A DNA stretch of 64,000 nt from an uncultured Spirochaetota bacterium (GCA_963820525.1 CAWGAA010000003.1:864001-928000); one strand, 5' to 3'. Positions 1 to 64,000 are shown, numbered from the stretch's first letter. A program made the numbers and translations. The notes: a model not told the origin generated them from the sequence alone.

Positions 1-132
1 TCCTCTCCGAATAACGCGGTTCTCGTCATGGGGCGCGTGCGCGTCGAGAACGACAGCGACCTGTCGACTGCCTACGATCTTTCGAAGCAGGTACAGCTAA
101 CACCGCTAAGCGGCTGGCAATCCAGCCAGTAG
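1..132 (+). CDS. 3' end of DUF1254-like protein (partial, runs off window start)
   Basis: Frame 1 reads ...NNAVLVMGRVRVENDSDLSTAYDLSKQVQLTPLSGWQSSQ*, resembling a DUF1254 C-terminus; an attC follows 28 bp after the stop. Confidence 0.55.
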   Translation, partial: SSPNNAVLVMGRVRVENDSDLSTAYDLSKQVQLTPLSGWQSSQ

Positions 133-160
133 ATAGAATAAATGCCGTTGGTGCAACGGC

Positions 161-296
161 GCATAACAGTCCGTAATGCGCATCGCCGCCCTGCGGGTAG
201 CTCGGGCTTCGCGGCGCTGCAGCGCGCCGCTCCGCCACATGGCCCTCCGGCCTTGTTGGCCTCCGGGCCACGTCGCATACGGACGGCACGTTGTGT
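161..296 (+). repeat. integron attC site 1
   Basis: R'' GCATAAC (161-167); arms GTCCGTAATGCG / CGCATACGGAC with one extra base; long imperfect palindrome; R' GTTGTGT (290-296). Confidence 0.9.
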
Positions 297-366
297 GACA
301 TTGCGCTTGTTTCCATATATAATCTTAAGCACTGTTACTCTCTGCTAAAGTTCAAAGGAGGATGTA

Positions 367-968
367 ATGTTGTCGAAAAGGTATCTCTTTAGTGTCAAGA
401 ACCTTCCTAATATCATGCAGAAAATCATCGATGGCACCGCTCCGGATAATTTCACTCTTGATCACCTACAAGGGCTTGGTTTTAAGGGGAGTGCAGACAG
501 AGCTATAATCCCAGTATTGAAGGAGCTCTTGGGTTCCTCTCAGAAGATGGGATTCCCACTAAGAGGTATCATGAATACCGTGATAAGTCACAATCCAAAA
601 GAGTTATGGGAGAAGCCTTGCATGAAGCTTATGCAGATTTATTTCACATAAACGCTAATCCTAGTGAGAACGATCGATCCGCCATCATGGGTAAATTTAA
701 GAGCACGCATAATGCGACCGATTCCGTTGCTGAGAAACAGGTTACGACGTTTTTTGCTTTATTGAAGCTTGCCGACCTAACATCTACCGTCAAGAAGAAA
801 ATAGAAAAGCCGCCTGAGGAGATACTGCCGGAAAAAGGAAAAAAGGAACACGCTGACGAGATGCCACTTAGTCTCCGGTATAACATTGAAATTCATTTAC
901 CCGCAACAAAGGATGTAGATGTCTACAATGCAATATTTAAATCGCTTAAAGCCCATCTGCTGGAGTAG
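367..968 (+). pseudogene. DUF5343 family protein, frameshifted near 521-525
   Basis: ORF 367..651 (KNLPNIMQKI..APDNFTLDHLQGLGFKGSADRAIIPVLK) continues in another frame as ALGFLSEDGIPTKRYHEYRDKSQSKRVMGEAL..YNIEIHLPATKDVDVYNAIFKSLK; RBS AAGGAGG upstream. Confidence 0.75.
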
Positions 969-970
969 CT

Positions 971-1552
971 ATGTCAGAAGAATTAACTGATTGGATGTTT
1001 CGAGCGCTGATGTTCGAAGCAGAAGCAGAACATTTCAGAGCCGCAGGAATTAGGTTGGGAGCGGATATGCGGGCGGCAGAAGCTCAGCTTTTAGAAGAGG
1101 CACTTCAGCCATTTCAATTAAGTCTTAGAAATGACGCTCTCCTAATGTGTAGGCTATATGCACAGATATACTGCTTTGAGAACTCCGTAAGAGACGTAAT
1201 AAGATCTAGACTTGAAGAAAAATATAATGTCGACTGGTGGGAGAAAGGTGTACCACAAAAAGTTAAGGAATTTAGTGAAAGTAGACAAAAACAAGCTACA
1301 GAAAACAGCTGGCTAGAGGGTAATAAAAATGATCGTCTTGGCTTCATCGAATTTGGACATCTTGCCTCCATTATTGCGTCCAATTGGGACGACTTTGCAG
1401 ATCTTATTCCGTCTCAGCAGTGGCTAAGTCAACGGTTTGGAGAGCTTGAGCAGGCTAGAAACTATATTGCTCATAATCGTTTGCTGCTTCCGAGCGAGTT
1501 TGCGAGATTGGAGATGTATATTTCTGATTGGAATAAGCAAGTCGGATTATAG
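971..1552 (+). CDS. Swt1-like HEPN domain protein (putative RNase)
   Basis: YCFENSVR...WWEKGVP...FGHL..II..NWDDF and R-x4-H motif RNYIAH; starts 2 bp after the upstream stop. Confidence 0.8.
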   Translation: MSEELTDWMFRALMFEAEAEHFRAAGIRLGADMRAAEAQLLEEALQPFQLSLRNDALLMCRLYAQIYCFENSVRDVIRSRLEEKYNVDWWEKGVPQKVKEFSESRQKQATENSWLEGNKNDRLGFIEFGHLASIIASNWDDFADLIPSQQWLSQRFGELEQARNYIAHNRLLLPSEFARLEMYISDWNKQVGL

Positions 1553-1593
1553 CGCATAGCAACCTGCAATAGTCGATTTGGGAGTGCAACGTC

Positions 1594-1728
1594 ACACAAC
1601 AGCCAGTATGTGCTTCGCCGCCCTATCGGGCGGCTCGGGCTCCACGGCGCTGCAGCGCGCCACTCCGCCACATGGGCTTCGGCCCTCGTTGGGCCTCAGC
1701 CCACGTCGCATACTGGCAGCCGTTATGG
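1594..1728 (+). repeat. integron attC site 2
   Basis: R'' ACACAAC; arms GCCAGTATGTG / CGCATACTGGC; R' GTTATGG (1722-1728); internal sequence closely resembles attC 1. Confidence 0.9.
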
Positions 1729-1938
1729 GCAAGCCCCGTCGGGAGCGCGCGTGACATACGTAACACTTTTGCATCGACGCATACTGAGCACCTTCAGAGT
1801 AGGTCGTTGCCAGGCTTTTTAATTTCTTCAATCTCGAGGACTTGGGTTTGAGGCTCTTTCCCTGCGGGGGGCTGAGAGGGTCCTGAGGGCCTGCGCCGCC
1901 ACAGTAGGCTGAGCGGCGAGGTGTAGTATACTGCAGCT

Positions 1939-4638
1939 ATGCCCGCGCCCATCCTGGCCACGAAGCTGTTCATGCCCCCGCCCCGGCCGCATGCAGTCCT
2001 CCGCACCCGCCTGATCGAACGCTTGAACGAGGACCAGGGGCGAGGACGGGCTCTCACCCTCATCTCCGCCCCTGCGGGCTTCGGGAAGTCCACGCTGCTC
2101 AGCGCGTGGCTCGACCAGCGCGCGCGGCAGGATCCGAAGTTTCGCGTCGCCTGGCTCTCCCTCGACGAGGGAGACAACGACCCCTCCCGCTTCCTTCTCT
2201 ACCTTGCGGCCGCGCTGCACGGCGTCGAGCCGAGCTGCGGAGCCGACGCGATGGCCGCCCTCCATTCGCCCCAGCCGCCTTCGGCCGAGTCGATCCTCAC
2301 CGACCTGATCAACGAGATCGACGGCATCGCAGGGGATATCCTCCTCGTGCTCGACGACTACCACGCGGTCCGCTCCCCCCAGGTCGATGAGGAGCTCGCC
2401 TTCCTCCTCGAGCACCTGCCTGCGCGCATGCGGCTCGTCATCGCCACTCGCGAGGACCCGATCCTGCCTCTCGGCCGCCTGCGCGCCAAAGGCGAGCTTA
2501 CCGAGCTGCGCGCCGCCGACCTGCGCTTTTCGCCCGACGAGGCGGCCGATTTCCTCGGCCGGGTGATGGGCCTGGAGCTCAGGGCAGAGGACATCGCCGC
2601 CCTGGAGAACCGCACCGAAGGCTGGATCGCCGGCCTGCAATTGGCCGCGCTGTCCATGCAGGGTCAGAAAGACATCGCCGGTTTCATCCATTCGTTCACC
2701 GGCAGCCACCGCTTCGTGCTGGACTACCTGGCCGAGGAGGTCCTGCGTCATCAGCCCGAGGGCATCCAGGCCTTCCTCCTGCGGACCTCCATCCTGGACA
2801 GGCTCTGCGGCTCGCTCTGCGATGCCCTCATGCAGGGGGACCGGTGCCCGCGTCCCGACCTCGTCGCCTCCGGGCAGGAGACCCTGGAATACCTCGAGCG
2901 GGCGAATCTCTTCATCGTGCCCCTGGACAGCGAGAGGCGATGGTATCGCTACCACCGCCTTTTTGCCGAGCTTCTCAGGCAGCGGTTACAGCAGAGCCTG
3001 GCCGCCGACAAGGCCGGCAGTGAGACGGGCGCGGCTGCATTACATATCCGGGCCAGCCATTGGTATGAGGATAATGGCCTGCCCATCGAGGCATTCCGCC
3101 ACGCCGCCGCCGCCGCCGACATCGATCGCGCCGAGCGCTTGATCAACAGCAAGGGGATGCCCCTCCATTTCCGCGGCGCCGTGATCGCAATCCTTGACTG
3201 GCTGGCATCGTTGCCTGCCAGCGTGCTGGACGCACGTCCATCGCTCCGGGTGCTGACCGCCACGATGTCCCTCGTCGCTGGGAGGACCACCGGCGTCGAA
3301 GAGGCGCTCCAAGCCGCGGAGCAGGCCCTGCATGGCGCCGAGCCGGACGAAACGACCCACGATCTCATCGGCCGCATCGCCGCCGCCAGGGCCACCCTCG
3401 CCCTCACCCGCTACCAGCCGGACACTATCATGGTCCAGTCGCGCCGTGCGCTCGAGCACCTGCATCCCGACAACCTTCCCTTCCGCCTCACGGCCAAGTG
3501 GACCATGGCCTTCGCGCATTTCCTCCAGGGGGATCGGGCCGCCGCCGGCCGGGCCTATGTGGAGCTGGAATCCATGAGCCATGTCTCCGGGGACGTCTTT
3601 TTCACGCAGTTGTCCCTGTGCAGCCTGGGGGAGGCCCGGGAGCTGGACAACCAGCTCCACCAGGCCGCGGAGACTTACCGGCGCGCCCTTCGATCCTTCG
3701 GCGACCATCCGCAACCGACCGCGAGCCAGGCGCATCTCGGCCTGGCCCGCATATCGTACGAATGGAACGAGCTGGATGCGGCGGAAGAGCATGGGGAACG
3801 AGGCCTCCAGCTCGCGCGGCAGTACGACAGGGCCGTCGACCGGTTCATCCTCTGCGAGCTTATCCTCGCCCGAGTCACGCTGGCCAGGGGACATATCGCC
3901 GTCGTTGGCGCCAGGCTCGACGAGCTCGCGACCACCGCGCGAAGGCGGGGTTTCCCCCATCGCCTCCCGGAGATCGCCGCGCTCCAGGTACCTGTCCTCC
4001 TGCGCCAGGGCCACGTGGAGGCGGCCGCTCATCTCGCCGGAGCCTTCGACCTGCCCCAGAGCCGGGCGCGGGTCCTCCTGGCGCAGAACGAGCCTTCTTC
4101 GGCCCTGGCGTTGCTCGAGCCGCTGCGCGGCCAGATGGAGGCGAAAAGCTGGCAGGACGAGCGCCTCAAGGTGCTGGCGCTCCAGGCGCTCGCTCTCCAC
4201 GCGAAGGGCCGGGAAGACGAGGCGCTGCGCCTGCTCGTCGAGACGATGGAGCTGGCGGAAGGCGGGGGATTCATCCGCCTCTTCCTGGACGAGGGCGCCC
4301 CGATGGCCAAGCTCCTCTCCGTGGCGGCTGCGCGAGGAATGATGCCAGCGTACGCCGGCAGGTTGCTGACAGCCTTCGCGGCGGAGAAGCAGGTGCGCGA
4401 AAGCGCGCTCGCCGAATCGGCTTCCTCCCTCTCCCCAGCGCTCACCGAGCCGTTGAGCCGGCGTGAGCTCGAGGTCCTCAGGCTCCTCGCAGAAGGGCTC
4501 TCCAACCAGGAGATAGGCGAGCGCCTCTTCCTCGCCCTGGACACGATCAAGGGCCACAACCGGAGGATCTTCGAGAAGCTCGAGGTCAAGCGGCGCACGG
4601 AAGCCATCGCCCGTGGCCGCGAGCTGGGCCTGCTGTAG
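1939..4638 (+). CDS. MalT-like STAND ATPase / TPR / LuxR-HTH transcriptional regulator
   Basis: ATKLFMPP start, Walker A APAGFGKST, Walker B LVLDDYH, TEGWIAGLQL, C-terminal LSRRELEVL..GLSNQEI HTH. Confidence 0.92.
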   Translation: MPAPILATKLFMPPPRPHAVLRTRLIERLNEDQGRGRALTLISAPAGFGKSTLLSAWLDQRARQDPKFRVAWLSLDEGDNDPSRFLLYLAAALHGVEPSCGADAMAALHSPQPPSAESILTDLINEIDGIAGDILLVLDDYHAVRSPQVDEELAFLLEHLPARMRLVIATREDPILPLGRLRAKGELTELRAADLRFSPDEAADFLGRVMGLELRAEDIAALENRTEGWIAGLQLAALSMQGQKDIAGFIHSFTGSHRFVLDYLAEEVLRHQPEGIQAFLLRTSILDRLCGSLCDALMQGDRCPRPDLVASGQETLEYLERANLFIVPLDSERRWYRYHRLFAELLRQRLQQSLAADKAGSETGAAALHIRASHWYEDNGLPIEAFRHAAAAADIDRAERLINSKGMPLHFRGAVIAILDWLASLPASVLDARPSLRVLTATMSLVAGRTTGVEEALQAAEQALHGAEPDETTHDLIGRIAAARATLALTRYQPDTIMVQSRRALEHLHPDNLPFRLTAKWTMAFAHFLQGDRAAAGRAYVELESMSHVSGDVFFTQLSLCSLGEARELDNQLHQAAETYRRALRSFGDHPQPTASQAHLGLARISYEWNELDAAEEHGERGLQLARQYDRAVDRFILCELILARVTLARGHIAVVGARLDELATTARRRGFPHRLPEIAALQVPVLLRQGHVEAAAHLAGAFDLPQSRARVLLAQNEPSSALALLEPLRGQMEAKSWQDERLKVLALQALALHAKGREDEALRLLVETMELAEGGGFIRLFLDEGAPMAKLLSVAAARGMMPAYAGRLLTAFAAEKQVRESALAESASSLSPALTEPLSRRELEVLRLLAEGLSNQEIGERLFLALDTIKGHNRRIFEKLEVKRRTEAIARGRELGLL

Positions 4639-4722
4639 CAGCCTTCCCGCCTGCACCGGTCTCCCGCATCCCTGAAAACGACACTCCGAATGACACTTTC
4701 GTGTCTACGCGCCGCGGGGCGG

Positions 4723-4835
4723 AATGGACATACTTGCACTATCAAATGATCACAGGAGGCATTTCATGGACACCTATCGACGATCGGGGATTGTGACGGG
4801 GATCTTGTTCATCGCAGCGGATGCAGCCGGTTTCC
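4723..4835 (+). repeat. 113-bp direct repeat copy 1 (RBS + truncated DUF4386 5' end)
   Basis: Matches 5612-5724 with 4 mismatches. Confidence 0.9.
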
Positions 4836-4918
4836 CGCGGCTATTATACGTTGGCTCCTTCGGTGGAGACCCGAAAAAAGCAACATTTTCGTTCATGACC
4901 GAGTAAAAGGAGAAAATC

Positions 4919-5608
4919 ATGGGAACAACAGAGAAGAAATCGCGGATTCTTGGGCTGGCTTTTCTGATCCAGTTCGTCACATCGTTCACGAACGGTCTCG
5001 TCGTGCTCCCCATGGCCACCGGGGTTCAGGGCTTCGGTCTGCTCGAGAACATCGGCCAAACCATGGCCAACATCGCGAAAAACGCGGGGCTCATCCACCT
5101 CGACATCCTCTTGGAACTGCTAACCGCAGCCGGTGTGATCTTCCTCGGTGCGATTCTGTACTCGGCGGTGAGAAAACAGAACGAAGGACTGGCTTTGACC
5201 GCCTTCGGTCTATACGTTCTGGAAGGCGCCTTGATCGCGGTCACAAAACTCGGACTCTTCGCCCTCTTGGTCCTCAGCAAGCAGTTCATCGCCGCGGGCA
5301 GCCCCGTCTCGCTGGAACCGACGGCCAGGATGGTATACGAAGTCATGTCGTACTCGTCCACGATGTTCAATTTTGCCTTCTGCCTGGGCGCAACGATCTT
5401 CTACGCCCTGCTTTTCAGAGCCCGCACAGTGGCGTGGCCCTTGTCGCTGTGGGGTCTGGTGAGCGTCCAGGGCGTCTTCGCGGGAGTATTGATAGGTCTC
5501 TTCGGCGTCAAAGCTCCCATCTTCCTCTACGTCCTCTACATCCCCTTCGAACTCGTGATCGCCGTCTGGATTCTCATCAGGGGCGTGAAAAAAGAAACGG
5601 TGAACTAG
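4919..5608 (+). CDS. DUF4386 family membrane protein
   Basis: Multiple hydrophobic segments, ..NEGLAL.., WPLSLWGL, FELVIAVWILIRG; RBS AAGGAG. Confidence 0.75.
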   Translation: MGTTEKKSRILGLAFLIQFVTSFTNGLVVLPMATGVQGFGLLENIGQTMANIAKNAGLIHLDILLELLTAAGVIFLGAILYSAVRKQNEGLALTAFGLYVLEGALIAVTKLGLFALLVLSKQFIAAGSPVSLEPTARMVYEVMSYSSTMFNFAFCLGATIFYALLFRARTVAWPLSLWGLVSVQGVFAGVLIGLFGVKAPIFLYVLYIPFELVIAVWILIRGVKKETVN

Positions 5609-5611
5609 CGC

Positions 5612-5724
5612 AATGGACATGCTTGCATTATCAAAGGATCACAGGAGGCATTTCATGGACACCTATCGACGATCGGGAATTGTGACGGGGATCTTGTTCA
5701 TCGCAGCGGATGCAGCCGGTTTCC
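5612..5724 (+). repeat. 113-bp direct repeat copy 2
   Basis: Matches 4723-4835. Confidence 0.9.
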
Positions 5725-6347
5725 TGTCATTTTTAGCGCAACCGCTTATCAACGCCCCGGACTACCTGACGAAAATCTCCGCGAACGAAGTGACGGTCCT
5801 CGCGGGGGCGTTGCTGGTCTTCATCATGGGCTGGGCCGATGCCGGCATCGGGATTTCGATGTATCCGATTCTGCGGAGGCACAACGAAGGCCTCGCACTG
5901 GGTGCTGCCGGATTCAGGATCATCGACGGGGTCTTCCATTGCATCGGCGCTGTTCTCATCCTCCTGCTGGCGACCTTGAGCCGGGAGTTCATCAAGGCAG
6001 GACCAGCCGATCTGGCGCAGTTCCAGAACCTCGGCGCGCTGCTGCGGGAAGGGCGCACCTGGGTGGGCGATGTGGCGGCTCTCCCCGCCTGGTGCATCGG
6101 CGCGTGTCTGTACTATTCGCTGTTCTTCAAGACGCGGCTGGTCCCTCGCTGGCTGTCCCTGTGGGGGCTCGCCGGGATCACCCTGACCATAGCCGGAAGC
6201 ATCCTGGTCCTGTTCCGCCAGATCGCCCCCATGTCGACCGTCCAGCTGCTCATGTACCTGCCCTGCGCTCTGCAGGAAATAGTGCTGGCGATCTGGCTCA
6301 TCGCGAAGGGATTCAATCCATCCGCAATCGCCTCGCCGCAGCGCTGA
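5655..6347 (+). CDS. DUF4386 family membrane protein
   Basis: GILFI..YPILRRHNEGLALG..LVPRWLSLWGL..QEIVLAIWLIAKGF; RBS AGGAGG. Confidence 0.82.
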   Translation: MDTYRRSGIVTGILFIAADAAGFLSFLAQPLINAPDYLTKISANEVTVLAGALLVFIMGWADAGIGISMYPILRRHNEGLALGAAGFRIIDGVFHCIGAVLILLLATLSREFIKAGPADLAQFQNLGALLREGRTWVGDVAALPAWCIGACLYYSLFFKTRLVPRWLSLWGLAGITLTIAGSILVLFRQIAPMSTVQLLMYLPCALQEIVLAIWLIAKGFNPSAIASPQR

Positions 6348-6377
6348 CGGCGGCGCGGTGCAGCAGCGAAGAGCCTC

Positions 6378-6611
6378 ATGGAGTATCAGATACGGATCAA
6401 GGGCGAGCTGGGGCAGGAATGGGCAGACTGGTTCGGAGGCTCTGCCATCGCTCGGGAGGGAGACGGCGTCACGCTCCTGACCTGCGCCGTGGTCGACCAG
6501 GCTGCGCTGTATGGCCTTCTCAGGAAACTGCGGGACCTGGGTCTGCCCCTGCTCTCGATCAATCGCATTGACGACTGCCCCGAGCGGAAGCCCGAGGCTA
6601 AGTCGACATAA
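6378..6611 (+). CDS. small conserved hypothetical protein (ACT-like fold suspected)
   Basis: YQIRIKGEL..WADWF..VVDQAALYGLLRKLRDLGLPLLSI, a pattern I associate with MalT/DUF4386 neighbourhoods. Confidence 0.7.
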   Translation: MEYQIRIKGELGQEWADWFGGSAIAREGDGVTLLTCAVVDQAALYGLLRKLRDLGLPLLSINRIDDCPERKPEAKST

Positions 6612-6656
6612 CCGTCCCGCGTGGCCAGACCACCGCGACGACAGGAGGCATCGAAC

Positions 6657-7361
6657 ATGACGAATTTTATAGAAGACGTACGGCCGCGGACCATGGCCCG
6701 CATCGCCGGGTTCCTGTACCTCAGTTTCATCATTTTTATGGCACTCGCCAACGTGGTTGGCCGCATGGGCATCATCGTAGACGGCGACACAGCGGCCACG
6801 GCCGCGAATATCATCGCGAAGGGAATACGTTTCCGCATCGGCTTCGTGAGCGATCTATTGTCAGCCCTGCTTTTCCTCTTGACCGCGTGGGCACTCTACG
6901 CGCTCCTGAAACGGGTGAACAGGACTTTGGCCTTATTGTTCCTGCTGCTCAACATGTGCGGGGTCGCCATGCAATGCTTCAGCATGATTCTCCTGTACGC
7001 GGCCCTTCCTCTCCTGGGAGGAGGCGGATACCTCGCCGCGTTCACCACTAATCAACTCAACGCCCAGGCCATGTTCTTCCTCGGTCTCTACAAAGCGGGA
7101 TTCTCGAGCGCCCAACTCTTCTACGGCGCATGGACCTTGCCTTTGGGGTACCTCGTGTACAAATCCGGATTCCTCCCCAAAGCCCTCGGCGTCCTTCTCA
7201 TGATTGATTGCCTGGCCATACTCGTCTGGTTCTTCCAGTTTATCTTTCTGCCCAGTTATGCGACCATAAGCTATCCCTGCTATGCAGTCAGCTTCATCGC
7301 GGAATTCTCGCTTACCCTCTGGCTGCTCATCAAAAGCATCAAGGAGGAAAGGCTTATGTGA
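6657..7361 (+). CDS. DUF4386 family membrane protein
   Basis: ARIAGFLYL..GDTAATAANII..FRIGF..PLGYLVYKSGFLPKALG..AEFSLTLWLLIK; RBS AGGAGG. Confidence 0.82.
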   Translation: MTNFIEDVRPRTMARIAGFLYLSFIIFMALANVVGRMGIIVDGDTAATAANIIAKGIRFRIGFVSDLLSALLFLLTAWALYALLKRVNRTLALLFLLLNMCGVAMQCFSMILLYAALPLLGGGGYLAAFTTNQLNAQAMFFLGLYKAGFSSAQLFYGAWTLPLGYLVYKSGFLPKALGVLLMIDCLAILVWFFQFIFLPSYATISYPCYAVSFIAEFSLTLWLLIKSIKEERLM

Positions 7362-7573
7362 GAGTCTTCATCGCGCCGCAGCGGGTGAGTCATATTTCCA
7401 TGGCACAGCGGCAGCAGTCTTTTCCAGGAACACATTTTGCACGAGTAGAGCTCCCCGGACAGGCACAGGACCAAGATTCAGGGTTGGTTCCGCTCAGTAG
7501 CCCGAAATGACAGTTGTTATCAGTCAGAGACGAGCAATAGTGAGTCGGATCAGAGACTGAATAACAGGAGGTA

Positions 7574-8086
7574 ATGATTATGAGCGCAATGGATAAGCAC
7601 CTTCAGAGCATCCAATACACATCACAAGGAGAAGGCAAAATGCGAAAAAGAGGTTCGATAGTTCTCTCAATATGGAGCGGTATCAACATTTTCGTTGCTT
7701 CCTTAATATTAACCATTGTCGTCTTTCACTTTGGAAACTCACCGCTTCTGGTAATGGTCTTTGAAAAATCTGAAATCGCTAGACTTGACGCCAAAGTCAT
7801 TTCGGCTCTCAATTGTTTGACAATCCTTTACAACTCTTGTGATGTTGCCCTCTCAGTACTGGCATTATTCATTATCTGGTCAGGTCTAATCAATGGCAAA
7901 AGGTGGGCTTTTTGGGCATTGCTGATCACGATTGGCTTTGTAGAGATATTGGCCTTTGTCGCTTCCGCAGAAGTCGGAAATGTCTGGCTGAGATGGCAAG
8001 TGAATGTTGTTCAGAGCGTTTTATACATTGTGGGCATTGGTTTGTCTGGCTATTCCATATTCAAGTCCAAGCAGCAGGCCGTATGA
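7574..8086 (+). CDS. hypothetical membrane protein
   Basis: Four hydrophobic segments; lower GC; start uncertain. Confidence 0.55.
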   Translation: MIMSAMDKHLQSIQYTSQGEGKMRKRGSIVLSIWSGINIFVASLILTIVVFHFGNSPLLVMVFEKSEIARLDAKVISALNCLTILYNSCDVALSVLALFIIWSGLINGKRWAFWALLITIGFVEILAFVASAEVGNVWLRWQVNVVQSVLYIVGIGLSGYSIFKSKQQAV

Positions 8087-8235
8087 TCAAACAAATGATA
8101 GGTTAATCGACCCCGAGAGCGCTGCCTATCTGATACGGGTGTGGTCAGAATGGAGCCTGCCGACCGACCGGCTGCGGGCGGCGAGTTCGAGCGACCGGTT
8201 AAGCCATGCCGCACGGGCATCATAAAACAGGAGGA

Positions 8236-9210
8236 ATGAGCATGAAAGCGATAGTGCAAACGAGATACGGGCTGCGCAGCCTGCGGATCATGGATGCACC
8301 CAAACCGGTCCCGGGAGAGAATCAAGTCCTGGTCAGGGTCCATGCCGCGGCCCTGAATTATGCCGTCATGTTCCGGGTGACGGGGAAGCCTTTTCTTGCC
8401 CGCCTGATGATGGGCAGCCTCCTGAAGCCGAAGCGATGGATCCCCGGAGGCGAAATGTCGGGACGGGTGGAAGCGGTCGGCGCGAAGGTGCGCGCCTTCA
8501 AGCCTGCCGACGAAGTCTACGGGGACACGTGCAAATGCGGATACGGAGCGCTCGCCGAGCTTGTCTGCGCCGACGAGAGCGCGCTCGCCCTGAAGCCGAC
8601 CACGCTTTCGTTCGAAGAGGCGGCGGGCGTGCCCCAATCGGCCCTCGTCGCCCTGCAGGGCCTCCGCGCCGGAGGGATCCACAAAGGCCAGAAGGTCCTG
8701 ATCCATGGAGCCTCCGGCGGCATCGGAACCTTCGCCGTGCAGATAGCGAAATCCTTCGGCGCCGGGGTGACGGGCGTGTGCGGCGCCAAGAACCTGGACA
8801 TGGTGCGCTCGCTTGGCGCCGATCGCGTCATCGACTACGCCACGGAAGGCGTCGCGGAGGAGGCGGAAGCCTATGACCTCATCCTGGCGATCCGCGGCAC
8901 CCGCCCGGTTCGCGATTATTACCGCGCGCTGCGTCCGGGCGGAACCTACGTTATGGCCGGAGGCTCCCCTTTCCGATTCATGATGACCGCTTTCCAGGGA
9001 TCGCGGCTCTTCAGGTCCGGAAGCAAGACGATGAGGAGATTCACCTACTCGCCGAACGCGGAGGACCTCTTGCTCATGAAGGGGCTCATAGAAGCGGGGA
9101 AGGTCCGGTCCATCATCGACAAGGTATATCCTCTGAGCGAGGCGGCCGAAGCATTCCGTTACCTCGAGAAGGGACATGCGAGGGGGCGAGTGATAGTTCG
9201 CGTGGGATAA
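8236..9210 (+). CDS. NAD(P)-dependent medium-chain dehydrogenase/reductase (quinone oxidoreductase-like)
   Basis: MKAIVQTRYG, VLVRVHAAALN, GASGGIG nucleotide-binding motif, GHARGRVIV C-terminus. Confidence 0.88.
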   Translation: MSMKAIVQTRYGLRSLRIMDAPKPVPGENQVLVRVHAAALNYAVMFRVTGKPFLARLMMGSLLKPKRWIPGGEMSGRVEAVGAKVRAFKPADEVYGDTCKCGYGALAELVCADESALALKPTTLSFEEAAGVPQSALVALQGLRAGGIHKGQKVLIHGASGGIGTFAVQIAKSFGAGVTGVCGAKNLDMVRSLGADRVIDYATEGVAEEAEAYDLILAIRGTRPVRDYYRALRPGGTYVMAGGSPFRFMMTAFQGSRLFRSGSKTMRRFTYSPNAEDLLLMKGLIEAGKVRSIIDKVYPLSEAAEAFRYLEKGHARGRVIVRVG

Positions 9211-9306
9211 TGGGCGAGCGTTGAAGTCAGGGATCAGCTGAGTCCCCTCCCGCAATCGATAAGATTTGCGTCGTCGAAACCGTCGTAAAAAAGGTACGGG
9301 GGCACC

Positions 9307-9519
9307 ATGGGTCCCTCGGCCCGCGGGGCGATGTACCGGCTCGTCGAGCTTCTCGGAGATGAGGAATGGCTGGTGCGAAAGGCGGTCGTCTATGCCCAGT
9401 CGTTTATCGCTCCAGATGATCCGGATGTATTGAAAGCGCTGCGAAATCGCCTGAATGACCCGAAAGACCAGGTGCGGGCAGCCGCCAACCTCTTTCTAAG
9501 AACGCTTGAAGATCAATAG
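9307..9519 (+). CDS. HEAT-repeat protein fragment
   Basis: LLGDEEWLVRKAVV..LNDPKDQVRAAA; short and probably 5'-truncated. Confidence 0.45.
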   Translation: MGPSARGAMYRLVELLGDEEWLVRKAVVYAQSFIAPDDPDVLKALRNRLNDPKDQVRAAANLFLRTLEDQ

Positions 9520-9603
9520 GAAAGAACACTAACAATGATTGTGGAGCTGTACTGACGGTTCTTATAAGGGATTAGTGTAAAATCTGGCACAACGGCACAT
9601 AAC

Positions 9604-11317
9604 GAGTCTGTAGGAAAAGCTAGCAAAAAACAACGCCCTCCTTCGGGCTCATTATTGAACTACAAATGATCAGAAACTAAAAATCACTATTTCTGGCTGT
9701 TAGCTCTCGGACATTCTATGCCCGTCTTCTTTTAGCTCATGCATTTGCGCCTGCCATCGCCTTTGAAATCTTTCCTATATTATGAACCATACAATACAAT
9801 AACCATTGAACATTCACTTTCGCCTTCGTTCTCAGAGTGAATCGATTCATTTTTTTGTGGAATGTGATATTAGCAAACACCGGCTCGATGATCCCCATCC
9901 GTCTTGAGTATAAATCCCTGACATCCGACCGGTCGATCTTCTGGATCATCCGTGCAGAATAATTGGTGGTATCATTCTTGTCATCTATAAAAAGCCTCCG
10001 CTTACCGCTGCTATTCTTTTTCCGATGAAAACATTTATCGGTAAACCGACAACCCTTACAATCGGACGCTTTAGATTGATACCGATGCCCCGAAGATCCG
10101 TGGAGTACTGCGTGTCCTATATGTTTGAGTGTTTTCCCGTTGGGACAGCTATACGTGTTTGTCTTCTCATTATACGTGAAATCTTGAGGTCCAAACTTAT
10201 ACTCGATACCTGAATGTTCTTTCCTGTCCGCGAAGCGCTCGTCTCGTTTTCGAAAGTTGGAGTCCGGGATGATCGCCTCGATTCTCTTCTCTGCCGCCGT
10301 CTTCAGGTTTTCTTCACAGAAGTAATTGGTGTCAGCAAGTATGGTCTTTCCTGAAAGAGGCTCTTCCTGGTTGGTGATGGTTTTCAGATTCTCTTCTGCC
10401 AGCTCAAGAACGGGTTTGAACGTCCCGTGTTCCTACCCTTTCCCATAAGCTTCGGTGGCTATTATGACCTGGTTTTGTTCGTCCGCGAGGGTAATCCCAT
10501 TATACCCCTGGATCATGCCATGGGACATCTTGATCTTTGCGCTGTCGTTGTCCGTGATATTCGATTGTATTTCCTTACCTCTATTCCCCTGTTTCGGACT
10601 CTGTGAACCAAGGAAGCCCTCGATGCGTTTTATCTTTGAATCGATCCTATCAATGGCTTTTTTTCTCTTTAGCGAAACCTCTGATCCTGATACGGTTTCA
10701 GCTCTGTCGGTTACCGTATGCTTTTGAATGAGCATTTTCACCGTTCGTTCAAGTTTTTCTTTTCTCCTGTTGAGATCCCTGAAGGTTCCACTTGATTCTT
10801 TGGACGCGTTGGAAGGCAGCTTGCATCCGTCAATCGCAAACAGTTTCCCGCCGATGAGCTCCATGTCCTGGCACACCATGAGGATTTTTAGAAATATGCC
10901 GCTGATTTCATCCTTCATCGATGAGATGAAATCCGCTATGACCGTGAAGTGTGGAATAGAGTCCGCGGAAAGCGCTTTGGCGATGATATTTGTCTCACAA
11001 AGCTCCATGATCCGCCGTGATGAAAATATGCCTTTGGAATAGGCGAAAAGAATGATTTTCAGTAAAACCCGAGGATCATAGGCAGGTGCACCGGTAAGAT
11101 CGTTTTTATACTTTGAATCGAGTACGGATAAATCGATTTTTTCGTTTATCAGGTAATTGAGAGTGTATTCAAAGGTATCAGGAAGCAGCTGCTCACTGAA
11201 TTGGACGACAACGAACTTTCCCTGATCTTGGTTGCATTCTTTATACCGCGCCATTGTGCTATTGTGCGATGGATATCAATTAGCGTAAAGTATCTGTTTG
11301 GCTTTTCCTACAGAATC
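9604..11317 (-). mobile_element. IS1182-family insertion sequence A (1714 bp)
   Basis: TIRs GAGTCTGTAGGAAAAGC / GCTTTTCCTACAGAATC (16/17 match); AAC duplicated at 9601-9603 and 11318-11320. Confidence 0.9.
9737..11254 (-). pseudogene. IS1182-family transposase with single in-frame TAG at 10433-10435
   Basis: GAPAYDPRVLLKIILFAYSKG..SSR, AIDGCKL, TDNDSA, GYN, YSRRMGIIEPVFANI; frame continues in phase across the TAG. Confidence 0.88.
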
Positions 11318-11410
11318 AACAGCGTATTTGCGCTTCGCGCGCCAGTAAGCGCGCTCGGGGCTTCGCCCACATGCCTCGCTTCGCTCGGCACGTCGTATAC
11401 GCGCGTGACG

Positions 11411-12362
11411 TTAGCTGCAAGTTTTTCGGGCGGAAGTATAGATATGATTTTGCGCTATCCATGGCGCAAAAAACAATCTGAAGAATATAGATATTTTGAA
11501 TAGTAGAATTGAAAATAGTATATTAATTATATGAAGTTTCGAAAAACTTCATTAGGAGGTTTCATTTTGAAAAATGAAAAATCTACTGAACAAACACCAT
11601 CAACTAGAATGAATCCTAAGGTTGATGTATTTCTAAGTAAAGCCAAAAAGTGGCAGGAAGAAGTGGAGAAATTGAGAATGATCATTCTTGACTGTCAGCT
11701 GACCGAAGAATTGAAGTGGGGTTGGCCATGTTACACGTTTCAGAAAAGTAATATAGTTTTAATAAATGGATTCAAAGAATACTGTGCGCTTTTGTTTTTC
11801 AAAGGTGCCTTGTTAAATGATGCCAATGGTATTCTAATCAAAATTGGGGAGAATACGCAGGCGGGGCGCCAGATTCGGTTCACCAATGTTCGAGAAATAG
11901 TTGAGATGGAACCCATTTTGAAAGCCTATATTTATGAAGCCATTGAAGTGGAAAAAGCCGGTTTAAAAGTGAATTTTAAAAAGAATACAGAACTCATATT
12001 TCCTGAAGAATTTCAAAATAAATTAGATGAAAACCCTGTCTTGAAAACTGCTTTTGATGCATTGACGCCGGGACGGCAAAGAGCATACAATCTTTATTTT
12101 TCTGCACCCAAACAATCCAAAACTCGGGAGTCAAGGGTTGAAAAATGTATGGAGCAAATTCTCAATGGAAAGGGATTAAATGATCAGTAATTCGATGAGA
12201 AAAACCAGCAGCTAACAGCGGCTATACGCTGCGGTGCGTCCTCGCGCGGCTCCGGGCGCTCCTCGGCCCTAGCGGCGGGCACATTTGCCTATGGCAAGCC
12301 TTTTGCGAAGCAAAAGTCTCGCCATTCGCTACGCGACCGGCAAACGTCGTATAGCCGCACCG
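11411..12362 (+). mobile_element. integron gene cassette (YdeI/DUF1801)
   Basis: GTTAGCTGCAAGTTTTTC at the left end pairs with GAAAAACCAGCAGCTAAC at attC 4 R''. Confidence 0.88.
11531..12190 (+). CDS. YdeI/OmpD-associated DUF1801 family protein
   Basis: MNPKVDVFL..LTEELKWG.PCYT..FKEYCALLFFKGALL..LTPGRQRAY..AKQ-like SKTRESRVEK; true start may be downstream. Confidence 0.88.
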   Translation: MKFRKTSLGGFILKNEKSTEQTPSTRMNPKVDVFLSKAKKWQEEVEKLRMIILDCQLTEELKWGWPCYTFQKSNIVLINGFKEYCALLFFKGALLNDANGILIKIGENTQAGRQIRFTNVREIVEMEPILKAYIYEAIEVEKAGLKVNFKKNTELIFPEEFQNKLDENPVLKTAFDALTPGRQRAYNLYFSAPKQSKTRESRVEKCMEQILNGKGLNDQ

Positions 12363-12368
12363 TTAGCT
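12210..12368 (+). repeat. integron attC site 4
   Basis: R'' AGCTAAC; perfect arms GCGGCTATACG / CGTATAGCCGC; R' GTTAGCT. Confidence 0.92.
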
Positions 12369-12394
12369 GAAATGGACAAGGGAGAATAGATGAA

Positions 12395-12916
12395 ATGAAG
12401 ATTGATGTCGAATATCTAAAATTTATGTGGCCGATGAGACATTTCTTAGTAACATGTGGGGAAATAGAAGTAAAATCAAATATCATAGCAGTCAGCTTTT
12501 GTATGCCTGTATCAAAAGAACCCCCACTTATAGCTTGTGCCATCGGGAAGAAATCTTTTTCATATGAGTTAATCAAAAGCAATAACGAATTTATTGTAAA
12601 TATCCCTCCTGCTCAGCTAGAACCGAGAATATATTATTGTGGTTTCCACTCAGGATATCAAGTTGATAAATTTAAAGAAACGGGATTAACTCCACAACCA
12701 GCACGAAAAGTGAGAGCTCCTATTATTGCTGAGTGTCTAGCTCATATTGAGTGCAAGGTTAAACAAGAAATCGAAACAGGAGATAAAAACCTGTTTATAG
12801 GTGAAGTAATAGAGGCGTATGCAAATGAAGATATTGTAAAAGGTGCGGGGAAAGTTGAGTATGCGGAAGGCGATTTTCCACGCAAAGTATATGCCACAAG
12901 ATTTAAAAGCTCGTAG
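12395..12916 (+). CDS. flavin reductase (flavoredoxin-like) family protein, cassette-borne
   Basis: PVSKEPPLIA, SYELIK..EFIVNIP, CGFHSG..VDKF..GLT, APIIAECLAHIECK, GDKNLFIGEV. Confidence 0.88.
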   Translation: MKIDVEYLKFMWPMRHFLVTCGEIEVKSNIIAVSFCMPVSKEPPLIACAIGKKSFSYELIKSNNEFIVNIPPAQLEPRIYYCGFHSGYQVDKFKETGLTPQPARKVRAPIIAECLAHIECKVKQEIETGDKNLFIGEVIEAYANEDIVKGAGKVEYAEGDFPRKVYATRFKSS

Positions 12917-12931
12917 TCCACTTCAGCTAAC

Positions 12932-14663
12932 CAATCTGTTGAATAATTGCGTTTAAAGAAAAGTGATCTACCGATTTTATTTCCAATCAATCAGAATAGT
13001 TGTTTTTATTTAATCATCAGTTCTGAAGAGCGGCTCCTCTATCATCCCACCTGCCAGGCTTCAATCTTTTTTATCTCGCCTTTGCCGTATTGTTTTATTT
13101 TTTGGATATTGTGAACCAGCATATACAAAAGCCATTGTATTTTGACCTTGGCCCGTCCCCGTAACGTAAATCGATTCAGTTTCTTATGGTACGTGATATG
13201 TGCGAATACCGGTTCCACAATCCCCATTCGGCGAGCGTACATGTCACGTCCTTCCTCCGTATCGATCTTTTCCCTCATCTTTACAGACCAGGTCTTTTTT
13301 TTGGGCTTGGTCGTGACAAAAAGTGTCCGTGATTTCGCCTGCCGGTTGAGACAGCGGTAATGATTGACGCACATGCGGCAATCCAGTATTGATGCTTGAT
13401 ACCGGTCCCCACAGTACCCGTGAAAGAGGATTCCTTTGCGCTTCAAGGTCAGCCGCTTGCCCATCGGACAATAGTAGCAACCGTCCTTTTCGTCATACTG
13501 GAAATCCTCCTGCCGGTACTTCACCCGTTTCTTCTGCTCTTCCTTATTTTCAGGATACCGTGGATCCCGCACCCTGAAGCCATGATCGGGGATATACCCG
13601 TCAATCCCATTCCGGAGCAGAAACCGACAATTATCCTCGGAGAAATAGTTCGTATCGGCCAGGAGGGTGGCTGATTTCAATCCCAGGCCGAAACATTTCA
13701 TCCTCCTTAAGTTTTCCTTCGCCCCTTCCACCATGTCGCCCAAATATTCATGCTCGCAGACGTTGCCGAAGGCGTCCGCGCTCACCACGATCTGGTGTTT
13801 CCCGTCCGTGAGGGCCAGTCCGTTATAGCCCTGAATCACGCCGCGGCTCGACGCCATCTTGGCGCTCTCGTTATCCGTGATATTGCTCTTATTCTCCCGG
13901 ATTCGTCGCCCGGGTTTCGGATCGTTTTTCTCAAGAAACTCGCGAATTCGTTCGATTTTCCTATCCAGACGCTCCTTTTGTACGCGTAGCTTTTCCCTTT
14001 GTTCTTTGTCCTCTCGGTCGGTCCGTTTGTGTTTCGCTATCAGGTAACTGACCGTTTTCTCTAGTTTCTCCTTTTTTCCCTCAAGCTCCTTCAGGGTACC
14101 GCTCGATTCTTTGGAGGCGTTGGAGCTGAGTTTACAGCCATCGAGAGCGAAGATTTCCCCGCCGATCAGATCGAGCTGGGCGCAGATCAATAACACCTGA
14201 CGGAATATTTCCGTAATGTCGGTTTCCATAGATTTAATGAAGTTTGCGATCGTAGTATGGTCCGGAGCATTGTAGCCCGTCATCGCGATGAACACGACGT
14301 TTTCCCGACACAGGGTTTCCATCCCGCGCGACGATATGACCGATTTCGCCTAGCAATTGATGATGATTTTCAGCAACAGGCGTGGATCGTATGCGCGCAC
14401 TCCTCGCGTTTCGTTATGATATCTTGATTCAAAAAGCGACAGGTCCAATCGATCGAGCACCTGACAGCTTGCGTATTCGAATGTTCCTGGAATAAGCTGA
14501 TCCTTGAGACTCACTGGGATGAGCATATTCTGCTCGTTGTGATGATCTTTGAAGCGCGCCATTTCCCCTCCCGAGCCATAACGTGACTGTGCCATTAACG
14601 ATTCGTTGCTGTCAATGATTTTATGGCATAGAATCATTCCCGGAGGATAAATTCAACAGATAC
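12932..14663 (-). mobile_element. IS1182-family insertion sequence B (1732 bp)
   Basis: Ends share an 11-bp inverted core ATCTGTTGAAT in the same register as the IS A TIRs; AAC duplicated at 12929-12931 and 14664-14666. Confidence 0.85.
13042..14562 (-). pseudogene. IS1182-family transposase with single in-frame TAG at 14350-14352
   Basis: MARFK..RAYDPRLLLKIIINC*AKSVISSRGMETLC..ALDGCKL..TDNESA..GYNG..LADTNY..YARRMGIVEPVF. Confidence 0.88.
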
Positions 14664-14826
14664 AACAAAGCGTAGACGCTTCGCGCCCTTCGGGCGCTCG
14701 GCCTTCGGCACATTTTTTGCCTGCGCTTCGCTCCGGCAAAAAACGTCGTCTACGCTTGGAACTTTATAGGCCATTGCCCTAGCCGCTATATTCAGCATAA
14801 TACAATGTTAGGCTCGTTTATGAGAA

Positions 14827-16014
14827 TTGCTGTTGCCAACGCGGGGTTTTCCTGTGAATGATCTTCCCGTAATCTGCTGGATCGAATCCGGCGAGCCTTG
14901 GTCTGCCCTCTGGCGATCCGAAAGCGGCGTACTTCCACCTAGACGTGTAGTGATTGCGGATGACAGCCTCAGCGCAGATACAGCCTATCGTCTTGCCTGC
15001 AAAGGCACAGCGATGCTGTGGCGCGGCGATTTTAACAACGCGCGCCAACTGCTGCAGGCGCTTTCGCGCCGTCTAGAACGCAAGCTGCGCCGCGCGGAGC
15101 GCAATGCCCCCAAGCCGATGCCGTCGCTTACCGAAGCGTTTCATCAGCTTCGGCAAAGTCAGGCGCAGCGCGCGCGTATATTGGGCATGCTGCTGGTTAC
15201 GCTTGAGAGCGATTACCGCGTGCCCTTGCCGCGTGCGCCCAATGTGCAGCAAGCCTGTATTGAGGCATATGGTCCCGGCGAGCAGGCTTCCGTCGTTTCG
15301 CTGCGTGAACTGCTCGGCTTGATTGGCGCTCATGAATGGCGCAGAAAAGGGGTGCCGATCCCGGCACTGGATGATTGCATCTACCCGCACTATGGTGTTT
15401 TTTCTCCAATTCGCGGCGAGTATGTGGAGCTGGTGGCCGAAGCGCCGCTGCCCTCACTTGAACTAGCCTTCGATATCGGTTCAGGTACCGGAGTACTGGC
15501 AGCCGTGTTGGCGCGTCGTGGCGTGGTACGCGTGGTGGCTACTGATCATGATGCGCGCGCGCTGGCATGCGCCCGTGAGAACATTGCACGGCTTGGGTTG
15601 AGCGGGCAAGTGGAAGTCGTATACGCCGACCTGTTTCCAGATGGCCGAGCGCCGCTGATTGTCTGCAATCCGCCCTGGATACCGGCACGGCCAAGTTCTC
15701 CACTGGAACACGCGGTGTATGACCCGGAGAGCCGCATGCTGATAGGGTTCCTCACCGGGCTGGCTGCGCACCTGGAACCGGGTGGGGAGGGCTGGCTGAT
15801 CCTTTCTGATTTCGCCGAGCGTCTGGGACTGCGCACGCGAGATCAGTTGCTCGCTGCCATCGACATGGCAGGGTTGAAAGTAGCGGGCAGGTTGGATGTG
15901 CGTCCGCACCACCCCAAGGCGCTAGACATTACCGATCCGCTCCACGCAGCCCGTGCGGCGGAAATCACCTCGCTCTGGCGGCTGGCGGCGCGACGCGTTC
16001 AGAACTCCCTTTAG
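14827..16014 (+). CDS. class I SAM-dependent methyltransferase (MTS/PrmC-like)
   Basis: FDIGSGTGVLA motif I and VCNPPW motif IV; start may be GTG 14854. Confidence 0.85.
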   Translation: MLLPTRGFPVNDLPVICWIESGEPWSALWRSESGVLPPRRVVIADDSLSADTAYRLACKGTAMLWRGDFNNARQLLQALSRRLERKLRRAERNAPKPMPSLTEAFHQLRQSQAQRARILGMLLVTLESDYRVPLPRAPNVQQACIEAYGPGEQASVVSLRELLGLIGAHEWRRKGVPIPALDDCIYPHYGVFSPIRGEYVELVAEAPLPSLELAFDIGSGTGVLAAVLARRGVVRVVATDHDARALACARENIARLGLSGQVEVVYADLFPDGRAPLIVCNPPWIPARPSSPLEHAVYDPESRMLIGFLTGLAAHLEPGGEGWLILSDFAERLGLRTRDQLLAAIDMAGLKVAGRLDVRPHHPKALDITDPLHAARAAEITSLWRLAARRVQNSL

Positions 16015-16122
16015 GATTTGTCCCCTTTTTCCGTCAGTATTGGCTGCGGGACCCAAGGATGGCGAATCTTGCATGTTGACCCACCGAGCATCCCCCGCGC
16101 ATAATCGTGCGGAGGTGGCCTT

Positions 16123-17478
16123 ATGGAACGCAGTGAACTGAGCTTGAAAACGAAACTCGGCTTCGGCGTATGCGATCTGGGCGGGAACCTCTTCGTGACC
16201 ATCATGGGGTTCTACATCATGAGTTTCGCTACAGACGTCGCTCTGCTGGGCGCGGCGCTGGCGGGCACGGCTCTGTGGATTGGAAAGATCTGGGACGCCA
16301 GCATCGACCCCGCAATCGGCTTTCTCTCGGATCGGACGCGAAGCCGCCTGGGGAGGCGAAAGCCGTGGATGCTCGGCGGCGCGATCGCCCTATTGTTTTT
16401 CATGACGCTCATGTACACCAATCCGCATATTGGAAGCCAGTTCTGGCTGTTCGTGTGGCTGATCGCAATCTACTGCCTGCTCGTCGCCGCCTTCTCTGTA
16501 ATCAATATCCCTTACGGCGCGCTCACCCCGGAGCTCACCCGCGACTATGACGGGCGGACGGTGCTCAACGCCTTCCGGATGAGCTTCGCCATCGTCGGCA
16601 CCTTCATCGGTTTCGGGCTCGTGCTTCCCATAGTGCGCGCGTTCGCAAGCGTTGACACGGGCTGGACGGTTATGGGCGCCATCATGGGCGCGGTTATCAC
16701 CGCTACCGCCTTGATCACGATCATTACGGTGAAAGAACCGGTCCAAGCGGAAAAGGAGGCGGGCGCGCAGCAGGGATTCCTCAAAACATATGCGGCTACG
16801 TTGAAGAACAGACCCTTCGTGCTCGCGCTTCTCTGCTACGCCCTTCACATCACCGGCATCAGCGTCGTGCAGGGAGCGCTGATATACTATTTCAAGTACA
16901 TCTACGGCGGAAGCGGCTCCTTCGAGGTCGCCGCGGTCTGCCTCCTGGTGCCGAGCCTGCTATTCATCCCTGTATGGACGGTCCTCTCCAAACGGATCGG
17001 CAAGAAGCTGTGCTACAACCTCGGCATGGGCATGGTGGCCGCCGCCGTGCTCGTTATATTCCTCTTTGCCGCGGACCTAGGCCCGGTTTTCATGTACGCC
17101 GTGATGGCGGTTGCCGGCATCGGCATGTCCACCAACTACGTGATGCCCTACGCTCTCATTCCGGACGTGGTGGAGCTGGACTACGCGGAGAACGGAGTCC
17201 GGCGCGAGGGCGCGTTCTACGGCCTCTGGAACTTCGCGTTCCAGATCGGCCAGGGCTTTGCCCTGTTCTTGAACGGCTGGATACTCGCGGCCTTCGGCTA
17301 CGCTGCAAACACGGCGCAGACCGATGTCTCCAAGCTCGGGATCCGGCTCCTTGTGGGGCCCGCGGCCGCCGTCTTCTTCATCGCCGGGGTGGTGGTGCTT
17401 TCCTTCTATCCAATCAGCCGGAAATACTACGACACGGTGATCATGCCGAAGGTCGCGGAGCGGGATCGGTCGGTGTAA
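16123..17478 (+). CDS. MFS glycoside-pentoside-hexuronide (MelB-like) symporter
   Basis: KLGFGVCDLGGN, WDASIDPAIGFLSDRTRSRLGRRKPW, IPYGALTPELT, PDVVELD..G.RREG. Confidence 0.9.
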   Translation: MERSELSLKTKLGFGVCDLGGNLFVTIMGFYIMSFATDVALLGAALAGTALWIGKIWDASIDPAIGFLSDRTRSRLGRRKPWMLGGAIALLFFMTLMYTNPHIGSQFWLFVWLIAIYCLLVAAFSVINIPYGALTPELTRDYDGRTVLNAFRMSFAIVGTFIGFGLVLPIVRAFASVDTGWTVMGAIMGAVITATALITIITVKEPVQAEKEAGAQQGFLKTYAATLKNRPFVLALLCYALHITGISVVQGALIYYFKYIYGGSGSFEVAAVCLLVPSLLFIPVWTVLSKRIGKKLCYNLGMGMVAAAVLVIFLFAADLGPVFMYAVMAVAGIGMSTNYVMPYALIPDVVELDYAENGVRREGAFYGLWNFAFQIGQGFALFLNGWILAAFGYAANTAQTDVSKLGIRLLVGPAAAVFFIAGVVVLSFYPISRKYYDTVIMPKVAERDRSV

Positions 17479-18839
17479 TGTCGCGTCCAATCCGGTCCGC
17501 CCGTTCCGTACGCGTGCTCCCCCCTCCAAAGGTCCGGCCCGGGGCCATGAGATTTCTGCGCGCGATAGGTCCGCTCTTTTTCAGGGTCCTGCTCGGATTC
17601 GATTCGCTGGAGATTCTCCATCCCGAGCGTCTTGTGCGGGCTTTCTGTGATTTCTTCGATCTGAAGTCCAGGCTCATCGTCACTTTCCGCCACCCCTACG
17701 GGGACGAACCCCAGCTCATGGCCTATGTCATCGGAAAGCGATTGGAAAAAGAAGCGGCGAAGCTGGGCGCCCGATTCCCGAAGAAGCCCCATGCCCACTT
17801 CGTCTACGGTTACGAGGCTCCCCTCTGGGCCGGCGCCTTCGAGCGCTGGGTCCTGCCGCGCGTCGGAGCGGTTCCCGTATACCATACCAAGTTCGACACG
17901 TCCAGCGTGAAGAGAATCCGGCTCCTCATGAAGGATGGCGCATATCCCCTCGCCCTCGCGCCCGAAGGGCAGACTTCCTACACGAGCGAGGGGCTGCCCC
18001 GTCTTGAACAGGGAGCGGTCAGGATCGGCTTATGGTGCGCCGAGGACCTGGCAAAGGAGAAGAGGACCGAGTCTGTGGTCATCGTTCCCGTCTCCATCCA
18101 CCATCGGTGGCCGGAGGCCGCGGAAAAAAAACTCGATCGGCTTATCGGCCTCACCGAACGCCGATGCGGGATCTGCCGCCGGACGGGGTCGGGACGGTTC
18201 GATAGGCTTTCTGCGATCGGGGATCAGGTTCTCCTACTCATGGAACAATACTACGCGCGACACCATGGATCATCGTCTCCGGGAGACGGCGCGTCCCGCT
18301 CCGACCGGCTCGCCGCGGTCATTGAGGCGGCGCTGCGGACGGCCGAGCGGATTCTTTGCATCAAGCCGGACGGAGATGTTATCCGGCGCGTCTACAAGAT
18401 ACGGCAGGCGGGCTGGGACAGGGTTTTCAGGGCCGACATCCAGGATATGGACGCCATTTCACCCCTCGAACGCGGGATGGCGGACCGCTTGGCGAGCGAG
18501 GCGTGGCTGGCCTCCCGGCACATGGAGCTCGTGGACCTCGCGTATTACCTGGATTTCGACCGATTGAAGAGAGATGACCCTCTGGAGCTCTATATCGAAA
18601 CCGCGCAGAACTACTACGATCTGGTCTGCCGGCTTACAGGCGGCAACATCTCGGATCGGATCAAAATCGGCGGGAAAAAAGCGGTCGTGATAGTCGGAGA
18701 GCCCATCGTCGTCAGCCGCGGTTTGGATCCGCAGAAGACGTCGAGTAAAGGGACCGCCGACTCCCTGACCGACGAGTTGAAGCGGGCGTATCTCTCCTGC
18801 ATCGAAGAGATACGGAAAAGCCGTGACGCCAGCACCTAG
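17478..18839 (+). CDS. PlsC-like glycerol-phosphate acyltransferase family protein
   Basis: FRHPYGDEP (HxxxxD-like) and LALAPEG motifs; start overlaps the upstream stop. Confidence 0.65.
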   Translation: MSRPIRSARSVRVLPPPKVRPGAMRFLRAIGPLFFRVLLGFDSLEILHPERLVRAFCDFFDLKSRLIVTFRHPYGDEPQLMAYVIGKRLEKEAAKLGARFPKKPHAHFVYGYEAPLWAGAFERWVLPRVGAVPVYHTKFDTSSVKRIRLLMKDGAYPLALAPEGQTSYTSEGLPRLEQGAVRIGLWCAEDLAKEKRTESVVIVPVSIHHRWPEAAEKKLDRLIGLTERRCGICRRTGSGRFDRLSAIGDQVLLLMEQYYARHHGSSSPGDGASRSDRLAAVIEAALRTAERILCIKPDGDVIRRVYKIRQAGWDRVFRADIQDMDAISPLERGMADRLASEAWLASRHMELVDLAYYLDFDRLKRDDPLELYIETAQNYYDLVCRLTGGNISDRIKIGGKKAVVIVGEPIVVSRGLDPQKTSSKGTADSLTDELKRAYLSCIEEIRKSRDAST

Positions 18840-18878
18840 AACGTCGCATAATCGACGTTGGCGGTATGGAGAATAAAA

Positions 18879-19343
18879 ATGCGGGATAAAAGATTCATAG
18901 CGGTTCATCGCGGCGGTCCTCTTACAAAAGAACAGCATTGCCAATTAATGAAATGGGCTTGTGACTGTGCAGAACACGTACTCAGTCTTTTCGGTGACCC
19001 CATAGATCGACGTCTCATTAATGCAGTAGAAACAGCCAAAGAATGGGAAAAGAGAAACGCATCGGTAGGTGATGCAAGAAATGCCTCATTAGAAGCAATA
19101 GCAGTAGCAAGAGAATCTTCAAATCCTGTATCAGTTTTGGTTGCTCGTTGTGTTGGGCACGCTGCTGCAACTGCTCATATGGCGGATCATTCATTGGGAG
19201 CAGCAGATTACGCTTTGAAAGCCGCTAAATTATCAGATAAATCTATTGAGATTGAAAGAAAATGGCAAGATAAACATTTGCCAATTGAGATTAAAGAACT
19301 TGTATTATCAGCAAGAGACAAGAGACACTTAAAAATAAAGTAG
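18879..19343 (+). CDS. Imm5-like putative immunity protein
   Basis: MRDKRFIAVHRGG..WACDCAEHVL..ARCVGHAAATAHMADHSLGAADYALKA; AT-rich island. Confidence 0.7.
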   Translation: MRDKRFIAVHRGGPLTKEQHCQLMKWACDCAEHVLSLFGDPIDRRLINAVETAKEWEKRNASVGDARNASLEAIAVARESSNPVSVLVARCVGHAAATAHMADHSLGAADYALKAAKLSDKSIEIERKWQDKHLPIEIKELVLSARDKRHLKIK

Positions 19344-19749
19344 CAAAAATTGCAATACGCCTAAATTAGCCGCTAGCCGCCATGGCTCGCTGCGGTCGCC
19401 ACGGTGGCAAGCTCCATTATGCGCATGAGTACAGTGCTTTGTAAAAAGCAATGCGCCAAAACTACGTACAACAGCGGTTTGGCGCTCCGCTTCGCTTTCT
19501 TTTTCACCTGACTTTCGCCAGACGCCGACTTATGAAATCCGTTAGTTTTGTTTCCGAGTGGTGATACGTTTTCTGTTTTCCGTCATGTTCGCGGACTCAT
19601 CACCCCCCATCGCGGCTCCTTGCTTTTTCCCCTTGAAACAACGGATGGGATACGGAAAGGCATTCGGCGAACACAGTCCGGTTGCAAAATATGGCGAGTG
19701 CCCCCTATACTTTCAGAGCCGCAATTGGCGTAGAAAAGCGGAGGAGCGC

Positions 19750-20631
19750 ATGCCCGTCAAGGTACTCTTGGACACCGATATTGGCAGCGACATTGATGAC
19801 GCCGTGGCGCTGGCCTATCTGCTGGCCAATCCCGAATGCCGGCTCATGGGGATCACAACGGTCACCGGGGAAGCGCACAAAAGGGCGGAGCTGGCCAGCG
19901 TGTTGTGCAGGGCGGCGGGACGCCAGGTCCCCATTATGCCAGGCGCGGAGCTGCCCCTGTTGATAGAGCAGGCTCAGCCACGGGCGCCGCAGTCCGCCGC
20001 ATTGGAGAGATGGCCGCATGACGCCGACTTCCCGCAGGGCCAGGCGGTGGACTTCCTCCGCCGCACCATCAGGGCCAACCCGGGTGAGATTGTCCTTCTC
20101 TCCATTGGCCCGCTCACGAACATTGCCCTTCTGTTTGCCATGGACCCCGGGATCCCGGCGCTCCTGAAGGGGATGATGTCCATGTGCGGGGTCTTCACCA
20201 ATCGCGCCGCGGGATGGGGCCCGCGGGAATGGAACGCAATGGTGGATCCCCATGCCACGGCAATTGTCTATCGGCATCACATCCCCTTCCACCGCTCCAT
20301 TGGGCTGGACGTGACCAGCCGCGTCTCCTTGGACGCCGCGGAGCTGAAAAGCAGGTTCCAGGCGGACATCCTGAAGCCCGTCCTGGACTTTGCAAAGGTG
20401 TGGTTCCGGCACGCGGACCGGGTTGTTTTCCATGATCCCCTTGCGGCGGCGGCTCTCTTCAACCCGGATATCTGCGGCTACCAGCGCGGCACGGTTGACG
20501 TGGAGCTTGCAAGCCCCCGGCTTTCCGGCCTCACCCACTGGACACCGGACCCTTCAGGCGGCAGGCATGAGGTGGCCCTGGAGGTGAACGCCGGCGGTTT
20601 CTTTGAGCGCTTCTTTTCCGTCTTTACGTAG
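19750..20631 (+). CDS. inosine/uridine-preferring nucleoside hydrolase family protein
   Basis: [34 protein letters not shown] motifs. Confidence 0.9.
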
Positions 20632-20760
20632 AGTGCGAGGGCTATTCCACCGTGAATGAGGCCCCAGCTTCAGGATAACCACCCCGCGGTCCTTGGCGGC
20701 CGCCCGAAAGAATCGCTCAATAATCCCGTTCTGCCCGGGCGTATAACGGGTGATGAACTC

Positions 20761-21195
20761 CTATTTCTTCACCACTTGCAGGCGGCACCACGCATACAAG
20801 GCATCGTAGAGTTCGAACTGATGCGCCAGGTTCTCCGCGTCGTCGGGGAACCGGAGGCTGAAACCGCTGGCCATGGCTTCCAGGCCGCGGGCGATCGGGT
20901 CGGAATCAATGTCTTTTTCCACGTCGGCGGCGTGAACGATTTTCGCCAGGCGGACCAGTCCCGGATCCTTCAGCCCATATTTGAGCATGATGGATTCGAA
21001 CGAACAGCGGCCGTCCACGTGCCCAAGCTCGACATCCGGCGCGTCAAAGGGAATCGCTCCGGTCTCCCCGGCAACCTTTGCTATCTGGCTCGCGGGGACG
21101 AACAGGAACTCGGCGTCACTGTCTACAAAACGCGCGATCATCCACGGGCAGGCCACGCGGTCCACATGGACGTGGGAACGGGTAATCCATTTCAT
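20761..21195 (-). CDS. chromate resistance ChrB-domain protein
   Basis: MKWITRSHVHVDRVACPWMIARFVDSDAEFLFV..AIPFD..H..GRCSFE..YDALYAWC. Confidence 0.85.
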   Translation of the reverse strand: MKWITRSHVHVDRVACPWMIARFVDSDAEFLFVPASQIAKVAGETGAIPFDAPDVELGHVDGRCSFESIMLKYGLKDPGLVRLAKIVHAADVEKDIDSDPIARGLEAMASGFSLRFPDDAENLAHQFELYDALYAWCRLQVVKK

Positions 21196-21278
21196 TCGCC
21201 CATGGTAGCAGAAGACGAATCTCCTTCAAATACCGGTATTTCCGGTCAGGCCCCATTCCCTTCCTTGCCTGCTCAGCA

Positions 21279-21575
21279 GTGATCGGTGCGGCGATTGCGG
21301 CCGCCGCCAGTTCCTGGACGACCCTTCTGCAGCGGGGGACGCCGGATGACTTGCGCGGGCGTATCTTCGGGATTTCGACGACCCTGGGTAGCGCGTCCCT
21401 TCCGCTCGGAATGGCCCTTGCCGGATTCGCGTTGGACCGCATCCAATTCGGCATGATCTTCGCTCCGGGCGGGGTCATGCTCATCCTGATGGGGATTCTG
21501 CTCGGCCTGGTTTTCGCCAGGCGCCGGCAGCGCGAACGCGCCCGCGCTGTTTCCGACGCTCGTCAAGCCGGCTGA
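21279..21575 (+). pseudogene. C-terminal fragment of MFS (DHA3/macrolide-efflux-like) transporter
   Basis: TLLQRGTPDDLRGRIFG..LPLGMALAG; no N-terminal part upstream. Confidence 0.65.
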
Positions 21576-21719
21576 TGCTTTCAAGAGCTTGCCAGCTTGT
21601 GGATAGTATAGCCGTCTTTCCGCAAACACGGCGTCCGACGCCATGATATCCCTGCGCCGTCCGAAAGGCCCTGACGCGCGCGGCAATAATGACCCTCGCG
21701 CCGAAGTAGTCCTCTCTTC

Positions 21720-24700
21720 TTATCTGACTGGTAGAAACGCTGCTCCCATAAGATACAGATTCCGGTCTTCCCGGCCCTGGCCCAGCCACAGGTCGTTGGT
21801 GAACTCCACGGTGAGCTCGTGGTCTCCGGCCTCGAGATAGGCTTCACCGGCTTTGAACTCCGCAGGGATGCTGGAGTCCAGCTCTGGCTCCCCGATTTTT
21901 TTCCCATCGACGCGTACCAAGGCCTTGGCGTACACTCCTTTGGCGGGGCTTGAATAGCCCCGGAGGATGATCGTATATTCTCCAGCCGCGGCGCAGGAGA
22001 AGGTCGATCTTACCGTACCAGCCGAGGCCAAGCTCAGTTCGGTATCTGCTCGGCTGAAAACGGATATGCTCCCGGTCGGTTCGAAGGCGGGCGGATCAAT
22101 CCACTCGGGGTTCCTCTCCGGCACCAAAAACGAGGAGCCCAGGTTCGCAAAGAGCGTCGAGGCAAAGCGGAAGCCCTTGACGCGGTTGGACGCATTCGTG
22201 TCCCAGCGGACGCAGTCGAGCACGACCCGCAGATGGGAAGACGGAACGGCTGCCGCCAAGGCCGGCGGCAGCGAGAAGATGGTGAATCCGGAGAAGGCGA
22301 TTGGTTCCCGGTCGACGAGCAGGGCATCGATGAAAACATTCCGGTCTTCGCCGTTCCGGCAAAGGTCATTGATGAAAGACAATTCCAGCTTTACCCTTCC
22401 GCTGGGGAGTCGAACCAGGAACGGCCACGACTGTTTTTCCTTACCCGCAACGCTTACCTGGGCGACGGGCCGGCCATCGGCTTTGACAAGGACGGCGGGC
22501 CAATCGCCTTCGGCGCTCGTGCCCCAGGCCGCCAGGGAAAGTTTATACAAGCCCTCCCTCGCCACGTTGATCTCGCCTTGAGCCGTTCCATTGGTGTAGA
22601 AAGCGACGGCTTGTCCATTCTCCGTCAGTTGCACGAAAGTGCCCGTCAGGTTCCAGGCTTCCACCTCATGCCTGTCTTGAGCCTTCTGGGGCGAGAGAAT
22701 ATCGAGCGCGCGGTCGATGACGGTGAGATCGGAGTCCACCTCTCGATACCAGTTCGATGGAGCGAACGGCTTAAGAAAACATAAGTCTTCCCGGAGAACG
22801 CCGTCCAGAACAGGATCGTTCTTCTCCAAGAGGCTTAAAGGACCTACGGCGGGAACGATGGTCGTCTCTTCCAAGCCCAAAGACGTCTTGAGCTTGTCGA
22901 ACGACTCTTTTTCCGGCGCGTGCCAGTAGATGGTGAGCGGAGTATTGCCCTTGGCCAGGCTTTCGAGGAGCGGAGCGAGCGCCTCGATTTTTTTCCCGCC
23001 GCCCTGGAATATGAGCAATCCCGATTTTTCGAGATCGGCTACGGTGGGACGCTCGGGCAGAGGGGCGTACGCGATACCAAGCTCGTCCAGCCTTTTTCTA
23101 AAAGCCGCCCCGTCCTTTTCTCCTTCCGCGAGGAGGGCGGTTTGAGAGTTCCCGGCAAAGGTTGAAAGGTAAGTGACGGCATTCCCGATGAGCCTTCGGG
23201 CGGCCGGTTCGGTGCCGAATTTGGTTCCCGCCAGGGCCTGGCAGAAGATGGCCTTGCCTTTCCCGACGTTAATCTCGACCAGGGGGGCCTGGTCGAGGGT
23301 GGAAAGCCCGCCGGAAACGAGGAGGGCCTTGGCTCCCAGGCGAACCGGCCGACGAATTTCCTTCCACGTCACCCGATGATCGCCCCGCCAAAACTTGAAG
23401 GCCTCGCCATCCAAACCCGCCAAGAGCGGATGTTTCATGGAAACCGGGAAGGTCATCGTCGAGGAATGGGAAACGAGTGACAGTTCGGGCATTATTCCAG
23501 CAAACGTCTCCTGCTCCAGGACGAGGGCACGGCCGCCGTTTTCCAGGAACCGCCGGAAGAAGAGCGCATCGGTATTTTCGACGCCGATGACCGGAATCAC
23601 AGTCTTCGTTCTTTTATCTGCGAAAGCATAAGGCCCGACAATGAGGATTGATTTGGCAGGATCGCTTTGGGGAAGCTCATCCAGTTTTTTGAGTTCTTTT
23701 ACTCCGGCCTTTTCAGCAGTGTCGAGGAATTTCCCGTTGGGATCGAAGACCAGGAGCGATATCCCGGCCGGGGATAAAAGCGGCTGTTTTTCGTACACCA
23801 GGAAACGGGTATCGAAGAAGTGGATTTTCTTCCCGTCGATGTACAAACCGGCGTTGAATGAAAGGCCGGCGGGTGCGGGCTTTTCGGGCAGCTTAACCGT
23901 GACCGTGACCACCTTGTGCCCGGCCGGTTCGAGGAGGAAGCTCTCGGCATACCCCGCGGCCCAGCCCTCAAGGCTCACGCGCACCTCGATCTTTTTAGCC
24001 TCCACGCTGTCGTTGAAGACATCGAAACTCCGCGTCACCTTTTCGCCCGTGAAAAATCTGGTATCGAACTCTTGAGGGAAGACGGCTACGGGTTCATAGG
24101 CTTTTTTTTGCGCGGCGAAAAACGGGCTTGCCACATTAATTCTTCCGCCTTCGTCGGCGATCGTCCAGGGACACATGCCCGAGACCCCACCGCGGCGGTA
24201 GGCGACGGTCTGGATTTCCCAGGCGCGGGCTCTGGCCAGTTCCTGGTTTTTTCCCCGATCGAGGTAGGCCTCGTCCCCAAAAAAAACGCTCCCCGGCGAA
24301 TAATCCTGGTAAAACAACCCCAGATACTCGCCGATGTAGAGAGGTTTTTTTCGCTCCCAGAAAAAATCCTTGTTCCAGCTTCCGGCCGTGCCGCCCGCCG
24401 TACCCGTGGTCACGGTGGTACCGAGCCAGTCGGCGGTGTTGGGGTAATCGGTATTCTCCGGCATTTCGCGCGGGTAATGGAGACCGATGACGTCGGCAGC
24501 GCCCCCGGGGTCGTGGTCCGCCTCGTAGGTTATGAGGTGTGTAGGATCGAGCGCCTTCACTTTGCGCCCGACCTCGGCCAGGCGCGCCTCGGCGCAGGCG
24601 CAATGGCGCGAGGCCCCGCAGTGGAGGAGCTCGTTTTCCACGCTCCACATGACCAGGCACGGATGGTTCCTGTCCCGCCTCACCATGCCGGATAAATGCG

Positions 24701-25934
24701 TCCAGACGTTCTCCCAGAAGCGTTCGTCGCCGTAGGCGTAACCGCCGCCCCCGTCGCACCAGAGCGCCCCCTCTTCCACGATTAAAAGCCCGGCCTCATC
24801 GGCCAGCTCGATCCAGCGGTGCTGCCAGGGTTGGGTGTGGAAGCGGAAGGCAACGGCGTTCGAGGCCTTGATGTTGGCGAGCGCCTGCTTTATTTCATCC
24901 GTGCCCTGGTAGCGCGGCGTAGGCCAGCCTGAGGAGGCCAAAAGATGCCTTTTAACTCCATTGAAGTAGAAATCGGGACCGACGGCCCACAGCTCCCGAA
25001 ACCCGAAACGCTCCTGGTAGCGGTCGAGCTCGGCGCCCGGGGGCCGGTCTTTGAGAACGAGAGTCAATACGTATTGATGCGGATCCTCCGGCGACCAATA
25101 ACGCGGTTTAGGAAACTCGGCGGAAAGCTTGAACTTCCCGTCCGGCGTCGGTTCTTGGCCGGGAAGGGGAAGAACTTTTTTATCCCCGTCGTAGACCGCG
25201 CCTTCGATCCAGAAGCCCGGTCGGCCTCCTACGATTTCTCCGGTGACCGTAATGTTATTGGCATTTCGCACCGAGGTGTTAATGGCCACGTCCTCGCAGT
25301 GCGCGTGCGGCCGCGCCAGCAGCGCGACGTCGTCCCAAATACCGAACCAGCCTAAGATCCCGCCGATGGGCGCGACCAGGCGGCCTTGGGGAACGCCGCG
25401 GAGCGTATCCCAATTGGGATCGGCATCCGTCGGCAGTTGGTAGCCGTCTTTGAAAACCGCGCTCCAGTCCTGACAACGGATTTCGAGGAGGAAACTCTCA
25501 CCCGGTTTAAGCCGGTCCGTGAGATCGGTATAAAATGGGGTGAAGCCCTCGAGCCGGGAGGCGACAAACGTCCCATTGCAATATACGGCGGCATTATAGC
25601 GCGCCCCGTAGAGGAGGAGATCGATCCGTTTTCCCTTGAAGGAATCCGGCACCAGCACTTCCTTCCGGTACCAGACATACCGGGTGCCTTGGATGGCGTT
25701 GCTCTCGGCCATGACCGGGATTTCGGCGGATCGCCACTCATTCACCCGGGGCGGGTAGGCCGGATCAACGGCGGTCGCCATGTCCCATTTCCCGTTCAAG
25801 CTCAGCTCCTGCCGTTCCCCGGAACTGAGATTCATTTCACCCGGGGGAGCGGGGCTGGCGACGTCAATGACCGCGATTAAGAGTACCGACGCTATCCAGG
25901 CGGACGACAAAATCTTCGGGCTCGCGGATTTCAT
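21720..25934 (-). CDS. large secreted glycoside hydrolase family 2 protein with C-terminal carbohydrate-binding domains
   Basis: Signal-like N-terminus, LSLNGKW, WSPEDP, FGFRE, RDRNHP..WSVENE acid/base motif; two F.ND....DRN(V/L) CBM-like repeats. Confidence 0.85.
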   Translation of the reverse strand: MKSASPKILSSAWIASVLLIAVIDVASPAPPGEMNLSSGERQELSLNGKWDMATAVDPAYPPRVNEWRSAEIPVMAESNAIQGTRYVWYRKEVLVPDSFKGKRIDLLLYGARYNAAVYCNGTFVASRLEGFTPFYTDLTDRLKPGESFLLEIRCQDWSAVFKDGYQLPTDADPNWDTLRGVPQGRLVAPIGGILGWFGIWDDVALLARPHAHCEDVAINTSVRNANNITVTGEIVGGRPGFWIEGAVYDGDKKVLPLPGQEPTPDGKFKLSAEFPKPRYWSPEDPHQYVLTLVLKDRPPGAELDRYQERFGFRELWAVGPDFYFNGVKRHLLASSGWPTPRYQGTDEIKQALANIKASNAVAFRFHTQPWQHRWIELADEAGLLIVEEGALWCDGGGGYAYGDERFWENVWTHLSGMVRRDRNHPCLVMWSVENELLHCGASRHCACAEARLAEVGRKVKALDPTHLITYEADHDPGGAADVIGLHYPREMPENTDYPNTADWLGTTVTTGTAGGTAGSWNKDFFWERKKPLYIGEYLGLFYQDYSPGSVFFGDEAYLDRGKNQELARARAWEIQTVAYRRGGVSGMCPWTIADEGGRINVASPFFAAQKKAYEPVAVFPQEFDTRFFTGEKVTRSFDVFNDSVEAKKIEVRVSLEGWAAGYAESFLLEPAGHKVVTVTVKLPEKPAPAGLSFNAGLYIDGKKIHFFDTRFLVYEKQPLLSPAGISLLVFDPNGKFLDTAEKAGVKELKKLDELPQSDPAKSILIVGPYAFADKRTKTVIPVIGVENTDALFFRRFLENGGRALVLEQETFAGIMPELSLVSHSSTMTFPVSMKHPLLAGLDGEAFKFWRGDHRVTWKEIRRPVRLGAKALLVSGGLSTLDQAPLVEINVGKGKAIFCQALAGTKFGTEPAARRLIGNAVTYLSTFAGNSQTALLAEGEKDGAAFRKRLDELGIAYAPLPERPTVADLEKSGLLIFQGGGKKIEALAPLLESLAKGNTPLTIYWHAPEKESFDKLKTSLGLEETTIVPAVGPLSLLEKNDPVLDGVLREDLCFLKPFAPSNWYREVDSDLTVIDRALDILSPQKAQDRHEVEAWNLTGTFVQLTENGQAVAFYTNGTAQGEINVAREGLYKLSLAAWGTSAEGDWPAVLVKADGRPVAQVSVAGKEKQSWPFLVRLPSGRVKLELSFINDLCRNGEDRNVFIDALLVDREPIAFSGFTIFSLPPALAAAVPSSHLRVVLDCVRWDTNASNRVKGFRFASTLFANLGSSFLVPERNPEWIDPPAFEPTGSISVFSRADTELSLASAGTVRSTFSCAAAGEYTIILRGYSSPAKGVYAKALVRVDGKKIGEPELDSSIPAEFKAGEAYLEAGDHELTVEFTNDLWLGQGREDRNLYLMGAAFLPVR

Positions 25935-26156
25935 AAAGCACCTTCCTCAAAACGATATATATCCGATCGCGGATATAAAGAAGAATGCGATCCCGCTAGT
26001 ATAAGCGCCGGTTGTTATCTGACACCTCCTTCTTTGTTCTCGGAGCGTCAGATTTGCTCTACACTACCTCACTTTTGCGAAACTCCCTTGTACCGGTGAC
26101 ATGAGGCTCCAGGGCGGTCGCGTGCCGGTGCGGCCGCCCCGGTTTCTCGCTTCAGT

Positions 26157-26573
26157 TTATTCGCTGTAGATTCGGACCTTTTGTTTGCCTTCGACATCCA
26201 CGGTCAGGTCATCCAGGTTGGCAATGAGCTCCTCGATATCTGCAGGCGTCAGCTTGGACAGGTCCGCATTGATGCCTTTCTCCCGCAGCGCATTCTTCAC
26301 CTGCGACTGCGCGTCGTCAGGCAGGAACGCGGCCAGCTTCAATCCCGCGCGGATCAGCTTCATGGGCACGCGCACATTGACCCGATCCACATTCTCCGCT
26401 CCCGGAACCGGATCGACCTGGATTCTCAGGTATTTCCGATTCCCGATGGACGCGGCCGGTTCCTCTCCGGATGCCCTCTGCGGCGAGACGGCTTCCAGGA
26501 GATTCTCTGCCTCTTCCACGCTAATCTTGCCCTGGTGAAGCATTTCCAGGATCTTTTTCGTTTCCTCGCTCAT
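26157..26573 (-). CDS. SHOCT-like domain protein (DUF2089 operon partner)
   Basis: MSEETKKILEML..GKISVEEAENLL..KYLRIQV..VNVRVPMKLIRAG. Confidence 0.72.
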   Translation of the reverse strand: MSEETKKILEMLHQGKISVEEAENLLEAVSPQRASGEEPAASIGNRKYLRIQVDPVPGAENVDRVNVRVPMKLIRAGLKLAAFLPDDAQSQVKNALREKGINADLSKLTPADIEELIANLDDLTVDVEGKQKVRIYSE

Positions 26574-26584
26574 TCCTTTCCTCC

Positions 26585-26863
26585 TTATTCGAAAGCAATG
26601 CGCACGCTGTGGTTCATGCGTGTCGCGACATCGACTCTCAGACCCGATGCTGCAAAGACAATTTTGAAAAAGACAGGATAAAGGAGAAGAAGCCGCTTCC
26701 CTGGCCCGTGAGGGATGGTGACCAGGGCCGCGATGAGCATGAAGGGCAGGATGGCGATCAAAAGCGCGATCGCGATGATCCACACGATGATCGCGGGAAA
26801 GAACAACCTCACTCTCCTGTTGTCCCTGTTTTGAACTTCAAGACTCATTATCATTGGGATCAT
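26585..26863 (-). CDS. small membrane hypothetical protein
   Basis: Hydrophobic core; translationally coupled to the DUF2089 gene. Confidence 0.6.
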   Translation of the reverse strand: MIPMIMSLEVQNRDNRRVRLFFPAIIVWIIAIALLIAILPFMLIAALVTIPHGPGKRLLLLYPVFFKIVFAASGLRVDVATRMNHSVRIAFE

Positions 26864-27228
26864 TTTCCACCTCCGAGATTCTTCAGGGCTTGATCCGCGG
26901 TGATCTCCCCTTTATCCAGTTTTTCAAGGACCTCCAGACGCGACGTCGGAGGATTGATTTCCACGAATTCCAGCTTTCCGGCGATGGCGGCCAGACGGTT
27001 CTTGACCGTTGGGTAGCTGATGCCGAAGAGCTGCTCCATCTCCTTGATGGAGCCATGACAGCGCAGGAAAGCGGTGACAAAGACCTGGTCTTCCATTGTC
27101 AGACGAGCCATGGGTGGCAGCTCAAAATTGCCCTCCACGGCTATCCCCGATGACGTCAATCTGACGCGCTCTATCGTGAAAGGCTCACCTCGCGTCATCT
27201 TGGTTAATTCCTGCCAATCGTTCTTCAT
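26860..27228 (-). CDS. DUF2089 family HTH protein
   Basis: FLRCHGSIKEME..FGISYPTVKNRL..LEKLDKGEITADQAL. Confidence 0.85.
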   Translation of the reverse strand: MKNDWQELTKMTRGEPFTIERVRLTSSGIAVEGNFELPPMARLTMEDQVFVTAFLRCHGSIKEMEQLFGISYPTVKNRLAAIAGKLEFVEINPPTSRLEVLEKLDKGEITADQALKNLGGGK

Positions 27229-27331
27229 TCTGAAAGAAGTATACTACATTCATTCAAAATAATCAATACCCAAATAATAAAAATAAACTATTTCTAACAC
27301 CAAATATTGATTTTATTGAGTATTTGAATAT

Positions 27332-27443
27332 TTCGGCGCCTTTGGGGCGTCTCGGGCTCCACGGCGCTTCAGCGCGCCGCTCCGCCACATGGCCCTCAGC
27401 CTTTTTGGCCTCGGGCCACGTCGCATATGTGCGGCCGTTATAG
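27332..27443 (+). repeat. 5'-truncated attC remnant (same family as attC 1/2)
   Basis: CTCGGGCTCCACGGCGCT.CAGCGCGCCGCTCCGCCACATGGCCCTC..GGGCCACGTCGCATA..CC GTTATAG; R''/L'' missing. Confidence 0.8.
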
Positions 27444-27545
27444 GCCGAATACATATCGGTGTGAATTCCGGCGTTTTCACCGCAAACCGTTCACCGTGAT
27501 GAATAAGGCCGAGAAGCGTCAGGCTTATTTCGCCTGTCCGGCTTG

Positions 27546-28787
27546 CTAGGCAGCCACACTTTTCCGCGACCCCGCCACATGCGCCAGCGCCGCTCCCGCG
27601 GCGAACAGCGCTATGTTCAGGATAAACGGCAGGTTCTTGTCGATCTGTGAGAGACTTCCGGCAATCCAGCCGAACGGCGAGGTAAGAAGGATGATGCCCA
27701 CATACAGGAGGGATTGAATACGGGCGCGTTCATGCGCGCTGACGGTCACGACGGTCATCCGATCCACCAGGGGGCTGACGGCGGCAAAACTGCATGCTTC
27801 CAGAAAAACGCTGAAGATCAGCGAGGGATATCCCAATTCTGGGGCGGTGATCAGCAGCACCTGGCTCACGATAAAGCCCAGAAACCCGACAACCATGGGC
27901 GCCCGGAAGTGCATCTTCTTGAGGCGCGGCATCACGGCAAAGAAGAATGCCAGCATGACGGCGGATTTTATGAAGGGAAAGACGGCGATGTTCTTCGCGG
28001 GGATGTGCAGTTTTTCCGTTACGATGATGGCCCAAAAGCTGCTGCCGATCAGGGTGGAGATGCTGAGCACCAGCATGAGTGCCGCCGTGGTGAGGGTGTG
28101 CGGAGAACGGAGCAAGTGGGCCAACACCTCCCCGTATCCCCTCAAGATGCCGAAGACGCTCTGATTGCGCGTCTGCCGGATGCGCACTACTCCCTGCGCG
28201 GTCTCCTGCGTGGTGGCATACGTCACGACCGCTTTCACCGTGAACATGAGCCCGGCGAACAGGTACAGCCCGCGCATGGTGGGAACGAGGGAGAAGAAGC
28301 CGATTAAAACCCCCGCCAGTGGGGCTATGAATCCCACGATCAGATTGGCAATATAAACCCAGGAATAAATGTCCACCAATTGAGAGGGCTCTGCATCCTC
28401 CACGAGGAGACAGGTCCATGAGTTCTGCGTGATGCGCCAGACGCTGTTGACCACCCCGGCGGCCAGGAAATACCAGAAGTTTTGCGCCGCCGCCGAAATC
28501 AGTGCCGGGATCGCCCAGGCCACGATGTCGAAGATCAGAGTGGTGAGCCGGCGTCCGAGCTTGTCCGTCACCGCGCCGCTCAACAAAGCCAGGAAGATCT
28601 GGAACCCCCAACTGACGCTGAGAATCAGGCCGATCTGCCTGTCCGTCAGTCCGAGCGCCACCATGAAGATGGAAATATAGGGAAGGTACAGGTTGTAGGG
28701 GATGCCCCAAAGGGGCTCGGCATAGACACATCCCCTCGGGTTACCGCGCAGGCTTTTAAGGGTGGCGATAAGGGAATGTTCTTTCAA
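27546..28787 (-). CDS. MFS transporter
   Basis: LRGNPRGCVYAEPLWGIPYNLY, GAVTDKLGRR motif A, ~12 TM segments. Confidence 0.88.
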   Translation of the reverse strand: MKEHSLIATLKSLRGNPRGCVYAEPLWGIPYNLYLPYISIFMVALGLTDRQIGLILSVSWGFQIFLALLSGAVTDKLGRRLTTLIFDIVAWAIPALISAAAQNFWYFLAAGVVNSVWRITQNSWTCLLVEDAEPSQLVDIYSWVYIANLIVGFIAPLAGVLIGFFSLVPTMRGLYLFAGLMFTVKAVVTYATTQETAQGVVRIRQTRNQSVFGILRGYGEVLAHLLRSPHTLTTAALMLVLSISTLIGSSFWAIIVTEKLHIPAKNIAVFPFIKSAVMLAFFFAVMPRLKKMHFRAPMVVGFLGFIVSQVLLITAPELGYPSLIFSVFLEACSFAAVSPLVDRMTVVTVSAHERARIQSLLYVGIILLTSPFGWIAGSLSQIDKNLPFILNIALFAAGAALAHVAGSRKSVAA

Positions 28788-28889
28788 GGAATAACCTCTC
28801 GATGGGTCGGCCGCAAGGCCGGCTCACGGCGCGCCGCGGGCCCGCTTTGGCGCAACTATCCTCTTCCTTTGGCCCGCTGTCAATGTGTC

Positions 28890-29061
28890 GTGGAGGTCTC
28901 CTCGCCGAAGTCCATATTCCGCCCCCGCTCACCGCAGCCGCTAGCTTTGTCCCATCTGCGGAGGAGGCGATACAAGTCCAATACAAGCTTCCTGGATCGG
29001 CATGTTCGCTCCAACTATTCCCAGAATCTGTAGAGGTCAAAATAGATCCACCGCTGATCAC
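28890..29061 (-). pseudogene. beta-propeller/BNR-repeat protein fragment
   Basis: GGSILTSTDSGNSW...WTCIASSADGTKLAAAVSGGGIWTS. Confidence 0.5.
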
Positions 29062-29333
29062 TGCGGCAAGCTTCTTGCCGTTGCAGGCCGTCCTATTTCA
29101 ACGACTGCGAATGTGCGAAAGAAAGTATTCGTTAACACAATGAACGCCGGGTGCGGAAAAGTCCAAAAAATAGCCAAGCAGTGCAAAGACAGCATGCCCA
29201 TCGCGCCTGTAGAATGGCCGCCGATACATCGGGCAATGCTTGAACGCTTCGAGGCGCCGTGATTGGCGGCTTGCGGGAAAGGAGCCCTCTGTGCAGCATG
29301 ATTCTTGGGGACCGGAACCCGTTCGGAGAAAAT

Positions 29334-30887
29334 GTGACTGCGATTGAAAAATTTCGATCGAAATATCTGACGCCTTTCGCGCTGCTCGTTGGCGCGTTCG
29401 CCGTGGCAAAGCTCATCATTCACCTTTTGACGGCGACCGGCTATGGCTACCTTGGTGACGAGCTCTATGCGATCGACCTCAGCAAGCACCTCGCATTCGG
29501 GTACGTCGACCTTCCGCCGCTCCTTCCCGCCCTGATGGCTTTGAACCGGGCGGTGTTGGGAGATTCCCTCTTCGCGATTCATCTCTTGCCCGCGCTGGCC
29601 GGTTCCGCAACGCTCGTGTTCGTGTGCCTCATCACCCGGGAGCTCGGCGGCAAGTTGTTCGCCACCGCTTTGAGCGCACTGGCGTTCATCACGACGCCTT
29701 TCTGGCTCATGATGGACTCCATTTTCGGGTATGACGCCTTCGATCAGCTCGCATTGGCTGTGTTTCTCTACGTGCTCGTCCGGCTCATTCGAACGCAAAA
29801 CTTGAAGCTCTGGCTGCTCCTGGGATTGGCCGCGGGAATCGCGTGCCTGACCAAGACGACCATTCTGTACATGGCCCCCGGTCTGCTCGTGGCGGTTGTC
29901 TGTACGAAATACCGCAGACACCTGATCACCCCCTGGCCCTGGCTGGCGCTGGGAATCTTTCTGATCGTTATTTCTCCCTATCTGCTGTGGGAATACGCCA
30001 ACCACTGGCCGACCCTGGAATATTGGGGCGGCTATAAGTCCTTCCAATTGGGAGAGTTGTCGATCACGGAGTACCTGACCAACATCTTTCTGGGAATGAA
30101 TCCGCTGTTGAGCCCGCTTTTCCTTGTCGGTCTGTACGCCACCTTCAGACGCCGTCGCGATACCCGCTACGGCCTCCTCAGCATCATGTTCTGTGTGACG
30201 TTTGTATTTCTGTTCGTCTTGAGCGCCAAATATTTCATGCTGGCGGCCCTTTTCGTTCCCCTCCTTACCGCCGGATCGGCATTCGTCGAGGAGAAGCTCT
30301 CGGGATGGAAATGGAGAAGATCCGCGGAAATCGTCATCCTTTCCTGCCTCCTGCTGGTAGGAGTCGTCATCGCCCCCGCCAACCTGCCTCTTCTTCCGCC
30401 GCCCGTCATGACAAAGTACGCAGATTCCTTCGGGTTTCTCTACAAGCCGATCAAGGCCGGCCCGTATCCTACGACTGATTTCCCACCCATCCTGCACAAC
30501 AGGCTGGGCTGGGACGCGTTGGCCCAGGTCGTCGGCGCCGTCTATAACGCCCTCCCCGAGGAAGAGCGGGCAGGGGTCGGGATCTATGCCGACTGGTTCG
30601 GCCCGGCGGGCGCCATAAACCATTTCGGACCGCTCTACGGCCTTCCCCGCGCGGTCAGCGGCCATATCACGTACTACCTGTGGGGTCCGGGATATTCATG
30701 GAACGAGATGATAATCGCGACGTTGAACATCGATGGATTTCGTGGTTTCTTCAGCGACATACAGCAGAAGGTTTTTTTCGAATATGAACATGCCTCGCCG
30801 ATCGCCACGAATATCGGTATCTATGTGTGCAAAGGGGCGACGATGAGCGCCAAAGAGATATGGCCGTATTTGAAGTTCTACAAGTAG
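29334..30887 (+). CDS. GT-C family 39/83 (PMT_2/ArnT-like) glycosyltransferase
   Basis: GYLGDELY..HLAFGYVDLPPL, LTKTT, PYLLWEYANHWP, SGH.TYYLWGP; multiple TM segments; start approximate. Confidence 0.85.
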   Translation: MTAIEKFRSKYLTPFALLVGAFAVAKLIIHLLTATGYGYLGDELYAIDLSKHLAFGYVDLPPLLPALMALNRAVLGDSLFAIHLLPALAGSATLVFVCLITRELGGKLFATALSALAFITTPFWLMMDSIFGYDAFDQLALAVFLYVLVRLIRTQNLKLWLLLGLAAGIACLTKTTILYMAPGLLVAVVCTKYRRHLITPWPWLALGIFLIVISPYLLWEYANHWPTLEYWGGYKSFQLGELSITEYLTNIFLGMNPLLSPLFLVGLYATFRRRRDTRYGLLSIMFCVTFVFLFVLSAKYFMLAALFVPLLTAGSAFVEEKLSGWKWRRSAEIVILSCLLLVGVVIAPANLPLLPPPVMTKYADSFGFLYKPIKAGPYPTTDFPPILHNRLGWDALAQVVGAVYNALPEEERAGVGIYADWFGPAGAINHFGPLYGLPRAVSGHITYYLWGPGYSWNEMIIATLNIDGFRGFFSDIQQKVFFEYEHASPIATNIGIYVCKGATMSAKEIWPYLKFYK

Positions 30888-31395
30888 GGACGCGCATCGG
30901 AGCCGCTGGTTGCCGCAATGCTCCGGGTGTCTTTTTTAACGACGTCGCGCCAAGGTCTGCGCTACGACTGGAAAGAAGTCGGGTTGACCGTCAGCGGGAG
31001 AGCAAATCACTAACAGCAACCAAGGATGGTTCGCTTCGCGTTGCACAGCGCCGCCGCGCAGCTTAACCACATCGTTGTTCGAGGCAGATAACCTCTCATG
31101 ACAATGACGCCATGTTGTCATTGCATTTTCTCTTTTTTATGCACTCAATATCCATATTCTATGCGATATACTTAGGAGGCCCATTCCATGGAAAAAAGAA
31201 GAAAAATTAACCGATGGGATAGGCGCAGGTCAAAAAAAGGCTCCGCAGGTTGAAAGAGTCTGAGGAATATAAGAAAATAGAGAGTACTCTTGATACGGTG
31301 GACATCAAATTGCCTGAGCTTACTGAAAAACAAAAAGAAGGAATAAAGAGCGATCTCCTTAAAGATTTTAATAGCTACAGTTTGTCGGGTAATTG

Positions 31396-31782
31396 TTAGC
31401 TCTCCGGAGCCCGCTTACCGTGGATACGCGGGGTTGGCGTCTTTCTCGCGGGGGACGGTAGCTTTTTAAGAAGGCGATCGGTGACGCGCAACGACATCCT
31501 CTCCATTTGAGCGATGATTCTGTCCAGTTCGCGGCCGGTGGCAACCCAGACGGCGAGAAGGTCGGCCTGTTCGCGCGTCAGGCGGACTGTGACGGTTTTT
31601 CCATCCACCTTGCGGGTCCACTGGTAGTAGGGACCGTGAAGGCGGGGCGGAGAAGCTTGGCAGGCGCAGCCGGGCTTGCCGCAGGCCATGAAGCGTTTCA
31701 GCAAGGTGCCACGGCGGAAATAGCCGACTCGGCTGAGGGCGCGCTGGAGCTGCTGGTAGTTTTGCGGAAGATCGGTTTTCAT
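31396..31782 (-). CDS. DUF6788 family protein (inside the IS)
   Basis: RGTL..RFMACGKPGCAC..PPRLHGPYYQWTRKVDGKTVTVRL; stop abuts the left TIR. Confidence 0.78.
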   Translation of the reverse strand: MKTDLPQNYQQLQRALSRVGYFRRGTLLKRFMACGKPGCACQASPPRLHGPYYQWTRKVDGKTVTVRLTREQADLLAVWVATGRELDRIIAQMERMSLRVTDRLLKKLPSPARKTPTPRIHGKRAPES

Positions 31783-31793
31783 AGAAATATATC

Positions 31794-31821
31794 TTGACAG
31801 AAAACTGTCTACAGTTATAAT
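31794..31821 (+). promoter_or_regulatory. consensus sigma70 promoter for the transposase
   Basis: TTGACA-N16-TATAAT; the spacer holds inverted repeat AACTGT-CT-ACAGTT. Confidence 0.75.
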
Positions 31822-31988
31822 ACTGTTAGATATGTTGCCCGTCAAGCTTCCCCGGCGTTGGTTTTTCTCCCGGATCCTCGCTTCGATGTGCGTGTGCGTC
31901 TTTCTCGGCCTGGGCATCTTGATCTTCTCCAGCGCCCCCTCCATGGCAGCCGCCGATAGAGCAATCGTTCCCCAGGAGGTCCTCGTCC

Positions 31989-33380
31989 ATGCAAACCACT
32001 TCTGCCAGTGCCAAGCGCCAACCCGCTCTGATTCCCAGGTCTATGCGCCCGACCATCTCCATCGCGGAGGACCACAGGCTGGTCCAAATGACCGACACCC
32101 TGGACTGGACAGAAATGGAGGAGCAAGCCCAGCAGATACGATCCGCCAAGCTCAAGAACGCCGCTGGGCGGCCGCCGCACCTGCGCGCCTTGCTGGGAGC
32201 TATGCTGCTGATGGCCACCCGAAAGCTGACATACCGGGAGGCCGAGGACTTGATCTGCTACTACGCCCCAGCGCGCTACTTGTGCGGGCTGACCGAAACG
32301 GAGTGGACCCCGGACTTCACCACCATCCAGGACTTCACCGAACTGATGGGCGAGCAGGGGATCAAGCTCATCAATCAATGCGTGGTGCAAATGGCGGTGA
32401 AACAAAAGTTGGCAGATCCCAAGACACTGGTGGCCGACACCACAGCGCAGGAAGCGGCGATCCCCTATCCCAACGAGATGGGGCTCATGGCCGGCTTTCT
32501 GACCTCGGTGGCTGCCGCAACCCGAAAAGTTGGCCGAGCGCTGAAGGGATTCGTGCAGGAGACGGTGAGTCAATTCGAGGCGGCCAAGAAGAAGGGGCGA
32601 GAGTACCGCCTGTTCGCCAAGACCAAGGAGAGCAAGGATCGGGTGATGGGGCAGATGATCGCCATCGTCAAGAAGCTCAACGAGCATCTGAGCAAGGCGC
32701 TGGGCGCCCCTGCCGCACAGTGGGAAAAGCTACGCAAGCATGCAATTGTGGCCAAAAGCAAGCTGGTTCAGTTGCAGGAAACGATGAGCAAACTGATCCC
32801 GCAGATCCGCTACTGGATTCGCACGGGCTGCGTGGCCAGCGGCAAGATCATCAGCCTGCATATCCCGCAGCTCTACAGCATCGTACGCGGCAAAGTGGGC
32901 AAATCGGTGGAGTTTGGGCTGAGCTGGGGCATCAGGCGACTGGCGGGGGGGTACCTGCTGGCCACGCTGGCCCCGAATCGCCGCGAGTTACAGGACACGA
33001 AGTTCGCGGTGCGAGCGGTCAAAGACCACATCGCGCTCTTTGGCAAGGCGCCGCTGGCTTATGCCTACGACCGTGGTGGATACAGCGCGGAGAATGTCTC
33101 CACCTTGAAGAAGTTGGGGGTCAAGGATGTGGGACTGGCCCCCCGTGGACGTACGCAGTGGTCGGTAAGCGGGCCGGTGCGCGACCGGCTGGTCAGAGAG
33201 AGGGCAATGGTGGAGGCGGGAATCGGCACCATCAAGAGCCCGAGATACGGGTTCAATCGTCCAGCTGCTCGTTCGGAGGCCATGATGGGAGCGTGTGGGC
33301 AGCGCGCTGTGTTGGGATTCAACACCAACAAGCTGATCCGCGAACTTGCCGGGCGAAAGGGGATGACGCTGAACGGCTAA
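31989..33380 (+). CDS. DDE transposase, IS5-like
   Basis: AGRPPHLR, PDFTTIQDF, VADTT..IPYPNE, RGKVGKSVEFG, YDRGG, RAMVEAGIGTIK; RBS AGGAGG. Confidence 0.85.
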   Translation: MQTTSASAKRQPALIPRSMRPTISIAEDHRLVQMTDTLDWTEMEEQAQQIRSAKLKNAAGRPPHLRALLGAMLLMATRKLTYREAEDLICYYAPARYLCGLTETEWTPDFTTIQDFTELMGEQGIKLINQCVVQMAVKQKLADPKTLVADTTAQEAAIPYPNEMGLMAGFLTSVAAATRKVGRALKGFVQETVSQFEAAKKKGREYRLFAKTKESKDRVMGQMIAIVKKLNEHLSKALGAPAAQWEKLRKHAIVAKSKLVQLQETMSKLIPQIRYWIRTGCVASGKIISLHIPQLYSIVRGKVGKSVEFGLSWGIRRLAGGYLLATLAPNRRELQDTKFAVRAVKDHIALFGKAPLAYAYDRGGYSAENVSTLKKLGVKDVGLAPRGRTQWSVSGPVRDRLVRERAMVEAGIGTIKSPRYGFNRPAARSEAMMGACGQRAVLGFNTNKLIRELAGRKGMTLNG

Positions 33381-33603
33381 CGGAATACGGGACGCCTGGT
33401 CACGAGACTGACAGTGCACCAGCGGGGTACGCACACAAGACACACAGCGCACCGGAAGGCGCGACATAGGTCCGCGGCCCGTCGAACACCGAGCCAACGG
33501 GCGCCTGAATTACCCGACAAACTGTAGCTAATATAACTATGAGAGAGAGTAGCAGGAGCACAGGTCAACGTTACTCTTCTCTGAGCAGACACCCCGCTGC
33601 CTA

Positions 33604-34386
33604 TCAGTACTGCTTGGGTGTCTGCGACAACAGCACTTTGTTCAACAGCCAATACGGGGCTATTCTTACGAAATTCGTCATGCACTTCATGGCTGGCGGA
33701 AAAAGATTCTCCCGCATTCCCTTTTTTATGCCCGCGAGCACGTACTCAGCGGCTTTTTCCTCGCTGATCTGACTCGGCGTGGGAATGCCGTCGCCCCGGC
33801 TGGCTTCGGTATCGACGAACCCGGGATGTATGGTCTGTATCAGAATATGACGGTAGCCGAAATGCCTCAATTCCATCCGTGCGGTTTCAAGAAAGATGCG
33901 AGCCGCGCTCTTGGCCGCGGTATAATCTCCCTGCATGGGAACCCCGAAATAGCTCGCTTGGGAATTCACATGGGCGATCATGCACCGGGTTTTCTGTGAC
34001 TTCATCTGCTTCATGAGGGGGCAGAAAAAATTGATCATGGTATCGTAGTTCGCGCGCATGCACTTCAGGATTGTTTCCCTCGAAGCGGTGAGGGTGTTCG
34101 AAGGAGGGCCATACCCGATGACCAGAATGGCGATATCGATCCCTCCGTATTTTTTCACCGTATCGGAAACGACCTCATACGCGTGATCCGGATCGAGGGC
34201 ATCCCCCGCGTAGAGCGTGCACTCGCTGCCGTTCCCGCGGATCTCTTCCGCAGCCGACTCCAGAAGCTCCTTGCGCCGCGCGGTGATCACGATTTTATTC
34301 TTGAAGCGGCTCAGGGCTATCGCGGTTGCCCGGCCTATGCCCGATGAAGCCCCCGTGATGAGAATTACCTTCTTCGAATAATCCAT
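33604..34386 (-). CDS. SDR family oxidoreductase
   Basis: ITGASSGIG, YTAAK (YxxxK), HPGFVDT. Confidence 0.9.
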   Translation of the reverse strand: MDYSKKVILITGASSGIGRATAIALSRFKNKIVITARRKELLESAAEEIRGNGSECTLYAGDALDPDHAYEVVSDTVKKYGGIDIAILVIGYGPPSNTLTASRETILKCMRANYDTMINFFCPLMKQMKSQKTRCMIAHVNSQASYFGVPMQGDYTAAKSAARIFLETARMELRHFGYRHILIQTIHPGFVDTEASRGDGIPTPSQISEEKAAEYVLAGIKKGMRENLFPPAMKCMTNFVRIAPYWLLNKVLLSQTPKQY

Positions 34387-34408
34387 GTGCCCCCCATTCC
34401 GTTGATAT

Positions 34409-35056
34409 TCAATGGCGAGTGACCTTCAGGTCTCGCCGTGAACGCTTCGGACGCAGATCGGCGCAGGCGATTCGCGTGAGCAGGAAGATCACCATCGCCC
34501 TCCTGTTCAACTCTTTCATGATAAGGTGGGGGATCTGGTTCTCCAATAGCAGGCACGCGAATCCATGGACGACGCTCCATACTCCGATAGCCGTCTTTTC
34601 AGCCGGCCCGGTTTCAAGGATCTTTGCGGTCTGACAGGCCTTTGTCATCCCAATGAGAAGCCTGAAGGTCGCGTGAGAGATCTCCACCAAGTCTGGATAA
34701 TCCTTTTCTTTTTCAATCACGCCGGAAAAGGTGATTTTGAAGCGATCCGGATCCTTGACCGCGAAATCGATGTACGCGCATCCGATCTCCACCAATTGCC
34801 GCGCCGGCTCGCCGGCGTTTTTCTCCATGACTGCCTTCATCTTTTGGTACAAGCGACGATAGCCCTCGGTGGATATGGCGGCGATCAATGCCTGCTTGTC
34901 CGCGAAGTGCGCATAGGGCGCGGTCCGGCTTACCCCCGCCCTGCCGGCCACCTTCCGCAGGGAAAGCCCGCCCACCCCTTCCTTGGCCAGGATTTCCGCT
35001 CCCGCCTCGACGAGGGCGTTCTTCAAATCCCCGTGGTGATAGGATCGCTTGACCAT
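34409..35056 (-). CDS. TetR/AcrR family regulator (WHG C-terminal domain)
   Basis: YHHGDLKNAL..LSLRKVA.RAGVS.TAPYAHF; WSVVHGF. Confidence 0.9.
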   Translation of the reverse strand: MVKRSYHHGDLKNALVEAGAEILAKEGVGGLSLRKVAGRAGVSRTAPYAHFADKQALIAAISTEGYRRLYQKMKAVMEKNAGEPARQLVEIGCAYIDFAVKDPDRFKITFSGVIEKEKDYPDLVEISHATFRLLIGMTKACQTAKILETGPAEKTAIGVWSVVHGFACLLLENQIPHLIMKELNRRAMVIFLLTRIACADLRPKRSRRDLKVTRH

Positions 35057-35072
35057 GGGACAATGAAATACC

Positions 35073-35097
35073 CCAATCTTGACAATGTCAAGATTGG
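35073..35097. promoter_or_regulatory. perfect palindromic operator (likely TetR site) with -35 TTGACA on both strands
   Basis: CCAATCTTGACA-A-TGTCAAGATTGG between divergent tetR and aldolase genes. Confidence 0.85.
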
Positions 35098-35133
35098 ATG
35101 GTAAACTTTCCTCCGCGCGTAAAGGAGCACGAT

Positions 35134-35820
35134 ATGGGGGAATTTGACCATGCCAAACGCCGGATCGTGGAAACCGCCCAGGAGTTGACCCGCAAAGGCT
35201 ACCTGATGGCGACGGGGGGGAATCTCTCCATGCGCATCCCCGACCGGGATGCGTTCGCCGTGACACCTTCGGACTTCGATTATATGAGCATGACGCCGGA
35301 CGACGTCTGCGTGTTGGACTTCGATCTGAAGACATTGGAAGGGAAGCGAAAACCTTCGGTGGAGAGCGCCATGCACGCCGGAGTCTACCTGACCCGGAGG
35401 GATGTGAACGCAGTCGTCCACACCCATCAGGTCTACGCCAGCGCCCTGGCCTTGATGAAGTCGCCAATCCCCGCCTTGTTCGACGAACAGGTCCGCTTCC
35501 TCGGACGCTCGGTGGAGCTTATCGCCTACGCTCCCTCCGGGACCGGGATGCTGAAGAACGCGATCGTCAAGCATATCAGAAACCACCACAACGCCTACCT
35601 CATGCAGAACCATGGCGCCCTGTGCTTCGGCCACGATTTGGAGCGTGCCGTCCACAATGTCGAGATATTGGAAAAGTGCGCCCTGGCCTATCTTCTGACC
35701 ATGATGGCGGGGAAAAAGGCCGATCATATCCCGCTTCCAATACGCGAGGTCGCGTTCGCCAAGCTTCGCAAGGACCAGAAGAAAGCGGAGGCGGAAGTGA
35801 TGGAAGGCCGAACCATATGA
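35134..35820 (+). CDS. class II aldolase/adducin family protein
   Basis: GGNLS, VTPS, KPSVE..MH, VVHTH, LMQNHG. Confidence 0.9.
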   Translation: MGEFDHAKRRIVETAQELTRKGYLMATGGNLSMRIPDRDAFAVTPSDFDYMSMTPDDVCVLDFDLKTLEGKRKPSVESAMHAGVYLTRRDVNAVVHTHQVYASALALMKSPIPALFDEQVRFLGRSVELIAYAPSGTGMLKNAIVKHIRNHHNAYLMQNHGALCFGHDLERAVHNVEILEKCALAYLLTMMAGKKADHIPLPIREVAFAKLRKDQKKAEAEVMEGRTI

Positions 35821-37271
35821 GCGGCAATCAAGCCTACGCGATCTCCACGTACCCGGACACCGATGATGTCTATCGGCGCCTTGACGCGCTCGTTCGCCAG
35901 CCCATGCGCCCGGTGAAAAGGGAAAAGATGCGGGAGTACCTGGAGTATTTCTCCGCGAAGTGCGTTCGTTCCAAGGAACTGACCGACGAGGCGAAGAAGT
36001 ACATCCCCGGCGGGGTCCAGCACAACCTGGCGTTCAACTACCCCTTCCCTATCGCCATCGAAAAAGCCGAAGGCGCATTCCTGTGGGACGTCGACGGCAA
36101 CCGCTACATCGATTTTCTGCAGGCCGGCGGTCCCACGGTACTGGGCAGCAACTACGCTCCGGTTCGGGAAAAGATATTCGAGCTTCTGAAAACCTGCAGC
36201 CCGGTGATCGGCTTGTTCCACGAGTACGAGCTTAAATTGGCGAAGCTCATCCAACGCTTGATGCCTTCCGTAGAGATGTTCCGCATGCTCGGCTCGGGTA
36301 CCGAGGGCGTGATGGCCGCGATGCGCGCGGCGCGGGCGTTCACCAAGAAGAGATACGTCATCAAGGCAGGCGGCGCCTACCATGGCTGGTCGGATCAGAT
36401 GGTGTTCGGGATGCACGTTCCCGGAACCGGGCGCCGGGAGGCGACGGGCATCCCGAGCGGATCGAGCGAATCGACCCTCGAGTTTTTCCCCACCAGCCTC
36501 GGCGCCCTGCGCCGTCGTTTGATTCTCAACCGGCTGCGCGGCGGGACCGCGGCGGTGATCCTCGAGCCGATCGGTCCGGAGAGCGGAACCCGGCCTGTTC
36601 CGAAAGATTTTTGCCGCAAGGTCCGCGAGCTCTGCGACGAGTTCGGCTGTCTTCTCATCTTCGACGAGGTGGTGACGGGCTTCCGCCTGGGCCTGGGAGG
36701 CGCCCAAGGGTACTTCGGCGTGCGGCCGGACCTGACCGTGTTCGGCAAGTGCATCACCGGCGGCTACCCCATGGCGGGCGGCGTGGGCGGGCGGGCGGAA
36801 GTCATCAATCGCTTCGCTCCAGGAATCGGCGGGTCAGGCGAGCGGGCATACATCGGCGGGACGCTTTCCGCCAATCCGCTCTCCTGCGCGGCCGGCTACT
36901 TTGCCCTGCTGGAAATGGAGCGGACCAATGCCCCGGTCCTGGCCGGGCTGGCCGGGGATCGGCTCACCAAAGGCCTCCAGGCCATTATTGCGAAGCATAA
37001 CCTGCCGTTCGTCGCCTATAACCAGGGCTCCATCGTCCATCTTGAGACGTCCGCGGTGATGCTTCTGGACTTCCGAAACCCCCTGCGGCTTGCCAAGGAA
37101 TTAAAGCCGCGCACGCACATGATCGAGGAGATGGGCGCGGCCTATATGGCCAATGGCGTGATCACCCTTGCCGGCTCGCGAATGTACACTTCCATGGCGG
37201 ATACCGATGCGGTCATCGACGAGGCGCTCCAGAGGTTTGAAAACGTTCTTTCCAACGTCGAAGGTTTATAA
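35817..37271 (+). CDS. class III PLP aminotransferase (GSA-aminomutase-like)
   Basis: WDVDGNRYIDF, SGTEG, LIFDEVVTGFR, FGKCITGG, GGTLSANPLS; ATGA overlap with the upstream gene. Confidence 0.9.
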   Translation: MSGNQAYAISTYPDTDDVYRRLDALVRQPMRPVKREKMREYLEYFSAKCVRSKELTDEAKKYIPGGVQHNLAFNYPFPIAIEKAEGAFLWDVDGNRYIDFLQAGGPTVLGSNYAPVREKIFELLKTCSPVIGLFHEYELKLAKLIQRLMPSVEMFRMLGSGTEGVMAAMRAARAFTKKRYVIKAGGAYHGWSDQMVFGMHVPGTGRREATGIPSGSSESTLEFFPTSLGALRRRLILNRLRGGTAAVILEPIGPESGTRPVPKDFCRKVRELCDEFGCLLIFDEVVTGFRLGLGGAQGYFGVRPDLTVFGKCITGGYPMAGGVGGRAEVINRFAPGIGGSGERAYIGGTLSANPLSCAAGYFALLEMERTNAPVLAGLAGDRLTKGLQAIIAKHNLPFVAYNQGSIVHLETSAVMLLDFRNPLRLAKELKPRTHMIEEMGAAYMANGVITLAGSRMYTSMADTDAVIDEALQRFENVLSNVEGL

Positions 37272-37281
37272 GGGAGGAACG

Positions 37282-38856
37282 ATGGGCGCGGAAAACGTTC
37301 TCCTCGCGGTGGACCTTGGCACCTCCGGGATGAAGGTGGCGCTTGTCACCATTCACGGACGGGTGCTGGGCTTCGAGTTCGAGCCGATCGCTCTGATCGT
37401 CACCCCCGATGGAGGCGCCGAGCAGTCGCCGGAGGAATGGTGGACGGCCTTCAGGACCGCGGCCAAACGCCTGCTCGGTCGCGGTCTTGCCCCAAGCCAG
37501 GCCGTGCGGGCGGTGTGCTGTTCCACTCAAGGCGAGGGCACGGTGCCGGTCGACCGCGAAGGTCGAGCACTGATGAATTGCATCTTGTGGATGGATATGC
37601 GGGGCGCATCGTGCCTTCAAAAACAATTCCGCGGGATACTCAATGTCAACGGAGCCGGAATCGGGAACATCCTGCGCTGGGTGCGGCTCACGGGGGGAAT
37701 GCCCTCCATGACCGGCAAGGATCCGGCCGGGCATATGCTTCTGGTGCGGGATCGCTTCCCCGAGGTCTACGAACGCACGTATAAGTTCCTGAACGTGCTC
37801 GATTACATGAATTTTCGCCTGACCGGCCGCTTCGCAGCCACTTTCGATTCGATCCTCACCTCCTGGGTGACGGACAACCGGGCCCCGAACGCGATCCGCT
37901 ACCACCCGAGCCTGCGTAAAAGATGCGGGGTGGACGCGGAAAAGCTCCCCGAGATAGTGTCCTGTACATCGGTGCTCGGAACGCTTCAAGCCGATGTCGC
38001 CCGAGAGCTAGGGCTCGGAGGCGGCGTCCGGGTAGTGGCGGGTGCGATCGACACCACCGCGGCCGCGATCGGCGCCGGGACGGTGGAGGATTTTGCCACG
38101 CACCTCTACATCGGCACCTCCTCCTGGATGGCGGCTCACGTGCCGTTCAAGAAAACCGACGTCGGCTCTTCGCTGGCATCGGTCCCGTGCGCCGTTCCCG
38201 GCCGCTACCTGCTCACGGCTTTGCAGGCGACCGCGGGCGGCAACCTCACCTTCCTGCGCGACAATGTCCTCTATCACAAGGACGAGCTTCTCCAAGAGGC
38301 CGAGGTCCCGGATATCTTCAAGGTGCTGGATCTGATCGCCGCGCGCGTTCCTGCCGGATCGAACGGCGTGCTGTACACGCCCTGGATCTGGGGCGAGCGG
38401 GCGCCGGTGGAGGACCGCACCCTGCGTGCGGGGCTCTACAACCTATCCCTGCACAACACGCGGGAGGATATCATCCGAGCTTTCCTGGAAGGCGTGGCCT
38501 TGAACACACGCTGGCTGATGCGGCCTTTCGAGAAGTTCATCGGGCGCGGGCTTCAGTCCATCACCCTTGTGGGTGGCGGAGCCCAGTCCGAAGTTTGGTG
38601 CCGGATCTTCGCCGACGTATTGGGCACGGAGATCAGACAGGTGTCAGACCCGATCACCACAAATGTCCGAGGCGCCGCGTGGATCGCGGCGGTGGGATTG
38701 GGGGAGATCGCGTTCAGCGAGCTATCGAGCCTCGTTCTTCTTAAGCGGGTATACGAGCCAAACCCGAACAACCGGCCGATCTACGACGAGCGTTTCGAGG
38801 TGTTCCAGAGCGTATATCGCCAGATGCGGCCGATCTATCGGAGGATGAACCGGTAG
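37282..38856 (+). CDS. FGGY family carbohydrate kinase (xylulokinase-like)
   Basis: AVDLGTSGMK, EQSPEEWW, ILWMDMR, GTSSW, GERAP, RAFLEGVA, VGGGAQS. Confidence 0.9.
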   Translation: MGAENVLLAVDLGTSGMKVALVTIHGRVLGFEFEPIALIVTPDGGAEQSPEEWWTAFRTAAKRLLGRGLAPSQAVRAVCCSTQGEGTVPVDREGRALMNCILWMDMRGASCLQKQFRGILNVNGAGIGNILRWVRLTGGMPSMTGKDPAGHMLLVRDRFPEVYERTYKFLNVLDYMNFRLTGRFAATFDSILTSWVTDNRAPNAIRYHPSLRKRCGVDAEKLPEIVSCTSVLGTLQADVARELGLGGGVRVVAGAIDTTAAAIGAGTVEDFATHLYIGTSSWMAAHVPFKKTDVGSSLASVPCAVPGRYLLTALQATAGGNLTFLRDNVLYHKDELLQEAEVPDIFKVLDLIAARVPAGSNGVLYTPWIWGERAPVEDRTLRAGLYNLSLHNTREDIIRAFLEGVALNTRWLMRPFEKFIGRGLQSITLVGGGAQSEVWCRIFADVLGTEIRQVSDPITTNVRGAAWIAAVGLGEIAFSELSSLVLLKRVYEPNPNNRPIYDERFEVFQSVYRQMRPIYRRMNR

Positions 38857-38889
38857 GCAAGGCGAGGACATTGGTCCGCAGGAGTAAAA

Positions 38890-39459
38890 GTGATGGATTT
38901 ATTACCCACATTACATGTAGGCATATTGAATGGATGGATACCGCTAATCATCTATTTCATAGGGCTTCTTATCTCTGTATCTCTGTACTCAAAGGAGCCA
39001 AGGGTCTGGCTTTTCAATAATCCGAAAGATAGGAATAAAGGCGTATTCATGTTCATTCGTCTGTTCGGTCAACTTGCGATGATTGCCTACATTGTGATAA
39101 TGATTTTTACTCCAATGAAGATCAGTAATCCAGTATTTCTTATCGGTGCCGCAGTCTATTTGATTGGCTTCGTGTTTGAAATGACCGCCCTCTATTATTT
39201 CAGAAAAACACCTGTCGGCAAACCAGTCGTGAAAGGGCCTTATCGTGTTTCACGTAACCCTCAATGGTTGGGATTGTTTTTTGCGCTTTTAGGTTCGGCA
39301 ATCGCTGCTGGGATATGGCTTTATATTGCGTTTGTAGTTCTGGTGGGTATCATTTACCACAAACAGATTCTTGATGAAGAAAAAGCCTGTATAAAGAAAT
39401 ATGGAGAAGGCTATCGCGAGTATATGGAGCGCATATCAAGATACTTCCTTCTTCTGTAA
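38890..39459 (+). CDS. isoprenylcysteine/phospholipid methyltransferase (ICMT/PEMT) family membrane protein
   Basis: KGPYRVSRNPQW, EEKAC..KYGE.YREY. Confidence 0.78.
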   Translation: MMDLLPTLHVGILNGWIPLIIYFIGLLISVSLYSKEPRVWLFNNPKDRNKGVFMFIRLFGQLAMIAYIVIMIFTPMKISNPVFLIGAAVYLIGFVFEMTALYYFRKTPVGKPVVKGPYRVSRNPQWLGLFFALLGSAIAAGIWLYIAFVVLVGIIYHKQILDEEKACIKKYGEGYREYMERISRYFLLL

Positions 39460-39486
39460 AGCACGCAAAGAGAAAGAGGTAAAACT

Positions 39487-40487
39487 ATGAAATTTCAAGA
39501 GTACCGAATGTATCTACAAGGATTGCACATTCCTGGTGATTCCATCGAGCAACAAATGATCGTCGTTGAAGATTTTACCAAGTTCTTCACGGACCTCGAT
39601 ATGAAAGAAACGACACATACCGCCAGGAAAGAGGAAGTTGCGCAATTTGCGCGGAAGCTCATTGCCGAAGGACGTAATACATCGGAGAATTTTTCAAGCC
39701 TGTGTAAGTATACTGACTGGCTTGGTCATCGCCAGTTGTATGTGGCATTGATTGAAGCAATGGATTGTCATAACGCGATGGAGGTGCTGGCTGATAAAAT
39801 AGAACAGAAGCATGGTCGTAAGATTCGTGGACAAATATTCCTTGAACCCTTACCTCCCCTAGGAGCTGATGAAAAAGAGCGAAGCGCCCATACTCGAACT
39901 ATTACGGAGAGAATGGCTCAACAGCTCACTCCCGAAGAGATGCGTACGGCATGGTTTCAGGTCCAGCACGGGATTCCTGCCGATGTTTGGCGCAACAGTG
40001 ATATGGCGGACAGGGAAAAGTATCGTCAATGCGCGAACGTTGATGAATTTCTGAGCCTCAAACGGCGGGAAAGGGATGCATTGCTCACCCGGCTGCGAGA
40101 TGAGGATAAACTCTGGTATACAGTTGAAATTAATGATGAGGTACTTGATTTCATTAAAAGTGATCCCGAGATGGAGGGAGGAAAACGAAAGGGGGACAAG
40201 ATCTATATTACCAAAGTTCCTTACAATGCCGTGCGCTATCTTCACGAAACCGATCCTAAAATGAAACGCTATTATGCCTGTCATTGTCCCTGGTGAGGGA
40301 AGCGATCCTTCAAGATCGGCCAATCTCTGCGGATGTCTGCGAATGTAGTCTGGGCCATGCCAGCCACTATTTAGCGGGACTGGCCTTGGAACTCAAAGGA
40401 GAGGTTGTCGAAAGTGCTCTCAAGGGAGACACGCGATGTCGCTTTGTTTTTTATCTGCCGGATACGCATGGCAATACAGGAGAGTAG
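39487..40487 (+). pseudogene. hypothetical Cys-rich protein (DUF6144-like), frameshift near 40291
   Basis: ..KRYYACHCPW continues in another frame as VREAI..ISADVCECSLGH..VVESALKGDTRCRFVF. Confidence 0.6.
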
Positions 40488-40612
40488 CGGCTCTTCGGCC
40501 ATATTTTTGCTTCGCAAAAATGTCATTTGTGCGCGGTCCTCCGTGCTCTTAGGATATTGACACGTACTATATAATTTTCGTAGACACAAAAAACAGCAGG
40601 TGGAGTCAAACA

Positions 40613-41155
40613 ATGGGAAAAGCGATAGAAGACTTACAAAATGAACACCAAGCAATTCTCTCTAGTTTGCAGATTCTTGACACTCTTCGGGGACGTCTGG
40701 AGAGAGGATTGGACGTAGAGAGAAGGGATATCCATGACTTCGCAGCCTTCTTGAAGGAATTCGCCGATAAATGCCACCACGGGAAGGAAGAGGGCATTCT
40801 TTTTCCTGCTCTGGTGAAAGCTGGCATCACAGAGAAGGGCGGTCCAATAGGGGTCATGTTGTCCGAGCATGCAAAAGGACGCGAATTAATAAAGGAAATG
40901 GAATCGGCAGTCTCGGGCAAAGAAGATCGCGAAAGGTTTATGCGGGCGGCAAAGGAGTATTCAAGTTTGCTCCACGCTCATATCGAAAAGGAGAACAGCG
41001 TTCTTTTCCCCTCGGCAGAAAGGGTTCTTGCTGCTCCTCAATTGGATCAAATATATGAAGCATTCGAACAGCACGAACAGAAAGTGATCGGCGCGGGCAG
41101 GCATGAAGAACTTCATAGCATGCTAAAGAGATTGAAACAGAAATATCTTGCATGA
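40613..41155 (+). CDS. hemerythrin domain protein
   Basis: EHQAI, CHHGKEE..LFP, MLSEH, HIEKEN.VLFP. Confidence 0.88.
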   Translation: MGKAIEDLQNEHQAILSSLQILDTLRGRLERGLDVERRDIHDFAAFLKEFADKCHHGKEEGILFPALVKAGITEKGGPIGVMLSEHAKGRELIKEMESAVSGKEDRERFMRAAKEYSSLLHAHIEKENSVLFPSAERVLAAPQLDQIYEAFEQHEQKVIGAGRHEELHSMLKRLKQKYLA

Positions 41156-41208
41156 CAGAGAAGTCGCAGGGACTTGCGTGCCGGCGTTCGAATGCATACG
41201 CTTGAGCC

Positions 41209-42165
41209 GTGGGTCATCTGCTTGTCGTCTACTTTTTCCTCTGCCTTGCCTCCGGATTGACGGCTCTGGGACTCATCTTCACGAGGCGGCGAAAAACCCA
41301 GGAGCAGTTTCCCAGGTACATGTTCCTGTTCTTTCTCTCCTTCACCCTGCTCGTCCTGTATGCTCTCATCTACGCATATATCCGTGGAAACCTTCCTCTG
41401 CCGCCCGCTCCGCTCGTGGCCGGACTGGCGTATGGAAGCCATGCGGTGACTGGCTTTTTCCTCTGTTTCCTGCTTCTTTTCACCAATCTTCTCAAGTTGA
41501 GGAAAAACGGCGGAAAGGAATGGTCGATCGCCATCACGGCTTCCCTCCTGTATGGCTTCTTCGCCCTGCTCGCCGCAGTCCCCGACCGGACATCCGCCGT
41601 CCTGTACCGTATCCGTCAGCCCTGGTACGCGGCCGCGATTGTCACGTTTGCGCTCAGTGTCGCGTTGACTTTCCTGCCGTTGAAGCCCACCATCACGGCA
41701 GATCCGCGCACTCGCGGCGCTGCTCGGCGAATCACAATCGTCAGCGTGATTTTTCTCCCCTTCATCATGGCCGATATCTTCTTGAATACCATTCTCCCGA
41801 TCCGTTTTTTTCCGCTTCTGTATTGCGCGTACGCCGCCCTGATAATCCGGGATCGGCTCCGTGAGATTGCCGAGGCCGGCGGCTCGCGGAGCGGGACCGC
41901 GGCGACCAGCCCCATTGTCGTTCCCGGCGATTGGTTCTTCACGAAATATCGAATATCTCCGAGGGAACGGGAGATCATGGAACTGGTGCTCCAGGGAATG
42001 AATAATCCCGCAATCGCGAAAAAGCTTTTTATTTCCGTCCCCACGGTCAAAACACACGTGCAGAGGATTTTTCAGAAGGCGGGGGTCGGGAACCGATTTG
42101 AGCTGATGCGGTTCATATCGGCTCAGGCGCCGGAACCCGATTCCCCGAATGCATCACCCCGCTGA
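41209..42165 (+). CDS. membrane-anchored LuxR-HTH regulator
   Basis: ~7 TM segments then ISPREREIMELVLQGMNN..IAKKLFISVPTVKTHV. Confidence 0.85.
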   Translation: MGHLLVVYFFLCLASGLTALGLIFTRRRKTQEQFPRYMFLFFLSFTLLVLYALIYAYIRGNLPLPPAPLVAGLAYGSHAVTGFFLCFLLLFTNLLKLRKNGGKEWSIAITASLLYGFFALLAAVPDRTSAVLYRIRQPWYAAAIVTFALSVALTFLPLKPTITADPRTRGAARRITIVSVIFLPFIMADIFLNTILPIRFFPLLYCAYAALIIRDRLREIAEAGGSRSGTAATSPIVVPGDWFFTKYRISPREREIMELVLQGMNNPAIAKKLFISVPTVKTHVQRIFQKAGVGNRFELMRFISAQAPEPDSPNASPR

Positions 42166-42193
42166 TTTCGCGCGCATGAAGGAACGGGATCGG

Positions 42194-43465
42194 CTACTCC
42201 ACCGTATTGCGGCTTTTCAGGTCCAGCTCCTTCCACTCCTCGGGAACCCGCGCAAGGATCGGCGCGGGACGTAATTTGAGGTAGCGGTCGAAGAACGCCA
42301 GCGTGTACGCCTTGATCATGGTTCCCGCCCGTGTCCCGTCGATAGGCCCGATGAGCCCCATCATCTTGAGAAACGGAATATAGGTCAGATCGCTGAAGTT
42401 GTAATGCCCGGCGCCTTTGATGGTGAGCTCATAGACGGGAGCCGAAGCGGAATCGAACCACGCTCCATTGATGCCCTCCATATTGATATCCTTTCTGCCG
42501 ACACGCGCATTCGTGCTTGACATGAAGAAAACCGGTGTCCGTAGCGTGATGTCCTTGTTCCGATCCCAGATGAACTGCGGAGCGTCATAGTTGAGCGCGG
42601 CCGCGATCCTTTCAGGCTCACAGGATGCGGTCTCCACCGCAGTCGCCCCTCCGAGCGAATGCCCGAAAATTCCCACCCGGCCCGTGTCTATGCAGCCCTT
42701 GAAAAGCTCCGTCCTGTTCAGCGTGGAAAGACGATCCAGGATCAGATGGATATCGCCGATCCGGGTTTCGACCTCGTCTCGATAGTCCGCATAGTGCTCG
42801 ATGTTGGAGAGCTCGAACAGAAGTTGTTTCTTCTCTTCCGGCGTCCGTGCCTGGCGGATCTTTTGCGCAATCGAATCGAACTTCCTTGCCAAGGTCTTGG
42901 CGTTCCTTTTCTGGGAATCGACGCTCGAAAGATATTGGGCTTCGTCCACCTCGACCACCGTTCCGTCCGGGAATTCGGACACCAGCGATTCGAAGGGGTG
43001 ATTGACGGCCATGACGATGTATCCGTGGCTGGCCAGATCCTGCATGAGATAGAAACTCTGGTTCTCGTATGAATATCCGCCATGGGTGAATATCAGGACA
43101 GGCCATACGGAACCCTCTTTGATCGGCGCGCCTTCGAATGAAAGTGTTGGCGTCTTGTCTTCCATCATCGCCCGCGGGAAGCCCATGTGTGTCTTCAGTG
43201 CCTGTGCCTGTCGCGGCGTCATGGCCAATACAGGATGAGTGTTCGCCGTTTCCGACGCCGGATACCAGACCCTTACCAGGATCCGCCTTTTGGAGTCCGG
43301 CGCGCCGAATCTCGGATCCACGCGGGTGTCGTCCCGCAACTCCAACAGTACGGTTCCGACTTTCTCAGGGCCGGTAGGATCCGGCATCGTGATCGCCGCA
43401 CATGAGGAGAGAAATGTAGCAGCCGCGGCCATGAGGGAAAGGATCGAAAGCTTCATATGTTTCAT
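42194..43465 (-). CDS. alpha/beta hydrolase lipoprotein (PAF-acetylhydrolase-like)
   Basis: Lipobox FLSSC, PTGP..VG, VRVWYP, FTHG, LASHGYIV, GHSLGG, H.NFSD. Confidence 0.85.
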   Translation of the reverse strand: MKHMKLSILSLMAAAATFLSSCAAITMPDPTGPEKVGTVLLELRDDTRVDPRFGAPDSKRRILVRVWYPASETANTHPVLAMTPRQAQALKTHMGFPRAMMEDKTPTLSFEGAPIKEGSVWPVLIFTHGGYSYENQSFYLMQDLASHGYIVMAVNHPFESLVSEFPDGTVVEVDEAQYLSSVDSQKRNAKTLARKFDSIAQKIRQARTPEEKKQLLFELSNIEHYADYRDEVETRIGDIHLILDRLSTLNRTELFKGCIDTGRVGIFGHSLGGATAVETASCEPERIAAALNYDAPQFIWDRNKDITLRTPVFFMSSTNARVGRKDINMEGINGAWFDSASAPVYELTIKGAGHYNFSDLTYIPFLKMMGLIGPIDGTRAGTMIKAYTLAFFDRYLKLRPAPILARVPEEWKELDLKSRNTVE

Positions 43466-44128
43466 TGCCTCCTATTCTTGAGAACTTTCCGGTTTCGACA
43501 AGAAGTAACCACGGCGCCGTACGGAGTGCCCATCATCCGACGGTATGATTTTGCCGATTCGCTGTCGTTCGAGGGTATGATATGGCGCTCGCCGGGCGGC
43601 GACAGCACTATTGACACTTTTTGGAGCCCGAATATAAACAACACTAAAGCGAAAACGCAAATGAAAAAGACAGCTTTCCTTCTTGTCTTGTTACAATACC
43701 CGTTTGCCAACAGCGCGTGTTTTCGCAATCCCCTGACGCCTCTCCATGGGAAATCAATGCGGTATCGGTCGGAACCGCACTGGTTCCGTTTCTCAGCGCC
43801 ACCCTCATGCAGGGGCTCCTTTTAGATCCTGTGAATCCAAATCCCACGATCGCCATTGGTGCTGATTCGTTGTACCTCATGCGCCTCGCCCCCCTCTTCT
43901 TCCAGGACGCGAACCGGGGCTGGTGGCCGTATTCGGTGACCATGCACGCAATGACCGATTTCCTCTCCAACCTGTTCCTGTGGGCTTTCAAGGCGGGAGT
44001 GCCGCGATCCGAGGTCGGGTCGAGGGCGCCATTCACCCTGCCGGCTTTCCCGTTCTCACAGGGAATGCGCCTGGGACCGTTATGATTTGAGGACCAAAAG
44101 CAAAGCAAATTGAATGGAGGAATAAGCA

Positions 44129-44794
44129 ATGGAAAGAAGCACGGAAGAGATTACCAACAAGGCAACAAGAAGAATAACATCAGTACTGGGAATTATTTTG
44201 GCAATTGCCGGATTCCATCATGGTATCTTCGAAGTATTGCAGGGCAACAAGCCTACAAATGGTCTCATCATCCAATCGATTGGTATAGAATTTCAGCGAT
44301 GGGCTAATGGAGAAGAAGCATTTACTATAATTCCTAACTTTTTAGCAACTGGTTTCTTGGCTATATGCGTTAGTTCATTCATAATAATTTGGGCAATTCT
44401 CTTTGTACAGAAGAAATATGGCCGAATTGTTTTTCTTCTATTCTTTATTCTTCTCACTTTGGTTGGCGGTGGCATAGCACATATCGTTTTCTTTTTGCCG
44501 ACCTGGGCATACGCAACTCGAATGAACAAATCATTATATTGGTGGAAAAGAATATTATCTCAAGGAATTCGAAAAGTATTATCAAAGATATGGTTGGCTT
44601 CCCTGATCGCTACGGTGGCGCTATTTATCATTGCTCTTGAAATCTCGGTTTTTGGAATTCCCGGTACGACAAACTATGATACCATCCTGATAACATGCTG
44701 GTCTCTTCTGCTTGCGTCCCTTGTTTCATTGAATCTCACTTTTGTTTCCGGATTCGCCTATGATGTTGAGAATAGACATAGTGAAGCCGATTAG
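44129..44794 (+). CDS. hypothetical membrane protein (AT-rich)
   Basis: HHGIFEVLQGN..EEAFTIIPNFL.TG..LVGGG; ~5 TM segments; RBS GGAGG. Confidence 0.7.
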   Translation: MERSTEEITNKATRRITSVLGIILAIAGFHHGIFEVLQGNKPTNGLIIQSIGIEFQRWANGEEAFTIIPNFLATGFLAICVSSFIIIWAILFVQKKYGRIVFLLFFILLTLVGGGIAHIVFFLPTWAYATRMNKSLYWWKRILSQGIRKVLSKIWLASLIATVALFIIALEISVFGIPGTTNYDTILITCWSLLLASLVSLNLTFVSGFAYDVENRHSEAD

Positions 44795-44839
44795 CAATGT
44801 TGGTTCGTGTGCTTCAGTGCCTTAGGGGCGGCCTCTGGC

Positions 44840-45604
44840 CTACACGAATCCCAGCGCCTCCCTGATGCTCATTTTTCTCACCATGCCCATGGGATACAGC
44901 GCCGCAAGAACGGGTATCAGGGTGCCGGCTGCGAAGCTTATAAGGAGCTGCCGGGGATCCGTGAGCGTATTGAGCTCCGCCGGAAAAGAGCTCCATACGC
45001 CTTTCATAATCTGGCCTATTGGGATGCCGTGGCGCTCGAAATAGGCGGAAGCTCCCCAGGCAACGAGCACGGCCAGGAGGCTCGCACACGCGCCCAAGAG
45101 CAGCGCCTCTATGGCGATGATCGTGGAAACGCCGCTGCCCGTGAAGGCGATGGCCCGCAGGGTGCCGAAATCCCGGATGCGGTCCTGGACGGAGAGAAGT
45201 ATGGAGTTCATAATGCCCACGACGGCAACGACGGCGAACAGAACATAGGAGATCACCATGAAGGCGTCCAGGAAGCCCATCATCGCGGATATGGTGCCCG
45301 ACGCGGCATCCCACCGCTCGGGAGAAAGCCCCAACCCGATTGCCTTGGCTTCCACCGCGCGCACCTGCCCCGCGGCCTTGCGCGGCTCGAGGGGTATACC
45401 ATCGCCTTCCACCGCGTAGGCCGCGATCTGGGCGGCCGCGTCCTCGGCTCCCGTCACGATCTGCATGCTTTCCAGATCGATGATGCAGGAGAACTCTTCC
45501 GAATATTCGTCCGCGGCGAAAACGCCTAGAAGCGGCAGCTCGATCATGTTGAAGCTCCCGAATGCGTCAGAGCAGAGGAAGATCACCGTGTTTCCCGGCA
45601 CCAC
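44840..45604 (-). pseudogene. C-terminal part of FtsX/LolE-like ABC permease
   Basis: GIMNSILLSVQDRIRDFGTLRAI..EALLLG..YP....KMSIREAL; N-terminus missing. Confidence 0.75.
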
Positions 45605-46676
45605 AGCTATGGCCGAGCCTGCTCACGATTTTTTCGCAAGAAAGATCCGACGACTCTATAGCGATCCCAACGAACTCGTCGCCGCCCATACGCGCAATAA
45701 CGTCAGAAGCGCGGAAGGAGAGCTTGAGGATTGTAGCCATATCCGTGATGGCCTGATCGCCCATTTCATGGCCCAGGTTGTCATTGATGGCTTTCATGTT
45801 GTCCATATCCATGTAGATCAGGATCAGTCGCTGTTTCAACCGGTCCGCGATCTTTACCTGTTGTGCGGCTAGGTTCAGGAAACCCCGGCGGTTGTTCAAC
45901 CCTGTCAGTTCATCGATCAACGAAAGCTCTCTGAGCTTGTCCTCGGCCAGCTTGCGCCTGGTGATGTCGCGGTCGATGCCGCGATATCCAATGAGCTCTC
46001 CGCGTGCGTCCCGGATGGGTTCACCCCGCGTTTCGAGCATTACCCGATGCCCGTCCTTTCGCAGGTTCACGTTTTCCAGGGACTGGATCGCCTCTTTTTT
46101 TGAGGACATGGCCGCGAACAATTCTCCGACGCGCTCGGCTTCATCGGTGGGCATGAACGAAAATGGAGTCCTGCCGATTACTTCCTCCACTGTATAGCCA
46201 AGAATGTCGAATACTCGGGGGCTTGCGTATGAATAGCGCCCCCGCGCGTCGGTTTCCCAAACCCAGTCATTGATATTCTCAACCAGATTCCGATACCTCT
46301 CCTCGCTTCCCCTGAGTCGTTGCCCCGATCTTCGAATCAGTGTTAACGCGCGTATCAAGACTACCGCCGCCAACGCCGACAGCGCCACGATTGCACCCCA
46401 GCCGTATTTCTCCACGGGTTCATAGGCAGAAAGACGTTCCTGTTTTTCAACGGTGTTGAAATTCTTTTCAACCCCGCCTTGCCCGGAGATGACCTTCACG
46501 ATGATGGGTAACACTGAAAAACAAACCAGAGAGGTTTTTGTATCGATCTTGGGGTGCAAGACAAGAGAGCCTCTCTGGTCCACGATGTAGATGAACGCAC
46601 CCTCTCCCAGATCGACATCCGCGAACCAGTCATGAAATCTATCGAGATCGAGCTGTATCTGCAGAATGCCGATCAC
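45567..46676 (-). pseudogene. Cache-PAS-GGDEF diguanylate cyclase, truncated at both ends
   Basis: WVWETD PAS, DELTGLNNRR, DMDNMKAINDNLGH, ARMGGDEF; the domain ends prematurely, running into the ABC permease remnant. Confidence 0.78.
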
Positions 46677-46957
46677 CCGCGAAGATAGACCTCAGTCACG
46701 AAAGGTTCCCAGATGCTTTTCATAACCCAGTACCAGCGCATATCCGCCCGGCTTTTACCCACAGCGCCGGGGGAAACGGGAAGGTCCGCGCGGATGATCG
46801 CCTCACGGTCGAAAAGCACCATGCGGTCGATTATCGGAAACTCCATGGAAAAATTCTCGAGGTTGTCAATCGCGGCATTCCAATGGCCGGCCTGGATCTC
46901 TTCGATAAACCGCGGACGGGTGTCGAGTGAAATCCCTAGGCTGAGAAAACCGTCCAA
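46673..46957 (-). pseudogene. Cache-domain fragment (upstream part of the GGDEF gene)
   Basis: DRMVLFD..GKSRADMRWY..EPFVTEVY. Confidence 0.5.
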
Positions 46958-47062
46958 ACGCTCTTTGACAATATGGGAGGCGAGAACGGACAGAGACCGT
47001 TTCTGAGACAGAGCGGTTTCCGGACCGCACGTGCGAACGCCGCGTGCTCCGCAGGCGTACGC

Positions 47063-47737
47063 TCATTGCAGGCTATTCCGCATCCCGTCCGAGTCGATGA
47101 GCGCGATCTCCCCCCGTCCGATCTCAATGAATCCACGCGCCTGCAGGTAGCCCAGGTGCTTGTTGACGGTCTCGCGGGTTACCCCTATCGCTTCGGCGAT
47201 CTCCTCCTGCGTGCGGCGCACCGTCGGCGGCGCCTGTGGGCTGTCGGGCGCCGCGCATTCAGACAGCAGATAGTGGACGAGGCGCGCAATCGGATGTGTG
47301 AGGCCGATCGCGCCGTGGAGTGTGTAGAGCCGGCGCGCGAGAGCGCGGAGGAAAAAGTCCTTCATGTCCGCGATGCGGAGAAGCCCACTGAACGCCGGCT
47401 GGGTGAAGGACAACAGGCAAATGGACTCCTCGGCAATCGCGTCGGTGAGGTAGGGGCTGTCCAGGAGGAGCTCCGCGACGCCCGCCCATTCTCCCCGGCC
47501 CAGCCTCCCGACGTCGATCGAGCTCTCGTCGGAACGGTACATGGTGGTCCGGATCGTCCCTGACAGAACGAGGAAGGCCACTTTCGCTCGGTCTCCCTGG
47601 TAGTACACCGCCTTCCCCCGCCGGAGGGTGAGGGGAACCCCCGATCTCACGATCGCGCGAAGGTCCCCTTCACCAAGCCGGCCGAACGGAGGGATATCCC
47701 GAAGACTTTTTCCGAGATCCGATACCATGCCTTCCAT
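47063..47737 (-). CDS. Crp/Fnr family transcriptional regulator
   Basis: cNMP domain (YYQGD..FLVLSG..GEWAG) and TQEEIAEAIGVTRETVNKHL HTH. Confidence 0.88.
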   Translation of the reverse strand: MEGMVSDLGKSLRDIPPFGRLGEGDLRAIVRSGVPLTLRRGKAVYYQGDRAKVAFLVLSGTIRTTMYRSDESSIDVGRLGRGEWAGVAELLLDSPYLTDAIAEESICLLSFTQPAFSGLLRIADMKDFFLRALARRLYTLHGAIGLTHPIARLVHYLLSECAAPDSPQAPPTVRRTQEEIAEAIGVTRETVNKHLGYLQARGFIEIGRGEIALIDSDGMRNSLQ

Positions 47738-47741
47738 GGCA

Positions 47742-48947
47742 TCACCCCAGAACGCCCATGAACGGCTCAAGGGTGAGGTACGGATAGATGACGACAAGTG
47801 AGATCTTCCCTTCCGCCCGGTCCTTCACCCATACGATGGCGATCATCTCATCCTGGTGGAGAGACGGGAAATTCGGCTCGCCGCGCGCCGGCGTATATGG
47901 CTTGAGGTTCAGATCCACGACGTTCTTCCATCCACCCCGCAGGCAGGAAAGGATCGTATCACGCCCCGATTGCGCGTCGAATACCGCCCGGAGGGCGCTC
48001 GCCTTCCTATAGAACAGGAACACGGGACTCCGATTGAACATCCCCATGTTCTCGTTCCACCACTTCTCGATGGATTGGCTGGCTTCCTTCGGCACCGGAT
48101 GCGCCGTCCCCTCTTCCTCCACCAGCATCTTTCCCATCGGCTTCGAGTACACTCTGGAGATTCCGCCGCTTTCTACGGGCGCCGGCCGCCATGCCACGTT
48201 TTCTGCAGCGAAACAGGCGAACTCCGCCTCCGGAAGCTGCGCAAGAGCCTCCCCATACGTGCACTGATCCACGCTGTCGACGAAAAAAGAATCCGGAAGC
48301 CTCACTGCCAGATTTCTCATGAAAGAGCCATGGATCTCCGCGATTTTCATGATGCAGTAAATAGAGAATTTGTCCGGCCTAAGGAAATCGTAGTCCTTGA
48401 CCTTGACTTCCGCAGCCCCCTTCTCCAAACGAAATCCGGACGCGCGCACATTCGACTCCCGGAACGCGGTCCCGTACGGTTCGGTGATCCGCATCCCCAT
48501 CTCCTCCCCCAGGCAGACCACCTTGCCGCGGGCCACTGGGATGCCCCCCACCAGGAGCTCCGCGTCCTCATCCGCGGAAAACAGCTTCCCGAGGCTGATA
48601 ATGCTCCTCGGCCCAACATCCTTGAGCTCGGCCGGGGACATCCGGATCGATCCCAGGCTAATGAGAGTCGGCAGAAGCTCGATCAGGTCGTCCTTGATTC
48701 CGGGCTCCTCGGGGGGCTGCTCGCGGTACGGCGCGGTTACGATCCTGGCGGCGAACACGCCCGCGATGTTCACGATGTCGCACCTGCCTATCCGCATGCC
48801 GTTGAAGAATAGCGTGGAAGGGTAGCCCGCCGTATGTGTGGTTCTCACCAAGTCACCCTTTCTTAGGGTGCTGGCCTCGAACGAGGAGATGTAGCCCTCG
48901 CCAATGCTCACGGTGAGCGTTCCCTTGGTTGTGAAAAAATCGTTCAT
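47742..48947 (-). CDS. FliM/FliN-related protein (SpoA domains N-terminal to a FliM-like domain)
   Basis: Two SpoA-like repeats (..ARGKVVCLGEEMGMRITE) followed by the FliM motif DYDFLRPDKFS..IHGSFMR. Confidence 0.65.
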   Translation of the reverse strand: MNDFFTTKGTLTVSIGEGYISSFEASTLRKGDLVRTTHTAGYPSTLFFNGMRIGRCDIVNIAGVFAARIVTAPYREQPPEEPGIKDDLIELLPTLISLGSIRMSPAELKDVGPRSIISLGKLFSADEDAELLVGGIPVARGKVVCLGEEMGMRITEPYGTAFRESNVRASGFRLEKGAAEVKVKDYDFLRPDKFSIYCIMKIAEIHGSFMRNLAVRLPDSFFVDSVDQCTYGEALAQLPEAEFACFAAENVAWRPAPVESGGISRVYSKPMGKMLVEEEGTAHPVPKEASQSIEKWWNENMGMFNRSPVFLFYRKASALRAVFDAQSGRDTILSCLRGGWKNVVDLNLKPYTPARGEPNFPSLHQDEMIAIVWVKDRAEGKISLVVIYPYLTLEPFMGVLG

Positions 48948-49094
48948 ATTTCGCCTCCTGCATTCAGTCTGTCCGTACCGTACAGCAGGGACGATCCATC
49001 CTCTATAAAAGGGCCGTGTGAAGCGCGATCACAGAGCGGCCTCACTGTGCGCGTGCCAACCCAACTGATAGCAAGTGCTGGCTTGCGCGCATCT

Positions 49095-50519
49095 TTAGTC
49101 GTCGTGAGGCAGGGAGCCTCGCGCAGCGCGCAGGTACGCGAAGGGCGTTTGCGCCAGGAAGTTGGACACCCGCGAGGTGTAGATGTCGGCGTAGCGCTCC
49201 ACCTGGCGCGCGAAAAGGCTCTTGTCGTTGCCCGCCCGCATGAGCGGGCCCCAGGTGGGGTTGCCCAGCTCTCCCGATGCCTTGGCGAGCGGCGAGATTT
49301 TCGCGTCCAGATCCTGGCTTTCCTCGTTGGCGTTTCGGATGGCCTCCTCCAGCTCCTCGGGCTTCGCCCCGAGCTTGGGACCGTACCCGTGCTGCACGCG
49401 CTGGCGGGCCAGGCGAAGCTGCGCGATCTTTGTGTCCAGCTCGGTCTTTCGGCTCATCAGATCGCGAAGCCGGGCATCGTTCTCGCGCGCTTTTTCCATC
49501 GCCATGATCTCGGGCTCGAGCTCGCGCAGGATGAGCCCCGTGCGCCAGCGCAGCATCTCCTTGCTCACGTGGACATCGCCGAAGAGGTGATCTCCGAGGT
49601 AGAGGATCTCGGCGCCCGAAAGGCCGAGGCTCGACTCCACGAGCTGGGCATCCCCACCGACGGTGACGCCGCCGGGCTCCAGCGGGCCGCGGTGCGGACG
49701 CAGGAGGCCCTGTTCCTCGTCGGTCACGCGGTAGGAGGCCTGGCGACCGGAGAAGAATCCCGGCTTGCGCGCTTCCACGATGATAAAATCGAAAAGCGCG
49801 CGCCACTTCATGGGGCCCGGCAGATAGCGGTCGAACGCGTAGCTCATCATGGACCGCGTGTACGCCCAGTCGGAGTTGGTGATCAGGAGCAGGCGCTTGC
49901 CCGCCGTCTTCTGGTCCTGAAGGGTGAGCGGGAGATCGGGGTCGAGCTCCACGAATCGATCCGGGTCCGCCATGATGAGCGGCTTGAGCTCGCTCAGGTT
50001 GTGCGCCTCGTCCAGCGCCATGCGGAGGATACGGTGCAGGTCGCGGTAGCCCAGGGTCTCGGGCAGCCGATCGGCATCCAGCATGTCCACGAGCTGCGCA
50101 AAGAGGTTCGCCTCGGACAGGGAGAACAGGGTGTTCATGAACTCCCAGCGGGGATCGTGGAGATCGACGAATGTGCGGGAGTACGCGGAGCGCTGCTCCT
50201 CGAAGGACAGCGGGCGGGTCCCGTGGTGGGCGCGGATGACGTATCCGAATCGCGTTGCCTTGACCAGGTTGCCCAGCTCCAGGTCGAAGACGAGCCCCTG
50301 GATGACGCCGGCCGGGTCGAAGGTGAGGCCGCCCACCGGCCACCCCCGCCGCTCGAGCGGCACCAGTGCGCGCTCGAAGGCGGCCCGCTCCCACACCTCG
50401 GCGCGGTAGTGCACCAGCGTGTAGTCCATATCAAAGCCCACGGCGCGGATGGCCCGCAGGTTGAGGGTACGGTTGCACCATACGCGACGCTCGGGCGGAA
50501 TGACCGTGGGAGCAAACAT
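49095..50519 (-). CDS. HAD-IG family 5'-nucleotidase (cN-II-like)
   Basis: GFDMDYTLVHY, LLITNS, ARKPGFF, YLGDHLFGDV, RYADIYTS. Confidence 0.9.
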   Translation of the reverse strand: MFAPTVIPPERRVWCNRTLNLRAIRAVGFDMDYTLVHYRAEVWERAAFERALVPLERRGWPVGGLTFDPAGVIQGLVFDLELGNLVKATRFGYVIRAHHGTRPLSFEEQRSAYSRTFVDLHDPRWEFMNTLFSLSEANLFAQLVDMLDADRLPETLGYRDLHRILRMALDEAHNLSELKPLIMADPDRFVELDPDLPLTLQDQKTAGKRLLLITNSDWAYTRSMMSYAFDRYLPGPMKWRALFDFIIVEARKPGFFSGRQASYRVTDEEQGLLRPHRGPLEPGGVTVGGDAQLVESSLGLSGAEILYLGDHLFGDVHVSKEMLRWRTGLILRELEPEIMAMEKARENDARLRDLMSRKTELDTKIAQLRLARQRVQHGYGPKLGAKPEELEEAIRNANEESQDLDAKISPLAKASGELGNPTWGPLMRAGNDKSLFARQVERYADIYTSRVSNFLAQTPFAYLRAARGSLPHDD

Positions 50520-50680
50520 GCCTTAGAGTAGCATAATGGGGTGCGACGAGGCCACGGCGCGCCGTGGCCTCGTAACGCCGCCCGTGCGTACAATTGGCTT
50601 GTCAACCGGCCGGTGCCTCCTATATAATGACCCTTCCATATCGTTCGTGTCGCGCAAACGCCAGGCAAAAAGGAGTGCAC

Positions 50681-52057
50681 ATGGCAGATAAAACTAACAA
50701 AGTTCTGGGGTATTTGCCGAGCGATGTGCCGCCCATCGGTTCAATGCTGAGCCTCGGCTTTCAACAGGTTCTTACCATGTTCCCGGCTACCGTAGTGGTT
50801 GCCATCCTTACAAAGTTCGACGTGGGTGTAACGCTGCTCACATCCGGGCTGGGTACGATCCTGGCTCTCCTGGTCTCGGGGCGCAGGATACCGATGTACT
50901 ACGGCTCGAGCTTCAGCTACATCAGCGTGGTCATCACCGCCATGAACGTGTACGCGAAGGAAGCCTTCTCCAACCCCAACATTTTCTACGTTCCCGAAGG
51001 GGTGAGAATCATCCAGGTCGGTATCATCGGGACGGCAGTGGTGGAAATCCTCGTCGGCCTTCTCATTATGAGGGTGGGCAAGCAAGCCCTCGACAAGGTC
51101 CTGCCACCGGTCATCACGGGCAGCGTGGCGGTGGTCATCGGTGTGGCCCTCGCGGGATCGGCCCTCGGGATGGCCTCGAACAACTGGCTCGTGGCCTTCA
51201 TAACCCTTGTCGTCACCGTCGGCTTCTCCGTGTACCTCCAGGGAAAAGGCCTTCTCGGAATGCTTCCCATCCTGTTGGGAGCCATCACGGGGTACGTCAT
51301 CTCGTGGATCTTCGGTCTGGTGAACTTCCATATTATTGCGGAAGCCGCCTGGGTTCGAGTGCCGGCCATCACCTTCCCTGCCTTTGGGGATCCCCGAGCC
51401 TGGGGTTCCATCTTGAGCATCGCCCTGATCGCCATCGCCACCATTCCCGAGAGCACGGCGCACCTCTACCAGATGAGTCTCTACATCGACGCCCTTGCGA
51501 AGGAGCTGGGAAAACCGGTGATAGAGATCAAGAAGCTGATCGGCCTCAATCTGGTTGCCGACGGCTCCGATGATCTCGTGGTGGGACTCCTCGGCGGATG
51601 CGCCGGCACCAACTACGGCGAGAACAACAGCCTCATGGCCATCACGCGCAACTACTCGGTACCGGTGCTGTTCTGCGCGGGGATCATAGCGATCCTGCTC
51701 GGCTTCATCGGCAAGCTCGCCGCCGCGGTGAACACGATCCCCGTTGCGGTGACCGGCGGTCTTGCCGTCTACCTGTTCGGCGTCATCGGCATGCAGGGCG
51801 TCGCCCTCATTCAATCGGAACGGGTCAACCTCTTCGAGCCCCGGCACCTGGCGGTGGGGGCCACGATCCTGATTCTGGGGATCGGCGGAAACCTTGCCCT
51901 CAAGGACGGGCTCTTCCCCTTCCCGATTCCGGTGATCTTCCCGAACGGCATCCCCGCTATCGTATTTTCAGCGATCGTGGGTATTCTCTTGAATCTGCTG
52001 TTCCTCATCCTGCCCGCATCCCTTTTCGGAGTGAAGGAGCGGGAAAACCTCATGTAG
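50681..52057 (+). CDS. NCS2 uracil/xanthine permease (UraA-like)
   Basis: YYGSSFSY, LPPVITGSV, IPESTAH, TNYGEN signature, LFGVIG; RBS AGGAG. Confidence 0.9.
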   Translation: MADKTNKVLGYLPSDVPPIGSMLSLGFQQVLTMFPATVVVAILTKFDVGVTLLTSGLGTILALLVSGRRIPMYYGSSFSYISVVITAMNVYAKEAFSNPNIFYVPEGVRIIQVGIIGTAVVEILVGLLIMRVGKQALDKVLPPVITGSVAVVIGVALAGSALGMASNNWLVAFITLVVTVGFSVYLQGKGLLGMLPILLGAITGYVISWIFGLVNFHIIAEAAWVRVPAITFPAFGDPRAWGSILSIALIAIATIPESTAHLYQMSLYIDALAKELGKPVIEIKKLIGLNLVADGSDDLVVGLLGGCAGTNYGENNSLMAITRNYSVPVLFCAGIIAILLGFIGKLAAAVNTIPVAVTGGLAVYLFGVIGMQGVALIQSERVNLFEPRHLAVGATILILGIGGNLALKDGLFPFPIPVIFPNGIPAIVFSAIVGILLNLLFLILPASLFGVKERENLM

Positions 52058-52078
52058 GCCGGGCGAAAAGCGCGCACG

Positions 52079-52110
52079 AAAAAGGCCGCCCCGCAAGGGC
52101 GGCCTTTTTT
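52079..52110. terminator. bidirectional rho-independent terminator
   Basis: AAAAAGGCCGCCC-CGCAA-GGGCGGCCTTTTTT between convergent genes. Confidence 0.9.
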
Positions 52111-52699
52111 ATGTCGGCTGTTCTTTCAGGAGCGCCCGGGAGAGATCCGCGAGGGGATATATCTGCCCGCTTTCAGGGTCGAAAACGTTTCCATCGTTTC
52201 CACAATAGTAGAGCTTCATCCACTTCTCGACAGCTCCCCGGATCCGCTGCCCGGCCTTGGCCTCCTTCTCCCGCTCCTGGCGGTAGCGGCGAAGGATAAA
52301 GCGCCTCCCCACGAGGTATGCCGCGAGAGCGAGTGCGAGCACCCCCTCCGCGGGGACGAGACCCCACGGCTGGCTGCGGAGCATCTGGAAGAGCACGAGT
52401 CCCGAAATTGCGGCGAACCCAAGAACCACGGCATCGGGGTGAAGCAGTCGCGTGACCTTGCTTTCGCCCGAGGGAGGAGCGGCCATTCGCGCGATTTCGC
52501 GGTAGTAGCGGGAACGGCCGAAGAGGCGGGTTTTCTGCCCTTCGCCCCTCTGCAGAAAGGAAAGGGATTGAGGAATGGGCTGTTCGGGATGGGCGATTAT
52601 CGAGAGGGCATCGAAGTAGATTCTGCTGAGCTTCGCGACCCGATCCCGTCCGCCGCAGGAGGCGCAGGGAGGGATCTGCTCTTTCGCCTGATCGCTCAA
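52109..52699 (-). CDS. hypothetical membrane protein with Cys motifs
   Basis: N-terminal CASCG, two TM segments, W.KLYYC..D..VFDP. Confidence 0.6.
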   Translation of the reverse strand: MSDQAKEQIPPCASCGGRDRVAKLSRIYFDALSIIAHPEQPIPQSLSFLQRGEGQKTRLFGRSRYYREIARMAAPPSGESKVTRLLHPDAVVLGFAAISGLVLFQMLRSQPWGLVPAEGVLALALAAYLVGRRFILRRYRQEREKEAKAGQRIRGAVEKWMKLYYCGNDGNVFDPESGQIYPLADLSRALLKEQPT

Positions 52700-52711
52700 T
52701 GCCGGACCCTG

Positions 52712-52969
52712 CTACACCGCGAAGCTCAGGACGACGAATCCCAGGGTGACCGGAATCCACCAGTAGGTCTTCAGCAAGGGGGATAGGTTCAGGGCTATAA
52801 AAAGGGCTCCCGCGCAGACTAAAACGATGCCGAGCGCGAGGAAAGTCCAGTTCTTGATCGGATTGGATTTCGTCTCGGAGCGTGCTATGCGGCGCTGCGC
52901 CAAGGTCAGGCGGGTGTAGAATATCAGGGCTCCGATAATGGCTGCCACGATTCCGATATCGAGCTTCAT
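52712..52969 (-). CDS. small hypothetical membrane protein
   Basis: Three hydrophobic segments from MKLDIG; RBS GGGAG. Confidence 0.55.
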   Translation of the reverse strand: MKLDIGIVAAIIGALIFYTRLTLAQRRIARSETKSNPIKNWTFLALGIVLVCAGALFIALNLSPLLKTYWWIPVTLGFVVLSFAV

Positions 52970-52999
52970 GCGGCTCCCTATGTACCACAAAAACACCCA

Positions 53000-53875
53000 T
53001 CACGCAACCGTAAAGCCCGGACGCTCCCTCATCATCCAACAGAAACCCGCGAGGGAGTCGGTGCCTGACGTCTCCCCATGGGAACAGGCGGAATCGACCG
53101 CTTCCGCTATTTCATTCTCCGCTGTCGCGCCTGCAAGCCGCTCGACGAACACGCACAGATAGGAAGGGAAGCTTCCCCTCAGGGCCAGCCAGAGCAGCGT
53201 CCGCCCCGCGGGAGTCGTCCCGGGCAGGGAAGCCTCGATTCTCGCAATATCGATGTCGGGCGCGACAGATCCGTGGGCAAGACCGGCGGACCCGGCAAGG
53301 AGAACGCCGGCCAGGAAATCGTCTCCCGCAGGGGTCATACCGGGTCCAAGACCGACGAGCGCCGCCGGCCCACCCATAGCCAGAGCGCGCATCGCCTGCT
53401 TCACATACGCGTTTTGAAAATGCCCCGTGGAGAGCACGCCGAGCAATCCGCCTGGCTTTCCCCCGCGGGAAAGGGTCTGCTCCACGAGGAGTGCCTTCTC
53501 TCCTGAGACAAGGCGCACCGATTCAGGTCTGACAGCGCCTGACCATACTTCACTCAAGGGGAGCGTGATGGGCGCGAGCTCCGATATGAGCAGGCTCGCG
53601 TGTCTGCATACCGCCGGGCGGCCCACAAGAGCCTGGAGGCTTTGCCCGGCGAGCTGCGTGTGCTCGAACACGGACGCGGCGAGGATGCTCATGGCCGTCA
53701 TCGAGCCTACCGCTGCGACCAGGGAAACGAGAAGGCCGTCTTCGCGGACGATATTGAGCGCGCCCGGATGTACGGAGACGACCTTGCCTGACCATGGTCC
53801 GATACCGAGAAAAGCCCCTCGGACAAGGGCTCGATACGTCCGCTGCGGGAGCGCGACTGTCCTCAAATCCGTCAT
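53000..53875 (-). CDS. DUF2877 (YlbF/AllH-like) protein
   Basis: LVGLGPGMTPAGDDFLAG and GETSGTDSLAG signature motifs. Confidence 0.85.
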   Translation of the reverse strand: MTDLRTVALPQRTYRALVRGAFLGIGPWSGKVVSVHPGALNIVREDGLLVSLVAAVGSMTAMSILAASVFEHTQLAGQSLQALVGRPAVCRHASLLISELAPITLPLSEVWSGAVRPESVRLVSGEKALLVEQTLSRGGKPGGLLGVLSTGHFQNAYVKQAMRALAMGGPAALVGLGPGMTPAGDDFLAGVLLAGSAGLAHGSVAPDIDIARIEASLPGTTPAGRTLLWLALRGSFPSYLCVFVERLAGATAENEIAEAVDSACSHGETSGTDSLAGFCWMMRERPGFTVA

Positions 53876-54054
53876 TCGAATCCCTCGCAATAATACTGGT
53901 TGAGAATGGAAGACCGCAACCCTCACTCCACACAAAAATCCTTGCGTGATTAGTGCTTTGCATATATAATCATTTTTCCTCGCATGGGTTGCAGAAAAAA
54001 GTCAATCGCACACTACAGGCGCTTCGGTCCGCTACACCGCAAAGGAGGAAGTGG

Positions 54055-54894
54055 ATGATTCGATCCTGTGCATATGTCAAACCGCGCGGGTTGGATGAGG
54101 CGTTCGCGGCCCAGCGGCAGGAAGGAGCGCGGCTTCTCGCCGGAGGGACCGATCTTCTGGTCGACATGCGCAAGGGGCTCGAATCCGCCGGACTCCTCGT
54201 GGACACGAAGGGTCTCGAAGAGCTGGACGTGCTCACAATCCATTCGGGGCGGGACGCGACAATCGGCGGAAGGATCACCTTGGATGCCCTTATCGAGGAC
54301 GCGCGGATCCGCGAGATCTTTCCCGTCATCACGGACGCGGCCCAGACCGTCGCTACCTATCAGCTTCGAAACCGCGCGACCCTCGTCGGCAATATCTGTA
54401 ACGCCTCTCCCGCCGCCGACATGGCGCCCCCCCTCTACGTGCTCGCCGCCGAGGTCCTGATCGCCGGGCCCGGGGGCCGGCGGACACTACCGATTCGGGA
54501 GTTCATCACCGGCGTGAAGAAAACCGCGCTCGAGAAAACGGAGCTCGTCATCGGGGTGAAAATTCCGAACCCGGGCTCTGCGCGGACGGCCTTCATGAAG
54601 AAGCAAAGAATCCGGGGGCATGACCTCGCCTCCGTCAACGTCGCGGGGCTTGCGGACAAGGCGGCCGGGATCTTGAGGATCTGCGTAGGAGCCTGCGCCC
54701 CCACCCCGGTTCTCCTGGAGGGAACCGACGAGCTGTACCGCAAGGCCGGGGGGGTCGAAGCGCTGGCGGATCAGGTGGCCGCCCTCGCTCTGAAATCCAT
54801 TGCGCCCATAGACGACGTTCGCTCCTCCGCCGAGTACAGGCGGGACATGGTCCAGGTCTTCGTGAAGCGAATCGTGCGGGCGATCTGTTCCTGA
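54055..54894 (+). CDS. xanthine dehydrogenase family FAD-binding subunit
   Basis: LAGGTDL, QLRNRATLVGNICNASPAAD, PIDDVRSSAEYR. Confidence 0.92.
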   Translation: MIRSCAYVKPRGLDEAFAAQRQEGARLLAGGTDLLVDMRKGLESAGLLVDTKGLEELDVLTIHSGRDATIGGRITLDALIEDARIREIFPVITDAAQTVATYQLRNRATLVGNICNASPAADMAPPLYVLAAEVLIAGPGGRRTLPIREFITGVKKTALEKTELVIGVKIPNPGSARTAFMKKQRIRGHDLASVNVAGLADKAAGILRICVGACAPTPVLLEGTDELYRKAGGVEALADQVAALALKSIAPIDDVRSSAEYRRDMVQVFVKRIVRAICS

Positions 54895-54907
54895 GGAGGC
54901 GGACGAA

Positions 54908-55390
54908 ATGGCGGAATATCCAACAGCAATGCAGATTTCACTGACGGTGAACGGAGCGCGCTACACCGAAACCGTTCCCGCCAACATGACGCTATTGCAG
55001 TTCCTCAAGGAGAAGCTCCAACTGTCGGGAACCAAGGAAGGGTGCGGGATCGGGGAGTGCGGGGCGTGCACCGTCATCATGGACGGCAAGCCCGTGGACT
55101 CCTGCCTCGTGCTCGCCGCGGAGGCGGACGGATCCGCCATCCGGACCATCGAGGGGGAAGCGAAGAACGGAGAGCTCTCCGAGCTTCAGAAGGCCTTCCT
55201 CGAGCACGGCGCCGTGCAGTGCGGTTTCTGCACGCCGGGCATGATCATGGCGGCCCAGAGCCTCCTCGAGCACAATCCGAATCCGTCGCGCGAACAGATC
55301 GTGGAATCGATCGCGGGCAACCTCTGCAGGTGCACCGGCTACGAGCCCGTCGTGCGGGCCATCGAAGCCGTGGCGAAGAAGCGGGGATGA
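54908..55390 (+). CDS. xanthine dehydrogenase family 2Fe-2S subunit
   Basis: GTKEGCGIGECGACTV, QCGFCTPG, GNLCRCTGY. Confidence 0.95.
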   Translation: MAEYPTAMQISLTVNGARYTETVPANMTLLQFLKEKLQLSGTKEGCGIGECGACTVIMDGKPVDSCLVLAAEADGSAIRTIEGEAKNGELSELQKAFLEHGAVQCGFCTPGMIMAAQSLLEHNPNPSREQIVESIAGNLCRCTGYEPVVRAIEAVAKKRG

Positions 55391-55401
55391 GGGAGGCGGG
55401 C

Positions 55402-57777
55402 ATGGGCAGCGAGGAAAAAGAATATACGTATATCGGGAAGGGAATCCCCCGCAAAGACGGCGTCGAGAAGGTGACGGGGAGCGCGCTCTTCACCCACGAC
55501 ATGGTTGTCCAGGGGATGCTCTACGCCAAGACCGTCGTCTCCCCGCACGCATCGGCGCGCATCACGCGCATCGACACGAGCGGTGCGGAAAACATTCCCG
55601 GCGTCCGCGCCGTCCTTACGGGAAAAGAGCTTGCGTACAAGGTCGGGCTCTACATGGTGGACAAGGACATCCTGGCAAAGGAGTTCGTCCGTTACCAGGG
55701 GGAGCCGGTGGCAGCGGTTGCGGCAGACTCCGAGCTCATCGCAGAGGAGGCATGCCGGAGGATCAGGATCGAATACAAGGTCATGAAAGCGGTGCTCGAC
55801 CCGAGGGAGGCCATGAAGCCAGGCGCGCCTCTGGTCCACCCCGATCTGGGCAGCTACGCCTGCATGAAGGGCGTCTTTTTCCCGCGCGCGGGAACGAACA
55901 TCCCGCACCTCCAGAAGATCAGGAAGGGAGACGTGGAGGAAGGCTTCAAGAAGGCGGATTCCGTTTTCGAAAACTCCTTCTACAACCCGCCGGTCCAGCA
56001 CGTTGCGCTGGAGACCCATGTCAGCATCGTGCAGGCCCTTCCGGGCGACAAAGTGATCGTTTGGAGCTCCGCGCAGTCCCCGTTCACGGTGAGAAGTCTC
56101 TTCTCCCTCTGCTTTGGAATACCCCTGGAGAACATCCGGGTCAAAGTCCCTTACGTCGGCGGCGGATTCGGCGGGAAAGCGGGGATCCACCTCGAGCCGC
56201 TCTGCTACGTGCTTTCCAAAAAGGCGGGGGGAAGACCGGTGAAGCTCACCATGACGCGGGAGGAGGAGTTCAACACCATGCCCTCGCGCCAGGGCCTGTT
56301 CTCACAGTTCAAGACGGGCGTGACAAAGGAGGGGAAGCTCACAGCGCTGGAGGTGACCTACTATTGGGACGCCGGAGCATACGCGGATTACGGGGTCAAT
56401 ATCGGGCGGGCCGGCGCATACGCGGGCGCCGGGCCGTACGAGCTTCCGGCCTGTAAAATAGACTCCTACATCGTGTACACGAACAAGGTGTTCGGCACCG
56501 CGTATCGCGGGTTCGGCCACCTCGAGGTTCTCTGGGGCATCGAGCGGAACATGGACATCATTGCGCGGCAGCTCAAGATGGATCCCGTGGAGTTCCGTCT
56601 GAAGAACGTCCTCAGGCCGGGGGCCACCACGATCACGGGAGAGAAGATCCGTGACTACTACGGGAAGGTGGACAAGTGCCTGGAGGCGGTGGCCCGGGAG
56701 ATCGGGTGGCACGGACCGAAGAGCGATGAGGAAAGGCGGCAGGGGAGGAAAAGCGGCAAGGCTCGCGGAATCGGCGTGGCCCTGCTCCACAAGGCCCCCG
56801 CCATGCCCACCTTCACCTCGTGCGCCGTGGTATTGAAGTTCAATGAGAACGGATCTGTGGACCTTCTCACCTCTCTGGTGGACTTCGGACAGGGCACCTA
56901 CACGGCGCTGGCCCAGATCGCGGCAGAAGAGCTCAAGATTCCCGTGGAGAAGGTCAACGTTCCATGGGATAGCGACACCTCCTTCACGCCGTACGACTGG
57001 CAAACCGTGGCGAGCAAGGGGTCCTTCATGGCGGGAAACGCGACCATTCTCGCCGCGGCCGATTGCATTACCCAGATCAAGCAGACCGCCGCGCAGGTGC
57101 TGCGCTGCACTCCGGAAGAGCTGGAATGCAAGGACGAGCGGGTGTTCCTCCGTCACAATCATGAGGCCTTCCTTTCGTACCGGCAGGTCATCACGGGGTA
57201 CACGTACCCTAATGGCAACTCCATCGGCGGACCCGTCATCGGCAGGGGAAACTACATCGCCCAGGGCCTCACGAACCTGGACCCGGAAACAGGCCAGGGG
57301 CTGCCCGCCCTTGACTGGACCTACGGGGCGCACGCGGTGGAGCTCGAGGTGGACACGGAAACCGGGGAGATCGAGCTTTTAAAAATATGCTCGGCGTTCG
57401 ACGCGGGCAAGGTCCTCAACAGCGACATCGTGAAGGGCCAGATCATCGGCGGGGTGGTCCAGGGCCTGGGAAGCGCGATGATCGAGGAGTTCCGCTTCGA
57501 CGGCGAAGGCCGCTTCCTGAATCCCACTTTTGTCGACTACAAGATTTTCACCTCCAAGGACATCCCCCGGGAGATGACCCAGACGATAATCGAGACGGCC
57601 CAGGTGGACGGACCCTATGGGGCGCGCGGAGTGGCGGAGCATCCTATGATCTCGGTCCCCTCGGCCGTGGGCAATGCCCTCTACGACGCGCTGGGCATCG
57701 ATTTCTTCCGCCTGCCCCTGAGCTCCGAGCGGGTCTATTTGGGGCTCAAGAGCGGGGAAAAGGAATTTCACGAGTAA
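55402..57777 (+). CDS. xanthine dehydrogenase family molybdopterin-binding subunit
   Basis: KVTGSA, VRYQGEPVA, GGGFGGK, AYRGFG, FGQG, GQIIGGVVQGLG, GPYGARGVAE. Confidence 0.93.
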   Translation: MGSEEKEYTYIGKGIPRKDGVEKVTGSALFTHDMVVQGMLYAKTVVSPHASARITRIDTSGAENIPGVRAVLTGKELAYKVGLYMVDKDILAKEFVRYQGEPVAAVAADSELIAEEACRRIRIEYKVMKAVLDPREAMKPGAPLVHPDLGSYACMKGVFFPRAGTNIPHLQKIRKGDVEEGFKKADSVFENSFYNPPVQHVALETHVSIVQALPGDKVIVWSSAQSPFTVRSLFSLCFGIPLENIRVKVPYVGGGFGGKAGIHLEPLCYVLSKKAGGRPVKLTMTREEEFNTMPSRQGLFSQFKTGVTKEGKLTALEVTYYWDAGAYADYGVNIGRAGAYAGAGPYELPACKIDSYIVYTNKVFGTAYRGFGHLEVLWGIERNMDIIARQLKMDPVEFRLKNVLRPGATTITGEKIRDYYGKVDKCLEAVAREIGWHGPKSDEERRQGRKSGKARGIGVALLHKAPAMPTFTSCAVVLKFNENGSVDLLTSLVDFGQGTYTALAQIAAEELKIPVEKVNVPWDSDTSFTPYDWQTVASKGSFMAGNATILAAADCITQIKQTAAQVLRCTPEELECKDERVFLRHNHEAFLSYRQVITGYTYPNGNSIGGPVIGRGNYIAQGLTNLDPETGQGLPALDWTYGAHAVELEVDTETGEIELLKICSAFDAGKVLNSDIVKGQIIGGVVQGLGSAMIEEFRFDGEGRFLNPTFVDYKIFTSKDIPREMTQTIIETAQVDGPYGARGVAEHPMISVPSAVGNALYDALGIDFFRLPLSSERVYLGLKSGEKEFHE

Positions 57778-57783
57778 AGCCGG

Positions 57784-59349
57784 ATGGAGGACCAGGTGAA
57801 AAAGGTATTCGTGGAGAAGGACTCGTACCACGATTCGGTCTTCCTCATGCTGACAAGCAAAGAGGTCAAGGGTTTCCACGGGGTCAGCGAGGCGGTCGTC
57901 GTCATGGCCACCGAAATGAATCTCGATCTCCTGTCAAGGTTGGGATTCGCCGCCTCCGAAACCGAGGGCGCGACGCCGAACGACCTTGTCATCGGGGTGA
58001 TCGGGGATTCAGAGGAGACGGTGTCCGGTGCGATTCTTGCCGCCCGGCAACTGCTCGGTCGGAAAAGGAGCGAGACCGCTGGAAAGGGCGAGCGTCGTCC
58101 CGCGAGTCTCGATGCGGCGCTCCGCGAGGTACCGGAGGCGAACCTCGCCGTCATCTCGCTCCCCGGAGAGTATGCGGCCCGAGAAGCTTACAAGGCCCTT
58201 CGAAGGGGCCTTCACGTGATGCTCTTTTCTGACAATGTATCCATCGAGGATGAGATACGCCTGAAGAAGCTGGCTTGCGAAGAGGGCCTCCTGGTCATGG
58301 GGCCCGACTGTGGAACGGCGATACTCAACGGAAAACCGATCTGCTTCGCGAACGTGGTCCGGCGCGGAAACATCGGCGTCGTGGCTGCGGCGGGAACCGG
58401 CCTCCAGGAGATCACCTGCTGCATCGACAGGCTCGGGGGCGGGATCTCGCAGGCGATCGGAACGGGCGGCCGGGATTGCGCCGACGTCAGGGTGGGCGGC
58501 GCGACCATGCTGATGGGCATCGAGGCCCTGTCGAGAGATCCCGGCACCGCAGTGATCGCGGTCGTCTCCAAACCCCCGGCCGCGGAGGTCGCCGAGAGGG
58601 TCCTCGAAGCACTGGGCCGGTCGGGCAAACCGAGCGTGGTCGATTTCATCGGGATGAGAGGGCGCAAGGGAACCGAGACCCTCTCCTTTGCGGAAAGCCT
58701 GGAAGAGGCGGCGGGCATGGCCGTGGCATCCTCCTCGGGAAAAGCCTACACGCCTCACACATTCGATCTCTCCAAGACTGAGGTCGCGCGCCTGATCCGC
58801 AGGGAGACTTCATCGATGGCGAAGAGCCAGAGGTTCCTTCGAGGGTTGTTCACGGGAGGCACGCTGGCCGACGAGGCGCTGTACCTCCTCGATGAGGAGC
58901 TGGGCGGGATCCATTCCAACGTTCAGAAGAAGAAGGCCTTGATTCTGAAAGACCCCCGCTCCTCGCGGGGGCACACCATCGTGGACCTCGGCGACGACGC
59001 GTTCACCGTGGGCCGTCCCCACCCCATGATCGATCCATCGCTGCGCGAAGAACGCATCGCGAGGGAGGCCGAAGACCCCGAGGTTGCAGTCCTGCTGCTC
59101 GACGTCGTGCTCGGCTACGGTTCCCACCCGAATCCGGCAGGAGCCGTGATCGAGTGCGTGAAAAAGGCGAAGTCCGCGGCGGCATCTCGAGGCGGATACC
59201 TCGCCGTCATCGCATCGATCACCGGCACCGCGGGGGATTTCCAGGACATGGCCGCCCAAAGGCTGATTCTGGAACAAGCGGGATGCGTGGTCATGCCCTC
59301 GAACTGCCAGGCCGCGATGCTCAGCCTGAAGATCCTCACGGGAAGGTGA
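57784..59349 (+). CDS. fdrA: FdrA family (succinyl-CoA-synthetase-like; AllF-like) protein
   Basis: YHDSVFLM, VMLFSDNV, LVMGPDCGT, IGTGGRD, RGLFTGGTL, DLGDDAFTVGRPHPMIDP. Confidence 0.9.
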   Translation: MEDQVKKVFVEKDSYHDSVFLMLTSKEVKGFHGVSEAVVVMATEMNLDLLSRLGFAASETEGATPNDLVIGVIGDSEETVSGAILAARQLLGRKRSETAGKGERRPASLDAALREVPEANLAVISLPGEYAAREAYKALRRGLHVMLFSDNVSIEDEIRLKKLACEEGLLVMGPDCGTAILNGKPICFANVVRRGNIGVVAAAGTGLQEITCCIDRLGGGISQAIGTGGRDCADVRVGGATMLMGIEALSRDPGTAVIAVVSKPPAAEVAERVLEALGRSGKPSVVDFIGMRGRKGTETLSFAESLEEAAGMAVASSSGKAYTPHTFDLSKTEVARLIRRETSSMAKSQRFLRGLFTGGTLADEALYLLDEELGGIHSNVQKKKALILKDPRSSRGHTIVDLGDDAFTVGRPHPMIDPSLREERIAREAEDPEVAVLLLDVVLGYGSHPNPAGAVIECVKKAKSAAASRGGYLAVIASITGTAGDFQDMAAQRLILEQAGCVVMPSNCQAAMLSLKILTGR

Positions 59350-59356
59350 TGCTGCT

Positions 59357-60784
59357 ATGAACGTCGGGAAGGTCAACGAGCTGTTCCGTAGCGGGCTGTC
59401 CGTGGTCAACATGGGACTGGACGGGTTCGCGGAGGATCTCGCGCGCCAGGGGGTTCGGGTGGTCAGGGTCGACTGGAAGCCGCCTGCGGGAGGGAACAGG
59501 CGCATCGCGGAGATTCTTTTGCGGCTCGATGCGGGCGCGAGCGCGGACATCCGTTCGGCGAACGAGGAGGCGGCGGGGCGCATCCTGAAAGGCAGGCCGA
59601 CGCTGATCGACATCGGCCGTGCCCTCGATGTCATCCCCGCAATGAGCAGGAAGACCGTTCTTCACGCGGGACCGCCGGTGAGCTGGCAGCGGATGTGCGG
59701 CCCCATGAAGGGAGCCGTCATCGGGGGGCTCCTCTACGAAGGGCTCGCGTCCACGCGGGAAGAGGCCGAGAGACTGGCCTCCTCCGGCGGGATCGAGCTC
59801 AGCCCGTGCCACCATCACTCCAGCGTCGGTCCCATGGCCGGGGTCGTGACGGCCGGCATGCCCGTGTGGGTGATGGAGAACAGGACCTACGGAAACCGGG
59901 CCTACTGTACGTTGAACGAGGGGTTGGGCAGGGCCCTCCGCTATGGGGCATTTTCCGAGGAGGTGATCGCGCGGTTGAAGTGGATGGAAACCGAGCTCGC
60001 CCCCATTCTCAAGAAGGCGCTGGCTCTCCACGGCGAGCTCGACATGAAGAACCTGATCGCGCAGGTGCTCCAGATGGGAGACGAAGGCCACAACAGAAAC
60101 CGGGCGGGCACGTCCCTGTTCATCCGCGAGATGGCCCCCCATCTGGCGATGCTGGGCGAGGATCCCGAGAAGATCGCACGGGTGTTCAGGTTCATGAACG
60201 GCAACGATCACTTCTTCCTCAACCTCTCGATGCCGTCCTGCAAGTGCACGGCGGACGCGGCGGCGAACATCCCCGGCAGCTCCGTGATCGTGACCATGGC
60301 GAGGAACGGCACCGACTTCGGAATCCGCGTATCCGGACTGGGAGATGAGTGGTTCACCGGCCCGGCCTCGATGGTGGACGGCCTCTACCTTCCCGGCTTC
60401 ACCGCCGCCGACGCGGCGCCCGACATTGGGGATTCCGTGATCACCGAGACCTGCGGGATCGGGGGTTTCGCCATGGCAGCGGCGCCCGCCATCGTCAAGT
60501 TCGTCGGGGGAAAACCCGAGGATGCCCTGAACATCACGCGCCGCATGTACGAGATCACCCTCACGGAGAACGACACCTATCGGATCCCCGCGCTGGATTT
60601 CCGCGGCACTCCCACGGCCATCGACCTGCTGAAGGTGGTGGAAACCGGCATCCTTCCCGCCATCAACACGGGGATCGCGCACAAGGAACCGGGGATCGGC
60701 ATGGTGGGCGCCGGGCTGGTGAAGCCCCCCGTGAAGTGTTTCCACGACGCCGTAGAGGCGTTTGCCCGGAGATACGCCCGATAG
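59357..60784 (+). CDS. DUF1116 (YlbE/AllG-like) protein
   Basis: VDWKPPAGG, LHAGPP, PCHHH..VGPMAG, MGDEGHNRN, MARNG, DIGDSVITE, INTGIAH. Confidence 0.9.
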   Translation: MNVGKVNELFRSGLSVVNMGLDGFAEDLARQGVRVVRVDWKPPAGGNRRIAEILLRLDAGASADIRSANEEAAGRILKGRPTLIDIGRALDVIPAMSRKTVLHAGPPVSWQRMCGPMKGAVIGGLLYEGLASTREEAERLASSGGIELSPCHHHSSVGPMAGVVTAGMPVWVMENRTYGNRAYCTLNEGLGRALRYGAFSEEVIARLKWMETELAPILKKALALHGELDMKNLIAQVLQMGDEGHNRNRAGTSLFIREMAPHLAMLGEDPEKIARVFRFMNGNDHFFLNLSMPSCKCTADAAANIPGSSVIVTMARNGTDFGIRVSGLGDEWFTGPASMVDGLYLPGFTAADAAPDIGDSVITETCGIGGFAMAAAPAIVKFVGGKPEDALNITRRMYEITLTENDTYRIPALDFRGTPTAIDLLKVVETGILPAINTGIAHKEPGIGMVGAGLVKPPVKCFHDAVEAFARRYAR

Positions 60785-60834
60785 GGGCGCCGGCGCCTCG
60801 CCCGGCGTCGGTCCCAAGAAAAGGAGGCAGCACA

Positions 60835-61717
60835 ATGAAGTTCGTCGATCTCACGATCCCCCTCGGCATCGGGACTCCCCCATGGCCCACGTATATCCCT
60901 CTCCAGGTGCAGTATTTCAAGCGGCAGGCGCCGAACGGCGCCAACGGGCAGGTGGTCACCCACTCCAACCACGTGGGGCACCCACCTCGACGGGGAGATC
61001 CACTTCTACACCCCGGGCAAGGACATCGCCAGCCTCTCCCTCGATTTCCTCGTCCACGAAGGCGCGGTGGTGGATCTCTCGGACTGCGCGGCGGACTACG
61101 ACGTGTACACCTCGCGTCAGGTCGAGGAGCGGGTCGAGGTGAGGGAGGGCGACATCCTCATCATCCACACCGGTTTCCATCACTACGGATGGGACCAGCC
61201 GACCGCGGACGAGGTCCGCTACATGGTGAAGCACCCGGGACCGGACCGCGAGTTCGCCGAGTGGGCGAAGCGGAAGAAGCTGCGGTGGATCGGGGTGGAC
61301 TGCGGGAGCGCGGACCATCCCATGAACACGAAGATCCGCGAGTGGATGCCCCGGGAGGCGGCGGAGTGCGACGCCCACTTCAAGAAGAGCTTCGGGAAGG
61401 GCTTGAAGGAGTTCTTCAGCGACGACAAGTACCAGCTCATGCACATCGAGATGTTCAACAAGGGCCTCATCCACGCGGAGTGCGTGGGAGGGGACATCGA
61501 TCTCCTCCTCAACACGCGTTGCACCGTGGGGTGCTTTCCCTGGCGCTTCGTGGACGGCGAGTCGTGCATTTCCCGGATCGTAGCCATGGTGGAGGATAGC
61601 CGCTACGAGGAGCTGATGAAGAAAAAGGCGAAGGCAAAGCTCACGAAGTTCGGGGACGTCGCCGGCGCCGAGAATCCCTGGCTTCACGACGAGGCGAAAA
61701 AACGCGGGAGAACCTAG
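60835..61717 (+). pseudogene. cyclase/kynurenine-formamidase family metallohydrolase, +1 frameshift in G-run near 60975-60978
   Basis: MKFVDLTIP..HSNHV then GTHLDGEIHF in another frame (HxGTHxD motif); ..IGVDCGSADHP. Confidence 0.8.
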
Positions 61718-61747
61718 CCTCGCGACATCAAAGGCACGGAGGGAATC

Positions 61748-62443
61748 ATGGCAATCGACGAGATGGAAAAAAAACTGCGGCCGCCCGAGCTCGAGATGAA
61801 GGGCTATCCGCCCAAGGTGATCACCCTGGCGAGCGGGCAGAAGATGGTGGTGCGCGAGGCCAAGAGAAGCGAGATCGGCGTTCTCCTGGGCTCGATCTAT
61901 CCCCTCCTGGGCGCGCCCAAGGATTTCTACGATCTGGTCGCCGCGCGGATCTATGGAGAGCTCCTCTCATGGTACCGTTACCGCGTGGTGAACGAGTTCG
62001 TTCTGGTGGGCGCCATTGACGGGGTCGTGGCCGGGATGGTAAACAGCAGGATGGTCGACGCGCGGATCGGCATGAGCTACCACACCATCGCGATCGAGCG
62101 GGGCCTGCGGGTCGGGGCGCAACTGTTCGCCGCGAAGATGGAGCACCACCTGGAGATACTGCAGCAGGAAGAGGTGTGGATCGTGGCGGAAAGCCCGATC
62201 GGGTTCAAGAGGTGGATGATCGAGTACGAGCTTGAAAACCGCGAAAGCCAATTTCCCGCGGTCCGCCACGAGCTGGGCGGAGTCCCCACCTACGTGTTGA
62301 CCCGCACGCTCTACGACGCGGTGAGGAGCCAGAAAGTGACCGGCACCCGCCCCGTGGATCCGGCCGTGCTCGCCACCGCCGACAAGCTGAAGCTGCCCGA
62401 GGAGTACCCGCAGCTTCCCGGCTACAAGAGGGAGAAATCATGA
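61748..62443 (+). CDS. N-acetyltransferase-like (GNAT) protein
   Basis: MVVREA, FVLVGAIDGVVAG, RGLRVGAQL (acetyl-CoA motif-like). Confidence 0.55.
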   Translation: MAIDEMEKKLRPPELEMKGYPPKVITLASGQKMVVREAKRSEIGVLLGSIYPLLGAPKDFYDLVAARIYGELLSWYRYRVVNEFVLVGAIDGVVAGMVNSRMVDARIGMSYHTIAIERGLRVGAQLFAAKMEHHLEILQQEEVWIVAESPIGFKRWMIEYELENRESQFPAVRHELGGVPTYVLTRTLYDAVRSQKVTGTRPVDPAVLATADKLKLPEEYPQLPGYKREKS

Positions 62444-63651
62444 GACGGGTGGCGATCGTCGGAATCGGCCACACCGTGTTCGGCAACTTGAGCGATTTCG
62501 ATCTCGTCGACGTGTTGAGCTTCGCCTCCGCCAACGCCCTGGAGGACGCAGGGATCCTCGAGGAGCGCGGGATCGTGGATCAGGTGATCGTGGCGAACAT
62601 GGGGGCGGGGATCCTCAACCACCAGACCGGGATCGCATCGTCCCTGGTGAGCAGGATGGGCATGGAGCCTGCCATGGCGGAGCTGGTGGAGAACGGCCCT
62701 GCCAGCGGCGCGAGCGCCGTGAAGATGGGATTCATGGCCGTGGCGAGCGGGATGGCAGATCTCGTCATGGTCACCGGCGGCGAGCTCATGCGGACGGTGA
62801 CGGGCTGGGAGGCCACGGACTTCGTCTCCACGCTCCTCCATCCCGAAGCCGAGTATCACCTCGGCCTCACGCTTCCGGCGTTCGGCGGTATGTTCACGCG
62901 CATGTACATGGAGCGCTACGGCGTCACCGAGCGGGAGCTGGCGATGATAGCCGTGAAGGACCACGACAACGGGGCGAAAAACCCCTTCGCGCACGTGAGG
63001 ATACCCGTGACCCTCGACGCGATCCACGACAACGAGAACGCGAACGTCGTGAACAACCCGGTGGCAGAGCCCCTCCGTCTCTACGGCATGTGTCCCGTGT
63101 CGGACGGGGCCGCCACGGTGATCCTCTGCGCCGTCGATTCTCCCAAGATGAAGCGCTTCACGAAAAAGCCGCCGATCTACGTCACGGGAATCGGATCCGC
63201 TACCGACACGCACTGCGTCCACAACCGAAAGGACCCGCTGACGCTCGACGCGGTGCGCCTTGCGGCCGAGCGCGCGTACACGATGGCACGGATTGGACCG
63301 AAGGACATCTCCTTCGCCGAGCTCCACGACGCATTCGTGATTCTCGAGCTTGCCATCGGCGAAGAGGTGGGCCTCTTCGAACGCGGGAAGGCCCGCGCGG
63401 CCCTCGTGGCCGGAGAGACGAGGCTCGAGGGAAGGATCCCCATCAACACATCCGGCGGCTTGAAGGCCAAGGGCCACCCCGTGGGCGCCACGGGCGTGTC
63501 CCAAGTCTTCGAACTCGCGAAGCAGCTCCGAGGCGACGCGAAGAAGGAAGAGAGGCAGGTGAAGGACCCACGGCACGGGCTCGCCGTCAATTTCGGCGGA
63601 TTCGGCAACAACGTGGTCGCGATCATCTGCTCGAAGGAGCCGACATGGTAG
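62440..63651 (+). CDS. SCP2-type thiolase-fold protein lacking the nucleophilic Cys
   Basis: VAIVGIGHT.FG, ENGPASG (usually ENACASG), CPVSDGA, ELHDAF, INTSGGLKAKGHPVGATG. Confidence 0.85.
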   Translation: MRRVAIVGIGHTVFGNLSDFDLVDVLSFASANALEDAGILEERGIVDQVIVANMGAGILNHQTGIASSLVSRMGMEPAMAELVENGPASGASAVKMGFMAVASGMADLVMVTGGELMRTVTGWEATDFVSTLLHPEAEYHLGLTLPAFGGMFTRMYMERYGVTERELAMIAVKDHDNGAKNPFAHVRIPVTLDAIHDNENANVVNNPVAEPLRLYGMCPVSDGAATVILCAVDSPKMKRFTKKPPIYVTGIGSATDTHCVHNRKDPLTLDAVRLAAERAYTMARIGPKDISFAELHDAFVILELAIGEEVGLFERGKARAALVAGETRLEGRIPINTSGGLKAKGHPVGATGVSQVFELAKQLRGDAKKEERQVKDPRHGLAVNFGGFGNNVVAIICSKEPTW

Positions 63652-64000
63652 ACTTCAGCATGTACGATCAGCCCGAGCCCGAGGTGCTCGCGAGCAAGTG
63701 CCCTTCGTGCGGAACCCTCTACTACCCGGCGCCGATGGTGTGCGGGAAGTGCAGCACGAGAAGGGATCCCTCGGGCGTGATCTTCTCCACGTGGGACACG
63801 GTGGGGATGGAAGGGAAGTGCAGGCTCCTCGCGTGGACGAGGGTGTATGCCCTCCCCGAGGGCTACGATGTGAAGTACCTCCTCTTCGGCATCGTGGAGC
63901 TCGAGAACGGCCTCCGCGCCAGCGGAAGGCTCCTGGTGGACGCGCCCGTCACAGGCATGGAGCTCGTCGCGAAACCGGGGTTGGTGAAAAAGAAGGGCGA
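63645..64000 (+). CDS. DUF35 Zn-ribbon/OB-fold protein (partial, runs off window)
   Basis: KCPSCGTLYYPAPMVCGKC..G.LLAWTRV..GIVELENG. Confidence 0.85.
   Translation, partial: MVDFSMYDQPEPEVLASKCPSCGTLYYPAPMVCGKCSTRRDPSGVIFSTWDTVGMEGKCRLLAWTRVYALPEGYDVKYLLFGIVELENGLRASGRLLVDAPVTGMELVAKPGLVKKKG

Follow-up and report, generated by a model that had tools for sequence, protein, structure and literature searches.

Two IS1182-family elements at the same nucleotide of integron attC sites point to a cross-phylum clade that probably prefers the attC core

In a 64,000-nucleotide stretch of DNA from an uncultured Spirochaetota bacterium (hereafter the window; GCA_963820525.1, CAWGAA010000003.1:864001-928000), two divergent insertion sequences of the IS1182 family, IS A and IS B, each lie directly 3' of the AAC in the R'' box of an integron attC site. 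They are probably decayed members of a large IS1182 DDE clade that extends across phyla and prefers the attC core. An attC-targeting IS1182 lineage had been proposed in an earlier sequence-only reading of the window, and the proposal gained support from the clade copies in the genome of origin (four of four at attC sites), from the flanks of relatives (GTT on both sides in 49 of 66), and from attC support at 22 of 35 assessable sites. The region is laid out as follows.

9597..9603, plus strand: R'' box ACATAAC of the attC split by IS A, with the left AAC copy at 9601-9603 (sequence; the 5' flank GGCACAACGGCACATAAC matches how the main attC family of the genome begins)
9604..11317, minus strand: IS A, terminal inverted repeats at 9604-9620 and 11301-11317 (sequence, reading frame, Pfam, NF033551, end consensus)
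9740..11254, minus strand: IS A transposase frame, 505 codons, one TAG at 10433-10435 (translation, NF033551, alignment)
11318..11416, plus strand: remainder of the IS A-split attC, with the right AAC at 11318-11320, the L'' arm, the L' arm, and R' GTTAGCT at 11410-11416 (sequence, hairpin test, complementarity)
11531..12190, plus strand: cassette gene with DUF1801 and YdeI/OmdA domains, low G+C (domain matches, composition)
12210..12368, plus strand: intact attC, R'' AGCTAAC to R' GTTAGCT, between the IS-bearing sites; the uninterrupted form of the target (sequence, nhmmer)
12395..12916, plus strand: cassette gene, flavin reductase-like, low G+C (domain matches, composition)
12925..12931, plus strand: R'' box AGCTAAC of the attC split by IS B, with the left AAC copy at 12929-12931 (complementary to the R' GTTAGCT of the preceding attC)
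12932..14663, minus strand: IS B (sequence, reading frame, Pfam, NF033551, tree)
13045..14637, minus strand: IS B transposase frame, 531 codons, one TAG at 14350-14352 (translation, alignment)
14664..14769, plus strand: remainder of the IS B-split attC, with the right AAC at 14664-14666, L''/L' arms AAAGCGTAGACG ... CGTCTACGCTT, and a degenerate R' (sequence)

IS1182 family elements are about 1.3-2 kb long, and IS A and IS B measure 1714 and 1732 bp. With a caret marking the insertion point here and below, the junctions read ...GGCACATAAC^GAGTCTGTAGGAAAAGC...GCTTTTCCTACAGAATC^AACAGCG for IS A and ...CAGCTAAC^CAATCTGTTGAAT...ATTCAACAGATAC^AACAAAGCG for IS B; the target duplication is exactly 3 bp, AAC, for both, and both transposases run antisense to the cassettes. 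The insertion at one and the same nucleotide, the AAC duplication, and the antiparallel transposase that the sequence-only reading had described were thereby confirmed, as was its claim of a common register of the terminal inverted repeats, NNNNCTGT, in two elements of clearly different sequence: the transposases are only 45% identical and both score above the curated cut-off of 270 bits for the IS1182 family transposase model NF033551 of NCBIfam (277 bits for IS A, 284.5 bits for IS B). The inverted repeats match at 16 of 17 positions in IS A and have an identical core of 11 bp in IS B, and they are common to 66 relatives as well as to distant IS1182 copies of the genome of origin; the ends of IS A agree with the family consensus GAGNCTGTAG...CTACAGNCTC. 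Both transposases carry an N-terminal DUF772 domain (PF05598) and DDE_Tnp_1_6 (PF13751), and the motifs ITDN(D/E)S, LADTNY, and (I/V)EPVFA, invariant in an alignment of four sequences, are the candidate carriers of the DDE residues. The transposase is the only long reading frame of each element, with no group IIC intron reverse transcriptase found, and an Rfam search of window positions 1-16000 at E values up to 1 matched no family, group II ribozymes included (Rfam has no attC model).

Each transposase frame is interrupted once. The in-frame TAG of IS A aligns with a Q of intact relatives, and that of IS B with a Y in IS A and its relatives. Recoding of TAG was ruled out, as this pattern fits ordinary CAG-to-TAG and TAY-to-TAG nonsense changes, and the two copies are probably inactive.

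The identity of the target sites as attC rests on several features. At the window sites, paired L''/L' arms lie between two core boxes in inverted orientation, R'' (RYYYAAC) and R' (GTTRRRY), and the R' at the IS B site, the last of the array, is degenerate (CTTTATAGG in place of GTTATAGG); the 3' end of this site resembles that of the genome's main attC family, for which 40 pairs are predicted, 14 of them with compensatory changes. We scored the L''/L' arm duplex adjoining AAC...GTT against 7104 control AAC sites. This hairpin test gave p = 0.018 at the IS A site, where the AAC was paired with a GTT just downstream (total length 114) and not with GTTAGCT, and found no GTT partner at the IS B site. 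The R' GTTAGCT of the IS A site, read from the sequence, is complementary to the next R'' AGCTAAC, and such complementarity between an R' and the next R'' holds at the sites of IS A, IS B, and one intact relative. A strict AAC...GTT scan of the window was too stringent a criterion, as it found only one attC. With the TIGR02249 profile, the genome of origin yielded two integrases (IntI) above the cut-off, both on contig C1, and none beside the array of the window, which looks like an attC cluster without an integrase.

The same target recurred in other genomes. A homologue search yielded 564 relatives, for 80 of which the loci were fetched with flanks, and the element ends were mapped by searching for the family end motif, which located both ends in 66 of the 80 loci (a generic inverted-repeat finder had picked unrelated repeats in 17 of the 80 and was set aside). 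These 66 elements, at 41-59% identity and from many phyla, had flanks of GTT on both sides in 49 cases, AAC on both sides, i.e., the flipped orientation, in 3, GCT on both sides in 7, and GAT, GCA, and AAA duplications in one each; 3 had no matching duplication and 1 ran off a contig edge. The orientation bias relative to GTT^A is accordingly 49 versus 3. As many as 45 of the 49 GTT sites had distinct flank pairs, and the logo of these 45 displays an invariant GTT, A at +1 in 38, Y at -3 in all 45, and G at -5 in 31. Insertions at the core triplet were present in Spirochaetota, Desulfobacterota, Nitrospirota, Gammaproteobacteria, Bacillota, Bacteroidota, and others, and cultured strains with relatives include Sedimenticola hydrogenitrophicus SB48, Desulfospira joergensenii DSM 10085, and Pseudoalteromonas piscicida 2515. 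A protein search of a plasmid collection gave three distant matches at 37-45% identity, all on replicons of Pseudoalteromonas and Catenovulum, and none on clinical plasmids.

Most of these insertions lie at the GTT/AAC of attC-like hairpins in cassette arrays, as judged by rule-based tests (hairpin and complementarity) rather than by IntegronFinder or a covariance model, and the expectation that homologues would map to attC was in this form upheld. Leaving out one Nitrospirota genome treated below, the hairpin test gave p < 0.05 at 19 of 35 assessable sites. Exact complementarity between R' and the next R'', a signature of cassette boundaries, was found at 13 fetched loci and added L052, L072, and L085, for a total of 22 of 35 supported attC core sites; the short-flank locus L068 was supported as well, and 13 of the 35 assessable sites had support from neither test. 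The hairpin test is insensitive: an attC of the genome of origin identified by nhmmer scored p = 0.32, and the IS B site had no partner at all. Constrained minimum-energy folding, which the arm-duplex test replaced, was biased towards long spans and gave noisy results (6 of 51 reached the pooled 5% level), and a MAFFT alignment of attC sites of very different lengths looked unreliable. At L055, the array opens with intI (453 aa) and an attI core, GTTATGT; the first cassette follows directly, its R'' ACATAAC complements this core, and its R' contains the element. IntI above the cut-off was present in two of five host genomes tested.

The tree puts IS A and IS B in one clade, with IS B on its own deep branch, and shows GTT/attC targets on all basal branches and in most of an 84-row clade. 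Apart from L014, the rows with other targets form one nested 14-row subclade (support 97), in which the insertions lie away from attC and have duplicated GCT, GCA, or AAA or showed no duplication. The attC-targeting rows spread over nearly the whole clade retrieved. Targeting of attC is not exclusive: the GCT subclade uses a related motif, CT-GCT^AT, and a Nitrospirota genome has 14 copies in the hairpin loop within a non-attC repeat. In the GCT subclade, six of seven loci lack a hairpin, and this type of transposase can therefore do without one.

The choice between the two boxes differed by lineage. Basal sites used R'' in eight of eight cases, whereas R' was used in about 12 of 13 sites of a large derived clade, a tally based on the direction of flanking genes, the bulge position, and intI/attI; the R'' polarity in the window and basal lineages was taken from cassette gene direction, spacer asymmetry, and extra bases, with calibration on L055, and single-base bulges were judged by eye, as the automated reading of spacers and bulges was only partly usable. 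Use of R'' makes the element antisense to the cassettes in the window lineages, and use of R' makes it parallel to the array in the derived clade. The R'' and antisense placement initially described for the window is therefore characteristic of the basal lineages and does not extend to the derived clade. What stays constant is the triplet GTT/AAC, located at the base of the stem within G-N-Y-GTT^A, and the orientation is fixed relative to this motif. The use of R'' or R' tracked the bases beside the GTT (GCT-GTT versus GNC-GTT), and this correlation suggests that primary sequence may explain part of what appears to be structure recognition.

In the genome of origin, the clade has four copies, all at YTAAC^IS^AAC of attC sites with different flanks on both sides. 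Two are intact relatives of IS A (G000:C3:860869-862585 and C1:3086308-3088024), and, to judge from their sequences, which are 99.5% identical at different attC sites, they show recent transposition. A search of this genome for miniature derivatives recovered eight ends, all belonging to the four full copies. One alternative is that the transposase reads only G-N-Y-GTT^A, and that insertions in attC are harmless and kept while others are lost. The motif is indeed clear in the logo, the duplications of relatives are also short and specific but differ in sequence (CTAG in the genome of origin, GCT in the subclade), GTTA is rare in this 60% G+C genome (5751 sites), and the choice between R'' and R' follows neighboring bases. 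Yet G.YGTTA occurs 1006 times in the genome of origin, and survival of this kind would predict copies at many other intergenic motif sites. Taking the number of attC sites as about 20 (18 nhmmer hits plus the two IS-split sites of the window), and assuming that attC boxes make up no more than about 44 of the 1006 motif occurrences, we calculate the chance of four out of four at attC as about 4e-6, which excludes chance as the cause of this placement. Furthermore, the close relatives L049, L051, and L052, two of which have identical proteins, lie at attC sites that share only YC-GTT-A-K. We consider it unlikely that the motif combined with survival accounts for the data.

Two further explanations are very improbable. 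Were a circular element captured by the integrase at the attC GTT core, the flanking GTTs would be a cassette boundary and not a duplication; cassette boundaries do read GTT...GTT, and the stem-side end GTT^GAG(Y) matches the R' consensus GTTRRRY in several lineages, but the window and basal elements sit in R'', where IntI makes no crossover, clade members duplicate 3 bp at non-attC sites (GCT, GAT, GCA, AAA), and the elements have inverted repeats and a DDE transposase. Copying of one ancestral insertion together with its attC, by duplication or cassette shuffling, could apply to seven of the Nitrospirota copies, which have identical immediate flanks, but is contradicted by the differing flanks of the four copies in the genome of origin, the 45 distinct flank pairs, and the presence of 45%-identical elements from deep separate branches at the same position.

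We thus favor a preference of the clade for the attC core. The transposase would make cuts staggered by 3 bp around GTT/AAC, the triplet that lies innermost in an R box of attC, where the stem has its base, and would thereby duplicate it. Site choice would have two parts. One, shown by the flanks, is the asymmetric motif G-N-Y-GTT^A, read with the transposase-start end of the element directed towards the stem. Some further property of attC DNA would then contribute, for which the most likely candidate is palindromic, flexible DNA prone to form hairpins or cruciforms beside an unpaired spacer; recognition of the attC hairpin by the transposase, suggested at the outset, may be part of this. Elements that land inside arrays destroy no gene, and arrays would consequently act as a tolerated niche, an interpretation that corresponds to the proposed safe harbor; travel of the element with cassettes is speculative. 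There is a small but real chance that the clade is adapted to integron biology beyond the motif, in which case the choice of R'' or R' would be nonrandom and the GTT^GAG-Y end would rebuild a core site, so that the attC stays usable by the integrase and the element is carried between arrays and hosts within a cassette.

Elements of the IS1111-attC group are not known to leave a target duplication. This group (ISPa21, ISPst6, and ISKpn4; IS110/IS1111 family) occupies one defined attC position, in the published cases close to the 5' end and in antisense orientation to the cassettes (PMC3001079; PMC11187229), and uses a DEDD transposase guided by a seekRNA (PMC11187229). The window elements are alike in their fixed position near one attC end and their antisense placement, but differ in their DDE IS1182 transposase, terminal inverted repeats, 3-bp core duplication, and use of R'' or R' by lineage; lacking a DEDD transposase and subterminal repeats and having a 3-bp duplication, they are not IS1111-attC members. 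Group IIC-attC introns are described in PMC3001079 as a monophyletic, attC-specialized lineage of a wider class of mobile elements, antisense to the cassettes. As retroelements they consist of a ribozyme and a reverse transcriptase, neither of which is present in IS A or IS B, and their target is the bottom strand. Within the IS1182 family, a precedent exists in IS1272/TnSha1 of staphylococci, which inserts at the base or in the stem of hairpin-forming inverted repeats and depends little on primary sequence; on palindromic targets as a feature of the family, the same reports refer to Siguier et al. 2015 (PMC4923244; PMC5678879). IS1272 is not known to be linked to integrons; it inserts in either orientation, with loss of part of the hairpin and without a target duplication. 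In the present clade the hairpin remains whole, a fixed triplet is duplicated, the orientation bias is strong, and most insertions lie at attC.

The genome of origin itself offers another comparison: two distant IS1182 elements, in seven copies, also end in GAGCCTGTCG and are flanked by CTAG, with none of the seven at attC positions found by nhmmer. They share the GAGNCTGT ends and a short, sequence-specific duplication with the attC clade, but theirs is a 4-bp palindrome, as opposed to the asymmetric 3 bp at attC. Our literature search found no description of attC-targeting IS1182 elements, in line with the earlier reading, which likewise named no such DDE group, and the only attC-specific parasites named in the available parts of the literature examined are the IS1111-attC elements and group IIC-attC introns (PMC3001079; PMC11187229). 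An attC-specialized IS1182 group is, apparently, undescribed so far.

The clade accounts for transposase genes that surveys count among cassettes and is relevant to the annotation of cassette boundaries. It also constitutes a natural system for asking how a transposase of the cut-and-paste type finds a structured, sequence-variable site, and the intact copies in the genome of origin, together with the relatives in cultured strains, open this question to experiment. Integron cassette arrays count among the main routes by which bacteria exchange genes, and a widespread DDE clade would add a further, mechanistically different kind of attC parasite to them.

The window carries two insertion sequences of the IS1182 family, each within an integron cassette recombination site (attC).

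Insertion sequences of the window, from reading of the sequence
9604-11317, transposase on the minus strand, IS A
12932-14663, transposase on the minus strand, IS B

As the sequence-only reading had described, each element lies directly after the AAC of an R'' box and duplicates it. Exactly three bases, AAC, are present on each side of IS A (left junction GGCACATAAC/GAGTCTGTAGGAAAAGC, right junction GCTTTTCCTACAGAATC/AACAGCG) and of IS B (left CAGCTAAC/CAATCTGTTGAAT, right ATTCAACAGATAC/AACAAAGCG), and the left AAC ends a seven-base box that fits the R'' consensus (ACATAAC for IS A, AGCTAAC for IS B). Against the NCBIfam IS1182 model, both proteins score above the curated cut-off, and both have a DUF772 plus DDE_Tnp_1_6 architecture; their mutual identity is 45%. 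The minus-strand transposase frame has 505 codons with a single TAG at codon 274 in IS A, and 531 codons with a single TAG at codon 96 in IS B. Aligned relatives have Q and Y, respectively, at these positions; by sequence, each TAG is an ordinary nonsense mutation, and neither window copy is likely to be active.

The elements interrupt a cassette array that runs on the plus strand of the window, which corresponds to C3:864001-928000 of the source genome (G000; 5.05 Mb, 60% G+C, four contigs).

attC sites of the window, plus-strand array
~160-297, attC
~1590-1730, attC
~12210-12368, attC
two further attC sites, split by IS A and IS B

A DNA profile built from three window attC sites found 18 such sites in the genome, on C3 and C1. 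The consensus fold of 11 aligned members contains 40 pairs, 14 of them with compensatory changes, and the attC family of this genome thus consists of real structured sites. A TIGR02249 search of the genome returned two integron integrases above the cut-off, both on C1, and none adjoining the array of the window. The C3 array is preceded, about 5 kb before its first attC, by a 270-aa tyrosine recombinase (G000:C3:825829-826608) that matches the integron-integrase model except at positions 179-237 and is thus without the extra IntI segment.

Several further features of the array were observed. At 34-45% G+C, the cassettes lying between IS A and IS B look foreign. A hybrid appearance marks the attC that IS A splits (9580-9603 with 11318-11416). 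On its 5' side stands GGCACAACGGCACATAAC, the head of the main GC-rich attC family of the genome, whereas the part beyond the element belongs to the low-G+C attC family found in the two cassettes that follow; attC sites of another Spirochaetota MAG (loci L008-L010) resemble this low-G+C family. The last attC, where the array stops, has a degenerate R' (14740-14769; CTTTATAGG versus GTTATAGG in relatives). The next gene, at 14827, encodes a methyltransferase, and ~12 kb past the array end, at 27331-27444, the main attC family has one isolated, partial match. Between two attC sites, 1727-9540 spans 7.8 kb, unusually large for a single cassette, with no attC detected within; a MalT-like STAND regulator of 899 aa, three DUF4386 paralogues, a zinc-dependent dehydrogenase and an ORF with HEAT repeats are encoded there. 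A DUF5343 gene at 367-968 lies in two overlapping frames (N-terminal part 367-651, C-terminal part 606-968), which suggests a frameshift, and is followed in the same cassette by a Swt1-like HEPN gene.

A BLAST search of IS A against the genome revealed two further copies, both with an intact transposase of 504 codons. They share 86% identity with IS A and 99.5% with each other.

Intact relatives of IS A in the source genome
C3:860869-862585
C1:3086308-3088024

Their junctions (CCATAAC/IS/AACAGCGG and ACCTAAC/IS/AACAGCAA) occupy the same attC position as those of IS A and IS B, with both flanks different in sequence, so that all four copies of the clade in this genome sit at the AAC of an attC R'' box. 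The genome contains 1006 occurrences of the motif G.YGTTA; assuming ~20 attC sites and ~44 boxes against these 1006 motifs, the chance of finding four of four copies at attC is ~4e-6. The two intact copies, 99.5% identical and at different attC sites, show recent transposition within the source genome. Two distant IS1182 elements (~25% identity), present in seven copies, provide an internal control: they have the same GAGCCTGTCG ends and CTAG flanks, and none of the seven lies at any attC found by the genome profile search.

Distant IS1182 elements of the source genome (ends GAGCCTGTCG, CTAG flanks)
G000:C1:334323-335870, 439380-440927, 642889-644436, 863568-865115 and 2887545-2889092, first element
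G000:C1:1675673-1677193 and 2761395-2762915, second element

Two copies of the first of these lie in opposite orientations within homologous GC-rich sequence, and it too may therefore prefer repeated sequence. No miniature derivatives of the clade were found in the source genome.

Homologues were then collected and their ends and flanks extracted, as the sequence-only reading had proposed. Scanning one genome per species gave 564 relatives, of which the best 80 (41-59% identity) were fetched with flanks. The hosts of these best 80 comprise Spirochaetota, Thermodesulfobacteriota and other "delta" lineages, Nitrospirota, Gamma- and Betaproteobacteria, Bacillota, Bacteroidota, Planctomycetia, Omnitrophota, Acidobacteriota, Atribacterota and one archaeal MAG, with the closest relatives coming from Spirochaetia MAGs. 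Using the end motif of the family, both ends were located in 66 of the 80 loci.

Flanks at the 66 loci
GTT on both sides, 49 loci
AAC on both sides, element flipped, 3 loci
GCT on both sides, 7 loci
GAT, GCA and AAA, 1 locus each
without matching duplication, 3 loci
cut by the contig edge, 1 locus

These counts make a three-base duplication the hallmark of this IS1182 clade and GTT its usual target. Across 45 distinct flank pairs, GTT is invariant, A follows at +1 in 38, C or T stands at -3 in all 45 and G at -5 in 31, with little conserved beyond these positions. GTT/IS/GTTA junctions were seen in the Pseudoalteromonas piscicida chromid as well.

Rfam has no attC model, and the attC status of targets in other genomes rests on three purpose-made tests. 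In the hairpin test, the element was removed by script and the bases beside the AAC were tested for pairing with those beside a GTT at a distance of 30-150 nt; the same loci supplied 7104 other AAC sites as controls. With one Nitrospirota genome excluded, 19 of 35 assessable sites gave p<0.05 in this test, which is insensitive, as one source-genome attC gave p 0.32 and the IS B site, with its degenerate R', yielded no partner. The second test uses the boundaries between cassettes, since within an array each R' must be exactly complementary to the R'' that follows it. This cassette-boundary rule holds at 13 fetched loci, for instance at L012 (GTTATCG to CGATAAC; GTTAGGC to GCCTAAC) and L020 (GTTAGCC to GGCTAAC; GTTAACC to GGTTAAC). 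It adds L052, L072 and L085, bringing attC support to 22 of 35 sites, and also supports L068, whose flank is too short for the hairpin test. At L055, an intI of 453 codons precedes an attI with the core GTTATGT, after which comes the first cassette. The attC of this cassette starts with ACATAAC and ends with AAGCGTT/IS, the element lying directly in its R', parallel to the array. The whole forms a compact integron platform (L055:605-2408), whose first cassette holds an 89-aa ORF on the opposite strand.

Read in transposase orientation, 49 of the 52 GTT or AAC sites show the arrangement stem side-GTT/IS/GTT-A-outside. Because both attC R boxes direct GTTRRRY outwards, this geometry fits either R'' with an antisense element or R' with a parallel one. 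For the window, three lines agree that the box used is R'': the flanking cassette genes all lie on the plus strand, the spacer adjoining the element is the shorter one, and it is in the arm adjoining the element that the main family has its extra unpaired base. The spacer and bulge features agree with those on the R'' side of the attC at L055. There, intI and attI fix the polarity, and the two bulged bases of the 5' arm correspond to G and T in the bottom strand. The R'' position with antisense transposase, proposed from the sequence alone, thus holds for the window but is not general, since the box used in L055 and L056, among others, is R', with a parallel element.

Box assignments by proxy (flanking-gene direction and position of the single-base bulge)
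R'': four source-genome copies, L007, L008, L009, L012, L025, L051
R': L016, L018, L020, L022, L029, L048, L052, L055 (anchored by intI and attI), L056, L076, L078, L083, L084, L085

L079 is consistent with R', judged from the side of its intI. By these proxy assignments, the R'' cases fall mostly in basal lineages of the tree and the R' cases mostly in a large derived clade. Published attC parasites lie near the 5' end in antisense, as described in passages of PMC3001079, whereas here that layout is found in the window only.

Targeting of attC, the lineage trait proposed earlier, is supported by the 22 of 35 sites but is not exclusive. A nested subclade of 14 tree rows (support 97) has GCT, GCA or AAA duplications, or none found, and has left attC in an apparent retargeting event within the clade. 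Its GCT target consensus is CT-GCT/AT, and six of seven GCT loci have no hairpin (GCT subclade loci: L043, L050, L057, L065, L066, L069 and L077; also L017, L023 and L074). Furthermore, one Nitrospirota genome (G001; L030-L042, L046) contains 14 copies with GTT duplications, none of which passed the attC hairpin test. Their target triplet lies in the loop ACGTTA (ACGTT/A) of a 9-bp hairpin; from copy to copy the stem co-varies (GGGGAGG with CCTCCCC, GGGCTGG with CCAGCCC), and the hairpin lies inside a ~185-nt repeat with 25-bp perfect inverted ends, of which the genome has at least 10 element-free copies (e.g., G001:C2:619814-619998 and C2:1179582-1179764). Given these GTT insertions in non-attC hairpins, what the targets have in common is the motif within hairpin-rich surroundings rather than attC itself.

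The clade combines an IS1182 transposase of the DDE type and inverted repeats with 3-bp duplications at a short asymmetric motif. Its orientation bias is strong, and in many hosts its insertions are strongly enriched at the cores of attC sites. As the motif alone is far too frequent, something beyond it would steer the element to attC, and palindromic, hairpin-prone DNA adjoining an unpaired spacer is the favored candidate, since IS1272 of the same family inserts into hairpins. Passages of PMC4923244 and PMC5678879 describe that insertion as occurring without duplication and with deletion, whereas here attC is left intact with a normal 3-bp duplication, so that integration would have to use ordinary duplex DNA at the R box. 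The observation itself is confirmed and the attC-targeting interpretation is supported with these refinements.

In a full-text literature search, with ISfinder outside its scope, no account of attC-targeting IS1182 elements was found. Passages of PMC11089894 report IS5, IS3 and IS110 transposases in cassette arrays, and those of PMC9137128, PMC3971601, PMC12444791, PMC11089894, PMC3001079 and PMC11187229 name only IS1111-attC and group IIC-attC as attC-specific elements. The present clade would add an attC-specific insertion sequence of a different enzyme family and a different insertion chemistry. At its stem-side end GTT-GAG(Y) is rebuilt, which matches GTTRRRY fairly well; speculatively, the attC might thereby stay usable and the element might travel along with the cassettes.
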